DNA of 64,000 nucleotides from Acidobacteriota bacterium. GTDB taxonomy: Bacteria > Acidobacteriota > UBA890 > WLXD01. Of this stretch, positions 1 through 64,000 are shown piece by piece. The notes under the pieces were generated by a model. The model was not told the origin of the DNA and did not search any database. It saw nothing but the letters and a program-made list of their open reading frames with translations. Position 1 is the first letter of the stretch. Every line of letters starts with the position of its first letter. Made by a program: the position numbers and the translations under genes. The DNA is taken from NCBI GenBank assembly GCA_963666055.2, contig CAXWPH010000014.1, positions 224,001-288,000 of the forward strand, in the 5' to 3' direction.

Positions 1-386
1 AGACGACCGTAGCTTTGCTGCCGGCGCTGGAGATCAGCTCCTTGCTCGACCTAGCCGATACCGATGACCAGGCAGTCCTGGCGCAGCAGCTACTCGACGC
101 CGGAGCCTATGCAGCCTGGGTGCGCGGCAACCTGGACGGAGCGCGTGCAGTGGACTTCGTCGCCTACGGAGAGCGCACCGCAGTGATGGACTACCCGCAA
201 CCGGTGGGTCCGGCCGCCGCCGCCACCGCGTCGGGGACGCTTGCGGCCCTGCTGGCGCTAGGGTGCTCGCTCGAGGAATCCGTCGATCGCGCGCACCGCC
301 GTGCCGCCCATGTAAGTGCGAGCCTGCACGCCCCAGCAGTACGCCCGACACCCACGATCAGTCGATCTCGCGGGCGCGCTCGGTGA
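1..386 (+). CDS. C-terminal part of a ThiD/PfkB-like (phosphomethylpyrimidine kinase-like) protein, truncated by the window edge
   Basis: Frame is open from the window start. C-terminal 'ASGTLAALLALGCSLEESVDRAHR' resembles the ThiD 'GxTLSAAIAAxLAxGxxLxEAVxxA' motif, although degenerate. Confidence 0.45.
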   Translation, partial: TTVALLPALEISSLLDLADTDDQAVLAQQLLDAGAYAAWVRGNLDGARAVDFVAYGERTAVMDYPQPVGPAAAATASGTLAALLALGCSLEESVDRAHRRAAHVSASLHAPAVRPTPTISRSRGRAR

Positions 387-1956
387 AACTGCGGACCTGC
401 TTGGCGTCGATGCGGGGAAACAACATCTCGCCCCGGTGAGCCGCGGCGCCTGAGCCCACATGAAGCAACCGCTCCGCGCCCTTGTAGCGAAACTCGTCGA
501 GCCCGCCGGTTTCGCCGAGCGCGGCCCAGAGCTGCTGCATCTTGCCGGGCATTACCGGTGCCAAGAGCACGGCGATGCTCTTCAAGACACTGCCACACGC
601 CGCCATCACTGCGTCGTACGTGACGCCGGCCTCCGGGTCAGTTTCTCTGTTCTTGCGCAGCTGCCACGGCTGGGTGTCCTGGATCATCTTGTTGGCGGCG
701 CCGACGAATCCCCAGAGCGTGCGCAACGCGGCTGCGAATCCGAAGTCGCTGAGCTGCGCTTCGTATACCGGCACCATCTCCTCGAACCCACGCAGCAACT
801 CGGCGGTGGCAGGCGTGGGCTGCGTATCGACGGCGAATGACCCCCCGTCACGCTCCACGAGGGTGAGGACACGCGAGGCGAGATTGCCGAGATCGTTGGC
901 GAGATCCGCGTTGATCCGTTCCACGAGCGCCGCGGCGGCGAAATCGCCGTCCTGACCGAAGGGCATCTGCCGGAGCACGTAGTAGCGCAGCGGATCGGCG
1001 CCAAACTCGTCGATGAGCCGGTTCGGATCGACGACGTTGCCGATGCTCTTGGACATCTTCTGTCCTTCCACGGTCCACCAGCCGTGAGCAAAGATATTGC
1101 GCGGCAGCGGCAGATCCAGCGCCATCAGCAATGTCGTCCAGTAGACGGAATGCGTCGTCAAGATATCCTTGCCGATGAGGTGGTAGTCGGCCGGCCAGAA
1201 GGGCCCGTACCTGGGGTCGGTGGGCGTCTCCGGGTTGAGATAGCGCAGCGCCGTGCAATAGTTCAACAGCGCGTCGACCCAGACATAGCAGACGTGCTCG
1301 GTGTCGAAAGGAAGCTCGACGCCCCAGGCCAGCCGCGACTTCGGCCGGGAAATCGACAGATCGCCAAGCGGCTGGCGCAAGAATCCCAGAATCTCGTTCC
1401 GTCGTGTCTGCGGATGGATTTGTAGAGAGCCGCTCTCGATCGCCTCGACGAGCTTGTCCTGGTAGGCGCTCATACGGAAGAAGTAGTTCGACTCGCGCAC
1501 GAGCTCGACTCTTCCGTCTTGCTTGAGCCGCGCGATCTCATCGGTGTCGGTGACGAACATCTCCTGCGAAACGTCGTACCAGCCTTCGTAATCCTGCTCG
1601 TATATCTGCCCGTCATCGTAGAGTCGCTGCAGAGCCTCGCGTACCTGTTCCTTATGCTCGGCGGCGGTCGTCCGTATGAAGGCGTCGTGCGAGATTCCGA
1701 GCCGCTCCCAGAGCTGCTTGAAGTTGCGATGCAGCTCGTCGCAATGCTCCTGCTCGGACACGCCTCGACGCGCGGCCGCCTGCGCCACTTTCTGGCCGTG
1801 CTCGTCGGTGCCGGTGAGAAAAAAGACCTCGACACCCCGCTGGCGCATGAACCGCGCCATCGTGTCCGCGGCGATGGTGGTGTATGCGTGCCCGAGGTGC
1901 GGCACATCGTTGACGTAGTAGATCGGCGTCGTCAGGTAGAAACGCTGCGTGCCCAC
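358..1956 (-). CDS. metG: Methionyl-tRNA synthetase (short form, no C-terminal tRNA-binding appendix)
   Basis: 'YLTTPIYYVNDVPHLGHAY' (HIGH-like), 'GTDEHGQK', 'YVWVDAL', 'GKDI', 'KMSKS'. GTG start at 1956 follows GGAG. Confidence 0.97.
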   Translation of the reverse strand: MGTQRFYLTTPIYYVNDVPHLGHAYTTIAADTMARFMRQRGVEVFFLTGTDEHGQKVAQAAARRGVSEQEHCDELHRNFKQLWERLGISHDAFIRTTAAEHKEQVREALQRLYDDGQIYEQDYEGWYDVSQEMFVTDTDEIARLKQDGRVELVRESNYFFRMSAYQDKLVEAIESGSLQIHPQTRRNEILGFLRQPLGDLSISRPKSRLAWGVELPFDTEHVCYVWVDALLNYCTALRYLNPETPTDPRYGPFWPADYHLIGKDILTTHSVYWTTLLMALDLPLPRNIFAHGWWTVEGQKMSKSIGNVVDPNRLIDEFGADPLRYYVLRQMPFGQDGDFAAAALVERINADLANDLGNLASRVLTLVERDGGSFAVDTQPTPATAELLRGFEEMVPVYEAQLSDFGFAAALRTLWGFVGAANKMIQDTQPWQLRKNRETDPEAGVTYDAVMAACGSVLKSIAVLLAPVMPGKMQQLWAALGETGGLDEFRYKGAERLLHVGSGAAAHRGEMLFPRIDAKQVRSFTERAREID

Positions 1957-2031
1957 TCCATACTCCAGGCCGAAGTGCCGGTCGCGCCGCCGTCCCCACT
2001 GCATCGCCCACACGCGGTCGGTGGTGGCAGT

Positions 2032-2769
2032 CTACCGCGTCGTCGCCGTCGGCGGCTCCGCGCTCTTGTCGTCGTAGCCACAGAGGTCCTCGATTCCACA
2101 GCGCCAGCACTCGGGCCGCCGCGCGTGGCAGACCTGGCGGCCGTGCCGAATGACGTTCACGTGCAAGGGAAAGGCCGCTCCGGGAGGGACTGCGGCCTGC
2201 AGCTCGTCGTTCGCCCGCCCGAGGTCACGCTGCCGGTGAATGCCCAATCGATGGAGCACGCGGTACACGTGCGTGTCCACCGGGAACGCCTCGAGCCGGA
2301 GCGAGAACAACAGGATGCAGTTGACGCTCTTTGCACCGAGCCCCTTTATGTCGCTGAGCTCGTGGCGAGCCGCATCGAGGTCCATCTCGACCAGGTGGTC
2401 GAGATCGTACGCACCTCGTTGCTCATACACTCGGGACAGAATCTCCTGGATCCGGCGCGCCTTGACGCGCTGCAGCCCACCCGGCTGCAATGCCTGTTCG
2501 AGATGCTGACGCGGAGCGGCCGCGACACTTTGCCAGTCCGGGTAGCGCTGGCGTAGCTGCTCCCAGGCACGGTCACGGTTCCTGTCGGTGGTGTTCTGCG
2601 ACAGAATCGTCAATACAAGCTCGTCGAGCGGCGGCAGCGCCCGCGCCGGTTTCGGTTCGCCGTGCAGCTCCCGAAGCCTGTCGTGCAGCACACCAAGCGC
2701 GCGGCGTTGCGTCGCAAGCGCTCGCGAGCGCGGACGCTTACGCGCCACGACCGTCGCGGCCCTCGGCAC
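2032..2769 (-). CDS. nth: Endonuclease III / HhH-GPD DNA glycosylase
   Basis: 'LVLTILSQNTTD', HhH 'IKGLGAKS', 'FPVDTHVYRV', 4Fe-4S motif 'CHARRPECWRCGIEDLC'. Start uncertain (GTG 2769 or 2748). Confidence 0.88.
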   Translation of the reverse strand: MPRAATVVARKRPRSRALATQRRALGVLHDRLRELHGEPKPARALPPLDELVLTILSQNTTDRNRDRAWEQLRQRYPDWQSVAAAPRQHLEQALQPGGLQRVKARRIQEILSRVYEQRGAYDLDHLVEMDLDAARHELSDIKGLGAKSVNCILLFSLRLEAFPVDTHVYRVLHRLGIHRQRDLGRANDELQAAVPPGAAFPLHVNVIRHGRQVCHARRPECWRCGIEDLCGYDDKSAEPPTATTR

Positions 2770-2788
2770 TTGGCTCCAGCACCGCCTG

Positions 2789-4177
2789 CTAAACCCCGAG
2801 CCGCTCGCCGAGATACGCTGGCAGGGCGTCCAGGCCGATGCGCTCCTGCTCCGTGGTATCACGATGACGCACCGTCACCGCGTTGTCCTCGAGGGTGTCG
2901 AAGTCCACCGTGACGCAGAACGGTGTGCCCACCTCATCCTCACGTCGATACCGTTTGCCGATGCTCCCGGCGTCATCGTAGAGCACCGCGAAGCCGTGGC
3001 GCAGCGTGTCCGCAAGCTTGTGGGCCGGCTCTGCCAGCTTCTTGACCAGCGGAAAGACCGACACCTGACGTGGCGCCACATGCGGTGCCAACCGCAACAC
3101 GGTGCGCTGCTGGCCGGCGATCTCATCGACGTCGAAGGCATCGGCCAGTACGGTGAGCACCGTGCGGTCGAGACCGGCCGAGGTCTCGATTACCGAAGGT
3201 ACATACTTCTCGTTGCGCACAGGATCGAAATAGCTCTGATCCTTGCCCGAGTGCACGGCATGCTGACTCAGGTCAAAAGAGCCGCGATTGGCGATCCCCT
3301 CGAGCTCAGCCCAGCCAAACGGAAACTTGTACTCCACATCTGTCGTGTAGCTGGCGTAGTGGGCTAGCTCGTCGGGCTCGTGTTCACGCAGTCGTAGTCG
3401 GTCGGCCTGGATCCCGAGCTCGGCGTACCACCGATAACGCTGCTCGACCCAATAGTCGAACCACTCCCGCTCGTCGTCCGCGTGAACGAAGAACTCCATT
3501 TCCATCTGCTCGAACTCGCGTGAGCGGAAGGTGAAGTTGCGTGGTGTGACTTCGTTGCGGAACGCCTTCCCGACCTGCGCAATCCCGAACGGTACCTTCA
3601 TGCGCGTCGACAGTTGCACGTTGCGGAAGTTCACGAAAATGGCCTGTGCAGTCTCCGGGCGAAGGTACGCTACCGACTTCGAGTCTTCGGCGGCGCCTAC
3701 GCGCGTCTCGAACATCAGGCCAAACTGACGAGGCGGCGTCAGCTCACCATCGCAGACTGGGCAGCGGCTGGGAATCGAGCCGTCCGTGGGCGGCAGGTCG
3801 CCCTCATGGCCCGGGAAGATCTTGCCGAGATCACCCGAGTCGACCGCTCCTTGAACGAGATGGTCAAGCCGGAACCGGCGCTTGCACTCCTTGCAGTCGA
3901 CCATCATGTCGTAGAAGGACTCGACGTGCCCGGATGCCTGCCAGACGCGCGGGTGCATGATGATCGACGCGTCGAAGCCGACGACGTCGTGGCGCTGTAC
4001 TACCAGGCGGCTCCACCAGAGATCGACCACCCGACGCCGCAGCTCGACGCCGAGCGGACCATAGTCCCAGAATCCGTTCAGGCCGCCGTAGATTTCGCTG
4101 CTTTGGAAGATGAACCCCCGGCGCTTGCACAGCGACACGAGAGGATCGAGGCTCGACAGCCCGGTTGCATCGGTCAT
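2789..4177 (-). CDS. glyQS: Glycyl-tRNA synthetase, homodimeric alpha2 type
   Basis: 'LCKRRGFIFQSSEIYGG', 'YLRPETAQ', 'FRNEVTPRNFTFRSREFEQMEME', 'GSIGKRYRREDEVGTPFCVTVD'. Confidence 0.97.
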   Translation of the reverse strand: MTDATGLSSLDPLVSLCKRRGFIFQSSEIYGGLNGFWDYGPLGVELRRRVVDLWWSRLVVQRHDVVGFDASIIMHPRVWQASGHVESFYDMMVDCKECKRRFRLDHLVQGAVDSGDLGKIFPGHEGDLPPTDGSIPSRCPVCDGELTPPRQFGLMFETRVGAAEDSKSVAYLRPETAQAIFVNFRNVQLSTRMKVPFGIAQVGKAFRNEVTPRNFTFRSREFEQMEMEFFVHADDEREWFDYWVEQRYRWYAELGIQADRLRLREHEPDELAHYASYTTDVEYKFPFGWAELEGIANRGSFDLSQHAVHSGKDQSYFDPVRNEKYVPSVIETSAGLDRTVLTVLADAFDVDEIAGQQRTVLRLAPHVAPRQVSVFPLVKKLAEPAHKLADTLRHGFAVLYDDAGSIGKRYRREDEVGTPFCVTVDFDTLEDNAVTVRHRDTTEQERIGLDALPAYLGERLGV

Positions 4178-4248
4178 GGTGGTTTCTTGGCTACGGCCCT
4201 GGATGGGCACGGCGAGTTGAGGTGACGTGCTCCGTGCCAGGTGGAGCG

Positions 4249-5472
4249 TTACAAAGGCGTAATAAACGGATCAGTTGGAGCGAGCTCGGCGGCGTAACGC
4301 TGCACTTTCTCGAAGGCACGGGCTACGTCCAGCGCATCCTCGGCGCTCCCGATAAGCGCATTGTGGCGGATCCACACAGCTTCGCTCGCGCAGGCGTGCT
4401 CGGCAACTCCACAGGCGCCGCTACGGTGCGGTGCCCGCTGAGCGTCGTCGAACATCGGCTGACTGTAAACCGGCGCATCATAGCCCGCCGACGCCGGCAC
4501 CCCCTCGGCGACAAGAGCCTCCACACAGGCGCGCTTCGGAGCTCCCGCGAAGGCCTCCGCGTCGATACGAACGATGACCAGGTGCCAAGAGCACTGCTCG
4601 GTGCCGCGCGGAAGCGTCTGGCAGGTCACTCCCGGGATGTCGTTGAGCGCCCGGCGTAGTTGCATCGCGTTCGCGGCCCGACGTTGCAGCTCCTCCGGAT
4701 AGCGCTCGAGGGCAGCGCACAACACCGCGCCCTGGAACTCTGACAGGCGAAAGTTGCCACCGAGCCGAACATGAGTGTACTGCCCACCCACCGCGGCACG
4801 CCCGTTGTTAGAAACGGATCGGCAACGCTCGGCCAGGTCGCCGTCGTCGGTAACCACGACACCTCCTTCGCCACAGGCCAAGTTCTTACTGGCATGAAAA
4901 GAGAACCCACCCGCGTTGCCGATCGTCCCGGCACCGGCGCCGTCGTAGCGCGTACCCCAGGCCTGGGCGGCATCTTCGATCAGGGCCAAGCCGTTACGCT
5001 CTGCCAGCTCTTGCAACGCTCCCATACTGGCCGGCACACCGCCGAGGTGGACCGGCATGATCGCCGCCGTTCGCTCGCTGAGCACCGACTCGGCACTGCG
5101 GGCATCGAGACAGTAGGAGTGCCGATCGATATCGGCGAACACCGGAACTAGTCCCGCCTGCAGGATGGCCGTGGCCGACGCCACGAATGTGTAGGCCGGA
5201 AGGACGACTTCGGATCCTCGCTCGATGTCCAGCGCTTCGAGCGCCACCCGCAACGCCGCTTCGCCGCTACTCACACAGACCGCATATCGGGCGCCCTGAT
5301 AGGCGGCGAACTCGGTCTCGAAACGGCGCACGAACTGCCCGTGCCGGCTATCCCAATCGCCCGAATCAAGTACCACATCGAGGAGCTCGCGCTCCCGTGC
5401 TCCAGCTTGCGGCCAACGAGGATAGGCGCGCACGCGAATGGGATCGCCGCCGACCAATGCCAGCTCAGGCAC
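4249..5472 (-). CDS. DegT/DnrJ/EryC1/StrS family PLP-dependent aminotransferase
   Basis: 'PAYTFVASA', 'IEDAAQAWG', 'FSFHASKNLACGEGG', 'NFRLSEFQGAVL'. Confidence 0.9.
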   Translation of the reverse strand: MPELALVGGDPIRVRAYPRWPQAGARERELLDVVLDSGDWDSRHGQFVRRFETEFAAYQGARYAVCVSSGEAALRVALEALDIERGSEVVLPAYTFVASATAILQAGLVPVFADIDRHSYCLDARSAESVLSERTAAIMPVHLGGVPASMGALQELAERNGLALIEDAAQAWGTRYDGAGAGTIGNAGGFSFHASKNLACGEGGVVVTDDGDLAERCRSVSNNGRAAVGGQYTHVRLGGNFRLSEFQGAVLCAALERYPEELQRRAANAMQLRRALNDIPGVTCQTLPRGTEQCSWHLVIVRIDAEAFAGAPKRACVEALVAEGVPASAGYDAPVYSQPMFDDAQRAPHRSGACGVAEHACASEAVWIRHNALIGSAEDALDVARAFEKVQRYAAELAPTDPFITPL

Positions 5473-5496
5473 GTGCGTCGTGCCGCTGCGCGAGCA

Positions 5497-6594
5497 TCAC
5501 AGGAACCGATCCAGCGATGCTTCCGCCACTTTGTCGCGCAGCGCCTTGATCTGCTGGGAGCGATCCAGCGGCGCCACCAAGAGCACGCCGCCGGTGCGCA
5601 CGATGGCCAGCCCCTTGACCCCTAGCAGCGCCACCATGTCCTCCGGCGCATGCACCAGATTGTCGCTTGCATCCAGCGCCACCAACTGTCCGGCAACGAC
5701 GTTGCCGAGGTCGTCGCCCTCGACAAGCTCCTTGAGCGCCTCCCACGAGCCGACGTCCGACCAATCGAACTCGGCCTTCACACAGGCGACGTTCTCGGCC
5801 CGCTCCATGACGCCATAGTCGATCGAGGTGGCTGGCATCGCCCGGTACGCGTCGGCACGACTCGTGTCGTCGTTCGCGGCAAGCATCGCTTTGGCGGCCT
5901 CCACGGCGTCGGGCAAGTGCAGCTCCATTGCGGCCAGCAGCACCCGCGCCTCCCAAACGAACATTCCACTGTTCCAGAGGAAGGAGCCGTCCGCCACATA
6001 ACGTTCCGCCGTCTCGAGATCCGGTTTCTCGCGGAACGCGACCACCTTGCTGACCGGAACCTCGGCCGTTGCGCCATCCAGCTCTAGCCTGGCGCCTATT
6101 TCGACGTAGCCGTAGCCGGTCTCGGCGTACCGAGGGGACACGCCGAAGGTAACCAGATGCCCCCTGCGAGCCGCCGCAGCGGCGGCGTTCACGGTGCGTG
6201 CAAGGCCGGCAACATCGACCACTACGTGATCCGCGGGGAAAACCAACATGATCGCTTCCGGATCACGCTGCACCAGCACCGCCGCTGTCCAGGCGAGGCA
6301 CGGGGCCGTATTGCGAGCCTGCGGCTCCGCCAGGAGGTTGGCGGATGGCAGCTCCGGAAGCTCCTGCACCGTCAGCGCTGTATAAGAGGCGGTGGTGACC
6401 ACCAGCACACGTTCCGGATCTCCGACCACCGCTACGCTCCGCTCCCACGTTTGGCGCAACATCGAGTCGGAGCCGACGATCGGCAGGAACTGCTTTGGAC
6501 GATCGCGCCGCGACAGTGGCCAGAAGCGCGTCCCACTGCCGCCGGCCATGATCACGGCGTAGGCATGCGGGTCGCCAAGCTCGGTCATCGTCAT
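5497..6594 (-). CDS. manC: Mannose-1-phosphate guanylyltransferase
   Basis: 'IMAGGSGTRFWPLSR..PKQF', 'EPQARNTAP', 'FREKPD', 'WNSGMF', 'SIDYGVME', 'WSDVGSW'. ATGA overlap with the upstream gene. Confidence 0.93.
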   Translation of the reverse strand: MTMTELGDPHAYAVIMAGGSGTRFWPLSRRDRPKQFLPIVGSDSMLRQTWERSVAVVGDPERVLVVTTASYTALTVQELPELPSANLLAEPQARNTAPCLAWTAAVLVQRDPEAIMLVFPADHVVVDVAGLARTVNAAAAAARRGHLVTFGVSPRYAETGYGYVEIGARLELDGATAEVPVSKVVAFREKPDLETAERYVADGSFLWNSGMFVWEARVLLAAMELHLPDAVEAAKAMLAANDDTSRADAYRAMPATSIDYGVMERAENVACVKAEFDWSDVGSWEALKELVEGDDLGNVVAGQLVALDASDNLVHAPEDMVALLGVKGLAIVRTGGVLLVAPLDRSQQIKALRDKVAEASLDRFL

Positions 6595-7970
6595 CCGCCT
6601 TCGATGGCGCCGAGCTCTTTCTCGACGCGATGCAACCGACTCTCCACGAGCCACCGGATCTCCTCCAGGCGCTCCCGGCTCTGCGCTTCGAATCGGAGAA
6701 TGATCTGCGGCCCGGTATTGCTCGCCCGCGCCAGGCCCCAACCGTCATCGAACTCGACTCGCACCCCGTCGATCGCTACTACGTCGTGATCCGCTGCGAG
6801 CTCGTCGCGCAGCCGGTCGCATACTGCAAACTTGTGCTCCTCGGTAGACGGATGGCGAATCTCCGGCGTCGAGAAGACTTCGGGCAGGTCGTCGAGCTGC
6901 ATGGAGAAAGTATCGTCCTGCCGTGAGTAGATCTCCATCAGCTTGGCCCCGGCATACACCGCGTCGTCATGTCCGAAGAAGTTCTCGCCGAAGAACAGGT
7001 GACCGCTCATTTCGCCCGCCAGCAGGGCGCCTTCCTCGCGGATCTTCTGCTTGATGAACGAGTGGCCGGTCTTCCACATGAGCGGCCGGCCGCCATGCGC
7101 GACGATGTCATCGGCGAGCAGACTGGAACACTTCACATCAAAGATCACTGTCGCTCCGGGGTTCCTGGCCAACATGTCTCGCGCCAGGAGAATTGTCAGG
7201 TAATCGCCCCAGACGATCTCGCCGCGCTCGTCGATCACCCCGACACGATCCCCGTCTCCGTCGAACCCCAGGCCGAGATCGAAACCGCCCTCGACCACAC
7301 GACGACTCAGCTCGGCCACGGCTTCGGGAACGGTGGGGTCCGGGTGATGGTTAGGGAACGTACCGTCGACGTCGCAGTACATCTCCTCGACCTCGCAGCC
7401 GAGCTCACGGTACATGCGCGGCGCGATCATCCCGGCAACGCCGTTGCCGGCGTCGATCACTACACGCACCGGACGCTCGAGACGTACGCGCTCCTTGATC
7501 ATGTCGACATACGGCTCCACCAGGTCGACCGTTTCCACACCGTGACACCCGCTGTCCAGATCGTTCGCTTCGATCGCCTGCCGCAGTGCCTGGATATCGT
7601 CGCCGAAAAGTGTGCGCGTTCCGAGGCACAACTTGAGACCGTTGTAGTCGCCAGGGTTGTGGCTGGCGGTAACCACCACGCCGCCATCGGCGGGCAGATG
7701 ATGGATCCCGAAGTACAGCATCGGTGTCGGCACCAGGCCGGCGTCGAGAACCGCACAACCGGCGTCGTTCACCCCGGCTGCGAAGGCGCCGGCAAGCTCC
7801 GGGCTCGAAAGGCGACCGTCACGTCCGACCACCACACGGGAACCGCCCTGCCGGCAAACCAGCGTGCCGTACGCCTGCCCGATACGCCGGAACACATCGG
7901 CGTTGACATCGTCTCCAACGATGCCCCGGATGTCGTAGGCGCGGAAGATTCCCGCTGGTACGGCAGACAT
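6591..7970 (-). CDS. Phosphomannomutase/phosphoglucomutase (AlgC-like)
   Basis: 'FRAYDIRG', 'TASHNP', 'FDGDGDR', 'GEMSGH'. Confidence 0.95.
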   Translation of the reverse strand: MSAVPAGIFRAYDIRGIVGDDVNADVFRRIGQAYGTLVCRQGGSRVVVGRDGRLSSPELAGAFAAGVNDAGCAVLDAGLVPTPMLYFGIHHLPADGGVVVTASHNPGDYNGLKLCLGTRTLFGDDIQALRQAIEANDLDSGCHGVETVDLVEPYVDMIKERVRLERPVRVVIDAGNGVAGMIAPRMYRELGCEVEEMYCDVDGTFPNHHPDPTVPEAVAELSRRVVEGGFDLGLGFDGDGDRVGVIDERGEIVWGDYLTILLARDMLARNPGATVIFDVKCSSLLADDIVAHGGRPLMWKTGHSFIKQKIREEGALLAGEMSGHLFFGENFFGHDDAVYAGAKLMEIYSRQDDTFSMQLDDLPEVFSTPEIRHPSTEEHKFAVCDRLRDELAADHDVVAIDGVRVEFDDGWGLARASNTGPQIILRFEAQSRERLEEIRWLVESRLHRVEKELGAIEGG

Positions 7971-8148
7971 GGGCGAGATCCTCTGACTGGTTGCGATGGC
8001 GCCGGGGCGTTTGATGAACAGGGTAAAACCGCGGTCGAGTGGCGGCGGTCGGCCGCCTGCGCCGCCTCTGATTCTTCCACATCTTCAGTACCGACGGCGG
8101 CCCCTACTGGGTCTCACGAGGCGACGAGATCGCCACGCCTGCAGCGGG

Positions 8149-9276
8149 CTACGCTCGCAGAGTCCGTCGGTCTACCAAATAGCGCTCGATGCGACTCTCA
8201 CAAACGTCGTGGCCTATGCCCGGGCCCTGTGGCACGCGAACGTGGCCATCGCCGTCGAGCTCGACCTCGGGATCGATGATGTCTTGCTCCCAGTAGCGTC
8301 GCGACGCCGACAAGTCGTTGGACATCGTGAAGTTGGGCAGCGCCGCGACGGCGATGTTGTGCAGCCGGCCCACGCCGGATTCCAGCATTCCACCGCACCA
8401 CACCGGAATCCGACGCCGCTCGCACAAATCATGCACAGCGATTCCGGCCGACCGGCCACCAAGCCGCGAGCACTTGATGTTGATGATGCGCGCCGCCTTC
8501 GCCTCCAATGCCCGCTCGGTGATCTCCACTGTCTTGGCAGATTCGTCCAGGCATATCGGCGTTGCGACTTGGTCCTGAAATTCGGCGTGCAACTCGAGCT
8601 CGTCGTATTCGAACGGCTGTTCGATCATCTCCATATCGAAGCGGTCGAGCTCGACGATGTGCGGGATATCCTCGCGCCGATACGCGCAGTTGGCATCGAC
8701 CATGAGCGGAATGTCTCCGAACCGCTCCCGCACCTTGCCGACAACGCTCACATCTTTCCCCTTGGCGATCTTCAGCTTGATTCGCCGGTAGCCCTGAGCC
8801 AGCGCTGTATCGATCTGGTCGGCCAGCACCTCGAAGTCCTGCTGAATGCCGAGCGAAATGCCCACCATGATGCGGTCGCGCACCGGCCTGTCGCCAGCGT
8901 ACAGGCGGTGCACCGGCACGCCGCGTCGGCGAGCCTCGAGGTCCCAGACAGCCTCCTCGATCGCTGCCTTTGCCATCGGGTGCCAAGGCCACTTGGTCAT
9001 ACGGGAAGCGACGGCAGTTGCGGCACCCGCTTCCGGCAGATCGAGCTCGAACAGCTCCGGTGCCAGCAGATCCTCGATGATGTTTCGACAGGTCCCGACA
9101 GTCTCGTAGGTGTAGAAGGGCAGGCGATCGGCCCCCGACTCGCCCCACCCGAAGGCCCCCTCGGAATGCACGCGCACCAGCAGGATGTTGCGCTCGCCGA
9201 AGCCACCGCGCGAGATCTCGAACCAACCGACGAGCGGAATACGGATCTGAATCAAGTCCACCGCTTCGATCCTCAA
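8149..9276 (-). CDS. menC: o-succinylbenzoate synthase / N-succinylamino acid racemase (NSAR/OSBS subfamily, enolase superfamily)
   Basis: 'RIKLKI', 'MVDANCAY', 'MIEQP', 'ICLDES', 'INIK', 'WCGGMLESGVGR', 'DLSASRRYW'. Confidence 0.88.
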   Translation of the reverse strand: MRIEAVDLIQIRIPLVGWFEISRGGFGERNILLVRVHSEGAFGWGESGADRLPFYTYETVGTCRNIIEDLLAPELFELDLPEAGAATAVASRMTKWPWHPMAKAAIEEAVWDLEARRRGVPVHRLYAGDRPVRDRIMVGISLGIQQDFEVLADQIDTALAQGYRRIKLKIAKGKDVSVVGKVRERFGDIPLMVDANCAYRREDIPHIVELDRFDMEMIEQPFEYDELELHAEFQDQVATPICLDESAKTVEITERALEAKAARIINIKCSRLGGRSAGIAVHDLCERRRIPVWCGGMLESGVGRLHNIAVAALPNFTMSNDLSASRRYWEQDIIDPEVELDGDGHVRVPQGPGIGHDVCESRIERYLVDRRTLRA

Positions 9277-10196
9277 TGTTCCCTCCGATGCTCTTTGTCG
9301 ATGCGAAACGGGCCAAGGGCGGCTTCAGGAGCGCCGCGCTCGAGTACCAACAAGGTCCGCGGCGCCGGAACGACGAGGCGCACGCACTGGCGTACGAAGT
9401 AGCCACGGCCCAGATAATGCTGAAAGACCTGCCGCGTTGCCATTCTCCAAGCCAGAGCGGCGGTGGGGTCCGCTTCCATAACGGCCTGAATCGCCGTGGG
9501 TATCTCGCAGGCGACATGTTTCGCATCCAGACCCAGCTCGGGTGTCCCGGGTAGCGGCACGAGATCGTCGGGGGTCACAGTCGCCAGAGCCTCGGGAAGG
9601 TCAAATCGGCCGGCGGCAATCTCCTGCGCCAACGCGCCGCGCTCGCCGCGCTCGCGGGCCGCGACCCGTTCGGAGTCGAGGTGCCACGCAGCCAGCAGAC
9701 GATCCGTTGGTGTGCCCCGATGTAATCGGCTTGTTGTCTCGCCGTAGAGGTTCTCGAAGTAGGTCTCGACAATGATCCCGAGCTTGCCGAAGTTGAGATA
9801 GGAGTTCAGCGACCGCAATGGATCGAACGTCCAGGCCATCAGCCGTAGTCCCTGCTGCAGCGCGATCTCCCGTTGAGCCCACTTGAGACGCGCCCCGAGG
9901 CCCATCGAACGGCGCGATTCGTCCACCGCCAACATGTGCGAGTAATGCAGCGCCCGACCGCGGTCGTCCTCACCGCGAAAGCCGTAGCAAAAGGCAACCA
10001 GCTGATCGTTCGAGTCGAATGCTCCGAGCACCATTCCGCCAGCCTTCTGTGCCGCCACCAGCTGGGTCCGCGGGATCACGTCGAGGTCGCCGGCGAAATG
10101 CCAGGCGCGCCGCTGGAGCTCCTCGCACTCGATGTACTCGTTAATGCTCTCCAGCCGACGGATCGTGCAATCAGTGCCGCCTGGAATGTCGCTCAT
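9273..10196 (-). CDS. GNAT-family acyltransferase of the type found next to NSAR/OSBS (putative D-amino acid N-succinyltransferase)
   Basis: 'YSHMLAV', 'GLGARLKWAQR', 'WTFDPL..NSYLNFGKLG', 'PTDRL', 'AWRMATRQVF'. Overlaps the menC start. Confidence 0.82.
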   Translation of the reverse strand: MSDIPGGTDCTIRRLESINEYIECEELQRRAWHFAGDLDVIPRTQLVAAQKAGGMVLGAFDSNDQLVAFCYGFRGEDDRGRALHYSHMLAVDESRRSMGLGARLKWAQREIALQQGLRLMAWTFDPLRSLNSYLNFGKLGIIVETYFENLYGETTSRLHRGTPTDRLLAAWHLDSERVAARERGERGALAQEIAAGRFDLPEALATVTPDDLVPLPGTPELGLDAKHVACEIPTAIQAVMEADPTAALAWRMATRQVFQHYLGRGYFVRQCVRLVVPAPRTLLVLERGAPEAALGPFRIDKEHRREH

Positions 10197-10197
10197 C

Positions 10198-10956
10198 TCA
10201 GATGCCGGTCGGCAAGTCGATCCAACGCGCTTCGATGCCGAAACGCTCCGCCACCAAGTCGCCCACCGCCCGTACGCCGAAGGTCTCGGTCGCATAATGT
10301 CCTGCAAAGATGCAGTTGAGCCCAGCCTCCCGAGCATCGTGATAGGCCGAATGGCGCGGCTCACCGGTGATAAAACAATCGGCGCCGAGCGCCACAGCGT
10401 CATCGAGGACGCTGCACCCGCTACCGGTTACCACCGCGATCGTGCGCACCTCGTCGGCGCCAAACGCCCACATCAGCTGATCGTCGCAGCCGACAGCGGC
10501 CAGCCGACCGGCTAGTGTCGCCAGCGGAAGCGCCTCCGGCAGGCGAGCCAGGGTACCCACCAGCACACCGTTATGGTCGCCGAAGTGCGACTCGGGTACC
10601 GCCTGCAAGGCGCCGGCGAGCAACGCGTTGTTGCCCACCTCGGGGTGCAGGTCCAATGGTAGATGGGCCGCGTAGATCGACACTCCGCTGGCGTAGCACT
10701 GGCCGACGCGGGCGCCCAAGCGACCCCTGAGAGGCGCGCGATCGCCCCATAGCAGCCCGTGGTGGGCGATCATCAGCTGACACCCAGCGTTGGCGGCCAT
10801 CGTGATCGTCTCGGCCGCCGCATCGACCGCCACGGCAAGACGCTCTACTTGCTCGGAAGCCTCGACCTGAAGACCGTTCAGCGAGACGTCCGGCACCGCG
10901 TCGATGTCGAGGTAAGCGTTCAAAAAGGCGGCGATGTCGGCGAGCGGCGCTGCCAT
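10198..10956 (-). CDS. Nif3/YbgI-like dinuclear metal centre protein
   Basis: 'NGLQV', 'AHHGL', 'AHLPLDLHPEVGNN', 'ITGE', 'AGHYATE'. Confidence 0.92.
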   Translation of the reverse strand: MAAPLADIAAFLNAYLDIDAVPDVSLNGLQVEASEQVERLAVAVDAAAETITMAANAGCQLMIAHHGLLWGDRAPLRGRLGARVGQCYASGVSIYAAHLPLDLHPEVGNNALLAGALQAVPESHFGDHNGVLVGTLARLPEALPLATLAGRLAAVGCDDQLMWAFGADEVRTIAVVTGSGCSVLDDAVALGADCFITGEPRHSAYHDAREAGLNCIFAGHYATETFGVRAVGDLVAERFGIEARWIDLPTGI

Positions 10957-10994
10957 GCGGGTCTCCGGGTGTCGGGGCTCGCGGCTACCTTACT

Positions 10995-12311
10995 TCAAGA
11001 ACCGTCCGTCGACGGAGACCATGGTCCGGCTATCGCCAGCGCATACGCATCCGGGTACAGCAACTCGTGCGCCGCAGCCTGTACCGCTTCTGTATCGACG
11101 CGATTCACGTAGCCCACCAGCCGCTCTAGGTAGTCGAGACCAAGATCGAACATCTCGATCTCATGCAGTAGCCCGGCCGCCCCCTCGTTGCTTTCGAGCG
11201 CTCGCGGCAAGGCCCGAATGGTAGCGGCCTTGGCGTTGTCGAGCTCGTCGGCGGTGACCGGCTCGGCCCGGATGCGCCGGATCTCCGCGAGCATCGCCTC
11301 GACGGCGGCTTCGACATGCTGTGGCTGAACACCGGCGCGAACCACGAACGGCCCTGGACCGAGGCCCGCAGCGAAGGCGCTGTACGTGTAGTATGCCATA
11401 CCCTGCTCTTCGCGCACCGCGCGCCCCAGCCGGCCGCCCATTGCGAATCGACCGAGGATTGTGTTCATCAGGGCAGCGGCATAGTAGCGCTCGTCACTAC
11501 GCCGGATCGAAGCATGGCCGAGGGCGATATCGACCTGCGCCTTGTCGGGCATCGCCGCGACGTGACGTTGGACCTCTTGCGGTGGCGCGACGTCGGCAAC
11601 CGCACATTGCGCTTGTCGATACCCGCCGCGAGGTGCGTCGTCGATCCAGCCGTCAAAGGCGTCGTGGGCGATTGCCAAGGCGGCGTCGGCATCGACGTTG
11701 CCGGCGACCACCAGCAGCGCCGCCGACGGACCGAAGAACCGTGCGTGGAATGCTCGGAGATCGTCTGCCCGGATCCCCTCGACCGTCGCCAAGGTCCCCC
11801 GCACGCGAGCCGCGTACGGGTGGCCGTCCGGGTATGCCAGCTCGCGCAGGGCGTGCATTGCCACGACGGCCGGGTCATCGCAATCTTCTCGGAGCGCGGT
11901 CAGACGGTCGCCGAGGAGCTTGGAGACCTCGGGATCGGGGAAAGTCGGACGCCGCGCACACTCCGCCAGCAGGCCCATGACCTCGGGCATGTCCTCGGCG
12001 CGTGACTTGGCTACCAAGCCGGCCGTATGGCGTCCCGCAGTGCCGCCAAGGTGGGCACCCCGAAAGTCGAGCACCTCGCCTACCGCAGCCTTGTCGCGCA
12101 GCTCGGTTCCACGCGTGAGCCCCCTTGCCATGAGCGTCGCCAGCCCCGCCTGCTCTGCCGGCTCGAAGCAGGCGCCAGCAGCAACGCTGAGGCTGAGGGT
12201 CACCGCCGAAGACGCATGGTTGGACTGGTGCATCACCACCAGTCCGTTGTCGAGCTGCGTGCGGGTGGGCGCAAATCCGGCGGTCACGAGTCCCTCCGCG
12301 GCACGAACCAC
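10995..12311 (-). CDS. M16 (pitrilysin/insulinase) peptidase family subunit lacking HxxEH
   Basis: 'LDNGL', 'GLATLMARGLTRGT', 'RLGRAVREEQGMAYY' (R/Y substrate pair). No HxxEH motif. Confidence 0.88.
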   Translation of the reverse strand: MVRAAEGLVTAGFAPTRTQLDNGLVVMHQSNHASSAVTLSLSVAAGACFEPAEQAGLATLMARGLTRGTELRDKAAVGEVLDFRGAHLGGTAGRHTAGLVAKSRAEDMPEVMGLLAECARRPTFPDPEVSKLLGDRLTALREDCDDPAVVAMHALRELAYPDGHPYAARVRGTLATVEGIRADDLRAFHARFFGPSAALLVVAGNVDADAALAIAHDAFDGWIDDAPRGGYRQAQCAVADVAPPQEVQRHVAAMPDKAQVDIALGHASIRRSDERYYAAALMNTILGRFAMGGRLGRAVREEQGMAYYTYSAFAAGLGPGPFVVRAGVQPQHVEAAVEAMLAEIRRIRAEPVTADELDNAKAATIRALPRALESNEGAAGLLHEIEMFDLGLDYLERLVGYVNRVDTEAVQAAAHELLYPDAYALAIAGPWSPSTDGS

Positions 12312-13576
12312 CCCACCGTCCTCGCCTCGGGCCGCAGAAACCGCGCCGCGGCGCGTCGGACATCCGTGGCTGTTGTCGCCTCTACCGCGTTCGGCACCGC
12401 ATCCAGTGCGTCGATTGTGGCGATCGTCGCAAAATAACCGAGCTGATGTGCCACGTCGGTGACGCGTTCGGACTCGAACGCCAGCGCCGACAGCACCTGG
12501 TTCTTCGCCTTGTGGAGGGCTCGGTCGTCAACATCCTGGGTCGCCAATCCCTCCACCGATTCGGTCAGCGCTTCCTCGGCGCGCCGCGGCTCCACCCCGT
12601 CACGCAGTGTCGCCGAGAAGCCATAGAGGTAGGGCTCCTCAGTAGGCAGCACAGCCGAGCTGATCGACACCACCAGCTCGCTGTCTACCAGCGCCCCGTA
12701 GAGCGGCGACGTAACCCGCGCGTTGCGACCAAAGCCGCCACTCCAGAGGTTGATCCCCTTGCCGCCCGACAACAGTGCGTCGGCTACCAGCAAGGGCACG
12801 AAGTCGCTGTCCGAGAAGGCCGGTGCTCCATAGACGACCTGCAAATACGCCGCCGTGCCAGGCCGCTCGAGCACGACACGACGCTCGCCGTCCTGTCGGG
12901 GCTCATGCACGTTCTGGTACGGAGTGATCTCGGCGGCCGGAATACCACCGAAACGGCGCCTGGCCGCATCGACTGCCGCGTCCGCATCGACATCGCCAAC
13001 TACCACCAGGGTCGCGTTACCCGGATGGTAATACTGCCTGTAATGAGCAAACAGGTCGTCCCGCGTCATCGCCTCCAGATCGCTCTGCCAGCCGATGGTC
13101 GGCCACCGGTAGGGGTGCATGCGTAACGCCGCCGCAGTGACATCGATGTCGAGCAGGTACTCCGGGCTGTTGCTGTTGCCGTGCATCTCGGCAAGCACGA
13201 CCGTGCGCTCAGATTCGAACTCTTTCGGCTCGTATAGGCATTCCGTCATGCGATCGGACTCGATCCGCAAGGCCAGGTCGAGCTCGTCTGCGGCCAGGGT
13301 CTCGAAGTAAGTCGTCTGGTCGATCCACGTGTAGCCATTCCAGCTGCCGCCGGCGCGCTCGACCCACACTTTCAGATCCTCGCGAGAGATGTTCGCCGTG
13401 CCCTTGAAATTCATGTGCTCCGCAAAGTGCGAGGCTCCGGTCAGCCCCGGCGCCTCGTTCTTCGAGCCCACGTGGTACCAACACCAGACCGACACCAACG
13501 GCGCATTGTGTAGCGGTTGCACCACGACTCGCAGGCCGTTGTCGAGCGTCGCCTGAACCCGGCGATCAGCGGTCAT
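12284..13576 (-). CDS. M16 peptidase family subunit with zinc-binding motif
   Basis: 'WYHVGSKNE..TGASHFAEHMNFKGT' (HxxEH), 'HPYRWPTIGW'. ATG 13576 follows GGAGGGGAG. Confidence 0.92.
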   Translation of the reverse strand: MTADRRVQATLDNGLRVVVQPLHNAPLVSVWCWYHVGSKNEAPGLTGASHFAEHMNFKGTANISREDLKVWVERAGGSWNGYTWIDQTTYFETLAADELDLALRIESDRMTECLYEPKEFESERTVVLAEMHGNSNSPEYLLDIDVTAAALRMHPYRWPTIGWQSDLEAMTRDDLFAHYRQYYHPGNATLVVVGDVDADAAVDAARRRFGGIPAAEITPYQNVHEPRQDGERRVVLERPGTAAYLQVVYGAPAFSDSDFVPLLVADALLSGGKGINLWSGGFGRNARVTSPLYGALVDSELVVSISSAVLPTEEPYLYGFSATLRDGVEPRRAEEALTESVEGLATQDVDDRALHKAKNQVLSALAFESERVTDVAHQLGYFATIATIDALDAVPNAVEATTATDVRRAAARFLRPEARTVGWFVPRRDS

Positions 13577-13973
13577 CTCCCCTCCCTTCGTCGGAACCTT
13601 CCGCGAAGATGTCCGGGGCATAGCGTCGCATGAGCGCCTTCGTGCCACCGTTGATCGGCGCAAATGCCCGCTGCCCCACGTGTACCCGCCAGCGATAGTT
13701 GATGCCCGTATCACGCGGGACGCAATGAACGTCAAGCGTTCCGTAGAAGCTCGAAAGCACCTCCGCCGTGCAGTTGAGATCACCCTCGTCGTCGGCGATG
13801 AACTCTCCCAGCGGCGCCTGTCCACCGGCCTCGAAGGCTGTTACCACCTCGATCGATCGGCGAATGTCGCCTGCCCGATACATCCGGTTCACAGTGTAGA
13901 GGGTCGCTAATCCGAGGATCGCCGCGGGGATCACCAGGAACCAGTTGTCGCGTCCGATATGAAATCGTGCCAT
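13566..13973 (-). CDS. Hypothetical protein with N-terminal transmembrane anchor
   Basis: 135 aa with hydrophobic 'WFLVIPAAILGLATLYTV'. Overlaps the M16 gene start, so probably co-transcribed. Confidence 0.6.
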   Translation of the reverse strand: MARFHIGRDNWFLVIPAAILGLATLYTVNRMYRAGDIRRSIEVVTAFEAGGQAPLGEFIADDEGDLNCTAEVLSSFYGTLDVHCVPRDTGINYRWRVHVGQRAFAPINGGTKALMRRYAPDIFAEGSDEGRGDDR

Positions 13974-13984
13974 TCGTTGCCTGG

Positions 13985-14259
13985 TAGCAAGGTGCTGAAG
14001 AACTCTGGTGGGTCTGGCGCGTGGGTCCTGCTGGCGAGATCAAGAAGGAGCGACGACGGCGATACCAGGGCGCATCGTCAAGGAGCTCTGACGCTGAGAT
14101 CGCCGGCAACCCCCAGGCCCCTACGGGTTACGGCGTCGTGGGGCCATCTGCAGTGTTGGTCCTCCTGGACGATACAACAAGCATTGCCTGCGTCGCGCCG
14201 CCTTGCATCCGGCCCCACGACGCCGTAACCAGACCCACCGGTTTTTCAGCACCCTGCTA
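13985..14259. mobile_element. MITE-like palindromic element, copy 1 (~275 bp)
   Basis: Near-perfect terminal inverted repeats TAGCAAGGTGCTGAAGAACTCTGGTGGGTCTGG / CCAGACCCACCGGTTTTTCAGCACCCTGCTA. Internal 20-bp stem GGTTACGGCGTCGTGGGGCC / GGCCCCACGACGCCGTAACC. Homologous copy at 49326-49605. No transposase. Confidence 0.8.
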
Positions 14260-15651
14260 TACGACCAGGCCGGCCACGAGGTACAACAGCACCGCGATAC
14301 CTCCGCCCGCCAGCGCGTACGGAATCTGCGTGGTGACATGCTCTATGTGGTCGCATCCGGCCGACATCGACGAGACCACGGTGGTATCAGAGATCGGTGA
14401 GCAATGGTCGCCGAAGATCCCGCCACCCATCACCGCCGCCACGGCCAGTGGCACCGAAGAGCCGCTCTGAAGCGCCAGCGGAACAGCGATTGGTATGAGG
14501 ATGGCGAACGTGCCCCACGAGCTGCCGGTGGAGAAGGCGATTACGCATCCGGTGCCGAAGACGACCGGCGCCACGGTGATCGACGTCAAGAGCGGCGCCG
14601 CGATCGACGCCACCCAGGGCCCGGTGCCGAGCGCCCGACAGACTGCTCCGATGCCGAGCGCCAGCGTCAGAATCGCGGCCACAGGCACAAGCTCCTGAAA
14701 GCCCCGTATGGCCGAATTAGTCATCTCGGCGAACGAGAACAGCCCCTGCGCCCGATACAGCAGCATCGCCGCCAGCACGCCGCACGACGTCGCTAACAAT
14801 ACGGCGGTCGAGGCCGAGCCCTGTAGCCACTCGCCGGCTCCGGTGATGTACAGGACCACCGGCACCATGACCACCGTGACCACCACCGGCAAGACCAGAT
14901 TGCGCGCTTTCTTGCCCTGCTCGGGCGCGCGCTCGTCGAGATCTACCGTCGGGCCATCGACGCGGCCGGCGCCCTCCGCGGCCGCAGCCTCGGCTCTCGC
15001 CATGGGCCCGTAGTCGCGCCCGCTCAGCGCCACCAGGAAAACCGTCGCAAGTGCCAGCAGCGCATAGAAGTTGAGCGGGATAGCGGCCATCAGCACACCC
15101 AGCGGGTCGGCGAGCCCTTCGGCGGCGAGCAAGCTGATGATCAACGCACCCCAAGCGTTGATCGGGATCAGCATACAAATAGGTGCGGATGTCGAGTCGC
15201 ACACGTACGCGAGCTTGGCGCGCGAAAGGCCGACGCGATCGTAGAGCGGACGCGACACGGTGCCAGTTACGAGGCATGTGATGTTCGACTCGATGAAGAT
15301 CGCCATCCCGAGAAACGCCGAGATCAGCTGGGCGGAGCGCTTGCCGCGTACCCAACCGCGCGTTATCGCCCATTCGGCAAAGCCAGCGACTCCGCCGGAT
15401 TCACGCAACAGCACGATCAAGGCACCCACCATCAAGGTGAACATCAGCGTACGCGCGTTATCGGCATCGGAAATCACGCCGACGAGCTGTTCGATAGCGG
15501 TGGCGGCGCCAGCTAGCGGATTGAAGCCGGCAAGGATCGTGGTACCGATCCAGATCCCGGCGAACAGCGACAGGTGCACCTGGCGGGTCCGCAAGGCCAT
15601 GACGATGGCCAGGATCGGGGGCGCTATGGACAGCCAGCCATACGTCGACAT
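14257..15651 (-). CDS. Na+/H+ antiporter NhaC-family membrane transporter
   Basis: 'SRAKLAYVCDSTSAP', 'AFSTGSSWGTFAILIP', 'FGDHCSPISDTT..SS', 'HVTTQIPYA'. Stop codon lies in the MITE end. Confidence 0.9.
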   Translation of the reverse strand: MSTYGWLSIAPPILAIVMALRTRQVHLSLFAGIWIGTTILAGFNPLAGAATAIEQLVGVISDADNARTLMFTLMVGALIVLLRESGGVAGFAEWAITRGWVRGKRSAQLISAFLGMAIFIESNITCLVTGTVSRPLYDRVGLSRAKLAYVCDSTSAPICMLIPINAWGALIISLLAAEGLADPLGVLMAAIPLNFYALLALATVFLVALSGRDYGPMARAEAAAAEGAGRVDGPTVDLDERAPEQGKKARNLVLPVVVTVVMVPVVLYITGAGEWLQGSASTAVLLATSCGVLAAMLLYRAQGLFSFAEMTNSAIRGFQELVPVAAILTLALGIGAVCRALGTGPWVASIAAPLLTSITVAPVVFGTGCVIAFSTGSSWGTFAILIPIAVPLALQSGSSVPLAVAAVMGGGIFGDHCSPISDTTVVSSMSAGCDHIEHVTTQIPYALAGGGIAVLLYLVAGLVV

Positions 15652-15758
15652 GGATCTGCTTGGTAAGGGCGGTTTCGGGGCCGGGAGGGCGGCTATGTTA
15701 CCCCGCTGTCCGTGGCCCTGCCGAAATCGCGCTGGCCACACTGGTACACTCGCGAACG

Positions 15759-16508
15759 ATGACCACCCCCGCCGCACAGCTGGGCTACTACCACGGCGCC
15801 GAGCGCCTCCGGTACGTCGGCAGCTCGGCGGTCACGATGCTGGCGACGATCGTTCTCGGCACAGCGGAAATCCTCGTCTCGCTATTCGCCGCGCGTGACA
15901 CCATGACTCACGCCTGTGCCCGAATCTGGGGTGGCGCGATCCTGTGGATCCACGGTGTCGTGGTGGAAACCGAAGGCAGCGAGAATCTCGACCCCGACGC
16001 AGCCTACGTGCTCGTCGGCAACCACCAGTCGGCCCTCGACATCCCGGCCTTGCTGGTGGGATTGCCCGTGCCCTTCCGCTTGCCGCCTAGGGGATCGCTG
16101 TTCGGCATCCCGTTCGTCGGCTGGTACCTGCGACACGTCGGGTGCATGCGGGTGAACGCGGGCGCCGACGACTCGGTCGCCGAGGCACTCTCGAGTGCCC
16201 GGCAGGAAACCGCCGGGTCGATATCCACCGTCATCTTCGCCGCAGACACCCACACCGCCGAAGGAGAGCTACCGCGCTTCTGGAAGGGCGGCGCCGACCT
16301 AGCGTGTGCGGTTCGCGTGCCAATCGTGCCGCTGGTGCTGGTGAACAGCGGTGACCTCATGCCGATCGGCAGGCGCTTCGCGGATCCCGGCAGCATTCAG
16401 CTGCGGATCGGTGCACCGATAGAGCCCGATCCTCAAGTCTCCGCGAGCGATGTGGCCGCCGCGGTCGGTGATGCCGTAGCCGCGCTCAGGATGGCGCACG
16501 CCCGATGA
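15759..16508 (+). CDS. Lysophospholipid (PlsC-like) acyltransferase, atypical
   Basis: HX4D motif 'NHQSALD' and 'VPIVP'. The usual FPEGTR block reads 'FAADTHT'. Confidence 0.75.
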   Translation: MTTPAAQLGYYHGAERLRYVGSSAVTMLATIVLGTAEILVSLFAARDTMTHACARIWGGAILWIHGVVVETEGSENLDPDAAYVLVGNHQSALDIPALLVGLPVPFRLPPRGSLFGIPFVGWYLRHVGCMRVNAGADDSVAEALSSARQETAGSISTVIFAADTHTAEGELPRFWKGGADLACAVRVPIVPLVLVNSGDLMPIGRRFADPGSIQLRIGAPIEPDPQVSASDVAAAVGDAVAALRMAHAR

Positions 16509-17214
16509 TTCCACTGCGCGATGACAACCCGACGGATAACACACCTTGGGTGACCTATCTGCTATTTGGCGCCAATCTGGCGGTCTTCGTCTTCCAGCTG
16601 CAGGTGCGAATAACGGGCGGCGACCAGGCGTATTTGGCACTGGTCACACGGCTTGGGCTAGTTCCCGTCGCCCTGACCTCGCCGGCGCAGTGGATGCAGA
16701 TGCCCATCCCGGCACGGCTGACACTACTGACCTCGATGTTCGTGCACGGTGACCTGTTCCACCTGGGCGGCAACATGCTCTACCTGTGGGTATTCGCCGA
16801 CAACGTCGAGGACCGCCTCGGCTCGGTTCGCTTTCTGGCCTTCTACCTACTGTGCGGACTCAGTGCAGCGGGCGCGCAAGTGGTCCTCATGCCCGACAGC
16901 ACCATTCCGATGGTAGGCGCGAGCGGCGCCATCGCCGGGGTCCTGGGTGCCTACATGTTCCTGTACCCGACGGCCCGTGTGTTGACCCTCGTAGTCCTGG
17001 TGATCTTCATCCGCATCATGTACCTGCCGTCCATCTTGCTGTTGGGAATCTGGTTCCTGATTCAGCTTTGGTCGGCAAGCAGCGGCGGCACGGCGGGGTG
17101 GCGTGGTACGCGCACGTCGGCGGGTTCGTGGCCGGCCTGGTGCTCGTCGGAGTCTTCGCCAAGCGGGCGCGGCACCAGCGGCCGAGAGTCGAGACCTATC
17201 GACAGCGCCCGTAG
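16505..17214 (+). CDS. Rhomboid intramembrane serine protease, frameshifted near 17090 in this sequence
   Basis: 'MIPLRDDNP', 'HLGGNMLYLWVF.DNVED', catalytic 'GASGA'. The C-terminal 'GGVAWYAHVGGF' (catalytic His) continues in the 16786..17214 frame. Confidence 0.85.
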
Positions 17215-17221
17215 CCGGCCG

Positions 17222-18097
17222 TTAGCTCGAAAGCACCTCGAGAGCCTTGGCGCCAATGTCCGACGGGCTGGCCACGACGTGGGCACCAGCATCTTGCAGT
17301 GCCTTCATCTTCTCCGCCGCCGTCCCCTTGCCGCCCGCGATGATGGCGCCCGCGTGCCCCATGCGCTTGCCGGGCGGGGCAGTCTGTCCGGCGATAAAAC
17401 AAACCACCGGCAGCGCGTAGTCGTCGGCAATATACTCTGCGGCCTCCTCCTCGCCGCTGCCGCCGATCTCGCCGATCAATACTACGGCCTCCGTCTGCTC
17501 GTCCTCGGCGAACAGCTCCAGGCAGTCGCGGAAGGTCGTGCCGATCACCGGGTCACCACCGATACCGATGCATGTCGTTTGGCCGAGACCGGCACGCGTC
17601 AGCTGGTCTACCGCCTCATAGGTGAGCGTGCCGGAACGTGAGATCACCCCGACACGCCCTGGCTGATGCACGAACCCCGGCATGATGCCGACCTTGCACT
17701 TACCCGGCGAGATTACGCCCGGACAGTTGGGACCAATGAGCCTGGTACCCCGTCCGTTGCAGTAGCCGACAACGGCGACCATATCGAGCGTCGGAATACC
17801 CTCGGTGATGCAGATGACCAGTCGCAACCCGGCATCAGCCGCCTCCATTACCGCGTCGGGAGCGAACCGCGGCGGAACGAACACCAGGGAGATCTCCGCT
17901 TCGGTCTCGCGCGTCGCGTCGAGCACCGTGTCGTATACCGGCACCGTGTCGTCGAAGCGAGTGCCGCCTTTCCCGGGTGTCACTCCGGCGACAATGCGGG
18001 TGCCGTACTCGATGCACTGGCGGCTATGAAACGAGCCTTCCGTACCGGTGATCCCTTGAACGAGGACGCGCGTGTCCGCGTCAACCAGGATGCTCAA
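17222..18097 (-). CDS. sucD: Succinyl-CoA synthetase alpha subunit
   Basis: 'VQGITG', 'GPNCPG', '[10 protein letters not shown]', 'GIGGDP', 'RMGHAGA'. Confidence 0.97.
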
Positions 18098-19275
18098 CCA
18101 GATCCTCCGCCGGCCGCATCCACAGCCTTCCGCGCCGCCTCTTGAAGGGTTTCAGCAACCATGAACTCGAGCTCCGAGTTACGTAGGATCTCGCGCCCTT
18201 CCTCAGCGTTGGTGCCTTGGAGTCGAACCACGACGGGAACCTTCACCTCGACCGTGTCCAACGCCTCGATCACACCCTGCGCTACTCGATCGCCCCGCAC
18301 GATGCCGCCGAAGATGTTGATCAACACCGCCTTCACCTGCTCGCCCTTCATCAGGATTCGAAACGCGTTGGCGACGCGCTCGACCGACGCGCCGCCGCCC
18401 ACATCCAGAAAGTTGGCGGGGAATCCTCCGGCGTTGCTGATCTCGTCCATCGTGCCCATCGCCAACCCGGCGCCGTTCACCATGCAGCCCACGGTGCCGT
18501 CGAGCGCTACGTAGCTCAGAGAATGCTCCGATGCTTCGAGCTCGAGCGGATCCTCCTCGCTGCTGTCGCGCAACTCGGCCAGATCCGCATGGCGGTACAA
18601 GGCGTTCTCGTCGAGCACGATCTTGGCGTCGAGCACGATGACCTCGCCGTCCGGCCCGATCACCAGTGGGTTGATCTCAACGAGCGCAGCATCGAGCTCG
18701 TCATAGGCACGCGCCAGCTTCATGATCGTTGCAGCAACTCGGCGAGCCACGCGACCGTCGAGGCCAAGCCGGTAGGCGAGGCGCGCCGCCTGGAACGGAC
18801 GCAGCCCCCATCCGGGAACGCAGGGCTCCTTGAGAATCGCCTCCGGGTTGCGCGCGGCGACCTCCTCGATCTCGACGCCGCCCTCGGCGGATGCGATCAC
18901 CACCGGGCAGCGAGCCGACCGGTCGATGGTGAGCCCGAGGTAGAGCTCGTTGGCAATATCGGCGCCAGCCTCGATCAATACCTGGCGCACGAGCACGCCT
19001 TGGGGTCCGGTCTGTGGCGTGATCAGCGCGTTCCCCAGCATGGCTCCAGCGAATTCACTTGCCTGTTGCGGGGTGTCGGCAAGCTTGATGCCGCCGCCCT
19101 TGCCACGCCCGCCAGCGTGTACCTGAGCCTTCACCGCAAAGCGCGTTGCCCCCTCGGCGGCGAGTTTCTCGGCGACCTCGCGAGCCTCGTCGGCACTCGT
19201 CGCCACCGCACTCGCGAGAACGTTCAACCCGCGCTGACGCAGCAGCTCTTTCGACTGGTACTCGTGCAGCTTCAA
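18094..19275 (-). CDS. sucC: Succinyl-CoA synthetase beta subunit
   Basis: '[11 protein letters not shown]', '[14 protein letters not shown]', 'NGAGLAM', 'NFLDVGGG', 'NIFGGI'. TTG start overlaps the bioY stop. Confidence 0.96.
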
Positions 19276-19847
19276 CGCGTCGACAACGGATTGGGCCAAC
19301 GCCGTACAGCGGCCGAAGCCAGCAGGATCTTGAGGGAGTCGCCGGGGACGAACGGCGCCACACCCATCAGGAACGCCTGTACAGGCGACAGGTCCAGCAG
19401 CAGCGCAAGGTGGAGAGCTCCGCACGTGAGTATGATGACGGACGCGACCACCATCGAGCCCGCCGTGCGTCGCCAGGACTGCGAGCGCCCGCTCAGGAGC
19501 GTGCTGAGCACGATGGCCGCCACGAACCAGCCGAGAAGGTAGCCGCCGGTGGCGCCAGTGAACGCCGCCAGCCCGCCGCGCCAGCCAGACAGAATCGGTA
19601 CCCCCAGGATCGCCAGACCGACATACAGCACCAGGCCTGGAAGCACCGCGCGCCGGCCGAGCCAAGCCGCACCGACGTAGAGCACCAGGGTTTGCAGGGT
19701 GATCGGTACCGGGGTGAACGGCAGAGGAATACGGATCTGCGCGGCCACTGCCAGCGCCGCGGCGAAGGCAACCGAAAGCGCCAGCAAACGAGCCACCGAA
19801 ACCACGTCGTCACGAGCTCCGAGCACACTGGATTCAGCGGTGTTCAC
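19272..19847 (-). CDS. bioY: Biotin transporter BioY
   Basis: 'PFTPVPITLQT', 'GATGGYLLG', 'PFVPGDSLK'. GTG 19847 follows GGAGG. Confidence 0.9.
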   Translation of the reverse strand: MNTAESSVLGARDDVVSVARLLALSVAFAAALAVAAQIRIPLPFTPVPITLQTLVLYVGAAWLGRRAVLPGLVLYVGLAILGVPILSGWRGGLAAFTGATGGYLLGWFVAAIVLSTLLSGRSQSWRRTAGSMVVASVIILTCGALHLALLLDLSPVQAFLMGVAPFVPGDSLKILLASAAVRRWPNPLSTR

Positions 19848-19972
19848 GGCTGTACCTCCAACGGTTTCAACGGTAGCGAACACACCGATCAGTGCGGCTA
19901 CTGCGGGCAAGCAGCGAGGCTACCATGGCCGGATCGCGGGTCAAACAGCTCCCGATCCCCGGCTCATGTGAC

Positions 19973-21043
19973 CTACGCGACGGTGCGATGGACCGCCGGT
20001 GCGATGAGACGCAGCTGGCCCATGAGCCGTTCGAATTGCTCCGGATACAGTGACTGTGGTCCGTCCGACAGCGCCGCATCGGGGTCGTGATGCACCTCGA
20101 TCAACAGCCCGTCCGCTCCTGCGGCGAGCGCAGCGCACGCCAACGGCGGCACTTTGTCGCGGATACCGATCGCGTGACTCGGATCGCCGATGATCGGCAG
20201 GTGAGACAGCTTCTGCACGATCGGGAACGCCGAGACGTCGAAGGTATTGCGGCTGTACACCTCGAACGTCCGGATGCCGCGTTCGCACAGAATGACGTTC
20301 TGGTTACCCCCCGCCATGATGTACTCGGCCGACATGAGCCATTCCTCGATGGTCGCCGAGAGGCCCCGCTTCAGAAGCACTGGCGTCTGCTGCCGGCCGA
20401 GCGCCTTGAGCAACGCGAAGTTCTGCATGTTGCGCGCCCCGACCTGAAAGATGTCGACATATTCCGACATGAGCTCGATCTGCGGTGCGTCCATCACCTC
20501 GGAGATGGTCTTGAGACCCTGTGCGTCGGCGGCAGCGCGCAGAAAACGCAGCCCGTCACCACCGAGGCCCTGAAACGAGTACGGCGAGGAGCGTGGCTTG
20601 AAGGCACCGCCACGAAGCACCTGAGCGCCAGCGCCCGCCACGCACTCAGCGATCTTGTGGATCTGCTCCTCGCTCTCGACGCCGCAGGGGCCAGCCATCA
20701 TCACCACCTGCTCGCCACCGATCACGACATCGCCGAGCCGGATGCGGGTGCCCTCCGGTTTGAAGGAGCGGCCGACAAGCTTGTATGGCTTGGAGATCTT
20801 GAGGACCTCCTTGACGCCAGTGAGAACCTCCAACTCGCGAGGGTCGACCTCGACCGCCTTGCCACCGACCGCGCCGACGACCGTGCGCTCGACGCCAGAG
20901 GAACGGTGCGCGTCGAACCCCAGCGCCGTCAGCCGCTCGATGACGCGCTGGATTTGGACCTCATCGGCCCCTGATTCCATGACGATTACCATACCGGCTC
21001 CTGTACCGATCGCACTGGCTAGATCTGCCGCGATTGTTGACAT
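19973..21043 (-). CDS. aroF: DAHP synthase, type I-beta with N-terminal regulatory (ACT/ferredoxin-like) domain
   Basis: 'MAGPC', 'LRGGAFKPRSSPYSFQG', 'QVGARNMQNF', 'LLKRG', 'CERGIR', 'DPSH', 'ALSDGPQ'. Start at 21043 (AGGA RBS) or 20992. Confidence 0.95.
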   Translation of the reverse strand: MSTIAADLASAIGTGAGMVIVMESGADEVQIQRVIERLTALGFDAHRSSGVERTVVGAVGGKAVEVDPRELEVLTGVKEVLKISKPYKLVGRSFKPEGTRIRLGDVVIGGEQVVMMAGPCGVESEEQIHKIAECVAGAGAQVLRGGAFKPRSSPYSFQGLGGDGLRFLRAAADAQGLKTISEVMDAPQIELMSEYVDIFQVGARNMQNFALLKALGRQQTPVLLKRGLSATIEEWLMSAEYIMAGGNQNVILCERGIRTFEVYSRNTFDVSAFPIVQKLSHLPIIGDPSHAIGIRDKVPPLACAALAAGADGLLIEVHHDPDAALSDGPQSLYPEQFERLMGQLRLIAPAVHRTVA

Positions 21044-21074
21044 CTTAGTGTCCTATTGAATCTTAGTGTCCTAT
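21042..21074. repeat. Perfect 15-bp direct repeat (18-bp period) over the aroF RBS/start
   Basis: ATCTTAGTGTCCTAT at 21042-21056 and 21060-21074. Confidence 0.9.
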
Positions 21075-21118
21075 GAGAGGTGTGTTGCGTTTGGCGAGCT
21101 CGTTGCGTTTCGTCAAGC

Positions 21119-21406
21119 CTACTCGACCCTTTGAAGACGGCGCGTCTCGTCGAGAATGCGCTCGAATACACGCCGGACTGCTGCGTCCTCTAGCGGTCCG
21201 CCGTTCGCCTCTACGGCGCGCCTGAAGATCTCCTCTTCACGACGCGGCTGATAGGTGGGCTCGTTGAGCACTTCTTTCGCAGCGCCGATACGTCGAGCAT
21301 ACTCGGCGCGCCGGTTCAGCAACGCCACAAGCTCCAGGTCGATCTCGTCGATGCTCCGCCGGGACTCGATCATCGTGTCGCGGGCACGTTCCGGGCCGGT
21401 GGTCAT
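21119..21406 (-). CDS. Chorismate mutase (AroQ type)
   Basis: 'RRSIDEIDLELVALLNRRA..IG..K', 'PRREEEI'. Confidence 0.9.
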   Translation of the reverse strand: MTTGPERARDTMIESRRSIDEIDLELVALLNRRAEYARRIGAAKEVLNEPTYQPRREEEIFRRAVEANGGPLEDAAVRRVFERILDETRRLQRVE

Positions 21407-22230
21407 TCGCCCTCCCGCTTCTCGGTGCCGGTTGCCGCCAGTTCGTCGGCGGCAGCGCGTAGCTCCTTGACTATCGAGCCCACAGCGCCCGCCGGATCGG
21501 TAGCCTCGTCGATCGCGTCGATCAACGCGCTGCCAACGACGACGCCATCGGCCAACGGACCGAGCCGTTTGACGTGCTCCGGCGGCTTGACGCCGAAGCC
21601 GACGACGAAGGGCTTATGCGCCTGGCGACGGACGCGGCCGAGAAACTCAATCGTGCGCGCCTGCACATCGCCACGCGCTCCAGTGACACCCGTCACGCTG
21701 ACGCAATACGAAAAATGCGTCGAGGCCTTGTCGACGATGCCGATACGCTCGTCGGTGGCGTTGGGGGCCATGAGAAACACCGCTGCCAAGCCGTGCTGCG
21801 CGCAGCCGTCCCGGTACTCGGTGGCTTCCTCCGGCGGCAAGTCCGGAACAATCAACCCGTCAACGCCAGTTTCCGCGGCAGTGCGCAAAAACGCCTCGAG
21901 GCCAAAACGGAAGATCGGGTTGCAGTAACCCATGAGCACCAGCGGTAGCTCCGCCGTGTTGGAATCCGCACGCAGCTCCGCCACTACCGACAACACCCGC
22001 TCCACCGTCATGCCGTTGGACAGCGCCCTCTCGCTGGATCGTTGGATGGTGGGACCGTCCGCCAGCGGGTCGGAGAACGGCACGCCGATCTCCACCAAGT
22101 CTGCTCCGGCGGCGCTCATCGCATGCACCAGCGATACGGTGGAATCGAGTTGCGGGTATCCTGCCGTCACGAACGGGATGATTAGTGGCCTGGCACCGCG
22201 ATCGGCGAAGACTCGATCGATCCGGCTCAC
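21403..22230 (-). CDS. trpA: Tryptophan synthase alpha subunit
   Basis: '[17 protein letters not shown]', 'VPDLPPEE', 'SVTGVTG', 'VGFGV', 'DGVVVGSA'. GTGA overlap with trpB. Confidence 0.96.
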
Positions 22231-23426
22231 TGGCCCGCCTGCCCACGGTGTTCGGCAATCGTAGCGACGTCCTTGTCGCCCCGCCCCGACAGGCACACGA
22301 TGACGTGGTGCTCTGGCCGCAACTCCCCGCGTTCCGCCATGACGAACAGGTGCGCGATGGCGTGCGCCGACTCCAACGCCGGGATGATCCCTTCGATCAG
22401 GCACACGCGATCGAACGCTGCAAGTGCTTGATCGTCGGTAATCGCCACGTATTCGGCACGCCCGCTGGCGTGCAGCCAGGCGTGTTCCGGGCCAACACCG
22501 GGGTAATCGAGCCCGGCCGATATGGAGTGCGCGACCTGCACCTGACCGTCATCGTCCTGCAGCAACAGAGACCTGGCGCCGTGAAGCACTCCAGGAGTAC
22601 CGGCCGACAGCGTGGCGGAGTGCTCACCACTATCGATGCCGCGACCGCCAGCCTCCACGCCGATCAGACGGGTGTCGGTTTCGATGAAGGGGTGAAACAG
22701 CCCGATGGCGTTGCTGCCGCCGCCCACGCAAGCTATCAGCAGGTCCGGCTGCTCAATGCCGTTGACGCGCAACTGCTCGGAGGCCTCGAGGCCGATGACA
22801 CGCTGGAAGTCACGCACCATCGTCGGGTACGGGTGGGGGCCGACCACCGACCCGATGATGTAGAACGTTGTGTCGACGTTGGTCACCCAGTCGCGGATCG
22901 CCTCGTTGGTAGCATCCTTGAGGGTACGGCTGCCCGAGGTCACCGGCACGACGCGCGCGCCGAGCAATTCCATTCGAAAGACGTTCAACGCCTGGCGGCG
23001 AATGTCCTCCTCCCCCATGTAGACGACACATTCCATGCCGAACATCGCCGCCACCGTTGCTGCAGCCACGCCGTGCTGCCCGGCGCCGGTCTCGGCGATA
23101 ACGCGCCGCTTACCCATGCGGCGAGCCAGTAATGCTTGCCCGACGGTGTTGTTGATCTTGTGTGCCCCGGTATGCAGCAGGTCCTCGCGCTTCAGCCAGA
23201 TCGTCGTGCCACCAACTTCCTCCGAGAGGCGTCTCGCCCGGTACAAAGGTGTGGGCCGACCGCAATAGTCGGCGCGCAGAGCCTCCAGCTCAGCCCGAAA
23301 CGCGCTGTCGGCGCGCGCCTCGCCATAGGCCCGTTCCAGCTCAATCACCGCTGGCATCAACGTCTCGGGAATGTACTGACCGCCGAACTCCCCGAAACGT
23401 CCCGCCGTAGTTGACGTCTCGCTCAT
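22227..23426 (-). CDS. trpB: Tryptophan synthase beta subunit
   Basis: '[15 protein letters not shown]', 'AETGAGQHG', 'CVGGGSNA', '[13 protein letters not shown]', 'SGRGDKD'. Confidence 0.98.
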
Positions 23427-24055
23427 CGAAAGGGCTCCAGTGCCCGCGCGAAGGCGCGGATCAGTTGTGGATCTTTGAGTCCTGGCTGCGACTCCACACC
23501 TGATGACACGTCCACCGCCCAGGGCTCGACCCGTTCTACCGCCGCCGCCACTGTTTGCGGCGTCAGGCCGCCAGCGAGCATAATTCGTTGCCGCTGCGCC
23601 AACGCTGCCGCGGCCGACCAGTTGGCCCGCATACCGGTGCCGCCGTACGCGCCCTCGACAGCGGCGTCGATCAGCAGGGAGAAGTCGGAATACCGATCGG
23701 CTAGCTGCTGAGCCTGTGCCCCGGTTGTTTGCTCCTGCAGACGCAACGCCTTGAACGCGTGCCTTGGCAGGCGCGCGCAGATCTCGGGGTCCTCGTCGCC
23801 GGAAAGCTGCACGAAGTCGACGCCGACACGATCCACGACGGCGACCACCTCGAGTGGATCCGGGTCGACGAATACCGCGAACCGCCACGTCTCCTCGGGC
23901 AACTCAGCTGCGATCGCAGCGGCGCGGTCGACCGATACCGAGCGCGGGCTCGGCGGATAGAAGACAAATCCGATGGCGTCGGCGCCAGCTTCCACGGCGG
24001 CCAACGCTCCGACCTCTTCAGTAATTCCGCACACCTTCCAGCGCAGCGGCATCAT
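23423..24055 (-). CDS. trpF: Phosphoribosylanthranilate isomerase
   Basis: 'KVCGIT', 'GFVF..SPR', 'GGTG', 'LAGGL', 'VDVSSGVE'. Confidence 0.95.
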
Positions 24056-24846
24056 CCCGCTCCTTGCAACAGACGTTGCAGCGCGGTCGCAGGATCGGTG
24101 GCGCGCACCAGGCTCGTACCCACCAGCACGGCGTCATAGCCGGCGGCTCCGAGCTGGTGTAGCTCGGTGGCCGACTGGATGCCGCTCTCGCTCACCCGCA
24201 CGGTACCGGAGGGGAGCTGCGCGGCGACGTGGAGCGAGTGACGCCAGTCGACCCGCATCGAGCGTAGGTCACGGTTGTTGATGCCGATCAGGCCGCTTCC
24301 GGCTGCCACGGCGGCGCCGATGGAGTCCGCGTCGTGCAGCTCCACGAGCGCATCGAGCCGCAGCTGATGAGCAAGCGCCACCAACTCCTGCAGCGCCGCA
24401 GGCTCCAAGGCCTCGGCGATCAGCAATACTGCTGCCGCGCCGGCAAGAGCCGCCTGCTCGATCTGATAGGCGTCGATGATGAAGTCCTTGCGAAGCACCG
24501 GCAGCTCAACTGCTCCGGCCACACTGGCCAGGTGCGCCAGACTGCCGGCGAAAAACGTCTCTTCGGTCAGCACCGAGATCGCGGCGGCTCCGGCGCTGGC
24601 GTATTGCCGTGCCAGGTCCACCGGGTCAAACGGCGTCCGCAGCGGGCCCGACAGAGGGCTGGCACCTTTGACCTCAGCAATAACCGACACGCCTTCGCCG
24701 CGCAGCGCCCGGCGCAGCCGCCCCGCTGGGCGGCCTAGCGCGTCGCTATCACGAAGCTTTGCCTGCAGCTCGGCCTGCGGGGTCACCGCCCGGTCCGCAA
24801 CTGCCTTCTGGCGCGCTGCTTCGACGAGACGCTCAAGGGTAATCAT
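24052..24846 (-). CDS. trpC: Indole-3-glycerol phosphate synthase
   Basis: 'IAEVK.ASP', 'ISVLTE..F', 'LRKDFI', 'GINNRDL', 'SESGI'. Confidence 0.95.
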   Translation of the reverse strand: MITLERLVEAARQKAVADRAVTPQAELQAKLRDSDALGRPAGRLRRALRGEGVSVIAEVKGASPLSGPLRTPFDPVDLARQYASAGAAAISVLTEETFFAGSLAHLASVAGAVELPVLRKDFIIDAYQIEQAALAGAAAVLLIAEALEPAALQELVALAHQLRLDALVELHDADSIGAAVAAGSGLIGINNRDLRSMRVDWRHSLHVAAQLPSGTVRVSESGIQSATELHQLGAAGYDAVLVGTSLVRATDPATALQRLLQGAG

Positions 24847-25861
24847 GACGCCGGCTCGCCGCTCGTGGAGGCCACTAATCGCTCCAGGGTCGTCGATGCC
24901 GCCCCGGTGTCGATCGCATTGGCGGCGGCTTCCACTCCTTGCACCAACGTGCCGGCAGCGCCGCCCATCTGCAGTGCCGCACCGGCGTTCAGCAATACGA
25001 TGTCGCGACGGGGCCCAGGTTCACCCGCCAGGACCGAGCGAACGATGGCGGCGTTGTCTGCCGCCGGGCCACCGGCGAGTTGCGGCGCGTGCGCGCGTGT
25101 AAGGCCCACCTGCTCGGGCGTCACCGAGTACGTCCGTACTTGGCTGCCATCCCATTCCGCCACTTCGGTGGCGCCCAGCAGCGATAGCTCGTCCATGCCC
25201 CCGGCACCGTGCACCACCATGGCGTGCGCGGCACCGAGTTGTCCGAGCACCTCCGCCAACGGCCGAACCAGCGCGGCATCGTACACGCCCACCACCTGGC
25301 GCCGCGCCCCGGCGGGATTGGTAAGCGGCCCGAGCAGGTTGAAAACGGTGCGCAGGCCGAGCTCACGTCGAGGCCCCACTGCATGCTTCATGGCGGGATG
25401 CTGTGAGGGGGCAAACAGGAACGCGATACCGGCGTCGGCGAGACTACGCCGCAGGCTCGCCTGGTCGGCAACGAGCGTCACGCCCAGAGCTTCTAGCACA
25501 TCGGCACTGCCACACTCGCTGGACACGGCGCGATTGCCATGCTTGGCGACCGGCACGCCGGCCGCGGCCGCCACCAGCGCCGCAGCGGTCGAAATGTTGA
25601 ACGTGTCCGCACCGTCGCCCCCGGTTCCGCAAGTGTCGACCAGGCCGCGCGTCTCCAGGTCGACGGGATTCGCGGCGCCGCGCATCGCATCCGCAAAACC
25701 GACAATCTCGTCGACCGTCTCTCCACGGATCCGCAGCGCCACCAGGAAGCCGGCAATCTGTGCCGGCGTTGCCTCACCGCGCATGATGAGCTGCATGGCC
25801 GATCGCGCCTCCTGGCGCTCCAGCTTCTCACCGTCGACGACTCGCGCCAGCAGCTCCTTGA

Positions 25862-25865
<4 letters not shown>
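24843..25865 (-). CDS. trpD: Anthranilate phosphoribosyltransferase
   Basis: 'DTCGTGGDG..TFNIST', 'KHGNR..SS..GSAD', 'FNLLGPLTNP'. Confidence 0.96.
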
Positions 25866-26460
<595 letters not shown>

Positions 26461-26464
<4 letters not shown>

Positions 26465-28011
26465 GAGACCACCTTTGAATCGGCGCCGGCACGCGGCCGC
26501 TGCGCGGCAGTGGCGGCATCAGCCCAGGCCAGCGCCTGTAGCGGAGCCGCCGCCTTCTCGTCGGTCTCGACCAGCTCGCGCTCGGCCTGCGAATCGATCA
26601 CCAGCCCGGCACCTGCCTGCACGCGCGCGATGCCGTCCTGCATGACGATAGTCCGAATCGCGATGCACGAGTTGAGGTTCCCGGCGAAGTCGCTGTACAG
26701 CACTGCACCGGCGTAGACGCCGCGAGCATGTTCCTCGAGCTCGTTGATAATCTCCATGGCGCGGATCTTCGGCGCCCCCGACACCGTGCCTGCCGGAAAG
26801 CCGGCAAACAGAGCTTCGGTGGGCGACACGTCGGCGCGTAGAGCACCGCGCACCGAAGACACGATGTGCATCACATGCGAGTAGCGCTCGACGCGCATGA
26901 ACTCCGGCACCTCGACGGCACCGTACTCCGCCACCCGCCCGATGTCGTTGCGTCCGAGGTCCACGAGCATCAGGTGTTCGGCGCACTCCTTCTCGTCGGA
27001 AAGAAGCTCTTCCTCCAAGCGCCGGTCGATCTCGGGATCGGCGTCGCGGCGCCTCGTACCGGCGATCGGGCGATTCTCCACCACCCCGTCCTCGACCCGT
27101 ACGAGCATCTCCGGCGACGAGCCGACGATGGCTGCCGCACCGGTGTCCAGACAGAACATGTAGGGCGAGGGATTGATGGCACGAAGGGCCCGATAGACCG
27201 TCAAGGGTGAAGCATCGGTGCGGCACTCGAGCCGCCGCGACAGGACCACCTGGAACACATCGCCAGCTCGAATATATTCGCGCGCGCGCTCGACCCCCTC
27301 ACAGAAGCGCTCGCGGGAAGGCTCCTCAATCGTCGACAACGCCGGTGCCTCGTCCGGCGCCACCGTATCGAGCGGCGCGCAAGGGGGCGCCTCCGCATCA
27401 AGGAGGGCCGCGAGTCGGGTCAAGCGCTTGACCGCATCGTCGTAGGCTCGCCGTAGACCGTCGGCGTCGTTCGGGTCCTCCACGTGGGCGTTGGCCACCA
27501 GCTTGATGCGGTGCTTCAGGTGGTCGAAGGCCAGCAGAGTGTCGTAGAACCCCATGTACAGCCAGGGCAATTCGTCTCCCTTCCGTGGGTACGGCACGCG
27601 TTCTACCCAGCGCACCGCGTCGTAGCCGATGTAGCCGACGCCGCCACCCGAGAAGGGAGGCGCTCCGGCCACCTCGGCGCCCCGATAGCGCGCTTGGACC
27701 GCCGCCAGGTTGGCCACCGGATCGCCCTCGAGCCGCTGCTCGGGGCCGTCCGCGGGACGCAAGACGAGCCCATCGGCATCACCCAGCAGCTCCAGGAACG
27801 GGTCGCCGCCCAGGTACGAATAGCGCCCGATGTGCTCGCCGCCCTCGGCACTCTCCAGCAGAAAGGGCCGGCGCACGTGCCCGACCAACCGCAGAGCGGC
27901 CGACACCGGCGTCAACAGATCGCCGATGCGCTCCATGTAGATCGGCACAACCGTAGCGTCGGCTGACGCCTCCACGAACCCCTCGAGGTCGGGATACGCA
28001 GTTAGCCCCAT
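26461..28011 (-). CDS. trpE: Anthranilate synthase component I
   Basis: 'FLLES', 'NPSPYM', 'SSPE', 'PIAGT', 'EHLMLVDLGRND', 'GTVSGAPKIRAM'. Confidence 0.96.
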
Positions 28012-28089
28012 AACCTGCGCTCGCGGACGCACATACACGAGGACCGTCGCCTCACGGCCAGCCTCCGGTTGGTTTCCGTTGGGGTGGAG

Positions 28090-28224
28090 TTACGCGCCGC
28101 AGGCGGGCCGCCGGTATCGCCCATACCAGTAGCCATCGCGCCAAGCGTGCGGTGCGGTGTGGACGAGGTTTGAGGGAGAGCCCGCGCACAACTCGCGGGT
28201 CAGGTTCGCAATGTCGGAACTCAT
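28090..28224 (-). CDS. Candidate leader peptide (44 aa) with a Trp/Tyr cluster upstream of trpE
   Basis: GGAG-N6-ATG at 28224. Peptide ends '...HAWRDGYWYGRYRRPACGA*'. Lies between a candidate promoter and trpE. Confidence 0.5.
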   Translation of the reverse strand: MSSDIANLTRELCAGSPSNLVHTAPHAWRDGYWYGRYRRPACGA

Positions 28225-28312
28225 CGCGCTCTCCGTCGTCATGGCTTCCGGGCACCCCGGGCGATCTTGCACGGATGTCGTCCGGAACGCTTGTCTCGCC
28301 CCAGTGCAAACG

Positions 28313-28342
28313 AGCCTAGCAACCGAGTCAGGCCGCGGTCAA
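28313..28342 (-). promoter_or_regulatory. Candidate sigma70 promoter of the trp/aro operon
   Basis: Minus strand TTGACC-N18-TAGGCT with an extended -10 TGn. Confidence 0.5.
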
Positions 28343-28396
28343 TCGCCGCGCCACAGTCACGGCGTGTGTTCGACAAAACCGGGGGTGCTGCCGGGC

Positions 28397-29167
28397 TCAG
28401 GAACCGAGGCTCGTCCAGAACGCCGTCAGCGCCATCGACAAACCCCACAGGGCGATCGCCAACGTCATCGCCGAGCCACGCTTCAGGCCGAGTAACTGTT
28501 GTCCGCCGATGACCACCACGGCCATCCACCAGAAGTTGAACACGTCGACACGCGCCGCCACCTGCGCCATCGCCGGGGAAAGCTCGGTGGTGTCGAGCAG
28601 CAGGCTGAGCCCCAGCGAGGGAGTCGACTGCACGAAGTCGGCCATGCGCCGGATCTCGGGCGGATCAAGACGCCAGACCAGGGTCACGAAGGCGGTGGCC
28701 AGCAGCGGGTGGATCACGGCGCCGATCGAAGCCACCGAAAAGCTGTGCGAGAACTTAGTCGATCCCCCCATGATGCTGGCACCGATCCAGATCAACGCGG
28801 CAAAGACGCCGACAGCCAGAATGATGAACAGGTTGAACCCGACCGCCCAGACCGGCGCCCATCTGTCCATCGTCTCGACCATGCTGCGGAGCTGTTCCGC
28901 TTCGATCTGCTGACCTCGCTGGGCCATTGCCTCGATCATCCCCACCCGCATGATCTGACGCGTGATCTCGAAGTTCACGACCCCGAGCAGCATCATCAAT
29001 ACGGTCAACCAGAGTAACGGCCAGCAAGCCAGCAACGGGCGCTCGGCGAGCACCTCGAACGCCTCAGTCGGGGCGAAGATAGCGTTCAGGGTGGGGCCGA
29101 AAACCGCTGTGAGTCCTCGTGCGGGCTCCGCATCGGACCGCTCGGTCGAGTCCACCATGTCGGTCAT
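28397..29167 (-). CDS. Yip1-family membrane protein
   Basis: 'IFAPTEAFEVLAERP' N-terminus, ~5 hydrophobic segments, 'VDVFNFW'. Confidence 0.75.
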   Translation of the reverse strand: MTDMVDSTERSDAEPARGLTAVFGPTLNAIFAPTEAFEVLAERPLLACWPLLWLTVLMMLLGVVNFEITRQIMRVGMIEAMAQRGQQIEAEQLRSMVETMDRWAPVWAVGFNLFIILAVGVFAALIWIGASIMGGSTKFSHSFSVASIGAVIHPLLATAFVTLVWRLDPPEIRRMADFVQSTPSLGLSLLLDTTELSPAMAQVAARVDVFNFWWMAVVVIGGQQLLGLKRGSAMTLAIALWGLSMALTAFWTSLGS

Positions 29168-29179
29168 GGCTACCTCCCT

Positions 29180-30658
29180 TCAGGCGGCGCCGAGCGCGCT
29201 CATCGCCGCAGTCCGCATTCGGTCCGTGGGCGGCTGGGCGCCCATCCATATCATGTACTGTGCTGCGGCCTGCCGCAGGAACATCTCCAGGCCGGTGATC
29301 GTCGAACAGCCGCGAGCTCGCGCCTGTCGAAGCAACTCCGTTTCCAGCGGACGGTAGACCATATCCAGCACCACCTCGTCGCCTCGCAACCAGGCGGTCG
29401 GGACAGGCGATTGAGCGGTTCCATTCATCCCCACCGGGGTGGCGTTGACGATCATCTGGGCGCCGGTCGTGGCGATCTCCTCGAGGCTCGCCGCCTCGCA
29501 AGCAAGCGCTGCGGCGGCCTTGCGGGCACGCTCGATCGAGCGCCCCAGCAGGATCACGTGCGCCCCGGCTTGCTGTAGTGCGACGGCCGCGGCCGCAGCG
29601 GCGCCCCCCGCACCCAGTACCGCGACGAGCTTGTGCTCCACGGGGGCGACGGTGCTCAGTGCCTCGACGAGGGCCGCGCCGTCGGTATTGTGTCCCTCCC
29701 AGCGTCCGGCGCGTAGCACGAGTGTGTTCACCGCTTGCATGCGCTCGGCATCGGCCGAGAGCAGGTCGGCGAAGTCCGCTGCGTGGCGCTTGTACGGCAT
29801 GGTCACGCTCAGACCGACTACGTCAGCGGCAACGACCATGCGCATGACCGAGGCGAAATCGTCTCCCGGCAGCGGCAGGTAGAGCGCCTCGCACCCTTCC
29901 TGCTCGAACGCGGCATTGAACACCACCGGTGACAACGAGCGGGTGATCGGATCGCCGATGACCGCATAGCGTGCATGGGTGGAACGCCAGCGCTCGATGC
30001 GAAGCTGGCGCCGCAACAGGCGCGCGAGCCACTGTCCCGGGGCGGTCGGATGGCCAACGGGCGCCGAAGCGTACGACCAGACGCCGCCTCGAGACAGATC
30101 GATCAGCCGGCTGCCGGCGCCGGCCGGCCCCATACAGAAGCAAGTGCAGTCGATCCCGGCGGCTCGCAACGTGTCGCCCGCGGCGAGCATCGGCAGAGCG
30201 TCGTCCGGTGCCTGCGCCACAGTTACCAGCTTGGCGACGGCGGGACGCAGCTCCACAATCCGGCCAACCCGCTGGTCAACGTCACCCGGCCGAGCCTGCG
30301 TCCAATGGTGCGACAGCACGATGCGCTGGCGCGCCTCGGTCAGCACGTCCGGCGCCCACTCGGCATCGAGCTCGACATCGACATACCTTGCACCAGCGCC
30401 GAGCGCCGCGCTGATGAGCTCGCGCCGCGCCTCCTCGTCGCCGTCGAAGCCACCACCGTCGGAGCGCCGGCGGCAAGTCGCCACCACATCGACCGGCGCA
30501 CGCTCTACGACCCGGACCACATCGGCCGCGGTCACCATCGGTACGAGCGCATCCAGGCGAACCTCGACGAGATCGGCGTCTTCGAGCTGATCGTACGCAG
30601 CAAACACGTCGGCGAGCTCGGCCGCCGCCAGGCTCACGCAAATCCGTGGGCCGCTCAC
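29180..30658 (-). CDS. Bifunctional type I 3-dehydroquinate dehydratase / shikimate dehydrogenase (AroD-AroE fusion)
   Basis: N-half 'VEVRLD', 'ATCR...GG', 'DVEL', 'SHH', 'AKL', 'APGQ'. C-half 'GDPI.RSLSP', 'SVTMPYK', 'AVNT', 'NTD', 'GAGGAA', 'NATPVG', 'DMVY.P', 'GLEMF..QA'. Confidence 0.93.
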   Translation of the reverse strand: MSGPRICVSLAAAELADVFAAYDQLEDADLVEVRLDALVPMVTAADVVRVVERAPVDVVATCRRRSDGGGFDGDEEARRELISAALGAGARYVDVELDAEWAPDVLTEARQRIVLSHHWTQARPGDVDQRVGRIVELRPAVAKLVTVAQAPDDALPMLAAGDTLRAAGIDCTCFCMGPAGAGSRLIDLSRGGVWSYASAPVGHPTAPGQWLARLLRRQLRIERWRSTHARYAVIGDPITRSLSPVVFNAAFEQEGCEALYLPLPGDDFASVMRMVVAADVVGLSVTMPYKRHAADFADLLSADAERMQAVNTLVLRAGRWEGHNTDGAALVEALSTVAPVEHKLVAVLGAGGAAAAAAVALQQAGAHVILLGRSIERARKAAAALACEAASLEEIATTGAQMIVNATPVGMNGTAQSPVPTAWLRGDEVVLDMVYRPLETELLRQARARGCSTITGLEMFLRQAAAQYMIWMGAQPPTDRMRTAAMSALGAA

Positions 30659-30677
30659 TTGTTCGGCGAGCCCGCGC

Positions 30678-31484
30678 TCAGCGGCTCGCCGGCGCACAGA
30701 CCGCAACCGCGGTGGGTCTGTCGATGCTTGGCGCCTGTCCGCACAGTGGACATTCCGGATCGCGGCGCAACTGCACCGTCCGGAAGCTCATCTGCTGGGT
30801 GTCCACGAGCAGCAGACGCCCCATGAGCGCTGTCACCTGATAACCGAGTAGCTTGAGGCCTTCCGCTGCCTGGATGCTACCGACAATGCCGGCGAGCGCA
30901 CCCAGCAGGCCGGCGTCGTGGCACGGCGGCTGTTCGCTTGGCGCGCTGCGGAACACGCATCGGTAGCAGGGGGTGATCGGCGGAGCTATGACGGTGACCT
31001 GTCCTTCAAAGCGATACAGGCTGCCGGTGACCAGCGGGACCGCGGCCAGCACGCACGCATCGTTGACCACGTAACGGGTGGCGAAATTGTCGCTGCCGTC
31101 CAACACCAAGTCGTACTGGCGGACGAGCTCGAGCACGTTGGCGGCGGTAACTCGCACCGCGTGCTCTCGAATCTGTACCGAGGGGTTCTGGGCGCGGAGG
31201 CGCAGCGCCGCAACTCCCACCTTGCCGCGACCGCGATCACTGTCGTCGAAGAGCACCTGCCGCTGCAGGTTGGATACTTCGACGATGTCGTCATCAGCCA
31301 GGCCGACGGTACCAACCCCGGCGGCAACGAGATACTGGGCGATGGGACACCCGAGGCCACCCACGCCGATTACCAGGGCTCGCGCCGCCATCAGGCGGCG
31401 CTGCGACGCGACGTTGAACCCGGGAAGCTGCAGGTGAGCCTGATAGCGTTCCGTCTGCTCCGCCGAGAGCCGGTCAGGTGACAT
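30678..31484 (-). CDS. MoeB/ThiF-family adenylyltransferase
   Basis: 'GVGGLG', 'SNLQRQ', 'DGSDNFATRY', 'PCYRC', 'CPLC'. Confidence 0.92.
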   Translation of the reverse strand: MSPDRLSAEQTERYQAHLQLPGFNVASQRRLMAARALVIGVGGLGCPIAQYLVAAGVGTVGLADDDIVEVSNLQRQVLFDDSDRGRGKVGVAALRLRAQNPSVQIREHAVRVTAANVLELVRQYDLVLDGSDNFATRYVVNDACVLAAVPLVTGSLYRFEGQVTVIAPPITPCYRCVFRSAPSEQPPCHDAGLLGALAGIVGSIQAAEGLKLLGYQVTALMGRLLLVDTQQMSFRTVQLRRDPECPLCGQAPSIDRPTAVAVCAPASR

Positions 31485-32418
31485 GGCTTCCCTCGGACAC
31501 CTGCCAACGGATCGGCTGGCGGCTCTTGTAGTGCTCCGGTTCGATCTGCACGGTTGTGTGGTCGATCTCGAAACGCTCCCGCACCACCAGTCGGACCGCG
31601 TCCAGGATCCCTTCGCACTCGACCAGCCGCTCGCGCTTGACTTCGACGTGGCAAGAGAGGGCGTTGACTCCCGATGTCAGACTCCAGATATGTAGATCGT
31701 GCACGCCCTCAACGCCGTCGAGCGCCGAGATCGCCCCCTCCACCTCGCTGTACTCGATGCCGGCTGGCATGGCTTCCAGCAGCACGTCGACCGACTCGCG
31801 CAACACCCGCCAGGCGCCGACCACGATGACGGCCGCGATAAGCACCGATAACGCCGGGTCGATCCAGTAGGCGCCGGTGCCAAGCATCACCATGCCACCG
31901 ACAACAACGGCAACAGACGACAACAGGTCGCCGAGCACGTGGAGGTAGGCGCTGCGGAGGTTGAGGCTGTGGGTGTGGCCTGACAGGAAGAACAGCCCGA
32001 GGCCGTTGGCTATCAAGCCGACGACCGCAACCCCCATCATCAGCGGAGCGTCGACAGCCGGCGGCTCGAGCAGCCGCTCGTACGCCTCCCAGCCGATAAT
32101 TCCGGAGATCGCCACCAGCACAACGCCGTTTACCAGAGCCGCGAGGATCTCGAGTCGGTGCCAACCGTAGGTCTTGCTTCGGGTCGGCGGACGCGACGCG
32201 AAGCTAACCGCCAGGTAGGCGAGCAGCAGCGCCAGCGCATCCGACAGCATATGGCCGGCGTCCGCCAGCAGCGCCAGGCTGTTGCTCAGCCAACCGCCGA
32301 CGAACTCCGCCACGAGGATGACGCTGGTGGTGACCAACGCCAGCATGAGGCCGCGTCGCTCACTCGTGCGGCGCCGGCCGGAGCCGTGCGGGCGAACTTG
32401 GTGATGAGAATGCGCCAT
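31474..32418 (-). CDS. Cation diffusion facilitator (CzcD/ZitB-like) transporter
   Basis: 'SLALLADAGHMLSD', 'AYLHVLGD', 'HDLHIW', 'HTTVQIE', His-rich N-terminus. Confidence 0.93.
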   Translation of the reverse strand: MAHSHHQVRPHGSGRRRTSERRGLMLALVTTSVILVAEFVGGWLSNSLALLADAGHMLSDALALLLAYLAVSFASRPPTRSKTYGWHRLEILAALVNGVVLVAISGIIGWEAYERLLEPPAVDAPLMMGVAVVGLIANGLGLFFLSGHTHSLNLRSAYLHVLGDLLSSVAVVVGGMVMLGTGAYWIDPALSVLIAAVIVVGAWRVLRESVDVLLEAMPAGIEYSEVEGAISALDGVEGVHDLHIWSLTSGVNALSCHVEVKRERLVECEGILDAVRLVVRERFEIDHTTVQIEPEHYKSRQPIRWQVSEGSHVT

Positions 32419-32428
32419 GTTAGGGATT

Positions 32429-33391
32429 CTACTCCGATCGTTCCGCTCCCCGGCGCGAGATGTGCGCCAGGACCTGGAGCAGGATATGCGCGGCCACGGC
32501 CGCGGTGCTGTCGCTCGGATCGAGCGCTGGTGCCACCTCGACCAGGTCCATGCCGACGACACGTGTCTTGCTCCACAGCGATGCGAGCAAGTCGAGAAGT
32601 GCCCGGCAGTCGGGCCCGCCAGCTATCGGGTAGCCGGTCCCCGGTGCCGCGGCCGGATCCAAGACATCGATATCCAGCGACAGGTACAGGGGGCGGTCGC
32701 CGACTGACTCGGCGATCTGTCGGGCCAACTCCTCGCTTCCGGCGGCGCTCCAGGCTGCCGCGGTAACGACGAGGCCGGCCTCGTCGATCGACTCGAGCTC
32801 GGTGTGAGCAAAGGACCGCAGGCCGACAAGGCAGGTGGAAACGGGCTCCACCCCGACCGTGTCCCAGACCCTGCGAACGACACAAGCGTGCGAGTTGCGA
32901 TCGCCGTCATAGGTATCGAAGCAATCCGCGTGGGCGTCGAGCATCAAGAAGGCGAGATCCGAGTATCGGTCGGCTACCGCCGCTACCAGCGGCGGAGTCA
33001 CCGAATGGTCCCCTCCCAGGCCGATGAGCAATCCGTTGGGCTCCTGGCGCAACGCCTGGCGCGCCGCGGCCTCGATCGTCGGCCACGCCGGCACATCGGG
33101 CATCACATCACCTAGATCACGAACCTGTAGACCGGTAATCCGACGCCCGGTCTCATCGATCGCTTCGGCACTCTCCCCCCAGCGTCGGATGGCAACGGGG
33201 CCCGCCGAAGCTCCAGACCGACCGGTGGCGGCGCCGTCGACCGGGCATCCGAGAATCAGCGCCGTCTGTTGCTCGCCATCTCTTCTCGTGAGCCCGAACC
33301 AGCTACCAATGTCGCGCATCCCGCGAGGCTCGCGCGCGCCATAGCGTTCGTCAAGGCCGCGCCGGCGCAGGAGGTGTTTTGACCGGGTCAC
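32429..33391 (-). CDS. Agmatinase / ureohydrolase family protein
   Basis: 'GGDHS', 'DAHAD', 'SLDIDVLDP..APGTG', 'DLVEVAP'. Start uncertain. Confidence 0.9.
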   Translation of the reverse strand: MTRSKHLLRRRGLDERYGAREPRGMRDIGSWFGLTRRDGEQQTALILGCPVDGAATGRSGASAGPVAIRRWGESAEAIDETGRRITGLQVRDLGDVMPDVPAWPTIEAAARQALRQEPNGLLIGLGGDHSVTPPLVAAVADRYSDLAFLMLDAHADCFDTYDGDRNSHACVVRRVWDTVGVEPVSTCLVGLRSFAHTELESIDEAGLVVTAAAWSAAGSEELARQIAESVGDRPLYLSLDIDVLDPAAAPGTGYPIAGGPDCRALLDLLASLWSKTRVVGMDLVEVAPALDPSDSTAAVAAHILLQVLAHISRRGAERSE

Positions 33392-33413
33392 CTCCTCCGT
33401 CTAGGCTGCTCGC

Positions 33414-35931
<2,518 letters not shown>

Positions 35932-35940
35932 CGGGTGAAC

Positions 35941-36345
35941 ATGGGCATTCGGATTCTGATCCCGAAGCCACGACGCAAACGCGGTACAACACCGACGCGG
36001 CGATTCGTGTGGGTGGCGGCCGGGCTCGGGATGTGGGGCGTCGCCTACTCCTTCTTCGGCGCTGGCGGCATGGTCGGCGTCTATCGTGCGCGCGCCGATG
36101 TGCAGGAACTGCAGCAGGAGATCGTCGCCGCCGAGCACGCCAACCAGACCCTTCGCGAGCGAATTCAAGCGCTTCGCAGCGAGCCGATGACGATCGAGCG
36201 CGAAGCCCGCGAACGCCTGGGTCTGGTGAAACCCGGCGAGAAGGTTTACCTTCTTTCCCCGCCGCCTCCAGAACACGAGGCCAACACGGGCGGGGACGAT
36301 CGCCTGGCTCCGCAGTCCTCAGCCAGCCCTGCCTTCCCGCAGTAG
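35941..36345 (+). CDS. ftsB: Septum formation initiator FtsB/DivIC
   Basis: TM segment, coiled coil and 'IEREARERLGLVKPGE'. Conserved position after eno. Confidence 0.88.
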   Translation: MGIRILIPKPRRKRGTTPTRRFVWVAAGLGMWGVAYSFFGAGGMVGVYRARADVQELQQEIVAAEHANQTLRERIQALRSEPMTIEREARERLGLVKPGEKVYLLSPPPPEHEANTGGDDRLAPQSSASPAFPQ

Positions 36346-36369
36346 GTCTGCCGCGCTTCGACTAGACAC

Positions 36370-37962
36370 ATGACCCGTATCGGAATCTACGGGTGGGGTG
36401 TGGTTGCGCCACGCTCTCCCGATGTGGCCGCGTTCGCCACCAACCTCGGGAAATCCGATACCTGGCTAGCTCCGTTCTCCGACCCCGACAGGTCGAACTT
36501 CCTCGCCGGCACACCCGAGTTCGACCTGACTGCCTACCGAGCCTGGATCGACGAACGTTTCGCACCCACCAAGTTCGCCCAGCTGCGCCAGAAGATGGGC
36601 TCGACGACGCAATACGCGATCGGAGCGTTCATCCAATCTCTCGGGCAGAACCCCGGCATCGAGGCAACGCTGCAATCGCTTGGCGCCCACGCCCAGGTAC
36701 TGATCACCACGGGGCTCGGCGACCTGCCGACCTACTATGACTGCTCGGTCAGCTTGTACCGGGCACGTCGTCGATGGGAGGAGTTCTGGGCCCAAGCGGA
36801 GCGCAACGCCGACCGAGCCGACTTCGACTCGGGCAACAGCGAGCACCGTGCCGATCTAAGCCGACGCTGGAACGTGCCGGTGAGCCCCGGCGGAATCGAC
36901 GAGGCGGCAGCGCGTGATGACGCCACCGAGGCCTGGAATCATTTCTGGGCGGACCGATCGGATGGGTTGACCACGTTCCTGGAGCGCCTCAATACGATCG
37001 AGGCGCAAGGCGTTGAAGGCGAGGTCGAGCAAGGCAAGCTACGACTACTGCGCCGCAAGCGTACGGAAACCGGGCGTCTGCAGAAAGAGGTGGGTTGCCC
37101 CACACCGCCCTGGCTGGCGGTGTCGGCGAACCTGCTGTGGAACCTCCACAATATCCCGGCCTCCCAGGTGTCGATGCTGGGCCGTATCACCGGCGCCGCC
37201 TACGCTCCGGTGGCGGCCTGCTCGGGCTTCGGCGTGGCCCTGCACCTGGCGATGCAAGCCATTCGCACCGGACAAGCAAAGGCGGTGGTGGTAGGTGCAG
37301 CCGACCCGCCGCCCCACATGCTGAGCGTCGGAACCTTCTACAGGGCCCGCGTGCTGGCTTCCGACCAGGCGCCCTCCGTGCCGCTCACGGATCTCCGCGG
37401 CACCCACGTGGCCGGCGGAGCGTGTGTGTGGATCGTCGGCGACCGCGACTTCATGGAAGGTCAGGGTTTCTCACCGGTAGGGTTGGAGCTCCTCGGCGTA
37501 GGAGTTACCTCGGACGCCGACCACATCATCACACCGTCAACGCAAGGGCCGCAGGACTCGATCCGACGCGCTCTCGAGGACGCCGGCGTCTCGGCCGATG
37601 AGATCTCCAACTGGGACCTGCACGCCACGGCCACACCCGGCGACTACCAGGAAGTCACCAACCTGAGCGCCATGGTTCGCGACGGCGTGGTGGTCACGGC
37701 AAGGAAAGGCACCTTTGGCCACGGCATGTCGTGCTGCGGCGGCTGGGAGCTGATGGCGCAGCATCTCGGTCTCGCCGAGGGCCGGATTCATCCGACGCCG
37801 CTGACCGCCGGACGGCTGAACCCGAGCGTGGCAAGCGCCCCGCTGCGCTACGTGCTCGACGAGAGCTACACGCCCGGACCCGGCGCAGCCGGCAAGCTCT
37901 CGATGGGTGTCGGGGGCATAAACGCCTGCATCATCTCGCGGCCCTGGGACACCCGGAATTAA
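36370..37962 (+). CDS. Stand-alone beta-ketoacyl synthase (FabF/FabB-like) with a large insertion
   Basis: Catalytic 'AACSG', 'HATATP', 'KGTFGHGM', 'SDADHII', 'SMGVGGINA'. 530 aa versus about 410 for FabF. Confidence 0.85.
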   Translation: MTRIGIYGWGVVAPRSPDVAAFATNLGKSDTWLAPFSDPDRSNFLAGTPEFDLTAYRAWIDERFAPTKFAQLRQKMGSTTQYAIGAFIQSLGQNPGIEATLQSLGAHAQVLITTGLGDLPTYYDCSVSLYRARRRWEEFWAQAERNADRADFDSGNSEHRADLSRRWNVPVSPGGIDEAAARDDATEAWNHFWADRSDGLTTFLERLNTIEAQGVEGEVEQGKLRLLRRKRTETGRLQKEVGCPTPPWLAVSANLLWNLHNIPASQVSMLGRITGAAYAPVAACSGFGVALHLAMQAIRTGQAKAVVVGAADPPPHMLSVGTFYRARVLASDQAPSVPLTDLRGTHVAGGACVWIVGDRDFMEGQGFSPVGLELLGVGVTSDADHIITPSTQGPQDSIRRALEDAGVSADEISNWDLHATATPGDYQEVTNLSAMVRDGVVVTARKGTFGHGMSCCGGWELMAQHLGLAEGRIHPTPLTAGRLNPSVASAPLRYVLDESYTPGPGAAGKLSMGVGGINACIISRPWDTRN

Positions 37963-38086
37963 CGGTATCTTGCGCGTCGAGATTCTCCTCGACGGAGAGG
38001 CTGTGGCGTTTGACTGGACGCGGGATCAGCACGGCCACGTGAGCGCCAACCCGAGAATGCATCTACGAAATCTTTCTGGAGGCGAA

Positions 38087-38416
38087 ATGGCATACGTCTA
38101 TCTGGCCATCGCAATCATGGCGGAAGTGTTCGGAACCACCTCGTTAAAGGCATCCGAGGAATTCACGCGACTCGCGCCCAGCCTGGCCGTGGCGGCCGGC
38201 TACAGCGTCTCCTTCTACTTCCTCTCGCTGGTCCTGCGGAGCATCCCGCTGGGGATCACGTACGCGGTGTGGTCGGGGCTGGGCGTTGTACTGGTGGCAA
38301 TCGCGGGGGCGGTCGCCTATGAGGAGATTCCGGATGCCCCCGCCGTGCTCGGCATGACGATGATCGTCGGCGGCGTGATCGTCATGAACGTGTTCTCGAA
38401 GACCGTGATCCACTGA
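38087..38416 (+). CDS. Small multidrug resistance (SMR, EmrE/Qac-like) transporter
   Basis: GGAGG-ATG at 38087. 'AIMAEVFGTTSLK', 'GITYAVWSGLG', four TM segments. Confidence 0.92.
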   Translation: MAYVYLAIAIMAEVFGTTSLKASEEFTRLAPSLAVAAGYSVSFYFLSLVLRSIPLGITYAVWSGLGVVLVAIAGAVAYEEIPDAPAVLGMTMIVGGVIVMNVFSKTVIH

Positions 38417-38429
38417 ACGCGGCGGCAGA

Positions 38430-39470
38430 TCAGCGGCCTGTCAAGGGTTTCGATACGCGCTCCGCGAACATCTCGATGAAGCGCGGCCAATCGAGATCGA
38501 ACTGAACCTCGATGCGCTGAGCTCCCTCTGCTCCCGGCCAGATGCGATCGCCTCCGACCGAGGTTCCGTAGCTGATTCCGCGATTGATATCGACGTCGAC
38601 AAACAGCTCACGGGTGGTTACCAGCGAGGGATCGATCAAGCTTGCCACCGCCACCTGGTCGTACATCAGCCACACCGTCGACGGATGCTCCTCGTAGACA
38701 GGCCCCATCTCGCGGCGGAGCAGCTCGGTAATCGGCGTGTCGGTGGCTACGATGCGCTCGTAGGCAGCTCGATCAAGCGAGGTCTTGCGCGACACGTTCA
38801 GCGGCGACAGGGTGATAGGGATTCCGGCGCGCAACACCGCGCGGGCCGCTTCTGGATCGACCCAGAAGTTGAACTCGGCGTTCGGCGTCACGTTGCCGTG
38901 CCCGTCGGGAAGGGTGGCGACGGCGCCTCCCATGATGACCAGCTTCTTCACGCGCCGGGCGAAGGCGGCGTCCTGTCGTATAGCGATCGCCACGTTGGTC
39001 AGCGGGCCGATGGCCAGGATGGTGATTTCCCCTGGCTGCTGGCGCACCGTCTCGAGCATGAACTCAACCGCACCGGTAGATTCCAGGGTCTTCGCGGCGA
39101 AGCCTCCGGGCGGCTCGCGGGGCACAGCGTTCGACCACCACTCCCCGTGATTCTGGATCGCGTAGTCCGACTTCTCATGCACCAGCGGCATGTCGGCGCC
39201 TGAGTAGACGCGGATCTCGGTACGTTCGGCGATTTCCAGCAGTCGCAGCACGTCGGCGTTTGCCTGCTCGAGCGATAGATTCCCTGCCACCGTGGTGATG
39301 CCGACGATCTCCAGCTCCGGAGACTGCAACGCCAGCAGCAACGCCATGCCGTCGTCCTGCGGTGGCATGGCGAAATCGGTGTCGAAGATTACTCGGTGCG
39401 ATTGAGCCGAGGCTACGTCGGCTATCAGCAGCGCCATCGTGGCAACAACGCTGAGAACAACCGGGCGCAC
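38430..39470 (-). CDS. Nucleoside hydrolase (IUNH family) with signal peptide
   Basis: 'FDTDFAMPPQDD', 'AGN', 'GPLTN', 'MGG', 'AEFNFWVDPEAA'. N-terminal signal ending 'ASA|Q'. Confidence 0.9.
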   Translation of the reverse strand: MRPVVLSVVATMALLIADVASAQSHRVIFDTDFAMPPQDDGMALLLALQSPELEIVGITTVAGNLSLEQANADVLRLLEIAERTEIRVYSGADMPLVHEKSDYAIQNHGEWWSNAVPREPPGGFAAKTLESTGAVEFMLETVRQQPGEITILAIGPLTNVAIAIRQDAAFARRVKKLVIMGGAVATLPDGHGNVTPNAEFNFWVDPEAARAVLRAGIPITLSPLNVSRKTSLDRAAYERIVATDTPITELLRREMGPVYEEHPSTVWLMYDQVAVASLIDPSLVTTRELFVDVDINRGISYGTSVGGDRIWPGAEGAQRIEVQFDLDWPRFIEMFAERVSKPLTGR

Positions 39471-39474
39471 GTCG

Positions 39475-41169
39475 CTACATCCTTGAGCCGGTCAAGGTCA
39501 CGTCGGCTAGTGACCAGACCTGGTTGAACCTGTCGAGCTCGTCGGCGGCGTCCTTGCCCTGCGCTTGAAGGCTCTGGACGAGCCCGAACATCGACCAGCC
39601 ATTGCGCGGGAACACGGCCAGATCGTCGCGATAGATCTGCTCGGCTGCGGCGGCGTCTCCCGCCGCCAGCAGCGCCCGGCCCAACGACTGCCTGGTCGGG
39701 TAGTACCAGAACGGTGGCTCCGTGTACGGCAGCTCGTCCTGGGTGCCGACGGCGTGCTCGAAATGCGTGATCGCCGCGTCGAGGTCACCCTCGGCCATGG
39801 CGATGTCACCGAGAACGAGGGCATCGGCGATCGACAGCAATATGCTGGCCGGATAGTCGACCGAGTCGATCTGGTGAATCTTGTCGGTCTGCAGCAGCTG
39901 TACGAGGGCTTGCCGCTCGCCCCTCGCGGCTTCCAGGTCGCCCTGTGCCGCATAGGCGGTGGCGCGCGCGTAACGCCAGATTGCGTTCGAGAAATCGAGG
40001 TGCTCGGCTGGCTGGGGCTCATTCAACACCTCGCCCCATCGTCCGAATCGCGTCAGCGCGAGCATCGGGATGGTATGGAAGAACTCCACGCTCGGAAACT
40101 CTTCGATCATCTCCAGCCGGATGTTGGCGGCCACCCGCCGGCCCGCGTCGATGGCTACCTGGCTACGTCCTTCCATGGTCGAGGCTGCCCATAGGAAGTG
40201 AATGTTGTGCGGGTAGTACGCGGCGGGGTAGAAACCCTGAGCATTGCACGCGGCAATATAGGCCTCGTCGACGGCCGCGGCGCGTACGTTCACCTCGGAA
40301 GCATCATGGTAGCGGCCCACGCGCCAGTAAATGTGCGCCGGCATGTGCACCAGGTGCCCCGCTCCCGGCACCAGCTCGGCCAATACGTCGGCGCCCGGCT
40401 CGGCGCGCTCAGGAGCGGATGAAGCCTCGACCGCGTGGATATACAGATGAATTGCCAGTGGGTGATCCGGGCTGCGTGCCAGTACGGTTTCCAGCGCGCC
40501 GATCACCTCCACCGTCTCGGGCTTCGGGCTGTCCGGGTCGAGCCAGTAATCCCAAGGCATGTTGTTCATCAGCGACTCCGCGAACAGCGCCGCCAGATCA
40601 TCGTCGTCGGGGTACTTCTGATGCAGCTGACGCATGGCACCGGCGTATGCCAGATCGAGCGGCCCGCGCTCGGTCGTCGGGTCGCCGTTGTAGCGAACCG
40701 CGAGCGCATCGATGAGATCCTGCTCCTTGGGCGCCGCGCCACCCTTCCGAGCGACCGCCTTCTGGATCGCCGCGTAGGCGGCGAGGCGATCTTCGTCGGC
40801 CATCACGACCTTTCCATTGAAGGTCACGTTGATGTTCGGACCCAGTGCCAGCGCCTCGCCCCAGTAGCACATGGCGCAGTCATCATCGAGGCGCTGCGCG
40901 GCTTGAAACGAACGCACCGACTCCGCGTGGTTGAACGCAAAGTCGATCACCAGGCCCTGGTCGAAGTAGAGCTGGGCGGCGGGGTCGCTGGTGGTGATCG
41001 GGCGACTGTGGTCGCCCATGCCATCGAACAGCGGTGCCCCGGCGCGAGCCGCGAGTGCATTGCGCTCAGCGACAGCCAGCTCCGGATCCGGCGCCCGGCC
41101 TCCCGAGCACGCGGGCGACAAGAGCGAGCCAAGCATGGCGACAGACAACAGAACTCGAGACGACCTCAT
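39475..41169 (-). CDS. TPR-like lipoprotein
   Basis: Lipobox-like 'SPAC', 'AQLYFDQGL', 'HLYIHAVE', 'GHLVHMPAHIY', 'YYPHNIHFL', helical repeats. Confidence 0.75.
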   Translation of the reverse strand: MRSSRVLLSVAMLGSLLSPACSGGRAPDPELAVAERNALAARAGAPLFDGMGDHSRPITTSDPAAQLYFDQGLVIDFAFNHAESVRSFQAAQRLDDDCAMCYWGEALALGPNINVTFNGKVVMADEDRLAAYAAIQKAVARKGGAAPKEQDLIDALAVRYNGDPTTERGPLDLAYAGAMRQLHQKYPDDDDLAALFAESLMNNMPWDYWLDPDSPKPETVEVIGALETVLARSPDHPLAIHLYIHAVEASSAPERAEPGADVLAELVPGAGHLVHMPAHIYWRVGRYHDASEVNVRAAAVDEAYIAACNAQGFYPAAYYPHNIHFLWAASTMEGRSQVAIDAGRRVAANIRLEMIEEFPSVEFFHTIPMLALTRFGRWGEVLNEPQPAEHLDFSNAIWRYARATAYAAQGDLEAARGERQALVQLLQTDKIHQIDSVDYPASILLSIADALVLGDIAMAEGDLDAAITHFEHAVGTQDELPYTEPPFWYYPTRQSLGRALLAAGDAAAAEQIYRDDLAVFPRNGWSMFGLVQSLQAQGKDAADELDRFNQVWSLADVTLTGSRM

Positions 41170-41210
41170 GACCCACTCCCCTCGGCTGGCGTTGCGAGGA
41201 CCCGTACGCA

Positions 41211-41246
41211 GGTTCAGCTGCCCTGCCGGGTTCAGCTACCCTGCCG
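41211..41246. repeat. 18-bp tandem repeat x2 upstream of the TPR lipoprotein gene
   Basis: GGTTCAGCTGCCCTGCCG followed directly by GGTTCAGCTACCCTGCCG (one mismatch). Confidence 0.8.
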
Positions 41247-41295
41247 GCAGACTAGTCCGCGCCGCACATCGAATCCAACCGCCGGCTCGACCTCT

Positions 41296-42981
41296 TCATG
41301 CCTGCCGCAGCTGGCGCGTCTCGGCCTCGTTGACCAGCATCGTTTCCGCATCGATCACTACCCGGTAGTCATCGCGAGCTCGCATTAGCGACACGTAGCC
41401 GTCGCGCACGTCCTCGAGCACCAGGGCGGGGTCGCGCTCTTCGGGTGGGCCGTAGCCGCCACCACCGGGCAACTCCAGCGTCACCTCCGTGCCGGGCGCC
41501 AGCTGCGCGCGGATCTTCGGATACACCGATACGTCGTTGTTCGCGTACACGGCACCCGGAGCACCTGGTCGCCCTCCGGCCAGACCCGGAGCCGGGAACT
41601 GCACACGCTCGTAGAGCCCCGAGAACATGTAGGGACGATCGGTGCGCACGGCGATCCGTATCACCTGTCCGAGGCCGCCACGAAACCGCCCTGGCCCGCC
41701 GGAGTCTCGTATCAGCGCCCGACGCGTGAGCATCACCGGCGAGACCGCCTCGATGACCTCCACCGGCACACCGGCGATGCCGCTCGGGAAGGCGGTGGCC
41801 GACAGACCGTCGCGATGGGCCATGGCGCCGGTACCACCGGAGGAGAACCAGACGTAGCTGAACGGCTCATCGGTGCGCGTATCGTGCCCGAAGATCTGCG
41901 TGTCCCAAAGGCTGTCGAAGCCCGGGGCCGAGACTTGGTCAGGCAGCACCTCCGCCAGTGCAATAAAGATGGCGCCGGGCAAGTAGTGTCCGATCAGGTG
42001 TCGGCCACCGATGGCCGCTGGGAACTGGGCGTTGAGGATGCACCCGGCTGGTGCGGTGACCGCCACCGGCCGGAAGCTGCCCTCGTTGTTGGGCACGTCC
42101 GGTGCGATCGCGCACTTCACGCCATAGGTGGTGTAGGCATGGCTGTAGTTAAACGCCACGTTGATACCCCAGCTCACCTCGGGCGAAGTTCCGGCGTAGT
42201 CGACTCGCAGAGAATCCCCTTCGACGACGACCTTGGTGCAGATACGGATCGGTTCCTCGAACCCGTCGCACATGACCTCCGAGCGATACTCCCCGTCGGG
42301 GATCGTCGCGATGCGCTCGCGCATGGCCGCCTCCGAGCGCTCGACGACCAGATCCGACAGCGCCTCAATGTCAGGAAGGTCGAATTCCGCCAGGCTCTTG
42401 AGGAGCTGATCGCCCCCTACCTCATTCGCCACTACCTGAGCGTGAATGTCGCCGAGCACCTCGTCGGGGGTACGTACGTTGGCACGAAGAAGGGCGAGCA
42501 GCGTATCGTTCGGCAACCCTGCGTCGTACAACTTCATGATCGGGATGAAGATCCCTTCCTCGTACACCTGGCGGGAGTCGGCAGACAGGCCACGGCCTCC
42601 GATGTCGAGCGCGTGACAGGTATTGCCAAAAAAGGCGACGACGCGCGATCGGTGGAAGACCGGAGTAATAACCGTGATGTCGTTGAGCTGCGAGGCCGTC
42701 TTCCAGGGATCGTTGGTGACCAGCACGTCGCCCGGCTGCAACGAATCGATAGGGAAGGCGCCGAGGAAGTGCCCCATGCTCGTGGCCATGGAGTTGATGT
42801 GCCCTGGGGTCCCGGTAACCGCCTGGGCAATCATGCGGCCACGGCGATCGAAGATTCCCGCCGACAGGTCACCGGCCTCGCGCAGCACCGAGGTAAACGA
42901 GGTGCGCATCAGGGCCGCGGCCTGCTCGTTGACCACGCCGACGAGGCGATTCCACAGCACGTCGAGAAGGATGGCATCCAT
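41296..42981 (-). CDS. Hydantoinase B / oxoprolinase family protein
   Basis: 'RTSF...RE.GDLSAG', 'TNDPW', 'EEG..IP', 'DSGGPGRFRGGLG', 'PGGGGYG'. Confidence 0.92.
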   Translation of the reverse strand: MDAILLDVLWNRLVGVVNEQAAALMRTSFTSVLREAGDLSAGIFDRRGRMIAQAVTGTPGHINSMATSMGHFLGAFPIDSLQPGDVLVTNDPWKTASQLNDITVITPVFHRSRVVAFFGNTCHALDIGGRGLSADSRQVYEEGIFIPIMKLYDAGLPNDTLLALLRANVRTPDEVLGDIHAQVVANEVGGDQLLKSLAEFDLPDIEALSDLVVERSEAAMRERIATIPDGEYRSEVMCDGFEEPIRICTKVVVEGDSLRVDYAGTSPEVSWGINVAFNYSHAYTTYGVKCAIAPDVPNNEGSFRPVAVTAPAGCILNAQFPAAIGGRHLIGHYLPGAIFIALAEVLPDQVSAPGFDSLWDTQIFGHDTRTDEPFSYVWFSSGGTGAMAHRDGLSATAFPSGIAGVPVEVIEAVSPVMLTRRALIRDSGGPGRFRGGLGQVIRIAVRTDRPYMFSGLYERVQFPAPGLAGGRPGAPGAVYANNDVSVYPKIRAQLAPGTEVTLELPGGGGYGPPEERDPALVLEDVRDGYVSLMRARDDYRVVIDAETMLVNEAETRQLRQA

Positions 42982-43021
42982 CAGCCTGCCCCGACCGCCG
43001 CTGTCTGCGGCTGCGTTGCTC

Positions 43022-45121
43022 TCACGACAGCTCCACCACGAGATTGAGTGACTCGTCCACGTGGGCACGGGTGTCGGGTCCGAGCACAACGGTCGACTCG
43101 CGCTCCTCCACCACGGCCGGGCCGTCGAATCGCGCTCCGACCGCCAGCAAGTAGCGGTCGTACACCGGCACCGGCAGGAGGCCAGATTCCTCGGGGAGGT
43201 AGATCGGCCGGTGCCCCTTGATCGGACTCGCTGCTTGAGCACCGGTCCCCGGCTGATCGACCGAGTCGGCCGGTGCCTCGGGCAGGTGCAGCTCGGGCAG
43301 CGGGCCGGCGCACGACACACGCCAACTCACCACCTCGATCTCCGGACCGGGCGGTGTGCGCCCGTAGATCGACTCATACTCGGCCTCGAAGGCAACCCTG
43401 ATCTCCGGTTCCCTGGCATCCCCGAGACTGCCGCCCGGAACGAGGATGCGCATCTCGTGCCCCTGCAGGCTGTAGCGGAGGTCTGCCCAGCGTCGGACCG
43501 ATATCTGTTCCGCCGGCAGCGTCGCCTCGAGGATCGAGCGGCCCTCGTGCTCCATCTCCGCCAGGCAGCCGTTGACCGCCGACCAGTCGAGCGATGCCAG
43601 CTTGCCCGGCAACGTGCGCACCGATTCGGTGGACAGCGGAGCGGCCAGGAAGCCGACCGCCGAGGTCACCCCGGCACTACGCGGGCAGATGAAGCGCGGA
43701 CAACCCAGAATCCGCGCGACCCGGTCGGCGTGTACGGGGCCCGCACCGCCGAACGCGAATAGCGGGAACCGACGCAAGTCCTTGCCGCGCTCCACCGCGT
43801 GCACCCGGGCCGCCGCTGCCATGCTCTCGTTGACTACCTGGTGGATTCCCCAGGCAGCGCGCAACGGGTCCAGATCGAGCGGCTCGGCAACATGCGCGAC
43901 AATCGCGGCGTGCGCAGCCGCGCGATCGAGCGTCATATCGCCGCCGAGGAAGAAGTCGGGGTCGAGATATCCGAGGATGAGATCGGCATCGGTGACCGTG
44001 GGCGCGGTACCGCCGCGGCCGTAGCAGGCGGGACCGGGATCCGACCCGGCGCTGTCTGGGCCTACGCCCAACAGGCCCAGAGGGCTCAGCCGCGCGATGC
44101 TGCCGCCGCCTGCTCCGATCTCGATCATCTCGATAACCGGCGCCTTGATCGGCAGGCCGCTGCCGCGCTTGAAAAGATAGACACGCGCAACCTCGAACTC
44201 CCGGGTGATCAGCGGCTCGCCCGCCTCGATCACGCCCGCCTTTGCGGTCGTGCCGCCCATGTCGAACGACAGCAGGTCCGGCTGCCCCATGCGCCGACCG
44301 TAGTAAGCCGCCGCCAGCGCCCCGGCCGCTGGTCCCGACTCGACCAGATGGATTGGCAGCCTGCAAGCCAGGTCGACCGTACAAATACCGCCGTTGGATT
44401 GCATGACGAACAGCGTCCCGACGATACCCAGCTCGCGTAGTCGCTCGACCAGACGGTTGAGGTAGCTACCCGCCAACCGCTGGATAAACACGTTGGCCAC
44501 CGTCGTCGAAGTGCGCTCGTACTCACGGATCTCAGGCGCCACATCGCACGACAACGAGCAGGCGATCTCGGGCGCGCGCTCGCGCAGCAGCTCTCCGATC
44601 GCCCGCTCGTGGTCCGAGTTCGCGTAGCTGTGCAGTAGGCAAACCGCCACCGCCTCGACCGCCTGCACGCGCAGCTCGTCGACAACTAGCGCCGCCCCAT
44701 CGAGATCGAGCTCTCGATGGACGGAACCGTCCTCGAGCACCCGCTCCTCGACTTCGTAGCGGAGATGGCGAGGCACCAGAGGGGCCGCACGCTCCAAGCG
44801 CAGGTCGTACATGTCGTAGCGATGTTCGCGAGCGATCTCAAGAGCATCGCGGAATCCAGCCGTCGTGATGAGGGCCGTCCGCGCCCCCTTTCGCTCGATC
44901 AGTGCGTTGGCGAACAGCGTCGTGCCATGAACGACGTGCGAGATTTCTTCGGCCGGCACCCCGGTAGCACTCAGTAGCGCCTCGATCCCCTCCCCCGCCG
45001 CGCGGGCCGGGTCGGTCGAGGTGGTCAGCACCTTCGCCACTTCGAAGACCGCCCCGGCGTCGTCGACCAGCACCAGATCGGTGAAGGTACCGCCGATGTC
45101 GACCCCGATCCGGTAGCTCAT
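43022..45121 (-). CDS. Hydantoinase A / oxoprolinase family protein
   Basis: 'GVDIGGTFTD', 'HGTT', 'EYERTSTT', 'SGPAAG', 'DMGGTT', 'GAGGGS', 'FGGAGP'. Confidence 0.94.
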   Translation of the reverse strand: MSYRIGVDIGGTFTDLVLVDDAGAVFEVAKVLTTSTDPARAAGEGIEALLSATGVPAEEISHVVHGTTLFANALIERKGARTALITTAGFRDALEIAREHRYDMYDLRLERAAPLVPRHLRYEVEERVLEDGSVHRELDLDGAALVVDELRVQAVEAVAVCLLHSYANSDHERAIGELLRERAPEIACSLSCDVAPEIREYERTSTTVANVFIQRLAGSYLNRLVERLRELGIVGTLFVMQSNGGICTVDLACRLPIHLVESGPAAGALAAAYYGRRMGQPDLLSFDMGGTTAKAGVIEAGEPLITREFEVARVYLFKRGSGLPIKAPVIEMIEIGAGGGSIARLSPLGLLGVGPDSAGSDPGPACYGRGGTAPTVTDADLILGYLDPDFFLGGDMTLDRAAAHAAIVAHVAEPLDLDPLRAAWGIHQVVNESMAAAARVHAVERGKDLRRFPLFAFGGAGPVHADRVARILGCPRFICPRSAGVTSAVGFLAAPLSTESVRTLPGKLASLDWSAVNGCLAEMEHEGRSILEATLPAEQISVRRWADLRYSLQGHEMRILVPGGSLGDAREPEIRVAFEAEYESIYGRTPPGPEIEVVSWRVSCAGPLPELHLPEAPADSVDQPGTGAQAASPIKGHRPIYLPEESGLLPVPVYDRYLLAVGARFDGPAVVEERESTVVLGPDTRAHVDESLNLVVELS

Positions 45122-45179
45122 CGCGACCGGGGAGCTTCGGCGATGGCACTCAGGTCAACCTCCACTGCAACCGCCAGGC

Positions 45180-48023
45180 TTACCAATCGAACGAGCGCGT
45201 GACCTTGAGGGTGAGCGAGCGGTCGTGGCGTCCGAAGCGGAGTCCATCGTAGGCGCCCGCCTGACGGTAGACGAGATAGATATCGTCGCCGATGCGGTAG
45301 ATGTAACGCAGCCGGGCGAACACCGAGAGCCCGTTTGAAACGTTGCCGTACTGCACCAGCGCGTCGGTGAGCCAGCGGTCCGAAAAGCTGTAGCTGGCGC
45401 GCGCGTTAAGCACGTTGCTCGTGAAGCTGCCACCCGGCAGGTCGATCTTGTTGTAGCTGAAGGTGGGGGCGATGAGCAGCCTCTCACTGAGGCGAAACGT
45501 CAGCCCGGGCGACACCGTGACGATCGTACCGTCGTAGAACTCCCCGATATTCGCGTCGCCGCTCACGCTGATCCAGCGACCGCCAAAGGTGAAATAGAAA
45601 AGGTACAGGGTGTCGAATGTGTACTCGCCCGGTGGAATCGACACGTCGGGGTGGATCTGGAAGGGAAGCTCGAGCCGCTCGAACGTGTTCGAGTAGTAAG
45701 CACCTATACCGTCCCCCGACTCGGTGTTGAGGAAGCCGCCGTACCACGACTCGCGGCTCACGAGGTCGCCCCTGGTATCGTGGAAGGTCGTGTAGTTGAC
45801 ATCGAAGTTCACCGACCGCAGCCAAGAGATATCAGGCCGTGGATTCCACGCACCGCGGAAGGCTCGCCGCACGACGTCATCGCGCAGGACGAAGCCCAGA
45901 TCGCTACGGAAGTCGGGGTCGACGCGCATGATGTCGAAGCTGGCGCGCCACAGATCGCTCTGCCAGCCGACGCCGAACTGGCCGGCGAACTTACCTTCCT
46001 CGACGTCGTCGTCGGTAGCCCGGGCGGCAAAAGCGGAAATGTTGAGGTTGTCGAAGAAGGTAAAGCTGGCGTCGGCGCCGACAACCGTGTTGGTGGCCCC
46101 GTCCGCACCTTCGACGTTGGTTACCAGCGCACCCACGCTCGATCGGGCCAGCACATCCTGACGCCAGCGCAACGCCGTGAACCCCTGTCCCGCGCCCAAC
46201 ACGGAGTCGTCCGTGCGGACGTGGAGGAAGCCGACGCTGCCGCCTCCGACCTTGCCGGTCATCTTGGTACCGAAGTCGATCGGGATTGGGACGCCCGACG
46301 GCGACAGCCCGATGTTGCGCGAGTGGAAAAGCCGCAGCACCGGTGCGCTGAAGCCACTTCCACCGCTCGGACCGAAGCTGAAGTTGTTGGCGCCCTCGAG
46401 GAAGAAGTCGCGCTTTTCCGGGAAGAACAGTGAGAAGCGCGTCAGGTTGACACGCTGGTCGTCGAGCTCGACCTGGGCGAAATCGGTGTTGTAGGTCAGG
46501 TCGGCGGTCAGGTTCGAGGTGAGCTTGATCTTGAGATCGTCGATGCCGAACTGCTCGTCGATGTCGTTCGCACGTCCCGGATCCTCGAACAGCGAAGTGG
46601 CGTTACCGAGGAAGTACGGCCGCAGGCGGAACCGCTGGGTCACCGAGAGGTCCTGGAAGCCGCGCAGGTCGCCGGCCTGCGACACAGCGATGAACCGGAA
46701 GTCGCGCCGGTAGTTGCTCCAGGCAACCTGCTCGTTCTTGCGGCGGATCTGGCGCTCGAAGTCGACGCCCCAGTCGGCCAGGCCGGTGGAGAAGCGCAAG
46801 ATCCCGAGAGGGATGACCAGCTCGGCCTCCCAGCCGCGTGAGGTGATCTGCGCCGCCGCTTCCCAAGCCTCGTCCCATTCGGAGTTGATCTGACTTTCGT
46901 TGCGGATGGTGGCGTCGTAGCGCGCGCCCAGCGGATTGACCCTGAACAGGAAGGCGCTGCGTCCGTCGTGGAAGGTATCCAGCACGACGCTGAAGGTGTC
47001 ATCCGAGCCGCCGCCACCTCCACCGCCGCCGAAGAACCCTCCGCCGCCGCCAAGCGCGTCACGTCGCAGCTCACTGGCAAGAATACCGCTCGGGTTCGTG
47101 TCGTAGGCGATCAGCCCGACGTAAAGGTTCTGGTCGTCGTACAGAATGCGCACCTCAGTGCGCTCAGATGCGGGCCGTCCTTCCTGTGGCTCGCGTTGCA
47201 GGAAGTCGGTGGCGACGTCGGCCAGGGCCCAAACGGCGTCATCGACGATGCCGTCCATCACCGGAGCCTCAACGGTACGTGTCACGGTCATGTCGGGAGC
47301 CACACCGGGTGCTCGCGCCGATCGGGGTCGGGCCACTCCGAACACCGCCTCGGGCTCGGTGGGCGCCGGAATGCCGGCGCCTCCCGGGCCCGTCGCACGC
47401 CCGGGAACGACGGTGGGCAAACTCCTTGGTCCCGTCGGTCGCCTGGCGGAGTCACCGGGATTGATCGGTTGTACCAGGAGGTACCCGGGGCCGCCCGGAG
47501 GTACGGCCATCGCGTCGCTTGCAACCAACGGAGCTGGTGCCAGAGGCTGCACACGATCGGGATCCATGACCGGAGCGCCGGCGAGGCGAACGGGCGCGTT
47601 CAGCTCACTCGTCACCACCATACGAACCGGGATATATCTCCTCGGTGCCGGGACGACCACGGTCAGAGGCGCTCGGCGGCGGCCGCCGCCTCCTCCGGTC
47701 CCGGCCGCCCGCACCCTTGGCGAGCTGGCTGGCGTGCTCGAAGCCACCATGCGGACCGGAATCGCACGCCGCCCAGCTGCCCGCTGCGGCCCCGGGGCCT
47801 CGGTCTTGGGCGAGTCGTCCGTGGCCAGCTCAAGCTTGGCGGATTCTGGCCTGGCCCGCTTTGGCCGCCCGGGTTCCACCTTGGCGGATGCAGCTCGGGC
47901 GGACTGAGCCTGGCGCTTGCCCGCTCCAGAACCAGCGTCAGACGGGGTCGAAGCCTGCAGCCGCGGGCTCGCTCCAACCACCAGCGCAATGCAGACGACA
48001 ACAACGAATCTGGGCTTGTGCAC
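45180..48023 (-). CDS. DUF5916-like outer-membrane protein with CBM9-like sugar-binding domain and a long Pro/Ala-rich N-terminal extension
   Basis: Signal peptide 'PRFVVVVCIALVVGASPRLQA', 'PVMDGIVDDAVW', 'TEVRILYD', 'GWEAELVIP', 'NTDFAQVELD...NLTRFSLFFPEKRDFFLEG', beta-barrel-like C-terminus ending 'KVTRSFDW'. GTG start inferred. Confidence 0.8.
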   Translation of the reverse strand: MHKPRFVVVVCIALVVGASPRLQASTPSDAGSGAGKRQAQSARAASAKVEPGRPKRARPESAKLELATDDSPKTEAPGPQRAAGRRAIPVRMVASSTPASSPRVRAAGTGGGGGRRRAPLTVVVPAPRRYIPVRMVVTSELNAPVRLAGAPVMDPDRVQPLAPAPLVASDAMAVPPGGPGYLLVQPINPGDSARRPTGPRSLPTVVPGRATGPGGAGIPAPTEPEAVFGVARPRSARAPGVAPDMTVTRTVEAPVMDGIVDDAVWALADVATDFLQREPQEGRPASERTEVRILYDDQNLYVGLIAYDTNPSGILASELRRDALGGGGGFFGGGGGGGGSDDTFSVVLDTFHDGRSAFLFRVNPLGARYDATIRNESQINSEWDEAWEAAAQITSRGWEAELVIPLGILRFSTGLADWGVDFERQIRRKNEQVAWSNYRRDFRFIAVSQAGDLRGFQDLSVTQRFRLRPYFLGNATSLFEDPGRANDIDEQFGIDDLKIKLTSNLTADLTYNTDFAQVELDDQRVNLTRFSLFFPEKRDFFLEGANNFSFGPSGGSGFSAPVLRLFHSRNIGLSPSGVPIPIDFGTKMTGKVGGGSVGFLHVRTDDSVLGAGQGFTALRWRQDVLARSSVGALVTNVEGADGATNTVVGADASFTFFDNLNISAFAARATDDDVEEGKFAGQFGVGWQSDLWRASFDIMRVDPDFRSDLGFVLRDDVVRRAFRGAWNPRPDISWLRSVNFDVNYTTFHDTRGDLVSRESWYGGFLNTESGDGIGAYYSNTFERLELPFQIHPDVSIPPGEYTFDTLYLFYFTFGGRWISVSGDANIGEFYDGTIVTVSPGLTFRLSERLLIAPTFSYNKIDLPGGSFTSNVLNARASYSFSDRWLTDALVQYGNVSNGLSVFARLRYIYRIGDDIYLVYRQAGAYDGLRFGRHDRSLTLKVTRSFDW

Positions 48024-48312
48024 GACGAGAGATTTCCGGGACCGTGTGGCGGCGACGAGGCTCTGCGCCACTACACTACATCGCCGGTCTGAGGGCACGC
48101 ACGACCTCATCTCCAGCGAAGAGCGAGCGGACGGCCAGATGCGGCCCCGCTTGACCGCTGGGCTGCCGAGGCGGAATGTGCGAAGGGTCCGTAGTGTCCT
48201 CCGGCACGCTTTCCGTCGGGTATGGTGAAGGCGATCACTGGCTGCGTCGCGGTGGCGCTCTGGTCGCTGCGACCAGGCACCGGCTGTGCCGTTGGACGAG
48301 GAGAATTCAAGA

Positions 48313-49302
48313 ATGCCCGGCGATAATGCGTCTTCCCTTCCTCGCCGAAGACCGCTTGCCGGGCTTGCTGGCCGCAGCGTGGTCTTCGCCTGTTGGCTGC
48401 TCGGCATTTGCGCGTCGGGCAGCCCGGCCATTGCCCAGCCGACGCTGATCGGCGCGCGGAGCTGCATCGCGCATGCCGGTGCCAGTGCCCTTGCCCCACC
48501 CCACACGATGGCCGCCTACCGGCGCGCCCTGGAGCTGGGCGCCGATTTCGTCGAGCCCGACCTGCAGCTGACTCGCGACGGCGTGCTCGTGTGCCTGCAC
48601 GATCTCTCGCTCGAGCGAACGACCAATGTCGAGAAGCTGTATCCGGAACGCGCCACGGAGGTCATGCGCGGCGGCCGTCAGGTGAAGGCTTGGCTGGTTA
48701 ATGACTTCACCCTGGACGAGATCCGCCGCCTCGATGTCGGTACCTGGTTCGACCCCGCCTTTGCCGGCGAGCAAGTCCCTACGCTGCAGGAGCTGATCGA
48801 TCTCGTGGCCGGCAAGGCCGGCATCTACCCGGAGACCAAGAACCCTGACTTTTATCTCGAGCGAGGCGTCGACGTCGATCGGAAGCTCCACGAGCTGCTG
48901 GTGAGGAACGGGCTCGACACGCGCCAGGGCCAGCGCCACACGCCGGTCCTCATTCAGTCCTTCCATGAGAGCAGCTTGCGCACCTTGAGACAGCTTGGCG
49001 GCGATCACTACGATCTGATTCAGCTAGTGTGGATCGACCAATGGAGAGATTTTCTGAGCGACGAGGGGCTCGACCACGTGGGCGAGTACGCGCAGGGCGT
49101 CAGCCCGTTCCTGACCTTCGTTCTCGGTGACCCGACGCTCGTCGAAAGGGCCCACGACAGGGGCCTCGCCGTTCACGCTTGGACGGCGTTCGAGGCGTTT
49201 CCACCGAGCGATTTCGATGACGAAGCCGCCTACATTCGGCACCTTCTGAACGACATCGGCCTCGACGGCCTCTTCGTTCACGACCCCGGGCTCTGTCCGT
49301 GA
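48313..49302 (+). CDS. Glycerophosphodiester phosphodiesterase (GDPD), exported
   Basis: 'IAHAGAS..APPHT..AY..A', 'EPDLQLTRDG..VCLHD', 'YPETK', 'IQSF'. Confidence 0.9.
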   Translation: MPGDNASSLPRRRPLAGLAGRSVVFACWLLGICASGSPAIAQPTLIGARSCIAHAGASALAPPHTMAAYRRALELGADFVEPDLQLTRDGVLVCLHDLSLERTTNVEKLYPERATEVMRGGRQVKAWLVNDFTLDEIRRLDVGTWFDPAFAGEQVPTLQELIDLVAGKAGIYPETKNPDFYLERGVDVDRKLHELLVRNGLDTRQGQRHTPVLIQSFHESSLRTLRQLGGDHYDLIQLVWIDQWRDFLSDEGLDHVGEYAQGVSPFLTFVLGDPTLVERAHDRGLAVHAWTAFEAFPPSDFDDEAAYIRHLLNDIGLDGLFVHDPGLCP

Positions 49303-49325
49303 GAGCCGTGAGGGTGCCGGCGTCG

Positions 49326-49605
49326 CTAGCAGGCCGTGGTGAAAGTGTGGTGGGTCTGGCGACAGGGTCTTGCGAAGTGCAGGCAAGGAGAAGAGGAGGA
49401 GGCGATGGTTACCGCATCGTTGACGAGGAACGACGCAGCATGCGCGCGCAACCCCCTGTCGCCCGAAGGGTTACGGCGAGTTGGGGCCATTTGCGGTGTT
49501 GGCCTTCCTGGACGATGGCCGGGGCATCGCCTGCGTCAGGCCGCCTTGCATCTGGCCCCAACTCGCCGTAACCAGACCCACCACACTTTCACCACGGCCT
49601 GCTAG
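49326..49605. mobile_element. MITE-like palindromic element, copy 2 (~280 bp)
   Basis: Perfect 34-bp terminal inverted repeat CTAGCAGGCCGTGGTGAAAGTGTGGTGGGTCTGG / CCAGACCCACCACACTTTCACCACGGCCTGCTAG. Internal stems GGCGACAGGG/CCCTGTCGCC and GGTTACGGCGAGTTGGGGCC/GGCCCCAACTCGCCGTAACC. Confidence 0.85.
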
Positions 49606-49740
49606 TCGCCATCGCGATCCTGTCGCGCCTCTCTGCCGGTCGCTTTCTGTAGGCGCTTAAAAGGCGACCGCCTGAAAAGCCGCCTGCATGGCCTTCCAAC
49701 GGGAGAGTATTCGTTTTGTTCACCCGTTTGGGAGGTAAGA

Positions 49741-50064
49741 ATGGGCCAAGCTTCCTGGGAGCGCAGGATCCAAGAATCCAAGCGCCGTGCTGTCAGCTGT
49801 TTCCTCGTACTTCTACTGAGCCTGGTGGTTCTGTCTGTACCCACGACGCCCTCGCTGGCGGACACAGACGCGGCGCCGACGATGACTGCCACCGAGCAGA
49901 GCAGCTTGTTCTGGGTCGGCCTGGCATACCTGACAGAAGACCGACGGGCGAGCGCCATGGTAGGCGCTGTGGGTGTGCTCCAGACGTCAATCAACTCGGC
50001 GATCATCGGAGCCGTGTTCGGCGGGCCGGCGGGCTTCGCCGCGGGCGTCGGTTACGGACTCTAG
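49741..50064 (+). CDS. Putative bacteriocin/RiPP precursor (circular bacteriocin-like): signal peptide plus hydrophobic Gly/Ala-rich core
   Basis: Strong GGGAGG RBS. 107 aa with basic n-region, h-region 'FLVLLLSLVVLSV', 'SLA|D' and C-terminus 'LFWVGLAYL...IIGAVFGGPAGFAAGVGYGL'. First gene before SpoIIM/Yip1/ABC. Confidence 0.75.
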   Translation: MGQASWERRIQESKRRAVSCFLVLLLSLVVLSVPTTPSLADTDAAPTMTATEQSSLFWVGLAYLTEDRRASAMVGAVGVLQTSINSAIIGAVFGGPAGFAAGVGYGL

Positions 50065-50086
50065 TCGGTCGACAGATCCACCTCAG

Positions 50087-50118
50087 GGGGCGGAGCTCAG
50101 CACCTGTGAGCCCGCCCC
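50087..50118 (+). terminator. GC-rich stem-loop after the precursor gene (no U-tract; mRNA stabiliser or partial terminator)
   Basis: GGGGCGG(A)GCTCA-GCACCTG-TGAGCCCGCCCC. Confidence 0.55.
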
Positions 50119-50139
50119 GAGGAGATCCCAGCGGGTGGC

Positions 50140-50724
50140 GTGGAACCAACTGCGACAGCGAGATCGTTGACCATGCCTGCAATGGCTGCGGCGGTACTTT
50201 GGGGAGCGTCGGCGACCGTCGGGGCAGGTCTTTACATCGACTCGACCCCGCTGGCTCTTAGCTCCGATTCCGCCGCCGTGCTCGACACCGACCGAGCCGC
50301 CGTGTCGTTCGGAGTGATCCTGGCGCGCAACTTGTGGGTCTTCGGAATCAATATCGCAGGTGTAGCCAGTCTGGGAATCAGCACCCTTGGCTCTGTCGTT
50401 GCGAACGGGCTTCAGGCAGGCATGGTGCTTGGGCAGGCTTACCGAGAAGGCCTCGGCCTCAGTTCACTCGTCGCAGTAACTCTTCCCCATAGCCTCGAGC
50501 TTGTCGCGCTGTGGCTTTCAGCGGCTGTAGGGTTCCTCGGCCCTCGCCTGGCGATGTCGTTGGTGAACGACAGCGAGCTCCCGGCCTCACTCAGGCCACA
50601 GACGCTTGCCCTGGTCGTGCTTGCACTTGCGGGGTTGATCGTCACGGCAGCCGCCTTGGAGACAGGCGTGTCGTTGCCTATGGCGGAGCGTATTCGAAGC
50701 ACGGCGTCGGAGATCGGCTCGTGA
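50140..50724 (+). CDS. SpoIIM / DUF95 family membrane protein
   Basis: 'ILARNL', 'VANG..AG', 'LPHSLELVALWLSAAVG', 'LIVTAAALETGVS' match the N..NG..PH..E..AA..E pattern of DUF95. Start GTG 50140 or ATG 50173. Confidence 0.85.
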   Translation: MEPTATARSLTMPAMAAAVLWGASATVGAGLYIDSTPLALSSDSAAVLDTDRAAVSFGVILARNLWVFGINIAGVASLGISTLGSVVANGLQAGMVLGQAYREGLGLSSLVAVTLPHSLELVALWLSAAVGFLGPRLAMSLVNDSELPASLRPQTLALVVLALAGLIVTAAALETGVSLPMAERIRSTASEIGS

Positions 50725-51278
50725 CCTTCGACACGGGGACCGACAGGTTTCTATCCACACTCCTGGTTGTTGGCACAGCGCTCGTACAAGGTCAGATCTC
50801 AGCCACCGTTGCCAGCAGCATCACCACTGTCATCATGCCGGCCTGGGCAGCACTCTTCGCGGGCTTCAACGGACTGATGACCTGTGCTCTGGCGATCGTT
50901 TTCTGGCTGCTCATAACCGCAATGGCTCACATCATCTGCCTGATCATGGATGGCCGAGGTGACTACGGTCGTTTCGTTGTAGGCGCTGGCTACGGTTATC
51001 TCCCCTACTTCCTGACTACGCTGATTACACTCGTGGCGGTGATCGACATCTCACCTCAGATCTCTGCGGCCCTAGAGTCGGGTGAGATGATCGGGGCTCC
51101 GTTACGCGCTCGGCTACGTTGGTACGGAGCACTCAACAACGCGGCGCAGGTGCTGTTGTTCGGCTGGGTGGCAGTAGCGGCACGGCGAGTCCACGGCGTT
51201 ACGATGGTTACGGCCGTGATGAGCGTGTTCGCACCTGTCGGGGCTGTCCTTCTAGCCCGCGGCGTGCTCGTAACATGA
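50721..51278 (+). CDS. Yip1-like membrane protein
   Basis: GTGA overlap with the SpoIIM stop. About 5 TM segments, 'AHIICLIMDGRGDY...GYGYLP', 'ARRVHGV' (Yip1-type pattern). Confidence 0.72.
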   Translation: MTFDTGTDRFLSTLLVVGTALVQGQISATVASSITTVIMPAWAALFAGFNGLMTCALAIVFWLLITAMAHIICLIMDGRGDYGRFVVGAGYGYLPYFLTTLITLVAVIDISPQISAALESGEMIGAPLRARLRWYGALNNAAQVLLFGWVAVAARRVHGVTMVTAVMSVFAPVGAVLLARGVLVT

Positions 51279-51997
51279 GGGGTGTTGCTCCAGCAGACAC
51301 GACGCTGCGCTGTACGGACTTGTCTCGGACCTATTGCAGACGAGAGGTACTGTGCATCGACGATCTGGTTATCAAGCCTGGTGAACGGATCGTCGTCGTT
51401 GGCCCGAATGGCGCCGGGAAGACCACCTGGCTGCGGATACTCCTCGATCTGGTTCGACCAACCGGCGGCACAACCACCTTTGGTCTTCTCTCGCCGCAGC
51501 AGGCACGGCGCCAAGGCCTGCTAAGCGGGTACCTGGGCGAGGATTTTCTGATCCCCTATCTGACCGTGGATGAGTACCTGGCGTTCGTCGGCCGATCCTT
51601 CGGGTTGGAGACGGTTGAGATTGCCACCGCGAGGCAGGAGCTCGACGAGTTCATCGGCTTTGACGGGTCGGCCAAGCTGATCCGCCAGCTCTCCACCGGT
51701 ATGGGCCAGAAAGTCGGGCTCGCCGGTGCGCTGTTGGCAAACTCACCGATCCTGGTACTCGACGAGCCGTTTGCCAACCTTGATCCACCGTCTTGCTTGT
51801 CACTCATACGCCAGCTCCAAACACGCCACGCATCGACCAACGCCACGCACATCGTGTCGAGCCACAGCCTCGAGTACGTTGCCGACATCGCCGACCGCGT
51901 CCTCCTGTTGGAGCAAGGTCACATCATCTGGGACGAGACCGAGTACACCCAGGCCAGCTTGCGCCGGCATTTCAGCCAGGACGCTTGGCGATGCTGA
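51275..51997 (+). CDS. ABC transporter ATP-binding protein
   Basis: ATGA overlap. Walker A 'GPNGAGKTT', signature 'LSTGMGQK', Walker B 'LVLDEPF', H-loop 'SSHSL'. Confidence 0.93.
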   Translation: MRGVAPADTTLRCTDLSRTYCRREVLCIDDLVIKPGERIVVVGPNGAGKTTWLRILLDLVRPTGGTTTFGLLSPQQARRQGLLSGYLGEDFLIPYLTVDEYLAFVGRSFGLETVEIATARQELDEFIGFDGSAKLIRQLSTGMGQKVGLAGALLANSPILVLDEPFANLDPPSCLSLIRQLQTRHASTNATHIVSSHSLEYVADIADRVLLLEQGHIIWDETEYTQASLRRHFSQDAWRC

Positions 51998-53472
51998 TCG
52001 AATCGCTGCTGCGACACGAAGCTACTCGTATTCGCCGAGGTCTCGGGTTCACCGCGACCCGCCTCGGCATCAGGATCGGCCTGGCAACCCTGTTGCTTCC
52101 GCTCGTCGGCATGTGCTTCGCACTGGGAATGGTGTGGGTTCAGGCAACATCCGAGCTTGGAATCGACGGGATCGCGGCTCTTTCCAGGTACGCCCTACCG
52201 TGCTTGGTGGTCTTGACGACCGTTCGTGTAGCCTTCGACCGCGGCGTCGGACTCAACCCGATTCCATATGTGGCACTAGCCTGTTCCCGCCGCAGCTTGA
52301 CGGCATTCGTGATCGTCCGATCACTGTTCAATAAATACGCCTTGATTGTCTGCTTGTTCGCCAGCGGTTTGCTGCTCGCGTCACGGCTGGCACAAGGGGC
52401 CAGCGAGCGGGTGCCCCCGAGCTGGTTCATCGCGCTGGCGACGATCTGGATCGTCGCTGATCTCGCCGTGCATACGCTGAGGAGATGGCTCTTCCGGAGG
52501 TCCGTCGGTTACGTGATTCTTACGGGGCTGGGCCTCACGGCGGTATCGCTGGGCTGGCTGTCGAATCTTTCGAGCGCCTACTTTGCCTGGGCCGAGACAT
52601 CTCAAAGGGCAGCAATCTCCACCGGGCTCGCGGCCCTGTGCGCAGCTGTCTGGGCCGCGTACTTGAGCCTCGTGGAGTCGACCTATCTGGATACCGCGGC
52701 AATGGCCGACGGCCGGCGGCCGTGGCCCCTCGTGAGTCAGTTGCTGAGATCAGCCAACTCCGCAACCCGCTACGCAGCGCTCATGCTCTGCCTGATAGCC
52801 CGGGTCCCCAAGGCCCGGACCGCCATACTGGGCGGCGCCCTGATGACCGGAGCCGCTGTCTTGATCTATTGGCTCAATCCCGGCTACGGCGACAACCAGC
52901 TCATCGGCATGGGTGTTCTCGCTGGGTTCTACAGCAGCGGGAGTCTGGCCTTCTTCATCGGGCAGCTGGGATTGAGCTGGCAGAGCAGCTTCTACGATCT
53001 TCTGGCGTACGCCGAGCGCCACGAACGCGACGTTGTCCGCGGGCAAATTCTGAGCCTTCGATCACTCGTGCTCATTCAGTATGCGCTCGCGGCGCTCCTG
53101 TTCGCTGCAATCCTCGACGGTGGACTCTTCGTAGCGACCAGCTTCGCGATCTTCAATTTCGGCTGTGTGCCCCCCGTTTGTGTGTGGATCTCCCTCAGCA
53201 ACTCTCGGCGAATTGACCCCTACGACTCTGCCTTCTTCTCCCAGGAAGGAACCTCCAGCGCGGTTGAATCGTCGCTGGGAACCGCTGTTCTCGTCGCCAT
53301 TCCGCTCCTACTGAGCTTCGCCGCAATCTCTTCGGAGACCGCAGGTCTGATTGCCATCGGCGCCACAGGCGCCGCCGGTATCGTCGTAGGCCCCGCGATT
53401 GAACGACGACTCGCATCGCTCCGCAGGTCGCGACGCTACGTCCTCGCTCACCAGCTGAGACAGCGTGCTTGA
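51991..53472 (+). CDS. Large polytopic membrane protein (putative ABC permease, DUF5687-like)
   Basis: 493 aa, about 12 hydrophobic segments, overlaps the ABC stop. 'GQLGLSWQSSFYDLL' and 'NSRRID..SAFF' recall DUF5687 proteins (from memory, needs an HMM check). Confidence 0.7.
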   Translation: MLIESLLRHEATRIRRGLGFTATRLGIRIGLATLLLPLVGMCFALGMVWVQATSELGIDGIAALSRYALPCLVVLTTVRVAFDRGVGLNPIPYVALACSRRSLTAFVIVRSLFNKYALIVCLFASGLLLASRLAQGASERVPPSWFIALATIWIVADLAVHTLRRWLFRRSVGYVILTGLGLTAVSLGWLSNLSSAYFAWAETSQRAAISTGLAALCAAVWAAYLSLVESTYLDTAAMADGRRPWPLVSQLLRSANSATRYAALMLCLIARVPKARTAILGGALMTGAAVLIYWLNPGYGDNQLIGMGVLAGFYSSGSLAFFIGQLGLSWQSSFYDLLAYAERHERDVVRGQILSLRSLVLIQYALAALLFAAILDGGLFVATSFAIFNFGCVPPVCVWISLSNSRRIDPYDSAFFSQEGTSSAVESSLGTAVLVAIPLLLSFAAISSETAGLIAIGATGAAGIVVGPAIERRLASLRRSRRYVLAHQLRQRA

Positions 53473-54527
53473 ACCGGGCCACGGCCTGGATAGGGTCTGT
53501 TCCACGACAGCTCGTAGCTGTCTTCCCGGTAGTCGTAGTAGTACTGATGTTCGAAGCCGAGGCTCTCGTAGAAGGTCGTGCTCTTTCGAACGTCGGTGAC
53601 GTAGAGGGCAGTGCGGGTCTCTCCGGTGAAATCGGCGGCGGGCGTTGCGGGCCCGCCGCAACTTGTCAGCAGGGCCGGCAACGCGACCACCTGAAGGAGC
53701 GAGAACCGGAGGGTCAATGAAGCCCCGCTGGCGCCTTCTTGACGAGTCGTGCTAGCCGCCAACGGCGAGTCCGACGCGTGGGTTACGAGCGCGATGGCCA
53801 GGCTAATCGGGATGGCTCCCAAGAGCAGGTTCCATGCCTGCGGCTGTCCGAATAACAGCCCCCGCGAGCCGAGCTCAGCGATGACGCCGCCGGTCCACAT
53901 GGTAGCCACCACCAACGGCAGGTGCGCGGCGCGACGCACGGCGCGATCGGCGCGTACTAGACGCACGACAAAAACGACGGCCGCCAAGACGGAAAACAGA
54001 TTGGCGATCAGCAGCACGAGTCCGCCGATGATCTGCAACGTCGCCTGCGGAACCATGCCTGCGATCGCCGCCACCAGCCAGGCAACGGCCGGCGGCGCAT
54101 AGAGCGCGACCCGGACAACTCGTGCCACCGACCCGCCGCTCGGAAAGATCAGCGCAAGGTGCAAGAAGGCGGCCTCGGCCAGTGCACAGAATCCCAGGTA
54201 CACGAAGAGGAGGCTGAGCTCGATCCCGGCGTGCGCGGCGCCGATGGTTCCACCCCAGTGGATTCCACCACCCACGCCATACAGCAGTAGGACGACCGTG
54301 AATCGTCCGGGACGCAGCCTCCACGCCGCCGCCCCGCACACCAGAAACAGCACTCCCAGCAGGGTGATCGGCAGACGAAGGCTGTCGGGTATGCTGACCA
54401 GCGAGGACGGCCACAGGAGTGCCATCGCGCGCCAGAGCAAAACGGCGACCGTCGCCAAGATGACCCATCTCCGGCCTTCGTAGCCGGTTTCAACAGCAGA
54501 ACGACTCATTCCATGGTCCTCACTCAT
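53448..54527 (-). CDS. Multi-TM membrane protein reading in frame into a truncated VOC/glyoxalase-like lipoprotein remnant
   Basis: About 8 TM segments, then a signal-like stretch with lipobox 'LLTSC' (TTG at 53717) and a VOC-like start 'ALYVTDVRKSTTFYESLGF' that stops abruptly at the end of the convergent operon. Confidence 0.55.
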   Translation of the reverse strand: MSEDHGMSRSAVETGYEGRRWVILATVAVLLWRAMALLWPSSLVSIPDSLRLPITLLGVLFLVCGAAAWRLRPGRFTVVLLLYGVGGGIHWGGTIGAAHAGIELSLLFVYLGFCALAEAAFLHLALIFPSGGSVARVVRVALYAPPAVAWLVAAIAGMVPQATLQIIGGLVLLIANLFSVLAAVVFVVRLVRADRAVRRAAHLPLVVATMWTGGVIAELGSRGLLFGQPQAWNLLLGAIPISLAIALVTHASDSPLAASTTRQEGASGASLTLRFSLLQVVALPALLTSCGGPATPAADFTGETRTALYVTDVRKSTTFYESLGFEHQYYYDYREDSYELSWNRPYPGRGPVQARCLSW

Positions 54528-54602
54528 CCGGCGAGTGTGGACGACCAGCGCTGAACAGGGGCTGAACGCGCTGCCGAGCGCACGCACGAGGGTGCCAGCG
54601 CT

Positions 54603-55604
54603 CTATGCGGCACCCGTCGCGGGCAATTCGAGGGTCACCTGCAGGCCGCGCTTCGCTGACCGGTCCAGCCTCAGCCCGCCGCCGTATAGCTCGACCAGGG
54701 CCTGGACGATCCGAAGCCCGACGCCACGACGCGGGCTGTGCACCGACTCGGGTCGGCCGGTGGCCAATATCTGGTCTCGCACCGCTTCGCTGAGCCCCGG
54801 TCCGTCGTCCTCGACGACGATGAGCAACCTGTCTTCGGCGGCATGCGCCCGCACCTCGACGCTACCTCGACACCACTTGCAGGCGTTCTCGAGCACGTTG
54901 CCAAGCATCTCCTCGAGATCTTCCGGATTGCCATGAAAGTTCAGGTCCGGAGGGACCTCGCAACGAATCTCGAGCCGGCGGCCGACGTGCAGCTGGCGCA
55001 TCGCACGCACCAGCCCATCGACGCTCGGAGCGACGGGGCAGGACCCTGTGGGGGGGGGGGGGGGGGGGGGGTGGGCGAGCCGAGCCGCGGCGGCACTGGC
55101 CCTGGACAAGTGCAGCGTCACGCGGTCGCTCATTGCCTCGACCTGTTCGCGCAGGCCCTCGGCTGCGGGGTGGTCGTCCTTTCGCAGCCGCTCGATCTCG
55201 TTGGTGAGAATTGTCAGCGGCGTCTTCAGGCCGTGCGCCAAGCTGTCTGCTTCCAGGTGTGATCGCCGAAGGGCCTCTTGATTGCGCCGCAACAGGTCGT
55301 TGACCTCGTCCACCAGGGGATGCACCTCTGCCGGATACTCGCCTTCGAGCCGGGCAGCCGATCCGTCCCGCACCGGCGCCAGGCGCTGGCCCAGTCGAGC
55401 CAGTGGAAGGAGGCTCGCGGCGACCCGGAGGGCACCGCCCAGCATCAAGCCGAACGCCAGCAAGCAGATAACGCCGACCCAAAAGTCTTCGACTTCCAGA
55501 AAGCCCACGGCGCCGAGCGCCAAGGCGCCGACCGCCCACAGCAGGCCACCGGAAATGATCGCGGAACGGAGTGTGGTGGCACGCGTCAGGCTCCTCACGT
55601 TCAT
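54603..55604 (-). CDS. Sensor histidine kinase (PhoQ/QseC-like)
   Basis: H-box 'LAHGLKTPL', 'GNVLENACKW', 'VEDDGPG', 'GVGL.IV'. Contains a C22 tract encoding poly-Pro. Confidence 0.85.
   Translation of the reverse strand: MNVRSLTRATTLRSAIISGGLLWAVGALALGAVGFLEVEDFWVGVICLLAFGLMLGGALRVAASLLPLARLGQRLAPVRDGSAARLEGEYPAEVHPLVDEVNDLLRRNQEALRRSHLEADSLAHGLKTPLTILTNEIERLRKDDHPAAEGLREQVEAMSDRVTLHLSRASAAAARLAHPPPPPPPTGSCPVAPSVDGLVRAMRQLHVGRRLEIRCEVPPDLNFHGNPEDLEEMLGNVLENACKWCRGSVEVRAHAAEDRLLIVVEDDGPGLSEAVRDQILATGRPESVHSPRRGVGLRIVQALVELYGGGLRLDRSAKRGLQVTLELPATGAA
55050..55071. repeat. G22 homopolymer inside the histidine kinase
   Basis: 22 consecutive G on the + strand. Confidence 0.95.
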
Positions 55605-56185
55605 ACCGTGCGGCCTCGAGCGAGTCCAGCGCCCGGGTGGTCAGAGCCCGTCTGCTCGGGCACTTGATACCCCAGGCCACTCAGCGTGCGGATCAGATCG
55701 CGGCCCAGCTTCCGGCGCAGCCGGGCGATGAACACCTCGATGGTGTTGGAGTCGCGCTCCCAATCCTGCGCGTAGACATGCTCGACGAGCTCCGACACCG
55801 ACACCACCCGGCCCTGATTGTGCAGCAGGTAGCGCAGCACCTTGAGCTCGTACGCGGTCAGATGAACGCGCTCGCCTTCGAGCCTGACCTCGAGCGACCT
55901 CGTATCGAGAGTCACAGCCCCGTGCCGGAGCACCGGCGACGCACGTCCTGCAGAACGTCGCAGTAGCGCCCGCAACCTCGCGAGAAGCTCCTCCATGCGA
56001 AACGGCTTGGGGAGGTAGTCGTCCGCACCCGCGTCTATCCCCGCTACTCTCTCGTGCCATCGGCCACGCACGGTGAGCACGAGGACGGGTGTGGCCACTC
56101 CCTCCGCGCGCAGCTTCTCGAGCACCTGCAGGCCGTCCAGCTGCCTGGCGAGATCGGCCTCATCCTCAACAACGAGTACCCGCAT
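55601..56185 (-). pseudogene. OmpR-family response regulator with an in-frame deletion in the receiver domain
   Basis: 'MRVLVVEDEADLARQL' joins directly to 'DGLQVLEKLR'. The segment with the phospho-accepting Asp is missing. The wHTH domain is intact. Confidence 0.8.
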
Positions 56186-56239
56186 GTGGTCGGCTCCCGG
56201 AGCCTATTCTACGAGCATGGCCGTCGGCTGTTCCCTCGC

Positions 56240-56287
56240 TTGTGCCACCTCACCTGGTTAGGTATAGTCGCCTCACTTGGTTAGGTA
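56240..56287 (+). promoter_or_regulatory. padR promoter with two tandem operator-like boxes
   Basis: TTGTGC-N17-TATAGT (56240-56268). Boxes CCTCACCTGGTTAGGTA (56248-56264) and CCTCACTTGGTTAGGTA (56271-56287), each quasi-palindromic. Confidence 0.7.
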
Positions 56288-56316
56288 AGAGAACGAACAA
56301 CGCCGGAGTAGCTCCC

Positions 56317-56634
56317 TTGAGCCTGTTGCAAGGAACGCTCGACATCTTGATTCTGACCGCTGTGCGCAACGCCCCGCTGCATGGCTACGCGATCGCCCAA
56401 GAGATCGGCTCACGAACGGCTGGTGAGATCGAGGTAGAAGACGCGGCGCTCTACAAGGCACTGCACCGCTTGGAGGCTCGTGCGCTCATCGATGCCGAAT
56501 GGGGCATGTCGGAATCACGTCGCCGCGCCAAGTTCTACCGAATAACGCCGCCAGGTATCAAAGTTCTGGAGTCCGAAACCGACGCATGGCAGCGCTACGT
56601 TGACGCCGTCGCCAAGGTCATCGATCCCCGCTAG
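56317..56634 (+). CDS. PadR-family transcriptional regulator (Acidobacteria type)
   Basis: GGAG-N8-TTG. 'LLQGTLDILIL', 'HGYAIA', 'ALY.ALHRLE', 'AEWG.SE.RRRAKFY'. Confidence 0.9.
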   Translation: MSLLQGTLDILILTAVRNAPLHGYAIAQEIGSRTAGEIEVEDAALYKALHRLEARALIDAEWGMSESRRRAKFYRITPPGIKVLESETDAWQRYVDAVAKVIDPR

Positions 56635-56642
56635 AGGTCGCC

Positions 56643-59011
56643 ATGGATGAGCCGAGGCCTCGCGATGCGGTCGACGAGGAGCTCGAGTTCCACCTCGCCC
56701 GGCGTGCCGAAGAGCACGAGCGTCACGGCCTGCCCCCCGAGGAAGCGCGCCGCCGTGCGCTGCGCGCCCCGACATCATCGACTACCGAGAGCGATCGTCG
56801 ACCCTCACAGATCTCGCCGCGTACACGATGGAACGCGCCAGCCTGGGCGACGATGCTGGGAGCCGCGTGGTTACGGTACAGCTGTCGACCGGGAACCTCT
56901 TTCCATTGCTCGGCGTCGTACCCGAGCTGGGGCGGCTGTTGTCACCGAGCGACGATGTGCCGGGCGGAGCGGCCGTGGCGGTACTGTCTTACGACCTGTG
57001 GCGCGATCTCTTTGCCGCCGACAGCAACGTCGTCGGCCGTACCGTCCGTCTGAACGGCAACCCGTTCGAAGTTATTGGCGTAGGACCCGAGAGCTTCCGC
57101 GGTATCACCGTCGGCGACGGCCCCGACATCTATATTGCGTTGCTGGTGGGCCCGAGCATGGCCTCCGGCTTCGTGGTCGACGACTCGCGCTTCAGCCAGC
57201 GTGGTTCTCGCTGGATTGGCCAGCTTGTCGGACGCATGGCTCCCGGCTCGACGTTCGAGCAGGTGCGCAGCGAGATGTCAGCCATCTCGGACCAGCTCGC
57301 CGCCGAAGACCCCGGCGCGCGGGGACCGCGGCGCATCACCGTAGATCAAGCCCATCGGCTGATCTTGCCGATCGCCAGTGAGGCTAGCTTCTCGCGTTTC
57401 CTGCTGTTGTTGTTGGTTGTCGTCGGCCTGACCCTGCTCCTCGCCTGTGCCAATCTCGCCAACCTACAACTCGCCCGCGCCGCCAGTCGGCGCCACGAAC
57501 TGGCCATCCGCGCCGCCATCGGCGCGGGCCGTGGTCGTTTGATCCGACAGGCTCTCACCGAGAGCTTGGTGCTCTCCATGCTTGGAGGAGTTGCCGGGCT
57601 GGCGATCGGGCCGTTCCTGCTAATCGCCATGGCCGGCTACCAACTTCCGGGACGAATCGGTATCGCTGGCCTTCAGACCGGCCTCAACGTGCCCGTGCTC
57701 CTGTTCACCTTCGCCCTCGCTGTGGCGACGGGCATGCTTTTCGGCATCGGACCGGCGCTGAGCAGCGGCAGAAGCAACAGTATGCAGTTGCTGGCCGCCG
57801 GTGTGCGCACGAGCACGCTGCGTTCTGCGTGGGTTCGGGGCGGGTTAGTAGCAGTACAGGTCGGGGTATCGCTGGTGCTGCTGGTCGGCGCCACCCTCTT
57901 CTTGCGGGCGCTGCAAGCGGGGCTCAATGTCGATCTCGGCTTCCTGAGCGACGATGAGCTGGTGCTCACGACCATCGATTTGTCGCTATTGCAGTATGGC
58001 GCCGGGGATGCTGAAGCGCTGCTGCAGGAGATCGAACAGCGCATGATGTCCACCCCCGGAGTCGTCGCCTTTGCGGCCGCCACGCGGGTACCGTTGATGA
58101 CCGGCGGCGGCACGGCTCTCATGCTCGAATCGGTCGTCGACTACCAACCCGCGCCAGACGAAGAGCTGCGACTCGAGTACAACATCGTCACGCCGGATTT
58201 TTTCACCGCTCTCGGACTGCCGCTGGTAGCGGGCCGTGTGTTCGAACAGAGCGACCTGGTGGAGGGCGCTCCCGTTGCGCTGGTGATCAATCAGGACATG
58301 GCCGACAGATGGTGGCCGGGACGTTCTGCTGTCGGCGGCACGATGCGGTTCTTCGGCGGCGAACAGAGCGCACGAGTTGTGGGGATCGCGACCAACACCA
58401 AGTGGGACGACGGCATGCTCACCGACGACTATCCGTTCGCCTACATGCCGATGACCGGAAGCCGAGCGGCGAATAGACCGATTACCCTGCTGGTGCGCAC
58501 CCGGCGGGCAGAGACCATCATGACAACGCTGCGACAACAACTACTGGAGCTCGACAGCGACATGCCCATCCTGCAGGTATCGACCTTCGATTCTCTCCGG
58601 CAGACAGTCCTGATGCCGCAACGTATGGGCGCCGCGCTGCTGGGCGCCTTTGCGCTGTTGGCGCTGCTGCTGTCGGCGGTCGGGATCTACGGGGTGGTCG
58701 GACACAGCGTCAGCCAACGTACCCGCGAGATCGGTATCCGTATGGCGCTGGGTGCGGATCGGCATCGCATCGTCGGGATGGTGGCGCGCGGCGTGTTCGT
58801 TCCGGTGGTCGCCGGAGTCGCTGCCGGACTTGGCGGTGCCCTACTGCTTTCCGGCGCTGTGCGCTCGTTCCTCTACGGGGTGAGCCCCGCCGATCCGATA
58901 TCGTTTGGCCTCGTCGTCGCGGTGCTCGCCTGCATCAGCGCATTAGCGGCTTGGCTGCCAGCGCGGCGAGCGGCTCGAGTCGACCCCGTCCGGGCGCTGA
59001 GTCTGGACTGA
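56643..59011 (+). pseudogene. ADOP / MacB-FtsX type duplicated ABC permease with an N-terminal deletion and frameshift
   Basis: Permease-prefix 'DEELEFHL...GLPPEEARRRALRA' (frame of 56643) jumps at ~56768 to 'PDIIDYRE' in another frame. The rest (56828..59011) has 'LLLACANLANL', 'RTREIGIRMALGA', 'PARRAARVDP'. Confidence 0.8.
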
Positions 59012-59075
59012 TCGCAGTCCTCGAGTCTCGCTGGCAGGCGCGTTCGCCGTTCCGAAGCTCGGCGCGGATGTGTGC

Positions 59076-59543
59076 TCAGCGATCAGACAACTGCCTCTTC
59101 ATGATCGTGCAAGGGACCTCCTTGAAGCCACACCGGTGATACGCCTTCAGCGCCCGTTGGTTTGCATTGTTCACATAGAGTTTGAGCTCCAGGGCACCGG
59201 CTTCTCGTGCCGCGTCAGCCAGATGGTCCAACATGAGTCCAACCAGACCACGGCCGCGATGCTCGGGCATGATGAACAGACTCTGGATCCACCAGTAGCA
59301 TGCGCCGTTGAAATCGCTCCACTCTGTGACGATCGAAGTGCTCGCGACGACGCCACAGCCGATCGATTCCGCCACCCAATAGGCCGCAAGAGTTGGGTCT
59401 TCAAGACCCGATCGAACACCTCGACCGACCGCCTCGATGTCCTTGTCTGCGCCTTCGGCTTGCCGCGCCGCCTGCAGCGTAAAGGCGACGAGGGTGTCGA
59501 GGTCAGCGCTGCTCGCCCGTCTCAAGCTGTACCCGGAACTCAT
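59076..59543 (-). CDS. GNAT family N-acetyltransferase
   Basis: '[23 protein letters not shown]', 'LKLYV..NQRA..AY'. Confidence 0.88.
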
Positions 59544-59574
59544 GTCGGCACATCCTCGCCTCGTTCACCCGCCT

Positions 59575-59705
59575 GGAAGGAGGGCGACTACTTTCATCTC
59601 CCGCAAGCTCTACCCTAACGTTGATTTCTACTCCGGCGTCATTTGTCAGGCGATGGGCTTTCCGACGGCGATGTTTCCGGTGCTCTTCGTATCCTGCGCA
59701 CCGGG
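59575..59705 (+). pseudogene. gltA: Citrate synthase C-terminal remnant
   Basis: 'DYF-(frameshift)[31 protein letters not shown]' matches the citrate synthase 'YPNVDFYSG' region. No upstream coding part. Confidence 0.8.
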
Positions 59706-60089
59706 CCTTCGTTCCCGTCGATCAACATGATCGGCTTCGATTCGATCGTCTGACCGCGACAGTGCGCTCTCGGTGGTAGAGCCCGGCTGGGCCACTCATC
59801 CGACGCTTGAAGTCGGCTCGAGATGAGGCGTGCTGAGCGTTGATTCTGAACAAGACGCTGCGGCTCCGATCGGCATGGCTCGATGCCGATACCTGCGCTG
59901 CTGAGGGCGTACCTGACCGCCGTAGTCCGCTCCAGACCGGCCTTTGGCGGCCAGATAGTTCCAGATCGTCGATCCTCTTGCCAGACGCCTGGCCGCTCAG
60001 TAGCATCCGATTTCCCCGGGGGGCCTCGGCGCCCGATGCGCTCCCGATCCGCTGCCTTGCTAGCCCTATTTCGGCACCATCCAACACCG

Positions 60090-62536
60090 ATGAGTCCCAC
60101 CCGCCATCGCACGAACGCGCTCCTGTTCAGTGTGCCGCGGACGCCAAACCGCTCGTGCCACCGCCGGCTGTGGCTAGCGTGCGTGGTGATTGCCGGCGTA
60201 GCGGCGCCGGGGCTCGGCACCGGGCTGGCCTTGGGGCAAGGGTTCCGAGAACTACTGATCGAGGGGCACCCCGTGATGACGGCGGGCCGCACAGCGGCGC
60301 TAGTTTGGCGATCTGCCGATGGTCGGACGGGCGCCAGCGTATATGCGGCGGTACCGCCAGAAACGCCCGCCCGGCGCCTCGGCCCGGCGTCGCCTGGCGA
60401 CGACGGCCAGCCGGCGGGCGCCGCTCGAGCCGATGGCTCGACCTGGGTGATAGCGTCGCGCTCTGGCGGCTCGCGAAGCCGTCTCTGGGCGCAACACTTT
60501 GACAGGGGACGCTGGCTCCGGGCCGAGCGTGGCCCTTCGGCTGGGCGATACGATCGCCACCCTGCGTTAGCCTCGGGCGGCGAGGCTCTGTGGGCAGTGT
60601 GGATTGCATCCGAGGAGTTCGGCAGCAGCGGGCGCCCGGGGCTCTACGCCTCGCGTCGATCGGGTGACGGCTGGACGCCGCCCGAACGCTTGCCGCAACC
60701 GCGCGGCGAGCCCATGGCCCCGGTGATTGCCGTCGATGCTGGCGGGCTGCCAGCGGTCGCCTGGGCCGCCGGTGACCGTGGACACTCCGAGATCTGGATC
60801 AGCTGGCGCGGACCAACAGGGTGGAGCGCTCCGCTTGCGCTAACCGACGACGAAACGCCCGATGTTTCGCCGAGCATAGCGGTGAGCGGCGACCGCTGGG
60901 TCGTAGCGTGGAGCTCCTTCAGGCAGCGCGGCTATTGGACGGAGGTGACTGTCGGGAATCCCAAGCGAGGATGGGAAACGCCCCGTAGAATCTCACGCCG
61001 TGCTGGCAGCTCTCCGGTGGCGTTGGCTACCGAGGGGGAGCTGGGTTTGATTTGGGCGGTGCCCGAGAACTCTCCAGCGTCGACGCGAAGTGTCCTGCGG
61101 TGGAGTCGCCTTGTTGAAGATTCGTGGCGACGGCCCCGGGATCTAGTGCTGTCTGCCAACGCCAACATTGCCGCCGCAGCCGGTGCCGACGGCCGACTGC
61201 GTTTGGGATGGACGAACCTGCGCGGCGGCTTGACGATGGCCGAGAGTGCCGGCGCCCTGTTCCGAGATCGGGCGACTGAGCTTCAAGTGGTTTTGGGACA
61301 GACCGGCGATGCGGCTCCAGTGAGCTCGTTCCCTCCACCGGTCGTGCCCAAGATCTCCTCGGCTCGCCGTTGGCTGGCTTTCGGCGACAGCATCACCGAC
61401 GGCTACACGCTCGTCGGTGGCAAGCCGGTGATCGATCCGGGCTATCCGGACAACCTTCGGTCGCGGCTCGGTGCAGCGCTCCCCGGGGGCGCTGAAGTTT
61501 TCGACGGTGGGGTCGGCGGCGAGACCACCGTAGCCGGCTTGAACCGCTTCGCTGGAGCACTCGCCGGGACGGCCGCCACGGGCGTGGTGATCATGGAAGG
61601 AACGAACGACATCAGCGTCGGGTTCGCCGCTTCGCTGTCGGCGTTCAATCTCCTGCAAATGGCGATCCTCGCCGCGGGGTCCGGAGTGACAACCCTGCTC
61701 GCGGCTGTCCTGCCACGCAACGAGCAAGGGTTCGGCGGCAGCCGCAACGCAGCCACCAACGACCTCAACGGCCGGCTCCCCGCGGCGGCGGCCGCCGCAG
61801 GTGCGACTGTGGTGGATACGCACGGCCCGTTCATGGGGCGCAGTGATCTGTTCGTCGACCACCTACACCCGTCTCCCGCCGGCTACGACTTTCTCGGCGG
61901 CCTCGTGTTCAGCGCCATCAATGCGCTGCCGCCGGAGGGTGGGGGGGGGGCGAAACGACGGCCCCGGGCCCCCCCGGAGAGCTGGAAGTGGTGGTCGACA
62001 GCTCGACTGTAACGGTGAGCTGGGATGCGCCCACCTCCGGAGGTGCGCCGACCTCCTATCGGATCCAGGCGGGCTCCGCTCCTTTCGGCAGCGATCTCGC
62101 AGATTTCGATACCGGTAATTCCAGCACGTCGCTCACCGCCACGAATGTTGGCGCTGCGACCATCAACATCACCGTGCGGGCGGTCAACGCGGCCGGCACG
62201 AGCGCGCAATCCAACAACGTATTAGCCACAATCACCGGTGGCACAAGCACGTGCACGGCGACGGCCGGCGTGCCGTACGGCCTGACCGCATCATCCAGCG
62301 GCTCCAGGGTAACCCTCAGCTGGGCGCTAGGGCCCGGCCAGGACGCCACCTCGTACATGATCGAAGTGGGATCGGCGTCGGGGCAGTCCGACCTGGCCAG
62401 TTTCGAGACCGGCAGCTCGGCCACCACCTTCGTGGCCGACGGCGTCGCTGCCGGCACCTATTTCGTGCACGTGCGCGCCGTCAACTCGTGCGGGATCAGC
62501 GGCGCTTCGGGGGAGGCGATCCTCATCGTCTCCTGA
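60090..62536 (+). CDS. Secreted SGNH/GDSL hydrolase with an N-terminal beta-rich repeat region and two C-terminal FN3-like domains, split by a frameshift at a G10 tract (61941-61950)
   Basis: 'AFGDSIT', 'GVGGETT', 'EGTND', 'DHLHP'. One extra G gives 'GGGGETTAPGPPGELEVVVDSSTVTVSWDAP', continuing into ORF 61988..62536. Start uncertain. Confidence 0.78.
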
Positions 62537-62664
62537 CACTATTGCGCTGCGACGGAGACCGTGAGTGCGCTTTGTGCGTCATCACGTACCCTTCGTGGAG
62601 GTTGAAGCTGTGCCCAATGGCAGCGCTCAGCGTTATCTTTTCACCCCGAATCCGAAGGATCCAC

Positions 62665-63951
62665 ATGCGCCAAGGCAAGAGACTGATCCGCGTCGTAATC
62701 GCCATGCCCGCGTGGCTCTGTGTTGGGGCGGTTCTGATAACCGCCTGCGCCGCTCCGGACGACGGCGCGAGCGTGGCGGTCACCGCGTTCCATGGAGCCC
62801 GCCTCATTACCGGAGATGGCGCGGTGATCGAGGAAGCGGTTTTCCTCGTTGAGAACGACCGTTTCACGGATGTCGGGACGGCGGCGGACGTGGAGATTCC
62901 GACCGGTGCCACGCGTGTCGATCTCAGCGGCAACACCGTCATGCCGGCGATCGTCAACGCCCACATGCACCTGGCACCGGAGCGATCCGAACGGACCTCT
63001 CAGCTCCAGCACGTTGCGTACTATGGGGCCGGCGCCGTCGTCAGCCTCGGCCACGACAGCGGTGACGCGCCGTTCGAGATGCGCGGCGAGATCGTGCCCG
63101 ACGGCGCCCGGTCTCGCACCGCGGGACGAGGGATCACGTCCCCGGAGCCCGGGCGGTCGGAGGTCCCCTTCTGGGTTACCACCGAGGAAGAGGCGCGGGC
63201 CGCCGTGCAGGAACTGGCCGCCCAGGAGGTCGATATCGTCAAGATATGGGTCGACGATCGCGGCGGCCAATACGACAAGCTCTCCCCCGCCCTCTACGGT
63301 GCGATCATCGACGAAGCTCATCAGCACGGCTTGATGGTCGCCGCGCACGTCTTCAACCTCGAGGATGCAAAGGGGCTCCTTCGCGCCGGCATCGATGTCT
63401 TTGCCCACGGCATCCGTGACCTGGACGTCGACGACGAGCTGGTGACGCTGTGGACCGAGCGTCCCAACGTGGTCCTGATACCGAATCTCCCGGGCCCGGG
63501 AGTGGCGCGAGACCTCGGGTGGCTGAGCGGAACGGTACCGTCCGCCGAGCTGCAGCAAATGCAGGAGGATTCCGTAGATCGCCCAGCAGCCCAGGAGGCT
63601 TTCGGGATTCAGGGCCGGAATCTGGCAAGGCTCAGCGGCGTCGGCGTGACGATCGCGTTCGGCACCGACGGCAGCGCCGCGTGGGCACCCCACCAGGAGA
63701 TGGAGGACATGGTGAGGTCGGGAATGTCCCCCGCCGACGTCATCGTGGCCGCCACCAGTAGCTCCGCAGAGCTCATGGGCTGGGATGATGTGGGAACGGT
63801 GGCGGCCGGAAAGAGCGCCGACTTCATCGTCCTGGATGCGAACCCCCTCGAGGACATCACCCACACAAGGCGGATCTCATCGGTCTACCTGGGCGGCGCC
63901 AAGATCGACCGGCAAGCGATCGGCACGCGTCTCAGGGGCGAGATACCGTAG
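62665..63951 (+). CDS. Amidohydrolase family lipoprotein
   Basis: Lipobox 'ITAC', 'MPAIVNAHMH', 'VKIWVD', 'AAH', 'FAH', 'FGTD', 'GKSADFIVLDANPL'. Confidence 0.9.
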   Translation: MRQGKRLIRVVIAMPAWLCVGAVLITACAAPDDGASVAVTAFHGARLITGDGAVIEEAVFLVENDRFTDVGTAADVEIPTGATRVDLSGNTVMPAIVNAHMHLAPERSERTSQLQHVAYYGAGAVVSLGHDSGDAPFEMRGEIVPDGARSRTAGRGITSPEPGRSEVPFWVTTEEEARAAVQELAAQEVDIVKIWVDDRGGQYDKLSPALYGAIIDEAHQHGLMVAAHVFNLEDAKGLLRAGIDVFAHGIRDLDVDDELVTLWTERPNVVLIPNLPGPGVARDLGWLSGTVPSAELQQMQEDSVDRPAAQEAFGIQGRNLARLSGVGVTIAFGTDGSAAWAPHQEMEDMVRSGMSPADVIVAATSSSAELMGWDDVGTVAAGKSADFIVLDANPLEDITHTRRISSVYLGGAKIDRQAIGTRLRGEIP

Positions 63952-64000
63952 GGCGGAGCCGCATACGCCCTGGCGAGCATCGCCGCCGACTGGCGCGTTA

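Follow-up and report, generated by a model that had tools for sequence, protein, structure and literature searches.

The forward strand of the window, i.e., the whole 64,000-nucleotide stretch of Acidobacteriota DNA analysed here, contains an open reading frame of 107 amino acids next to a gene for a short DUF95/SpoIIM membrane protein. This raises the question of what kind of peptide is encoded and whether it might be matured in a similar manner as the circular bacteriocins. Circular bacteriocins are prized for their stability and, to our knowledge, the mechanism of their ligation is still unsolved. The explanation favored here is that the open reading frame encodes a precursor that is coupled to the short DUF95/SpoIIM protein and to a Yip1-like protein and that might be matured in a circular-bacteriocin-like manner. 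Judged from sequence, we assign this explanation a probability of roughly 0.45, i.e., somewhat below even odds.

The precursor gene

The following elements were assigned within and directly upstream of the open reading frame:

49730..49735, forward strand: Shine-Dalgarno-like GGGAGG, 5 nt upstream of the precursor ATG, read from the sequence
49741..50064 (stop included), forward strand: precursor gene, 107 aa, ATG start, based on the ORF translation, homologues and codon-position bias
49741..49860, forward strand: leader, residues 1–40, signal-peptide-like or signal-anchor, with basic n-region, h-region and SLA at positions −3 to −1
49861..49908, forward strand: acidic variable spacer, residues 41–56, ending at the inferred cut SSL|FW (L56|F57)
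49909..50061, forward strand: inferred core F57–L107, 51 aa (52 if counted from L56)

The open reading frame is a real gene, as seen from its ribosome-binding site, a substitution bias towards the third codon position and the presence of relatives. Compared to the orthologue of the same genus (L016), 19 of 32 substitutions fall on codon position 3 (13 of 16 within the core), and compared to a second orthologue (L001) these are 38 of 70 (22 of 36 within the core). Moreover, four close and about 40 distant homologues were found. Because of the third-position bias and the homologues, a chance open reading frame at 49741–50064 was rejected, and so was a gene on the opposite strand (49602–50006, reverse strand). 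A scan of the region surrounding the precursor gene revealed neither a sigma-70-like promoter nor a canonical terminator.

The translation contains the elements described in the initial annotation, i.e., a basic n-region (MGQASWERRIQESKRR), an h-region (FLVLLLSLVVLSV, residues 21–33), the sequence SLA|D (residues 38–40/41), an acidic spacer (DTDAAPTMTATEQSS, residues 41–55) with three acidic and no basic residues, and a neutral 52-residue segment, L56–L107, with a net charge of 0 from E66, D67, R68 and R69. The GxxxG repeats are present as well, with glycines at positions 90/94/98/102/106 forming four successive GxxxG motifs. For L56–L107 a pI of 6.07 and a GRAVY of 0.93 were computed (0.87–0.93 for the core), and the core is laid out in the order FWVGLAY N-segment, charged loop TEDRR, Gly-zipper helix, GGP motif and C-terminal GYGL. 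A rule-based check of the leader gave a net charge of +3 for the n-region, a best 10-residue hydrophobicity of 3.46, an uncharged run over residues 17–40 (24 residues) and small residues at −3/−1. These features would suit a signal peptide just as well as an uncleaved signal anchor.

A translationally coupled operon with DUF95/SpoIIM and Yip1-like proteins

The precursor gene heads a translationally coupled operon of five genes on one strand (precursor, SpoIIM, Yip1-like, ABC ATPase, DUF5687 permease), which overlap or are closely spaced, with GTGA, ATGA and 7-nt overlaps. Downstream of the precursor gene the following features are present:

50081..50122, forward strand: GC-rich hairpin between the precursor and SpoIIM genes, no T-run behind it (part of a larger fold of −45.9 kcal/mol, z −2.7)
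50140..50724, forward strand: short DUF95/SpoIIM membrane protein, 194 aa, GTG start (PF01944, E 6.3e-11, 42.9 bits, cut-off 26.9)
50721..51278, forward strand: Yip1-like membrane protein, 185 aa, GTG start overlapping the SpoIIM stop (GTGA)
51275..51997, forward strand: ABC transporter ATP-binding protein, 240 aa, ATG overlapping the Yip1-like stop (ATGA) (PF00005, E 6.6e-20)
51991..53472, forward strand: DUF5687 multi-pass (12-TM) membrane protein, 493 aa, 7-nt overlap with the ATPase gene (PF18940, E 5.3e-30)

The short SpoIIM gene is present as a single copy in the genome. The residues N64, P116-H117, E120 and E174 of its product are invariant, including in the DUF95 protein of a circular-bacteriocin-type cluster of Bacillus thuringiensis. 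The Yip1-like protein matches Pfam Yip1 with E 5e-6 and 26.9 bits, slightly below the cut-off of 28.6, and a profile of seven positional orthologues aligned to bona fide Yip1 with an hhalign probability of 87% (E 4e-6). The neighbours of the 493-aa protein in the Atlas carry DUF5687, 12TM_1 and ABC_export, and the protein is likely the permease of an ABC exporter; no mention of DUF5687 was found in the literature searched. The pair of ABC ATPase and DUF5687 permease was found only in the window's genus. Between 50064 and 53472, where the genes abut or overlap, no gene for a small cationic immunity protein is present, and the Yip1-like protein could take this role. An outer-membrane route is not encoded within the cluster. 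The G+C content of the cluster is 0.59–0.65, slightly under that of the flanks (0.65–0.72).

A precursor family with a conserved junction

As judged from an alignment of 46 precursor sequences, the precursor belongs to an unnamed family of small, putatively exported and very hydrophobic peptides with a conserved architecture. The members have a signal-like leader in common; in a rule-based survey a positive n-region was found in 42/46 and, by a loose rule, a −3/−1 site in 39/46. One subfamily has an anchor-like, uncharged stretch of 24 residues without a −3/−1 site, and therefore a single cut of a membrane-anchored leader would fit equally well as the two-step processing proposed in the initial annotation. 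Leaders and spacers are fast-evolving across the family; among the five close relatives the leader, in addition to the core, is fairly conserved.

Conservation begins at x-[WYF], adjoining L56/F57, and extends to a shared end column in 45 of the 46 sequences, as had been anticipated for a core running to the exact C-terminus. Variable C-terminal extensions are absent, the one remaining member stopping two residues sooner. The alignment favors a cut one residue later than initially proposed. Because the family-wide conservation starts there, the cut site is likely L56|F57, with S55|L56 as a conceivable alternative. The inferred core comprises 55 aa in 32/46 sequences and 51 aa in the window's clade. 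At the inferred cut, P2 is G/A/S in 41/46, P1 is polar or charged in 39/46 (Leu in the window's clade), all 46 have a hydrophobic or small P1' and 45/46 an aromatic P2'. At the other end, the penultimate core residue is Gly in 44/46, and the last residue is hydrophobic in 46/46 and Leu in 39/46. For long-leader circular bacteriocins, the available text of one report describes a small residue at −2, an often charged residue at −1, hydrophobic ends and a P2 that mirrors Pn-1' (PMC13463998). Under the inferred cut site, the pattern at the putative junction and the Gly-Leu C-terminus would fit this rule.

At E up to 0.1 the window precursor has no match among the precursor families of Pfam or NCBIfam, and none of the 46 members matches a known circular-bacteriocin precursor family at E up to 1 (Pfam); the families checked were BacteriocIIc_cy (PF12173), AS-48-type and the NCBIfam circularin/uberolysin families. 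A search against PDB chains at E up to 10 returned chance rows only. Look-alikes of the precursor in the Atlas score ≤0.83 and are leads only, and one weak match to the family comes from a Methanosarcinales MAG (P0066, E 7e-4).

Recurrence and distribution of the module

The module of precursor, SpoIIM and Yip1-like genes recurs across phyla, i.e., in three Acidobacteriota families and at two Bacteroidota metagenome loci. The same order, with a Yip1-like protein of ~200 aa, is found in L016 of the same genus and in L001/L005. It is also present in a second Acidobacteriota family (L014 and L013, the SpoIIM gene of L013 being split by a transposase), in a third family together with an extra 130-aa membrane gene (L015), and at the Bacteroidota-like metagenome loci L017 and L018. 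A PF01944 protein adjoins the precursor in L014, L015, L017, L018 and, in split form, in L013; SpoIIM and Yip1-like proteins are the conserved partners in every lineage examined. The ABC ATPase is present in L016 as well, is deleted in L001/L005 and was not found in the available flanks of L014, L013, L015, L017 and L018.

Within the genus the precursor occurs in three of five species and elsewhere in the order in none of 21 genomes; among 401 Acidobacteriota genomes six credible matches were obtained. One locus of the family carries an IS insertion and another one a deletion, and this patchy distribution looks accessory. With the two same-genus genomes without the precursor (G018, G020) only the GDPD gene is shared and synteny differs, and a clean insertion site could not be delimited. 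When the window SpoIIM was compared with 72,556 plasmids, the sole match was the DUF95 protein of the B. thuringiensis cluster.

SpoIIM proteins are present in 126 of the 401 Acidobacteriota genomes, mostly of a longer type, and are therefore not bacteriocin-specific. At other short-type SpoIIM loci of Acidobacteriota, a precursor-like ORF was found upstream on the same strand in 8/16, compared to 0/16 antisense, 2/16 downstream and 0/30 at long-type SpoIIM loci as controls; the filter was written after examples had been seen and recovers six of eight known loci. Several unrelated precursor families adjoin short SpoIIM genes. As an example, a second family (L065/L066/L070, ‘Q|WAY.WGM’) has no detectable homology to the window's family (hhalign probability 28%).

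Similarities and differences to circular bacteriocin clusters

Several of the features used to recognize circular bacteriocins are found at this locus. DUF95/SpoIIM is described as class-defining (PMC13289728, available text), and the window cluster encodes such a protein above the PF01944 cut-off. As in the family studied here, the genes of circular bacteriocins overlap and are translationally coupled (PMC7132975), and the precursors consist of a leader and a core running to the stop codon without C-terminal extension. An ATP-binding protein is part of a published definition (PMC8534725, in the text available); the window encodes one, whereas the available flanks of the five other lineages do not. 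Furthermore, published cores span 58–76 aa in the sources available, compared to 51–55 aa here, and the small cationic hydrophobic immunity protein expected in such a cluster (PMC6131525, available text) is missing from the window cluster. Membership in a known precursor family was found neither for the window protein nor for the 46 members. The link to circular bacteriocins drawn in the initial annotation is considerably strengthened by the gene context, with genes for DUF95/SpoIIM, Yip1-like protein, ATPase and permease following the precursor. A relation in sequence to gassericin-type peptides was not detected.

The comparison was extended to the group ii circular bacteriocins gassericin A, acidocin B and plantaricyclin A/plantacyclin B21AG. 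Gassericin-type cores open with I-Y-W and their leaders hold a hydrophobic stretch. In a similar manner, the window core opens with a hydrophobic and then an aromatic residue, the leader of its precursor is long and, as described for group ii (PMC6131525, available text), the core is near-neutral and very hydrophobic. The gene order also resembles that of plantacyclin B21AG, i.e., precursor, DUF95/SpoIIM, small membrane protein, ATPase and membrane transporter (PMC7452424, available text), the window order being precursor, DUF95, Yip1-like, ATPase and permease. Unlike in group ii, there is no detectable sequence similarity (a PF12173 cluster appears in the Atlas at rank 20 with a score of 0.76, a lead only), the core has 51–55 instead of 58 residues and is predicted, for one family member, as a helix plus a long helix instead of a four-helix bundle, and the producers belong to diderm phyla. 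Moreover, the third gene is Yip1-like and does not encode a 54-aa immunity protein, and the ATPase is absent in most lineages of the precursor family.

In the Bacillus cereus group, cerecyclin-type clusters share DUF95, ABC ATPase, YIP1 and small Ala/Gly-rich peptides that run up to the stop codon (PMC8534725, available text). An unannotated cluster on the B. thuringiensis plasmid pH3-180 (CP052063) comprises DUF95, ABC ATPase, YIP1, a large membrane protein and two Ala/Gly-rich peptides of 63–65 aa. Its DUF95 protein shares N64, G74, G79, G90, G94, P116-H117, E120 and E174 with the window SpoIIM. In contrast to the window, the leaders of the pH3-180 peptides are short and not signal-like, the YIP1 gene is placed divergently and not straight after DUF95, and the large ‘B’ membrane protein neither matches a Pfam family nor resembles DUF5687 (BLASTP E 0.63). 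A leader of comparable length is found in altitudin S (56 residues, compared to 55–56 in the window precursor), whereas altitudin S has a strongly cationic, saposin-like core of 76 residues and an M48 metallopeptidase in its cluster (10.1101/2025.10.31.685828, available text), which have no counterpart at the window locus.

A possible route of maturation

The precursor always adjoins DUF95/SpoIIM, a hallmark of circular bacteriocins, and therefore its end piece is likely excised and possibly cyclised. Head-to-tail cyclisation of the putative core of 51–52 residues is plausible from the sequence features, with a chance slightly short of one half. The basic and hydrophobic N-terminus would insert into the inner membrane through Sec with an N-in/C-out orientation, where it could either be removed as a signal peptide or stay as an anchor. 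With the Yip1-like protein as a helper, the DUF95 protein, in which the N, PH..E and E motifs are invariant, might then cut SSL|FW at the conserved site, characterized by a small P2, a polar P1 (Leu in the window's clade), a hydrophobic P1' and an aromatic P2'. The DUF95 protein would then join F57 (or L56) to L107, resulting in a neutral ring of 51–52 residues. From the segment lengths, this ring may be composed of two antiparallel membrane-length helices, one being the central Gly-zipper helix of ~24 residues and the other one arising from fusion of the 11-residue C-segment with the N-segment of ~10 residues. ABC ATPase and DUF5687 permease may expel the peptide from the producer membrane, for export or self-protection, and the product would act on the membranes of competitors.

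A joint wider reading is rather unlikely. It would hold that a whole class of Sec-exported precursors has so far gone unnoticed, which the short DUF95/SpoIIM proteins of Acidobacteriota, Bacteroidota and archaea convert into membrane peptides cyclised head-to-tail at the outer face of the cytoplasmic membrane, without a dedicated ABC exporter. The window product would be the smallest circular bacteriocin, a two-helix glycine-zipper ring and not saposin-like, and the archaeal DUF95-Yip1 ‘dark matter’ cassettes and the Firmicute circular bacteriocin clusters would represent one system.

The predicted core fold and a linear peptide as alternative

The fold of the core bears on whether its ends could be joined. 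The model of the window core has three helices and a pLDDT of 60. The sole confident AlphaFold model is that of the 55-aa core of the Bacteroidota member L017 (pLDDT 93.2, pTM 0.67) with helices at residues 2–11, 16–41 and 43–54, i.e., a short helix followed by a helix of ~40 residues. Instead of the saposin-like bundle with adjacent termini that had been proposed initially, this relative is thus predicted as a helix plus a long helix. A wide VIA search gave generic helical matches only (Z ≤5.2), the best ones of the L017 model being to single helices of the LH1 antenna (Z 5.2 and 4.8), and Foldseek against the PDB returned no match for the window or the L017 model. Residues 16–55 superpose on the LH1 antenna helix with an rmsd of 1.0 over 40 residues, and therefore the termini of the modelled L017 core are probably far apart, by tens of angstroms. 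For this relative, distant termini are one of the outcomes that the initial annotation had named as refuting its proposal.

Such a model, resembling single membrane helices, would suit a linear, Sec-exported glycine-zipper peptide that is cut by SPase I at SLA|D or not cut any further, the strongest of the competing explanations and, in our estimate, less probable than a circular-bacteriocin-like maturation. The hydrophobic C-terminal part would enter membranes in the form of a long helix or hairpin and assemble into oligomers via its GxxxG face to act as a pore-forming toxin or membrane modulator, with SpoIIM, the Yip1-like protein and the ABC pump serving as immunity or handling factors and not as ligase. 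The −3/−1 sites located past the h-region in 39/46 members (loose rule), the absence of the ABC ATPase in most lineages and the five glycines spaced i, i+4 are consistent with this. The repeated GxxxG face in a C-terminal helix is shared with glycine-zipper proteins and GxxxG class II bacteriocins, and sub-threshold matches were obtained to P22_gp7 (7/46) and Gly-zipper_YMGG (4/46), with best E-values of 0.02–0.03. The matches to Gly-zipper_YMGG, Gly-zipper_OmpA, Gly-zipper_Omp and Bacteriocin_IIc are all sub-threshold, in 4, 4, 1 and 2 of 46 members (best E 0.032 to 0.56); for PF13441, PF13436 and PF13488, 0/46 lie above the gathering threshold, with 4, 4 and 1 members at E 0.03–0.11. Unlike GxxxG class II bacteriocins, the window precursor has no double-glycine leader and lies in another gene context. 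A linear peptide leaves unexplained why a small-polar|hydrophobic-aromatic junction is conserved 4–27 residues past every putative SPase I site, why 45/46 members share exactly the same C-terminal end position and why a short DUF95 protein is the constant partner, which the available texts of PMC8534725, PMC6131525 and PMC13289728 report for no linear bacteriocin class. Moreover, neither of the outer segments, ~10 residues before the charged loop and 11 after GGP, is long enough to cross a membrane by itself.

Archaeal cassettes, a membrane complex subunit and conjugative pilins

Gene sets of a similar kind were described in archaea in 2014–15, i.e., cassettes of arCOG01996 (DUF95), arCOG02054 (Yip1) and arCOG09673 (small variable 3-TM proteins) (PMC4158269, PMC5898192). 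According to the available text, they comprise three or four genes with small, fast-evolving 3-TM proteins and at times an ABC transporter (PMC5898192), and form island-like loci (PMC5898192, PMC4158269). In terms of the kinds of genes present, the window operon has the content of such a cassette. In contrast to the maturation considered here for the window precursor, the archaeal small proteins are not treated as cleaved or cyclised precursors in the available parts of these two papers. For the cassettes, Makarova et al. suggest membrane remodelling or vesicle formation (PMC5898192, available text), and in an earlier reading the same authors considered them as membrane-associated defence systems beside an antimicrobial-peptide-type ABC transporter (PMC4158269, available text).

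Following the membrane-remodelling interpretation, the precursor could be an integral membrane protein with three hydrophobic segments that stays unprocessed as a small subunit of a SpoIIM-Yip1 complex; the complex would function in the envelope or in membrane remodelling and not as antimicrobial. We consider this improbable. The n-region and the 24-residue uncharged run of the window protein could form an uncleaved anchor, and SpoIIM of Bacillus subtilis is a scaffold and not an enzyme (PMC5898192, available text). However, the distribution is patchy down to the strain level, with one IS-disrupted and one partly deleted locus, and the fast-evolving leaders and spacers as well as several unrelated precursors next to short SpoIIM genes look like conflict or accessory functions and not like housekeeping; the earlier defence interpretation of the archaeal loci points in the same direction (PMC4158269, available text).

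The initial annotation had also drawn an analogy to conjugative pilins. In TrbC/VirB2 pilins, a signal peptide precedes a short hydrophobic peptide, which undergoes cyclisation in the periplasm. A pilin of this type, with which the precursor has only the general layout in common (a signal peptide ahead of a short hydrophobic two-helix protein whose C-terminus is possibly exact), can be dismissed as most improbable: none of the eight scanned neighbour proteins belongs to type IV secretion, no relaxase or TraF-like peptidase is encoded among these or the ORFs at 44–56 kb, the window protein and the 46 members match no pilin family in Pfam at E up to 0.1–1, and the conserved partners are SpoIIM and Yip1-like proteins in all lineages examined.

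Implications for circular bacteriocins beyond Firmicutes

Circular bacteriocin clusters with DUF95 and archaeal DUF95-Yip1 cassettes are already known from the sources available, while the precursor family itself has no name so far. In a genome mining study, predicted circular bacteriocin precursors were reported for Firmicutes (6,925), Actinobacteria (2) and Thermotogae (1) (PMC8534725, available text). A report on a Gram-negative producer was not found in the literature on Bacteroidota or, by title and abstract start, on Acidobacteria, and for DUF95 in Gram-negatives none was reported among the matches listed. If cyclisation holds true, the class of circular bacteriocins would reach Gram-negative phyla, and the ABC exporter would be dispensable where Sec exports the peptide. 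As the module has a Sec-type leader and no more than three conserved genes, it would then be a minimal system for testing DUF95 as protease-ligase. Acidobacteriota, Bacteroidota, including an oral Segatella/Prevotella species, and perhaps archaea could be mined for cyclic peptides. If the peptide is linear, the peptide-DUF95-Yip1 module would still be uncharacterised and widespread, with a likely role in microbial conflict.

Finally, the hairpin between the precursor and SpoIIM genes (50081..50122), which the terminator scan did not call, is near-identical in L016 of the same genus and partially present in L001. It is possibly an attenuator or stabiliser setting the ratio of precursor to enzyme.

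The precursor gene and its operon

The gene at 49741-50064 is the precursor gene of a new, unnamed peptide family and leads a five-gene operon:

49741-50064, forward strand: precursor ORF, ATG start, 107 residues
50081-50122: GC-rich hairpin in the gap from the precursor gene to SpoIIM (fold -45.9 kcal/mol, z -2.7)
50140-50724, forward strand: short DUF95/SpoIIM protein (PF01944, 42.9 bits against a cut-off of 26.9)
50721-51278, forward strand: Yip1-like membrane protein (Yip1 E 5e-6, slightly below cut-off)
51275-51997, forward strand: ABC ATPase
51991-53472, forward strand: DUF5687 multi-pass membrane protein (E 5e-30)

The precursor ATG is preceded at 5 nt by GGGAGG. Counting on the translation confirmed every element described in the initial annotation, i.e., a basic n-region followed by the h-region FLVLLLSLVVLSV, the motif SLA|D with its junction at residues 40/41, an acidic spacer of 15 residues (three acidic, no basic) and the 52 residues L56-L107, which carry E, D, R and R (net charge 0) and glycines at positions 90, 94, 98, 102 and 106. 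Compared with the same-genus orthologue L016, 19 of 32 nucleotide differences fall on codon position 3 (13 of 16 in the core), and compared with L001, a further locus of the genus, position 3 takes 38 of 70 (core: 22 of 36); codon comparison indicates that purifying selection acts on the precursor gene in the frame 49741-50064.

The operon genes look translationally coupled because the start codons of the Yip1-like gene (GTGA), the ATPase gene (ATGA) and the DUF5687 gene (7 nt) each overlap the gene before them, and such coupling is described as frequent in circular bacteriocin clusters (PMC7132975). The SpoIIM gene is the sole copy in the genome, and Atlas features relate DUF5687 to the 12TM_1 and ABC_export families. 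The hairpin is strong, lacks a T-run and is almost the same in L016; GAGGAG on its 3' side is a possible SpoIIM ribosome-binding site.

On the 5' side the operon is flanked by genes for a GDPD phosphodiesterase and a DUF5916 protein. The longest ORF at 45180-48506 (reverse strand; 1,108 aa) contains the DUF5916 domain and matches CBM9 weakly; its N-terminal third is a long region of low complexity rich in Pro, Ala and Arg, and the real start of the ORF is probably more internal, the orthologue alignment beginning at residue 74 in L016 and 152 in L001. Convergent with the operon on its 3' side, 53448-56185 (reverse strand) encodes a multi-pass membrane protein of 379 aa, the C-terminus of which contains a short glyoxalase-like stretch (E 0.06-0.08 only), together with a two-component pair of histidine kinase and response regulator. 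Their products are 81-96% identical in L016, for which reason these genes may be co-inherited with the precursor cluster.

A precursor family with a common plan

Four close relatives, each of 107 aa, came from a word-indexed search, as did a fifth that is annotated with 60 aa but whose locus actually encodes the full 107 aa. An exhaustive phmmer search added seven distant representatives, and a profile search resulted in a family of 46 sequences of 52-107 aa from Acidobacteriota MAGs, Segatella (Prevotella) salivae, Cyclobacteriaceae, Balneolales, one MAG labelled Paenibacillus and, weakly (E 7e-4), a Methanosarcinales MAG. None of the 46 members reaches any Pfam family, with sub-threshold glycine-zipper rows only; NCBIfam gave only chance rows far under cut-off, and no solved structure matched the family profile.

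The layout is the same in every member: the N-terminus is basic and hydrophobic, the spacer behind it polar and variable, and the core conserved. A positive n-region is present in 42 members, the other four having an apparent N-terminal truncation or a charged n-region. The core start was set one residue N-terminal to the conserved aromatic, a placement on which the core lengths and the residue counts at the cut site depend. The core then comprises 55 aa in 32 members and 51 aa in the clade of the window. Position P2 is occupied by G, A or S in 41 of 46 members and P1 by a polar or charged residue in 39 (Leu in the five sequences of the window's clade); P1' is hydrophobic or small in all, and 45 have an aromatic at P2'. 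At the C-terminal end, 44 members have Gly in the penultimate and 39 have Leu in the last position. The fixed C-terminus expected for homologous precursors under the proposed cyclisation is borne out by a single alignment end column in 45 of 46 sequences. Furthermore, G-G-P or G-P-G occurs in 40 cores, and the N-segment, central segment and post-motif segment have median lengths of 10, 24 and 11 residues, respectively.

Conserved neighbourhood and distribution

In diderm bacteria, the family is linked to two partners, a short DUF95 protein and a Yip1-like protein. The order precursor, SpoIIM, membrane protein of about 200 aa is kept in L016, L001/L005/L020, L014, L013, L015, L017 and L018; the third-gene proteins align as one group, and this alignment reaches an hhalign probability of 87% against a bona fide Yip1 domain. 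L016 has all five genes. The same-genus loci L001/L005/L020 lack the ATPase gene as well as the DUF5687 N-terminal half (residues ~1-233 absent; L001:9349-10110) and retain precursor, SpoIIM and Yip1-like genes; these records may share one source, and an assembly error is possible for the gene loss. L014 and L013 represent a second Acidobacteriota family. At L013 (genome G392) a DDE transposase (6991-8328, reverse strand; PF13701, E 6e-144) splits SpoIIM; the adjacent 83-aa precursor gene is intact, and the locus is probably inactivated. L015, from a third Acidobacteriota family, has an additional 130-aa membrane gene. L017 and L018 are Bacteroidota-like metagenome contigs; immediately 5' of the precursor gene, each encodes a protein of 106-109 aa (L017:6645-6965; L018:28-357) that combines two zinc-ribbon-like CxxC pairs with a hydrophobic tail and could be a regulator or an additional membrane component. 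At locus L019 SpoIIM was not found up to the contig end, and a Yip1 gene lies 4 kb off, beyond a transposase.

Within its genus, three of five species carry the precursor; elsewhere in the order, it is absent from all 21 genomes examined. Across the phylum, 401 sampled genomes yielded six credible matches, which belong to three families.

Relation to circular bacteriocins and archaeal cassettes

SpoIIM is given as the class-defining protein of circular bacteriocins (PMC13289728), and the predicted producers reported in PMC8534725 are Firmicutes, two Actinobacteria and one Thermotogae. In the plantacyclin B21AG cluster the order is precursor, DUF95, small protein, ATPase and transporter (PMC7452424). 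Leaders of 2-48 residues are described, group ii peptides being neutral and hydrophobic with a long leader (PMC6131525); the altitudin S leader has 56 residues (preprint 10.1101/2025.10.31.685828). Long-leader members are reported to favour a small residue at -2, echoed at the penultimate core position, with a charged -1 position and hydrophobic termini (PMC13463998). According to PMC6131525, the role of DUF95 in circularisation is presumed without direct evidence; PMC13463998 proposes that DUF95 performs both cleavage and ligation. The present family has no sequence membership in a known precursor family, its predicted core is outside the known length range and the L017 model leans against a match in fold. 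It is therefore likened to circular bacteriocins and filed as working like them without being a member of the class. Cassettes described in archaea pair a DUF95 paralogue and a Yip1 protein with small, variable proteins of three TM segments and sometimes include an ABC transporter; they were interpreted as membrane-remodelling or defence systems (PMC5898192; PMC4158269).

Among 72,556 plasmids, the window SpoIIM matched one protein, the DUF95 of an unannotated Bacillus thuringiensis cluster on pH3-180 (CP052063), with which it shares invariant N, PH..E and E positions. The cluster contains tandem Ala/Gly/Val-rich peptides of 63 and 65 aa with C-terminal GW (L021:3999-4411; annotated as 'hypothetical protein'), followed by a large membrane protein, DUF95 and an ABC ATPase, with a YIP1 gene nearby, and resembles a circular bacteriocin cluster with two peptides that has escaped annotation.

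Predicted structure and processing

The window core was modelled poorly (pLDDT 60.4). The 55-residue core of the L017 member (47 aligned sequences) reached pLDDT 93.2 and pTM 0.67 with helices at 2-11, 16-41 and 43-54. Foldseek gave no match for this model; in a VIA wide search the best hits (Z 5.2 and 4.8) were both LH1 antenna polypeptides, on one of which residues 16-55 superpose with 1.0 angstrom over 40 residues. The model predicts a short helix folded back on a single long, nearly continuous helix and not the saposin-like bundle expected in the initial annotation, and its ends are probably far apart, which lowers the odds of cyclisation.

The preferred reading, to which we assign a probability of roughly 0.45, is that the leader would direct Sec-type insertion, that cleavage at SSL|FW would depend on DUF95 and that the cleaved core would be ligated head to tail. 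As an argument against the verdict of the model, each end segment would on its own be too short to cross the membrane; once ligated to each other, the two would match the length of the central helix and might close into a two-helix hairpin. A linear glycine-zipper peptide as the product is the foremost alternative, in our judgement less likely than the preferred reading. Clearly less probable still is an unprocessed subunit of a membrane complex, and a pilin can practically be dismissed. 

Short-type SpoIIM loci in other Acidobacteriota

PF01944 occurs in 126 of the 401 phylum genomes, in two classes. The long type has open frames of ~320-650 aa (E 1e-23 to 1e-39); the short type, to which the window SpoIIM belongs, is divergent. 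In several of 16 other short-type loci (L060-L075, from other Acidobacteriota genomes), a small gene upstream encodes a product with a signal-like N-terminus and a hydrophobic C-terminal part rich in Gly and Ala; these genes show no sequence kinship. A filter designed only after examples had been inspected, which recovered six of eight known loci, detected a same-strand upstream precursor-like ORF in 8 of the 16 loci, compared to 0/16 antisense, 2/16 downstream and none at 30 long-type loci (median upstream sequence 1,104 nt).

Upstream of the short SpoIIM in L065, L066 and L070 lies a 'Q|WAY.WGM..EEA' family, for which no homology to the window's family was detected. A 'TQGN|[LM]F' family precedes SpoIIM and a Yip1-like gene in L063 and L064, and L061 and L071 carry tandem pairs of small precursor-like genes.
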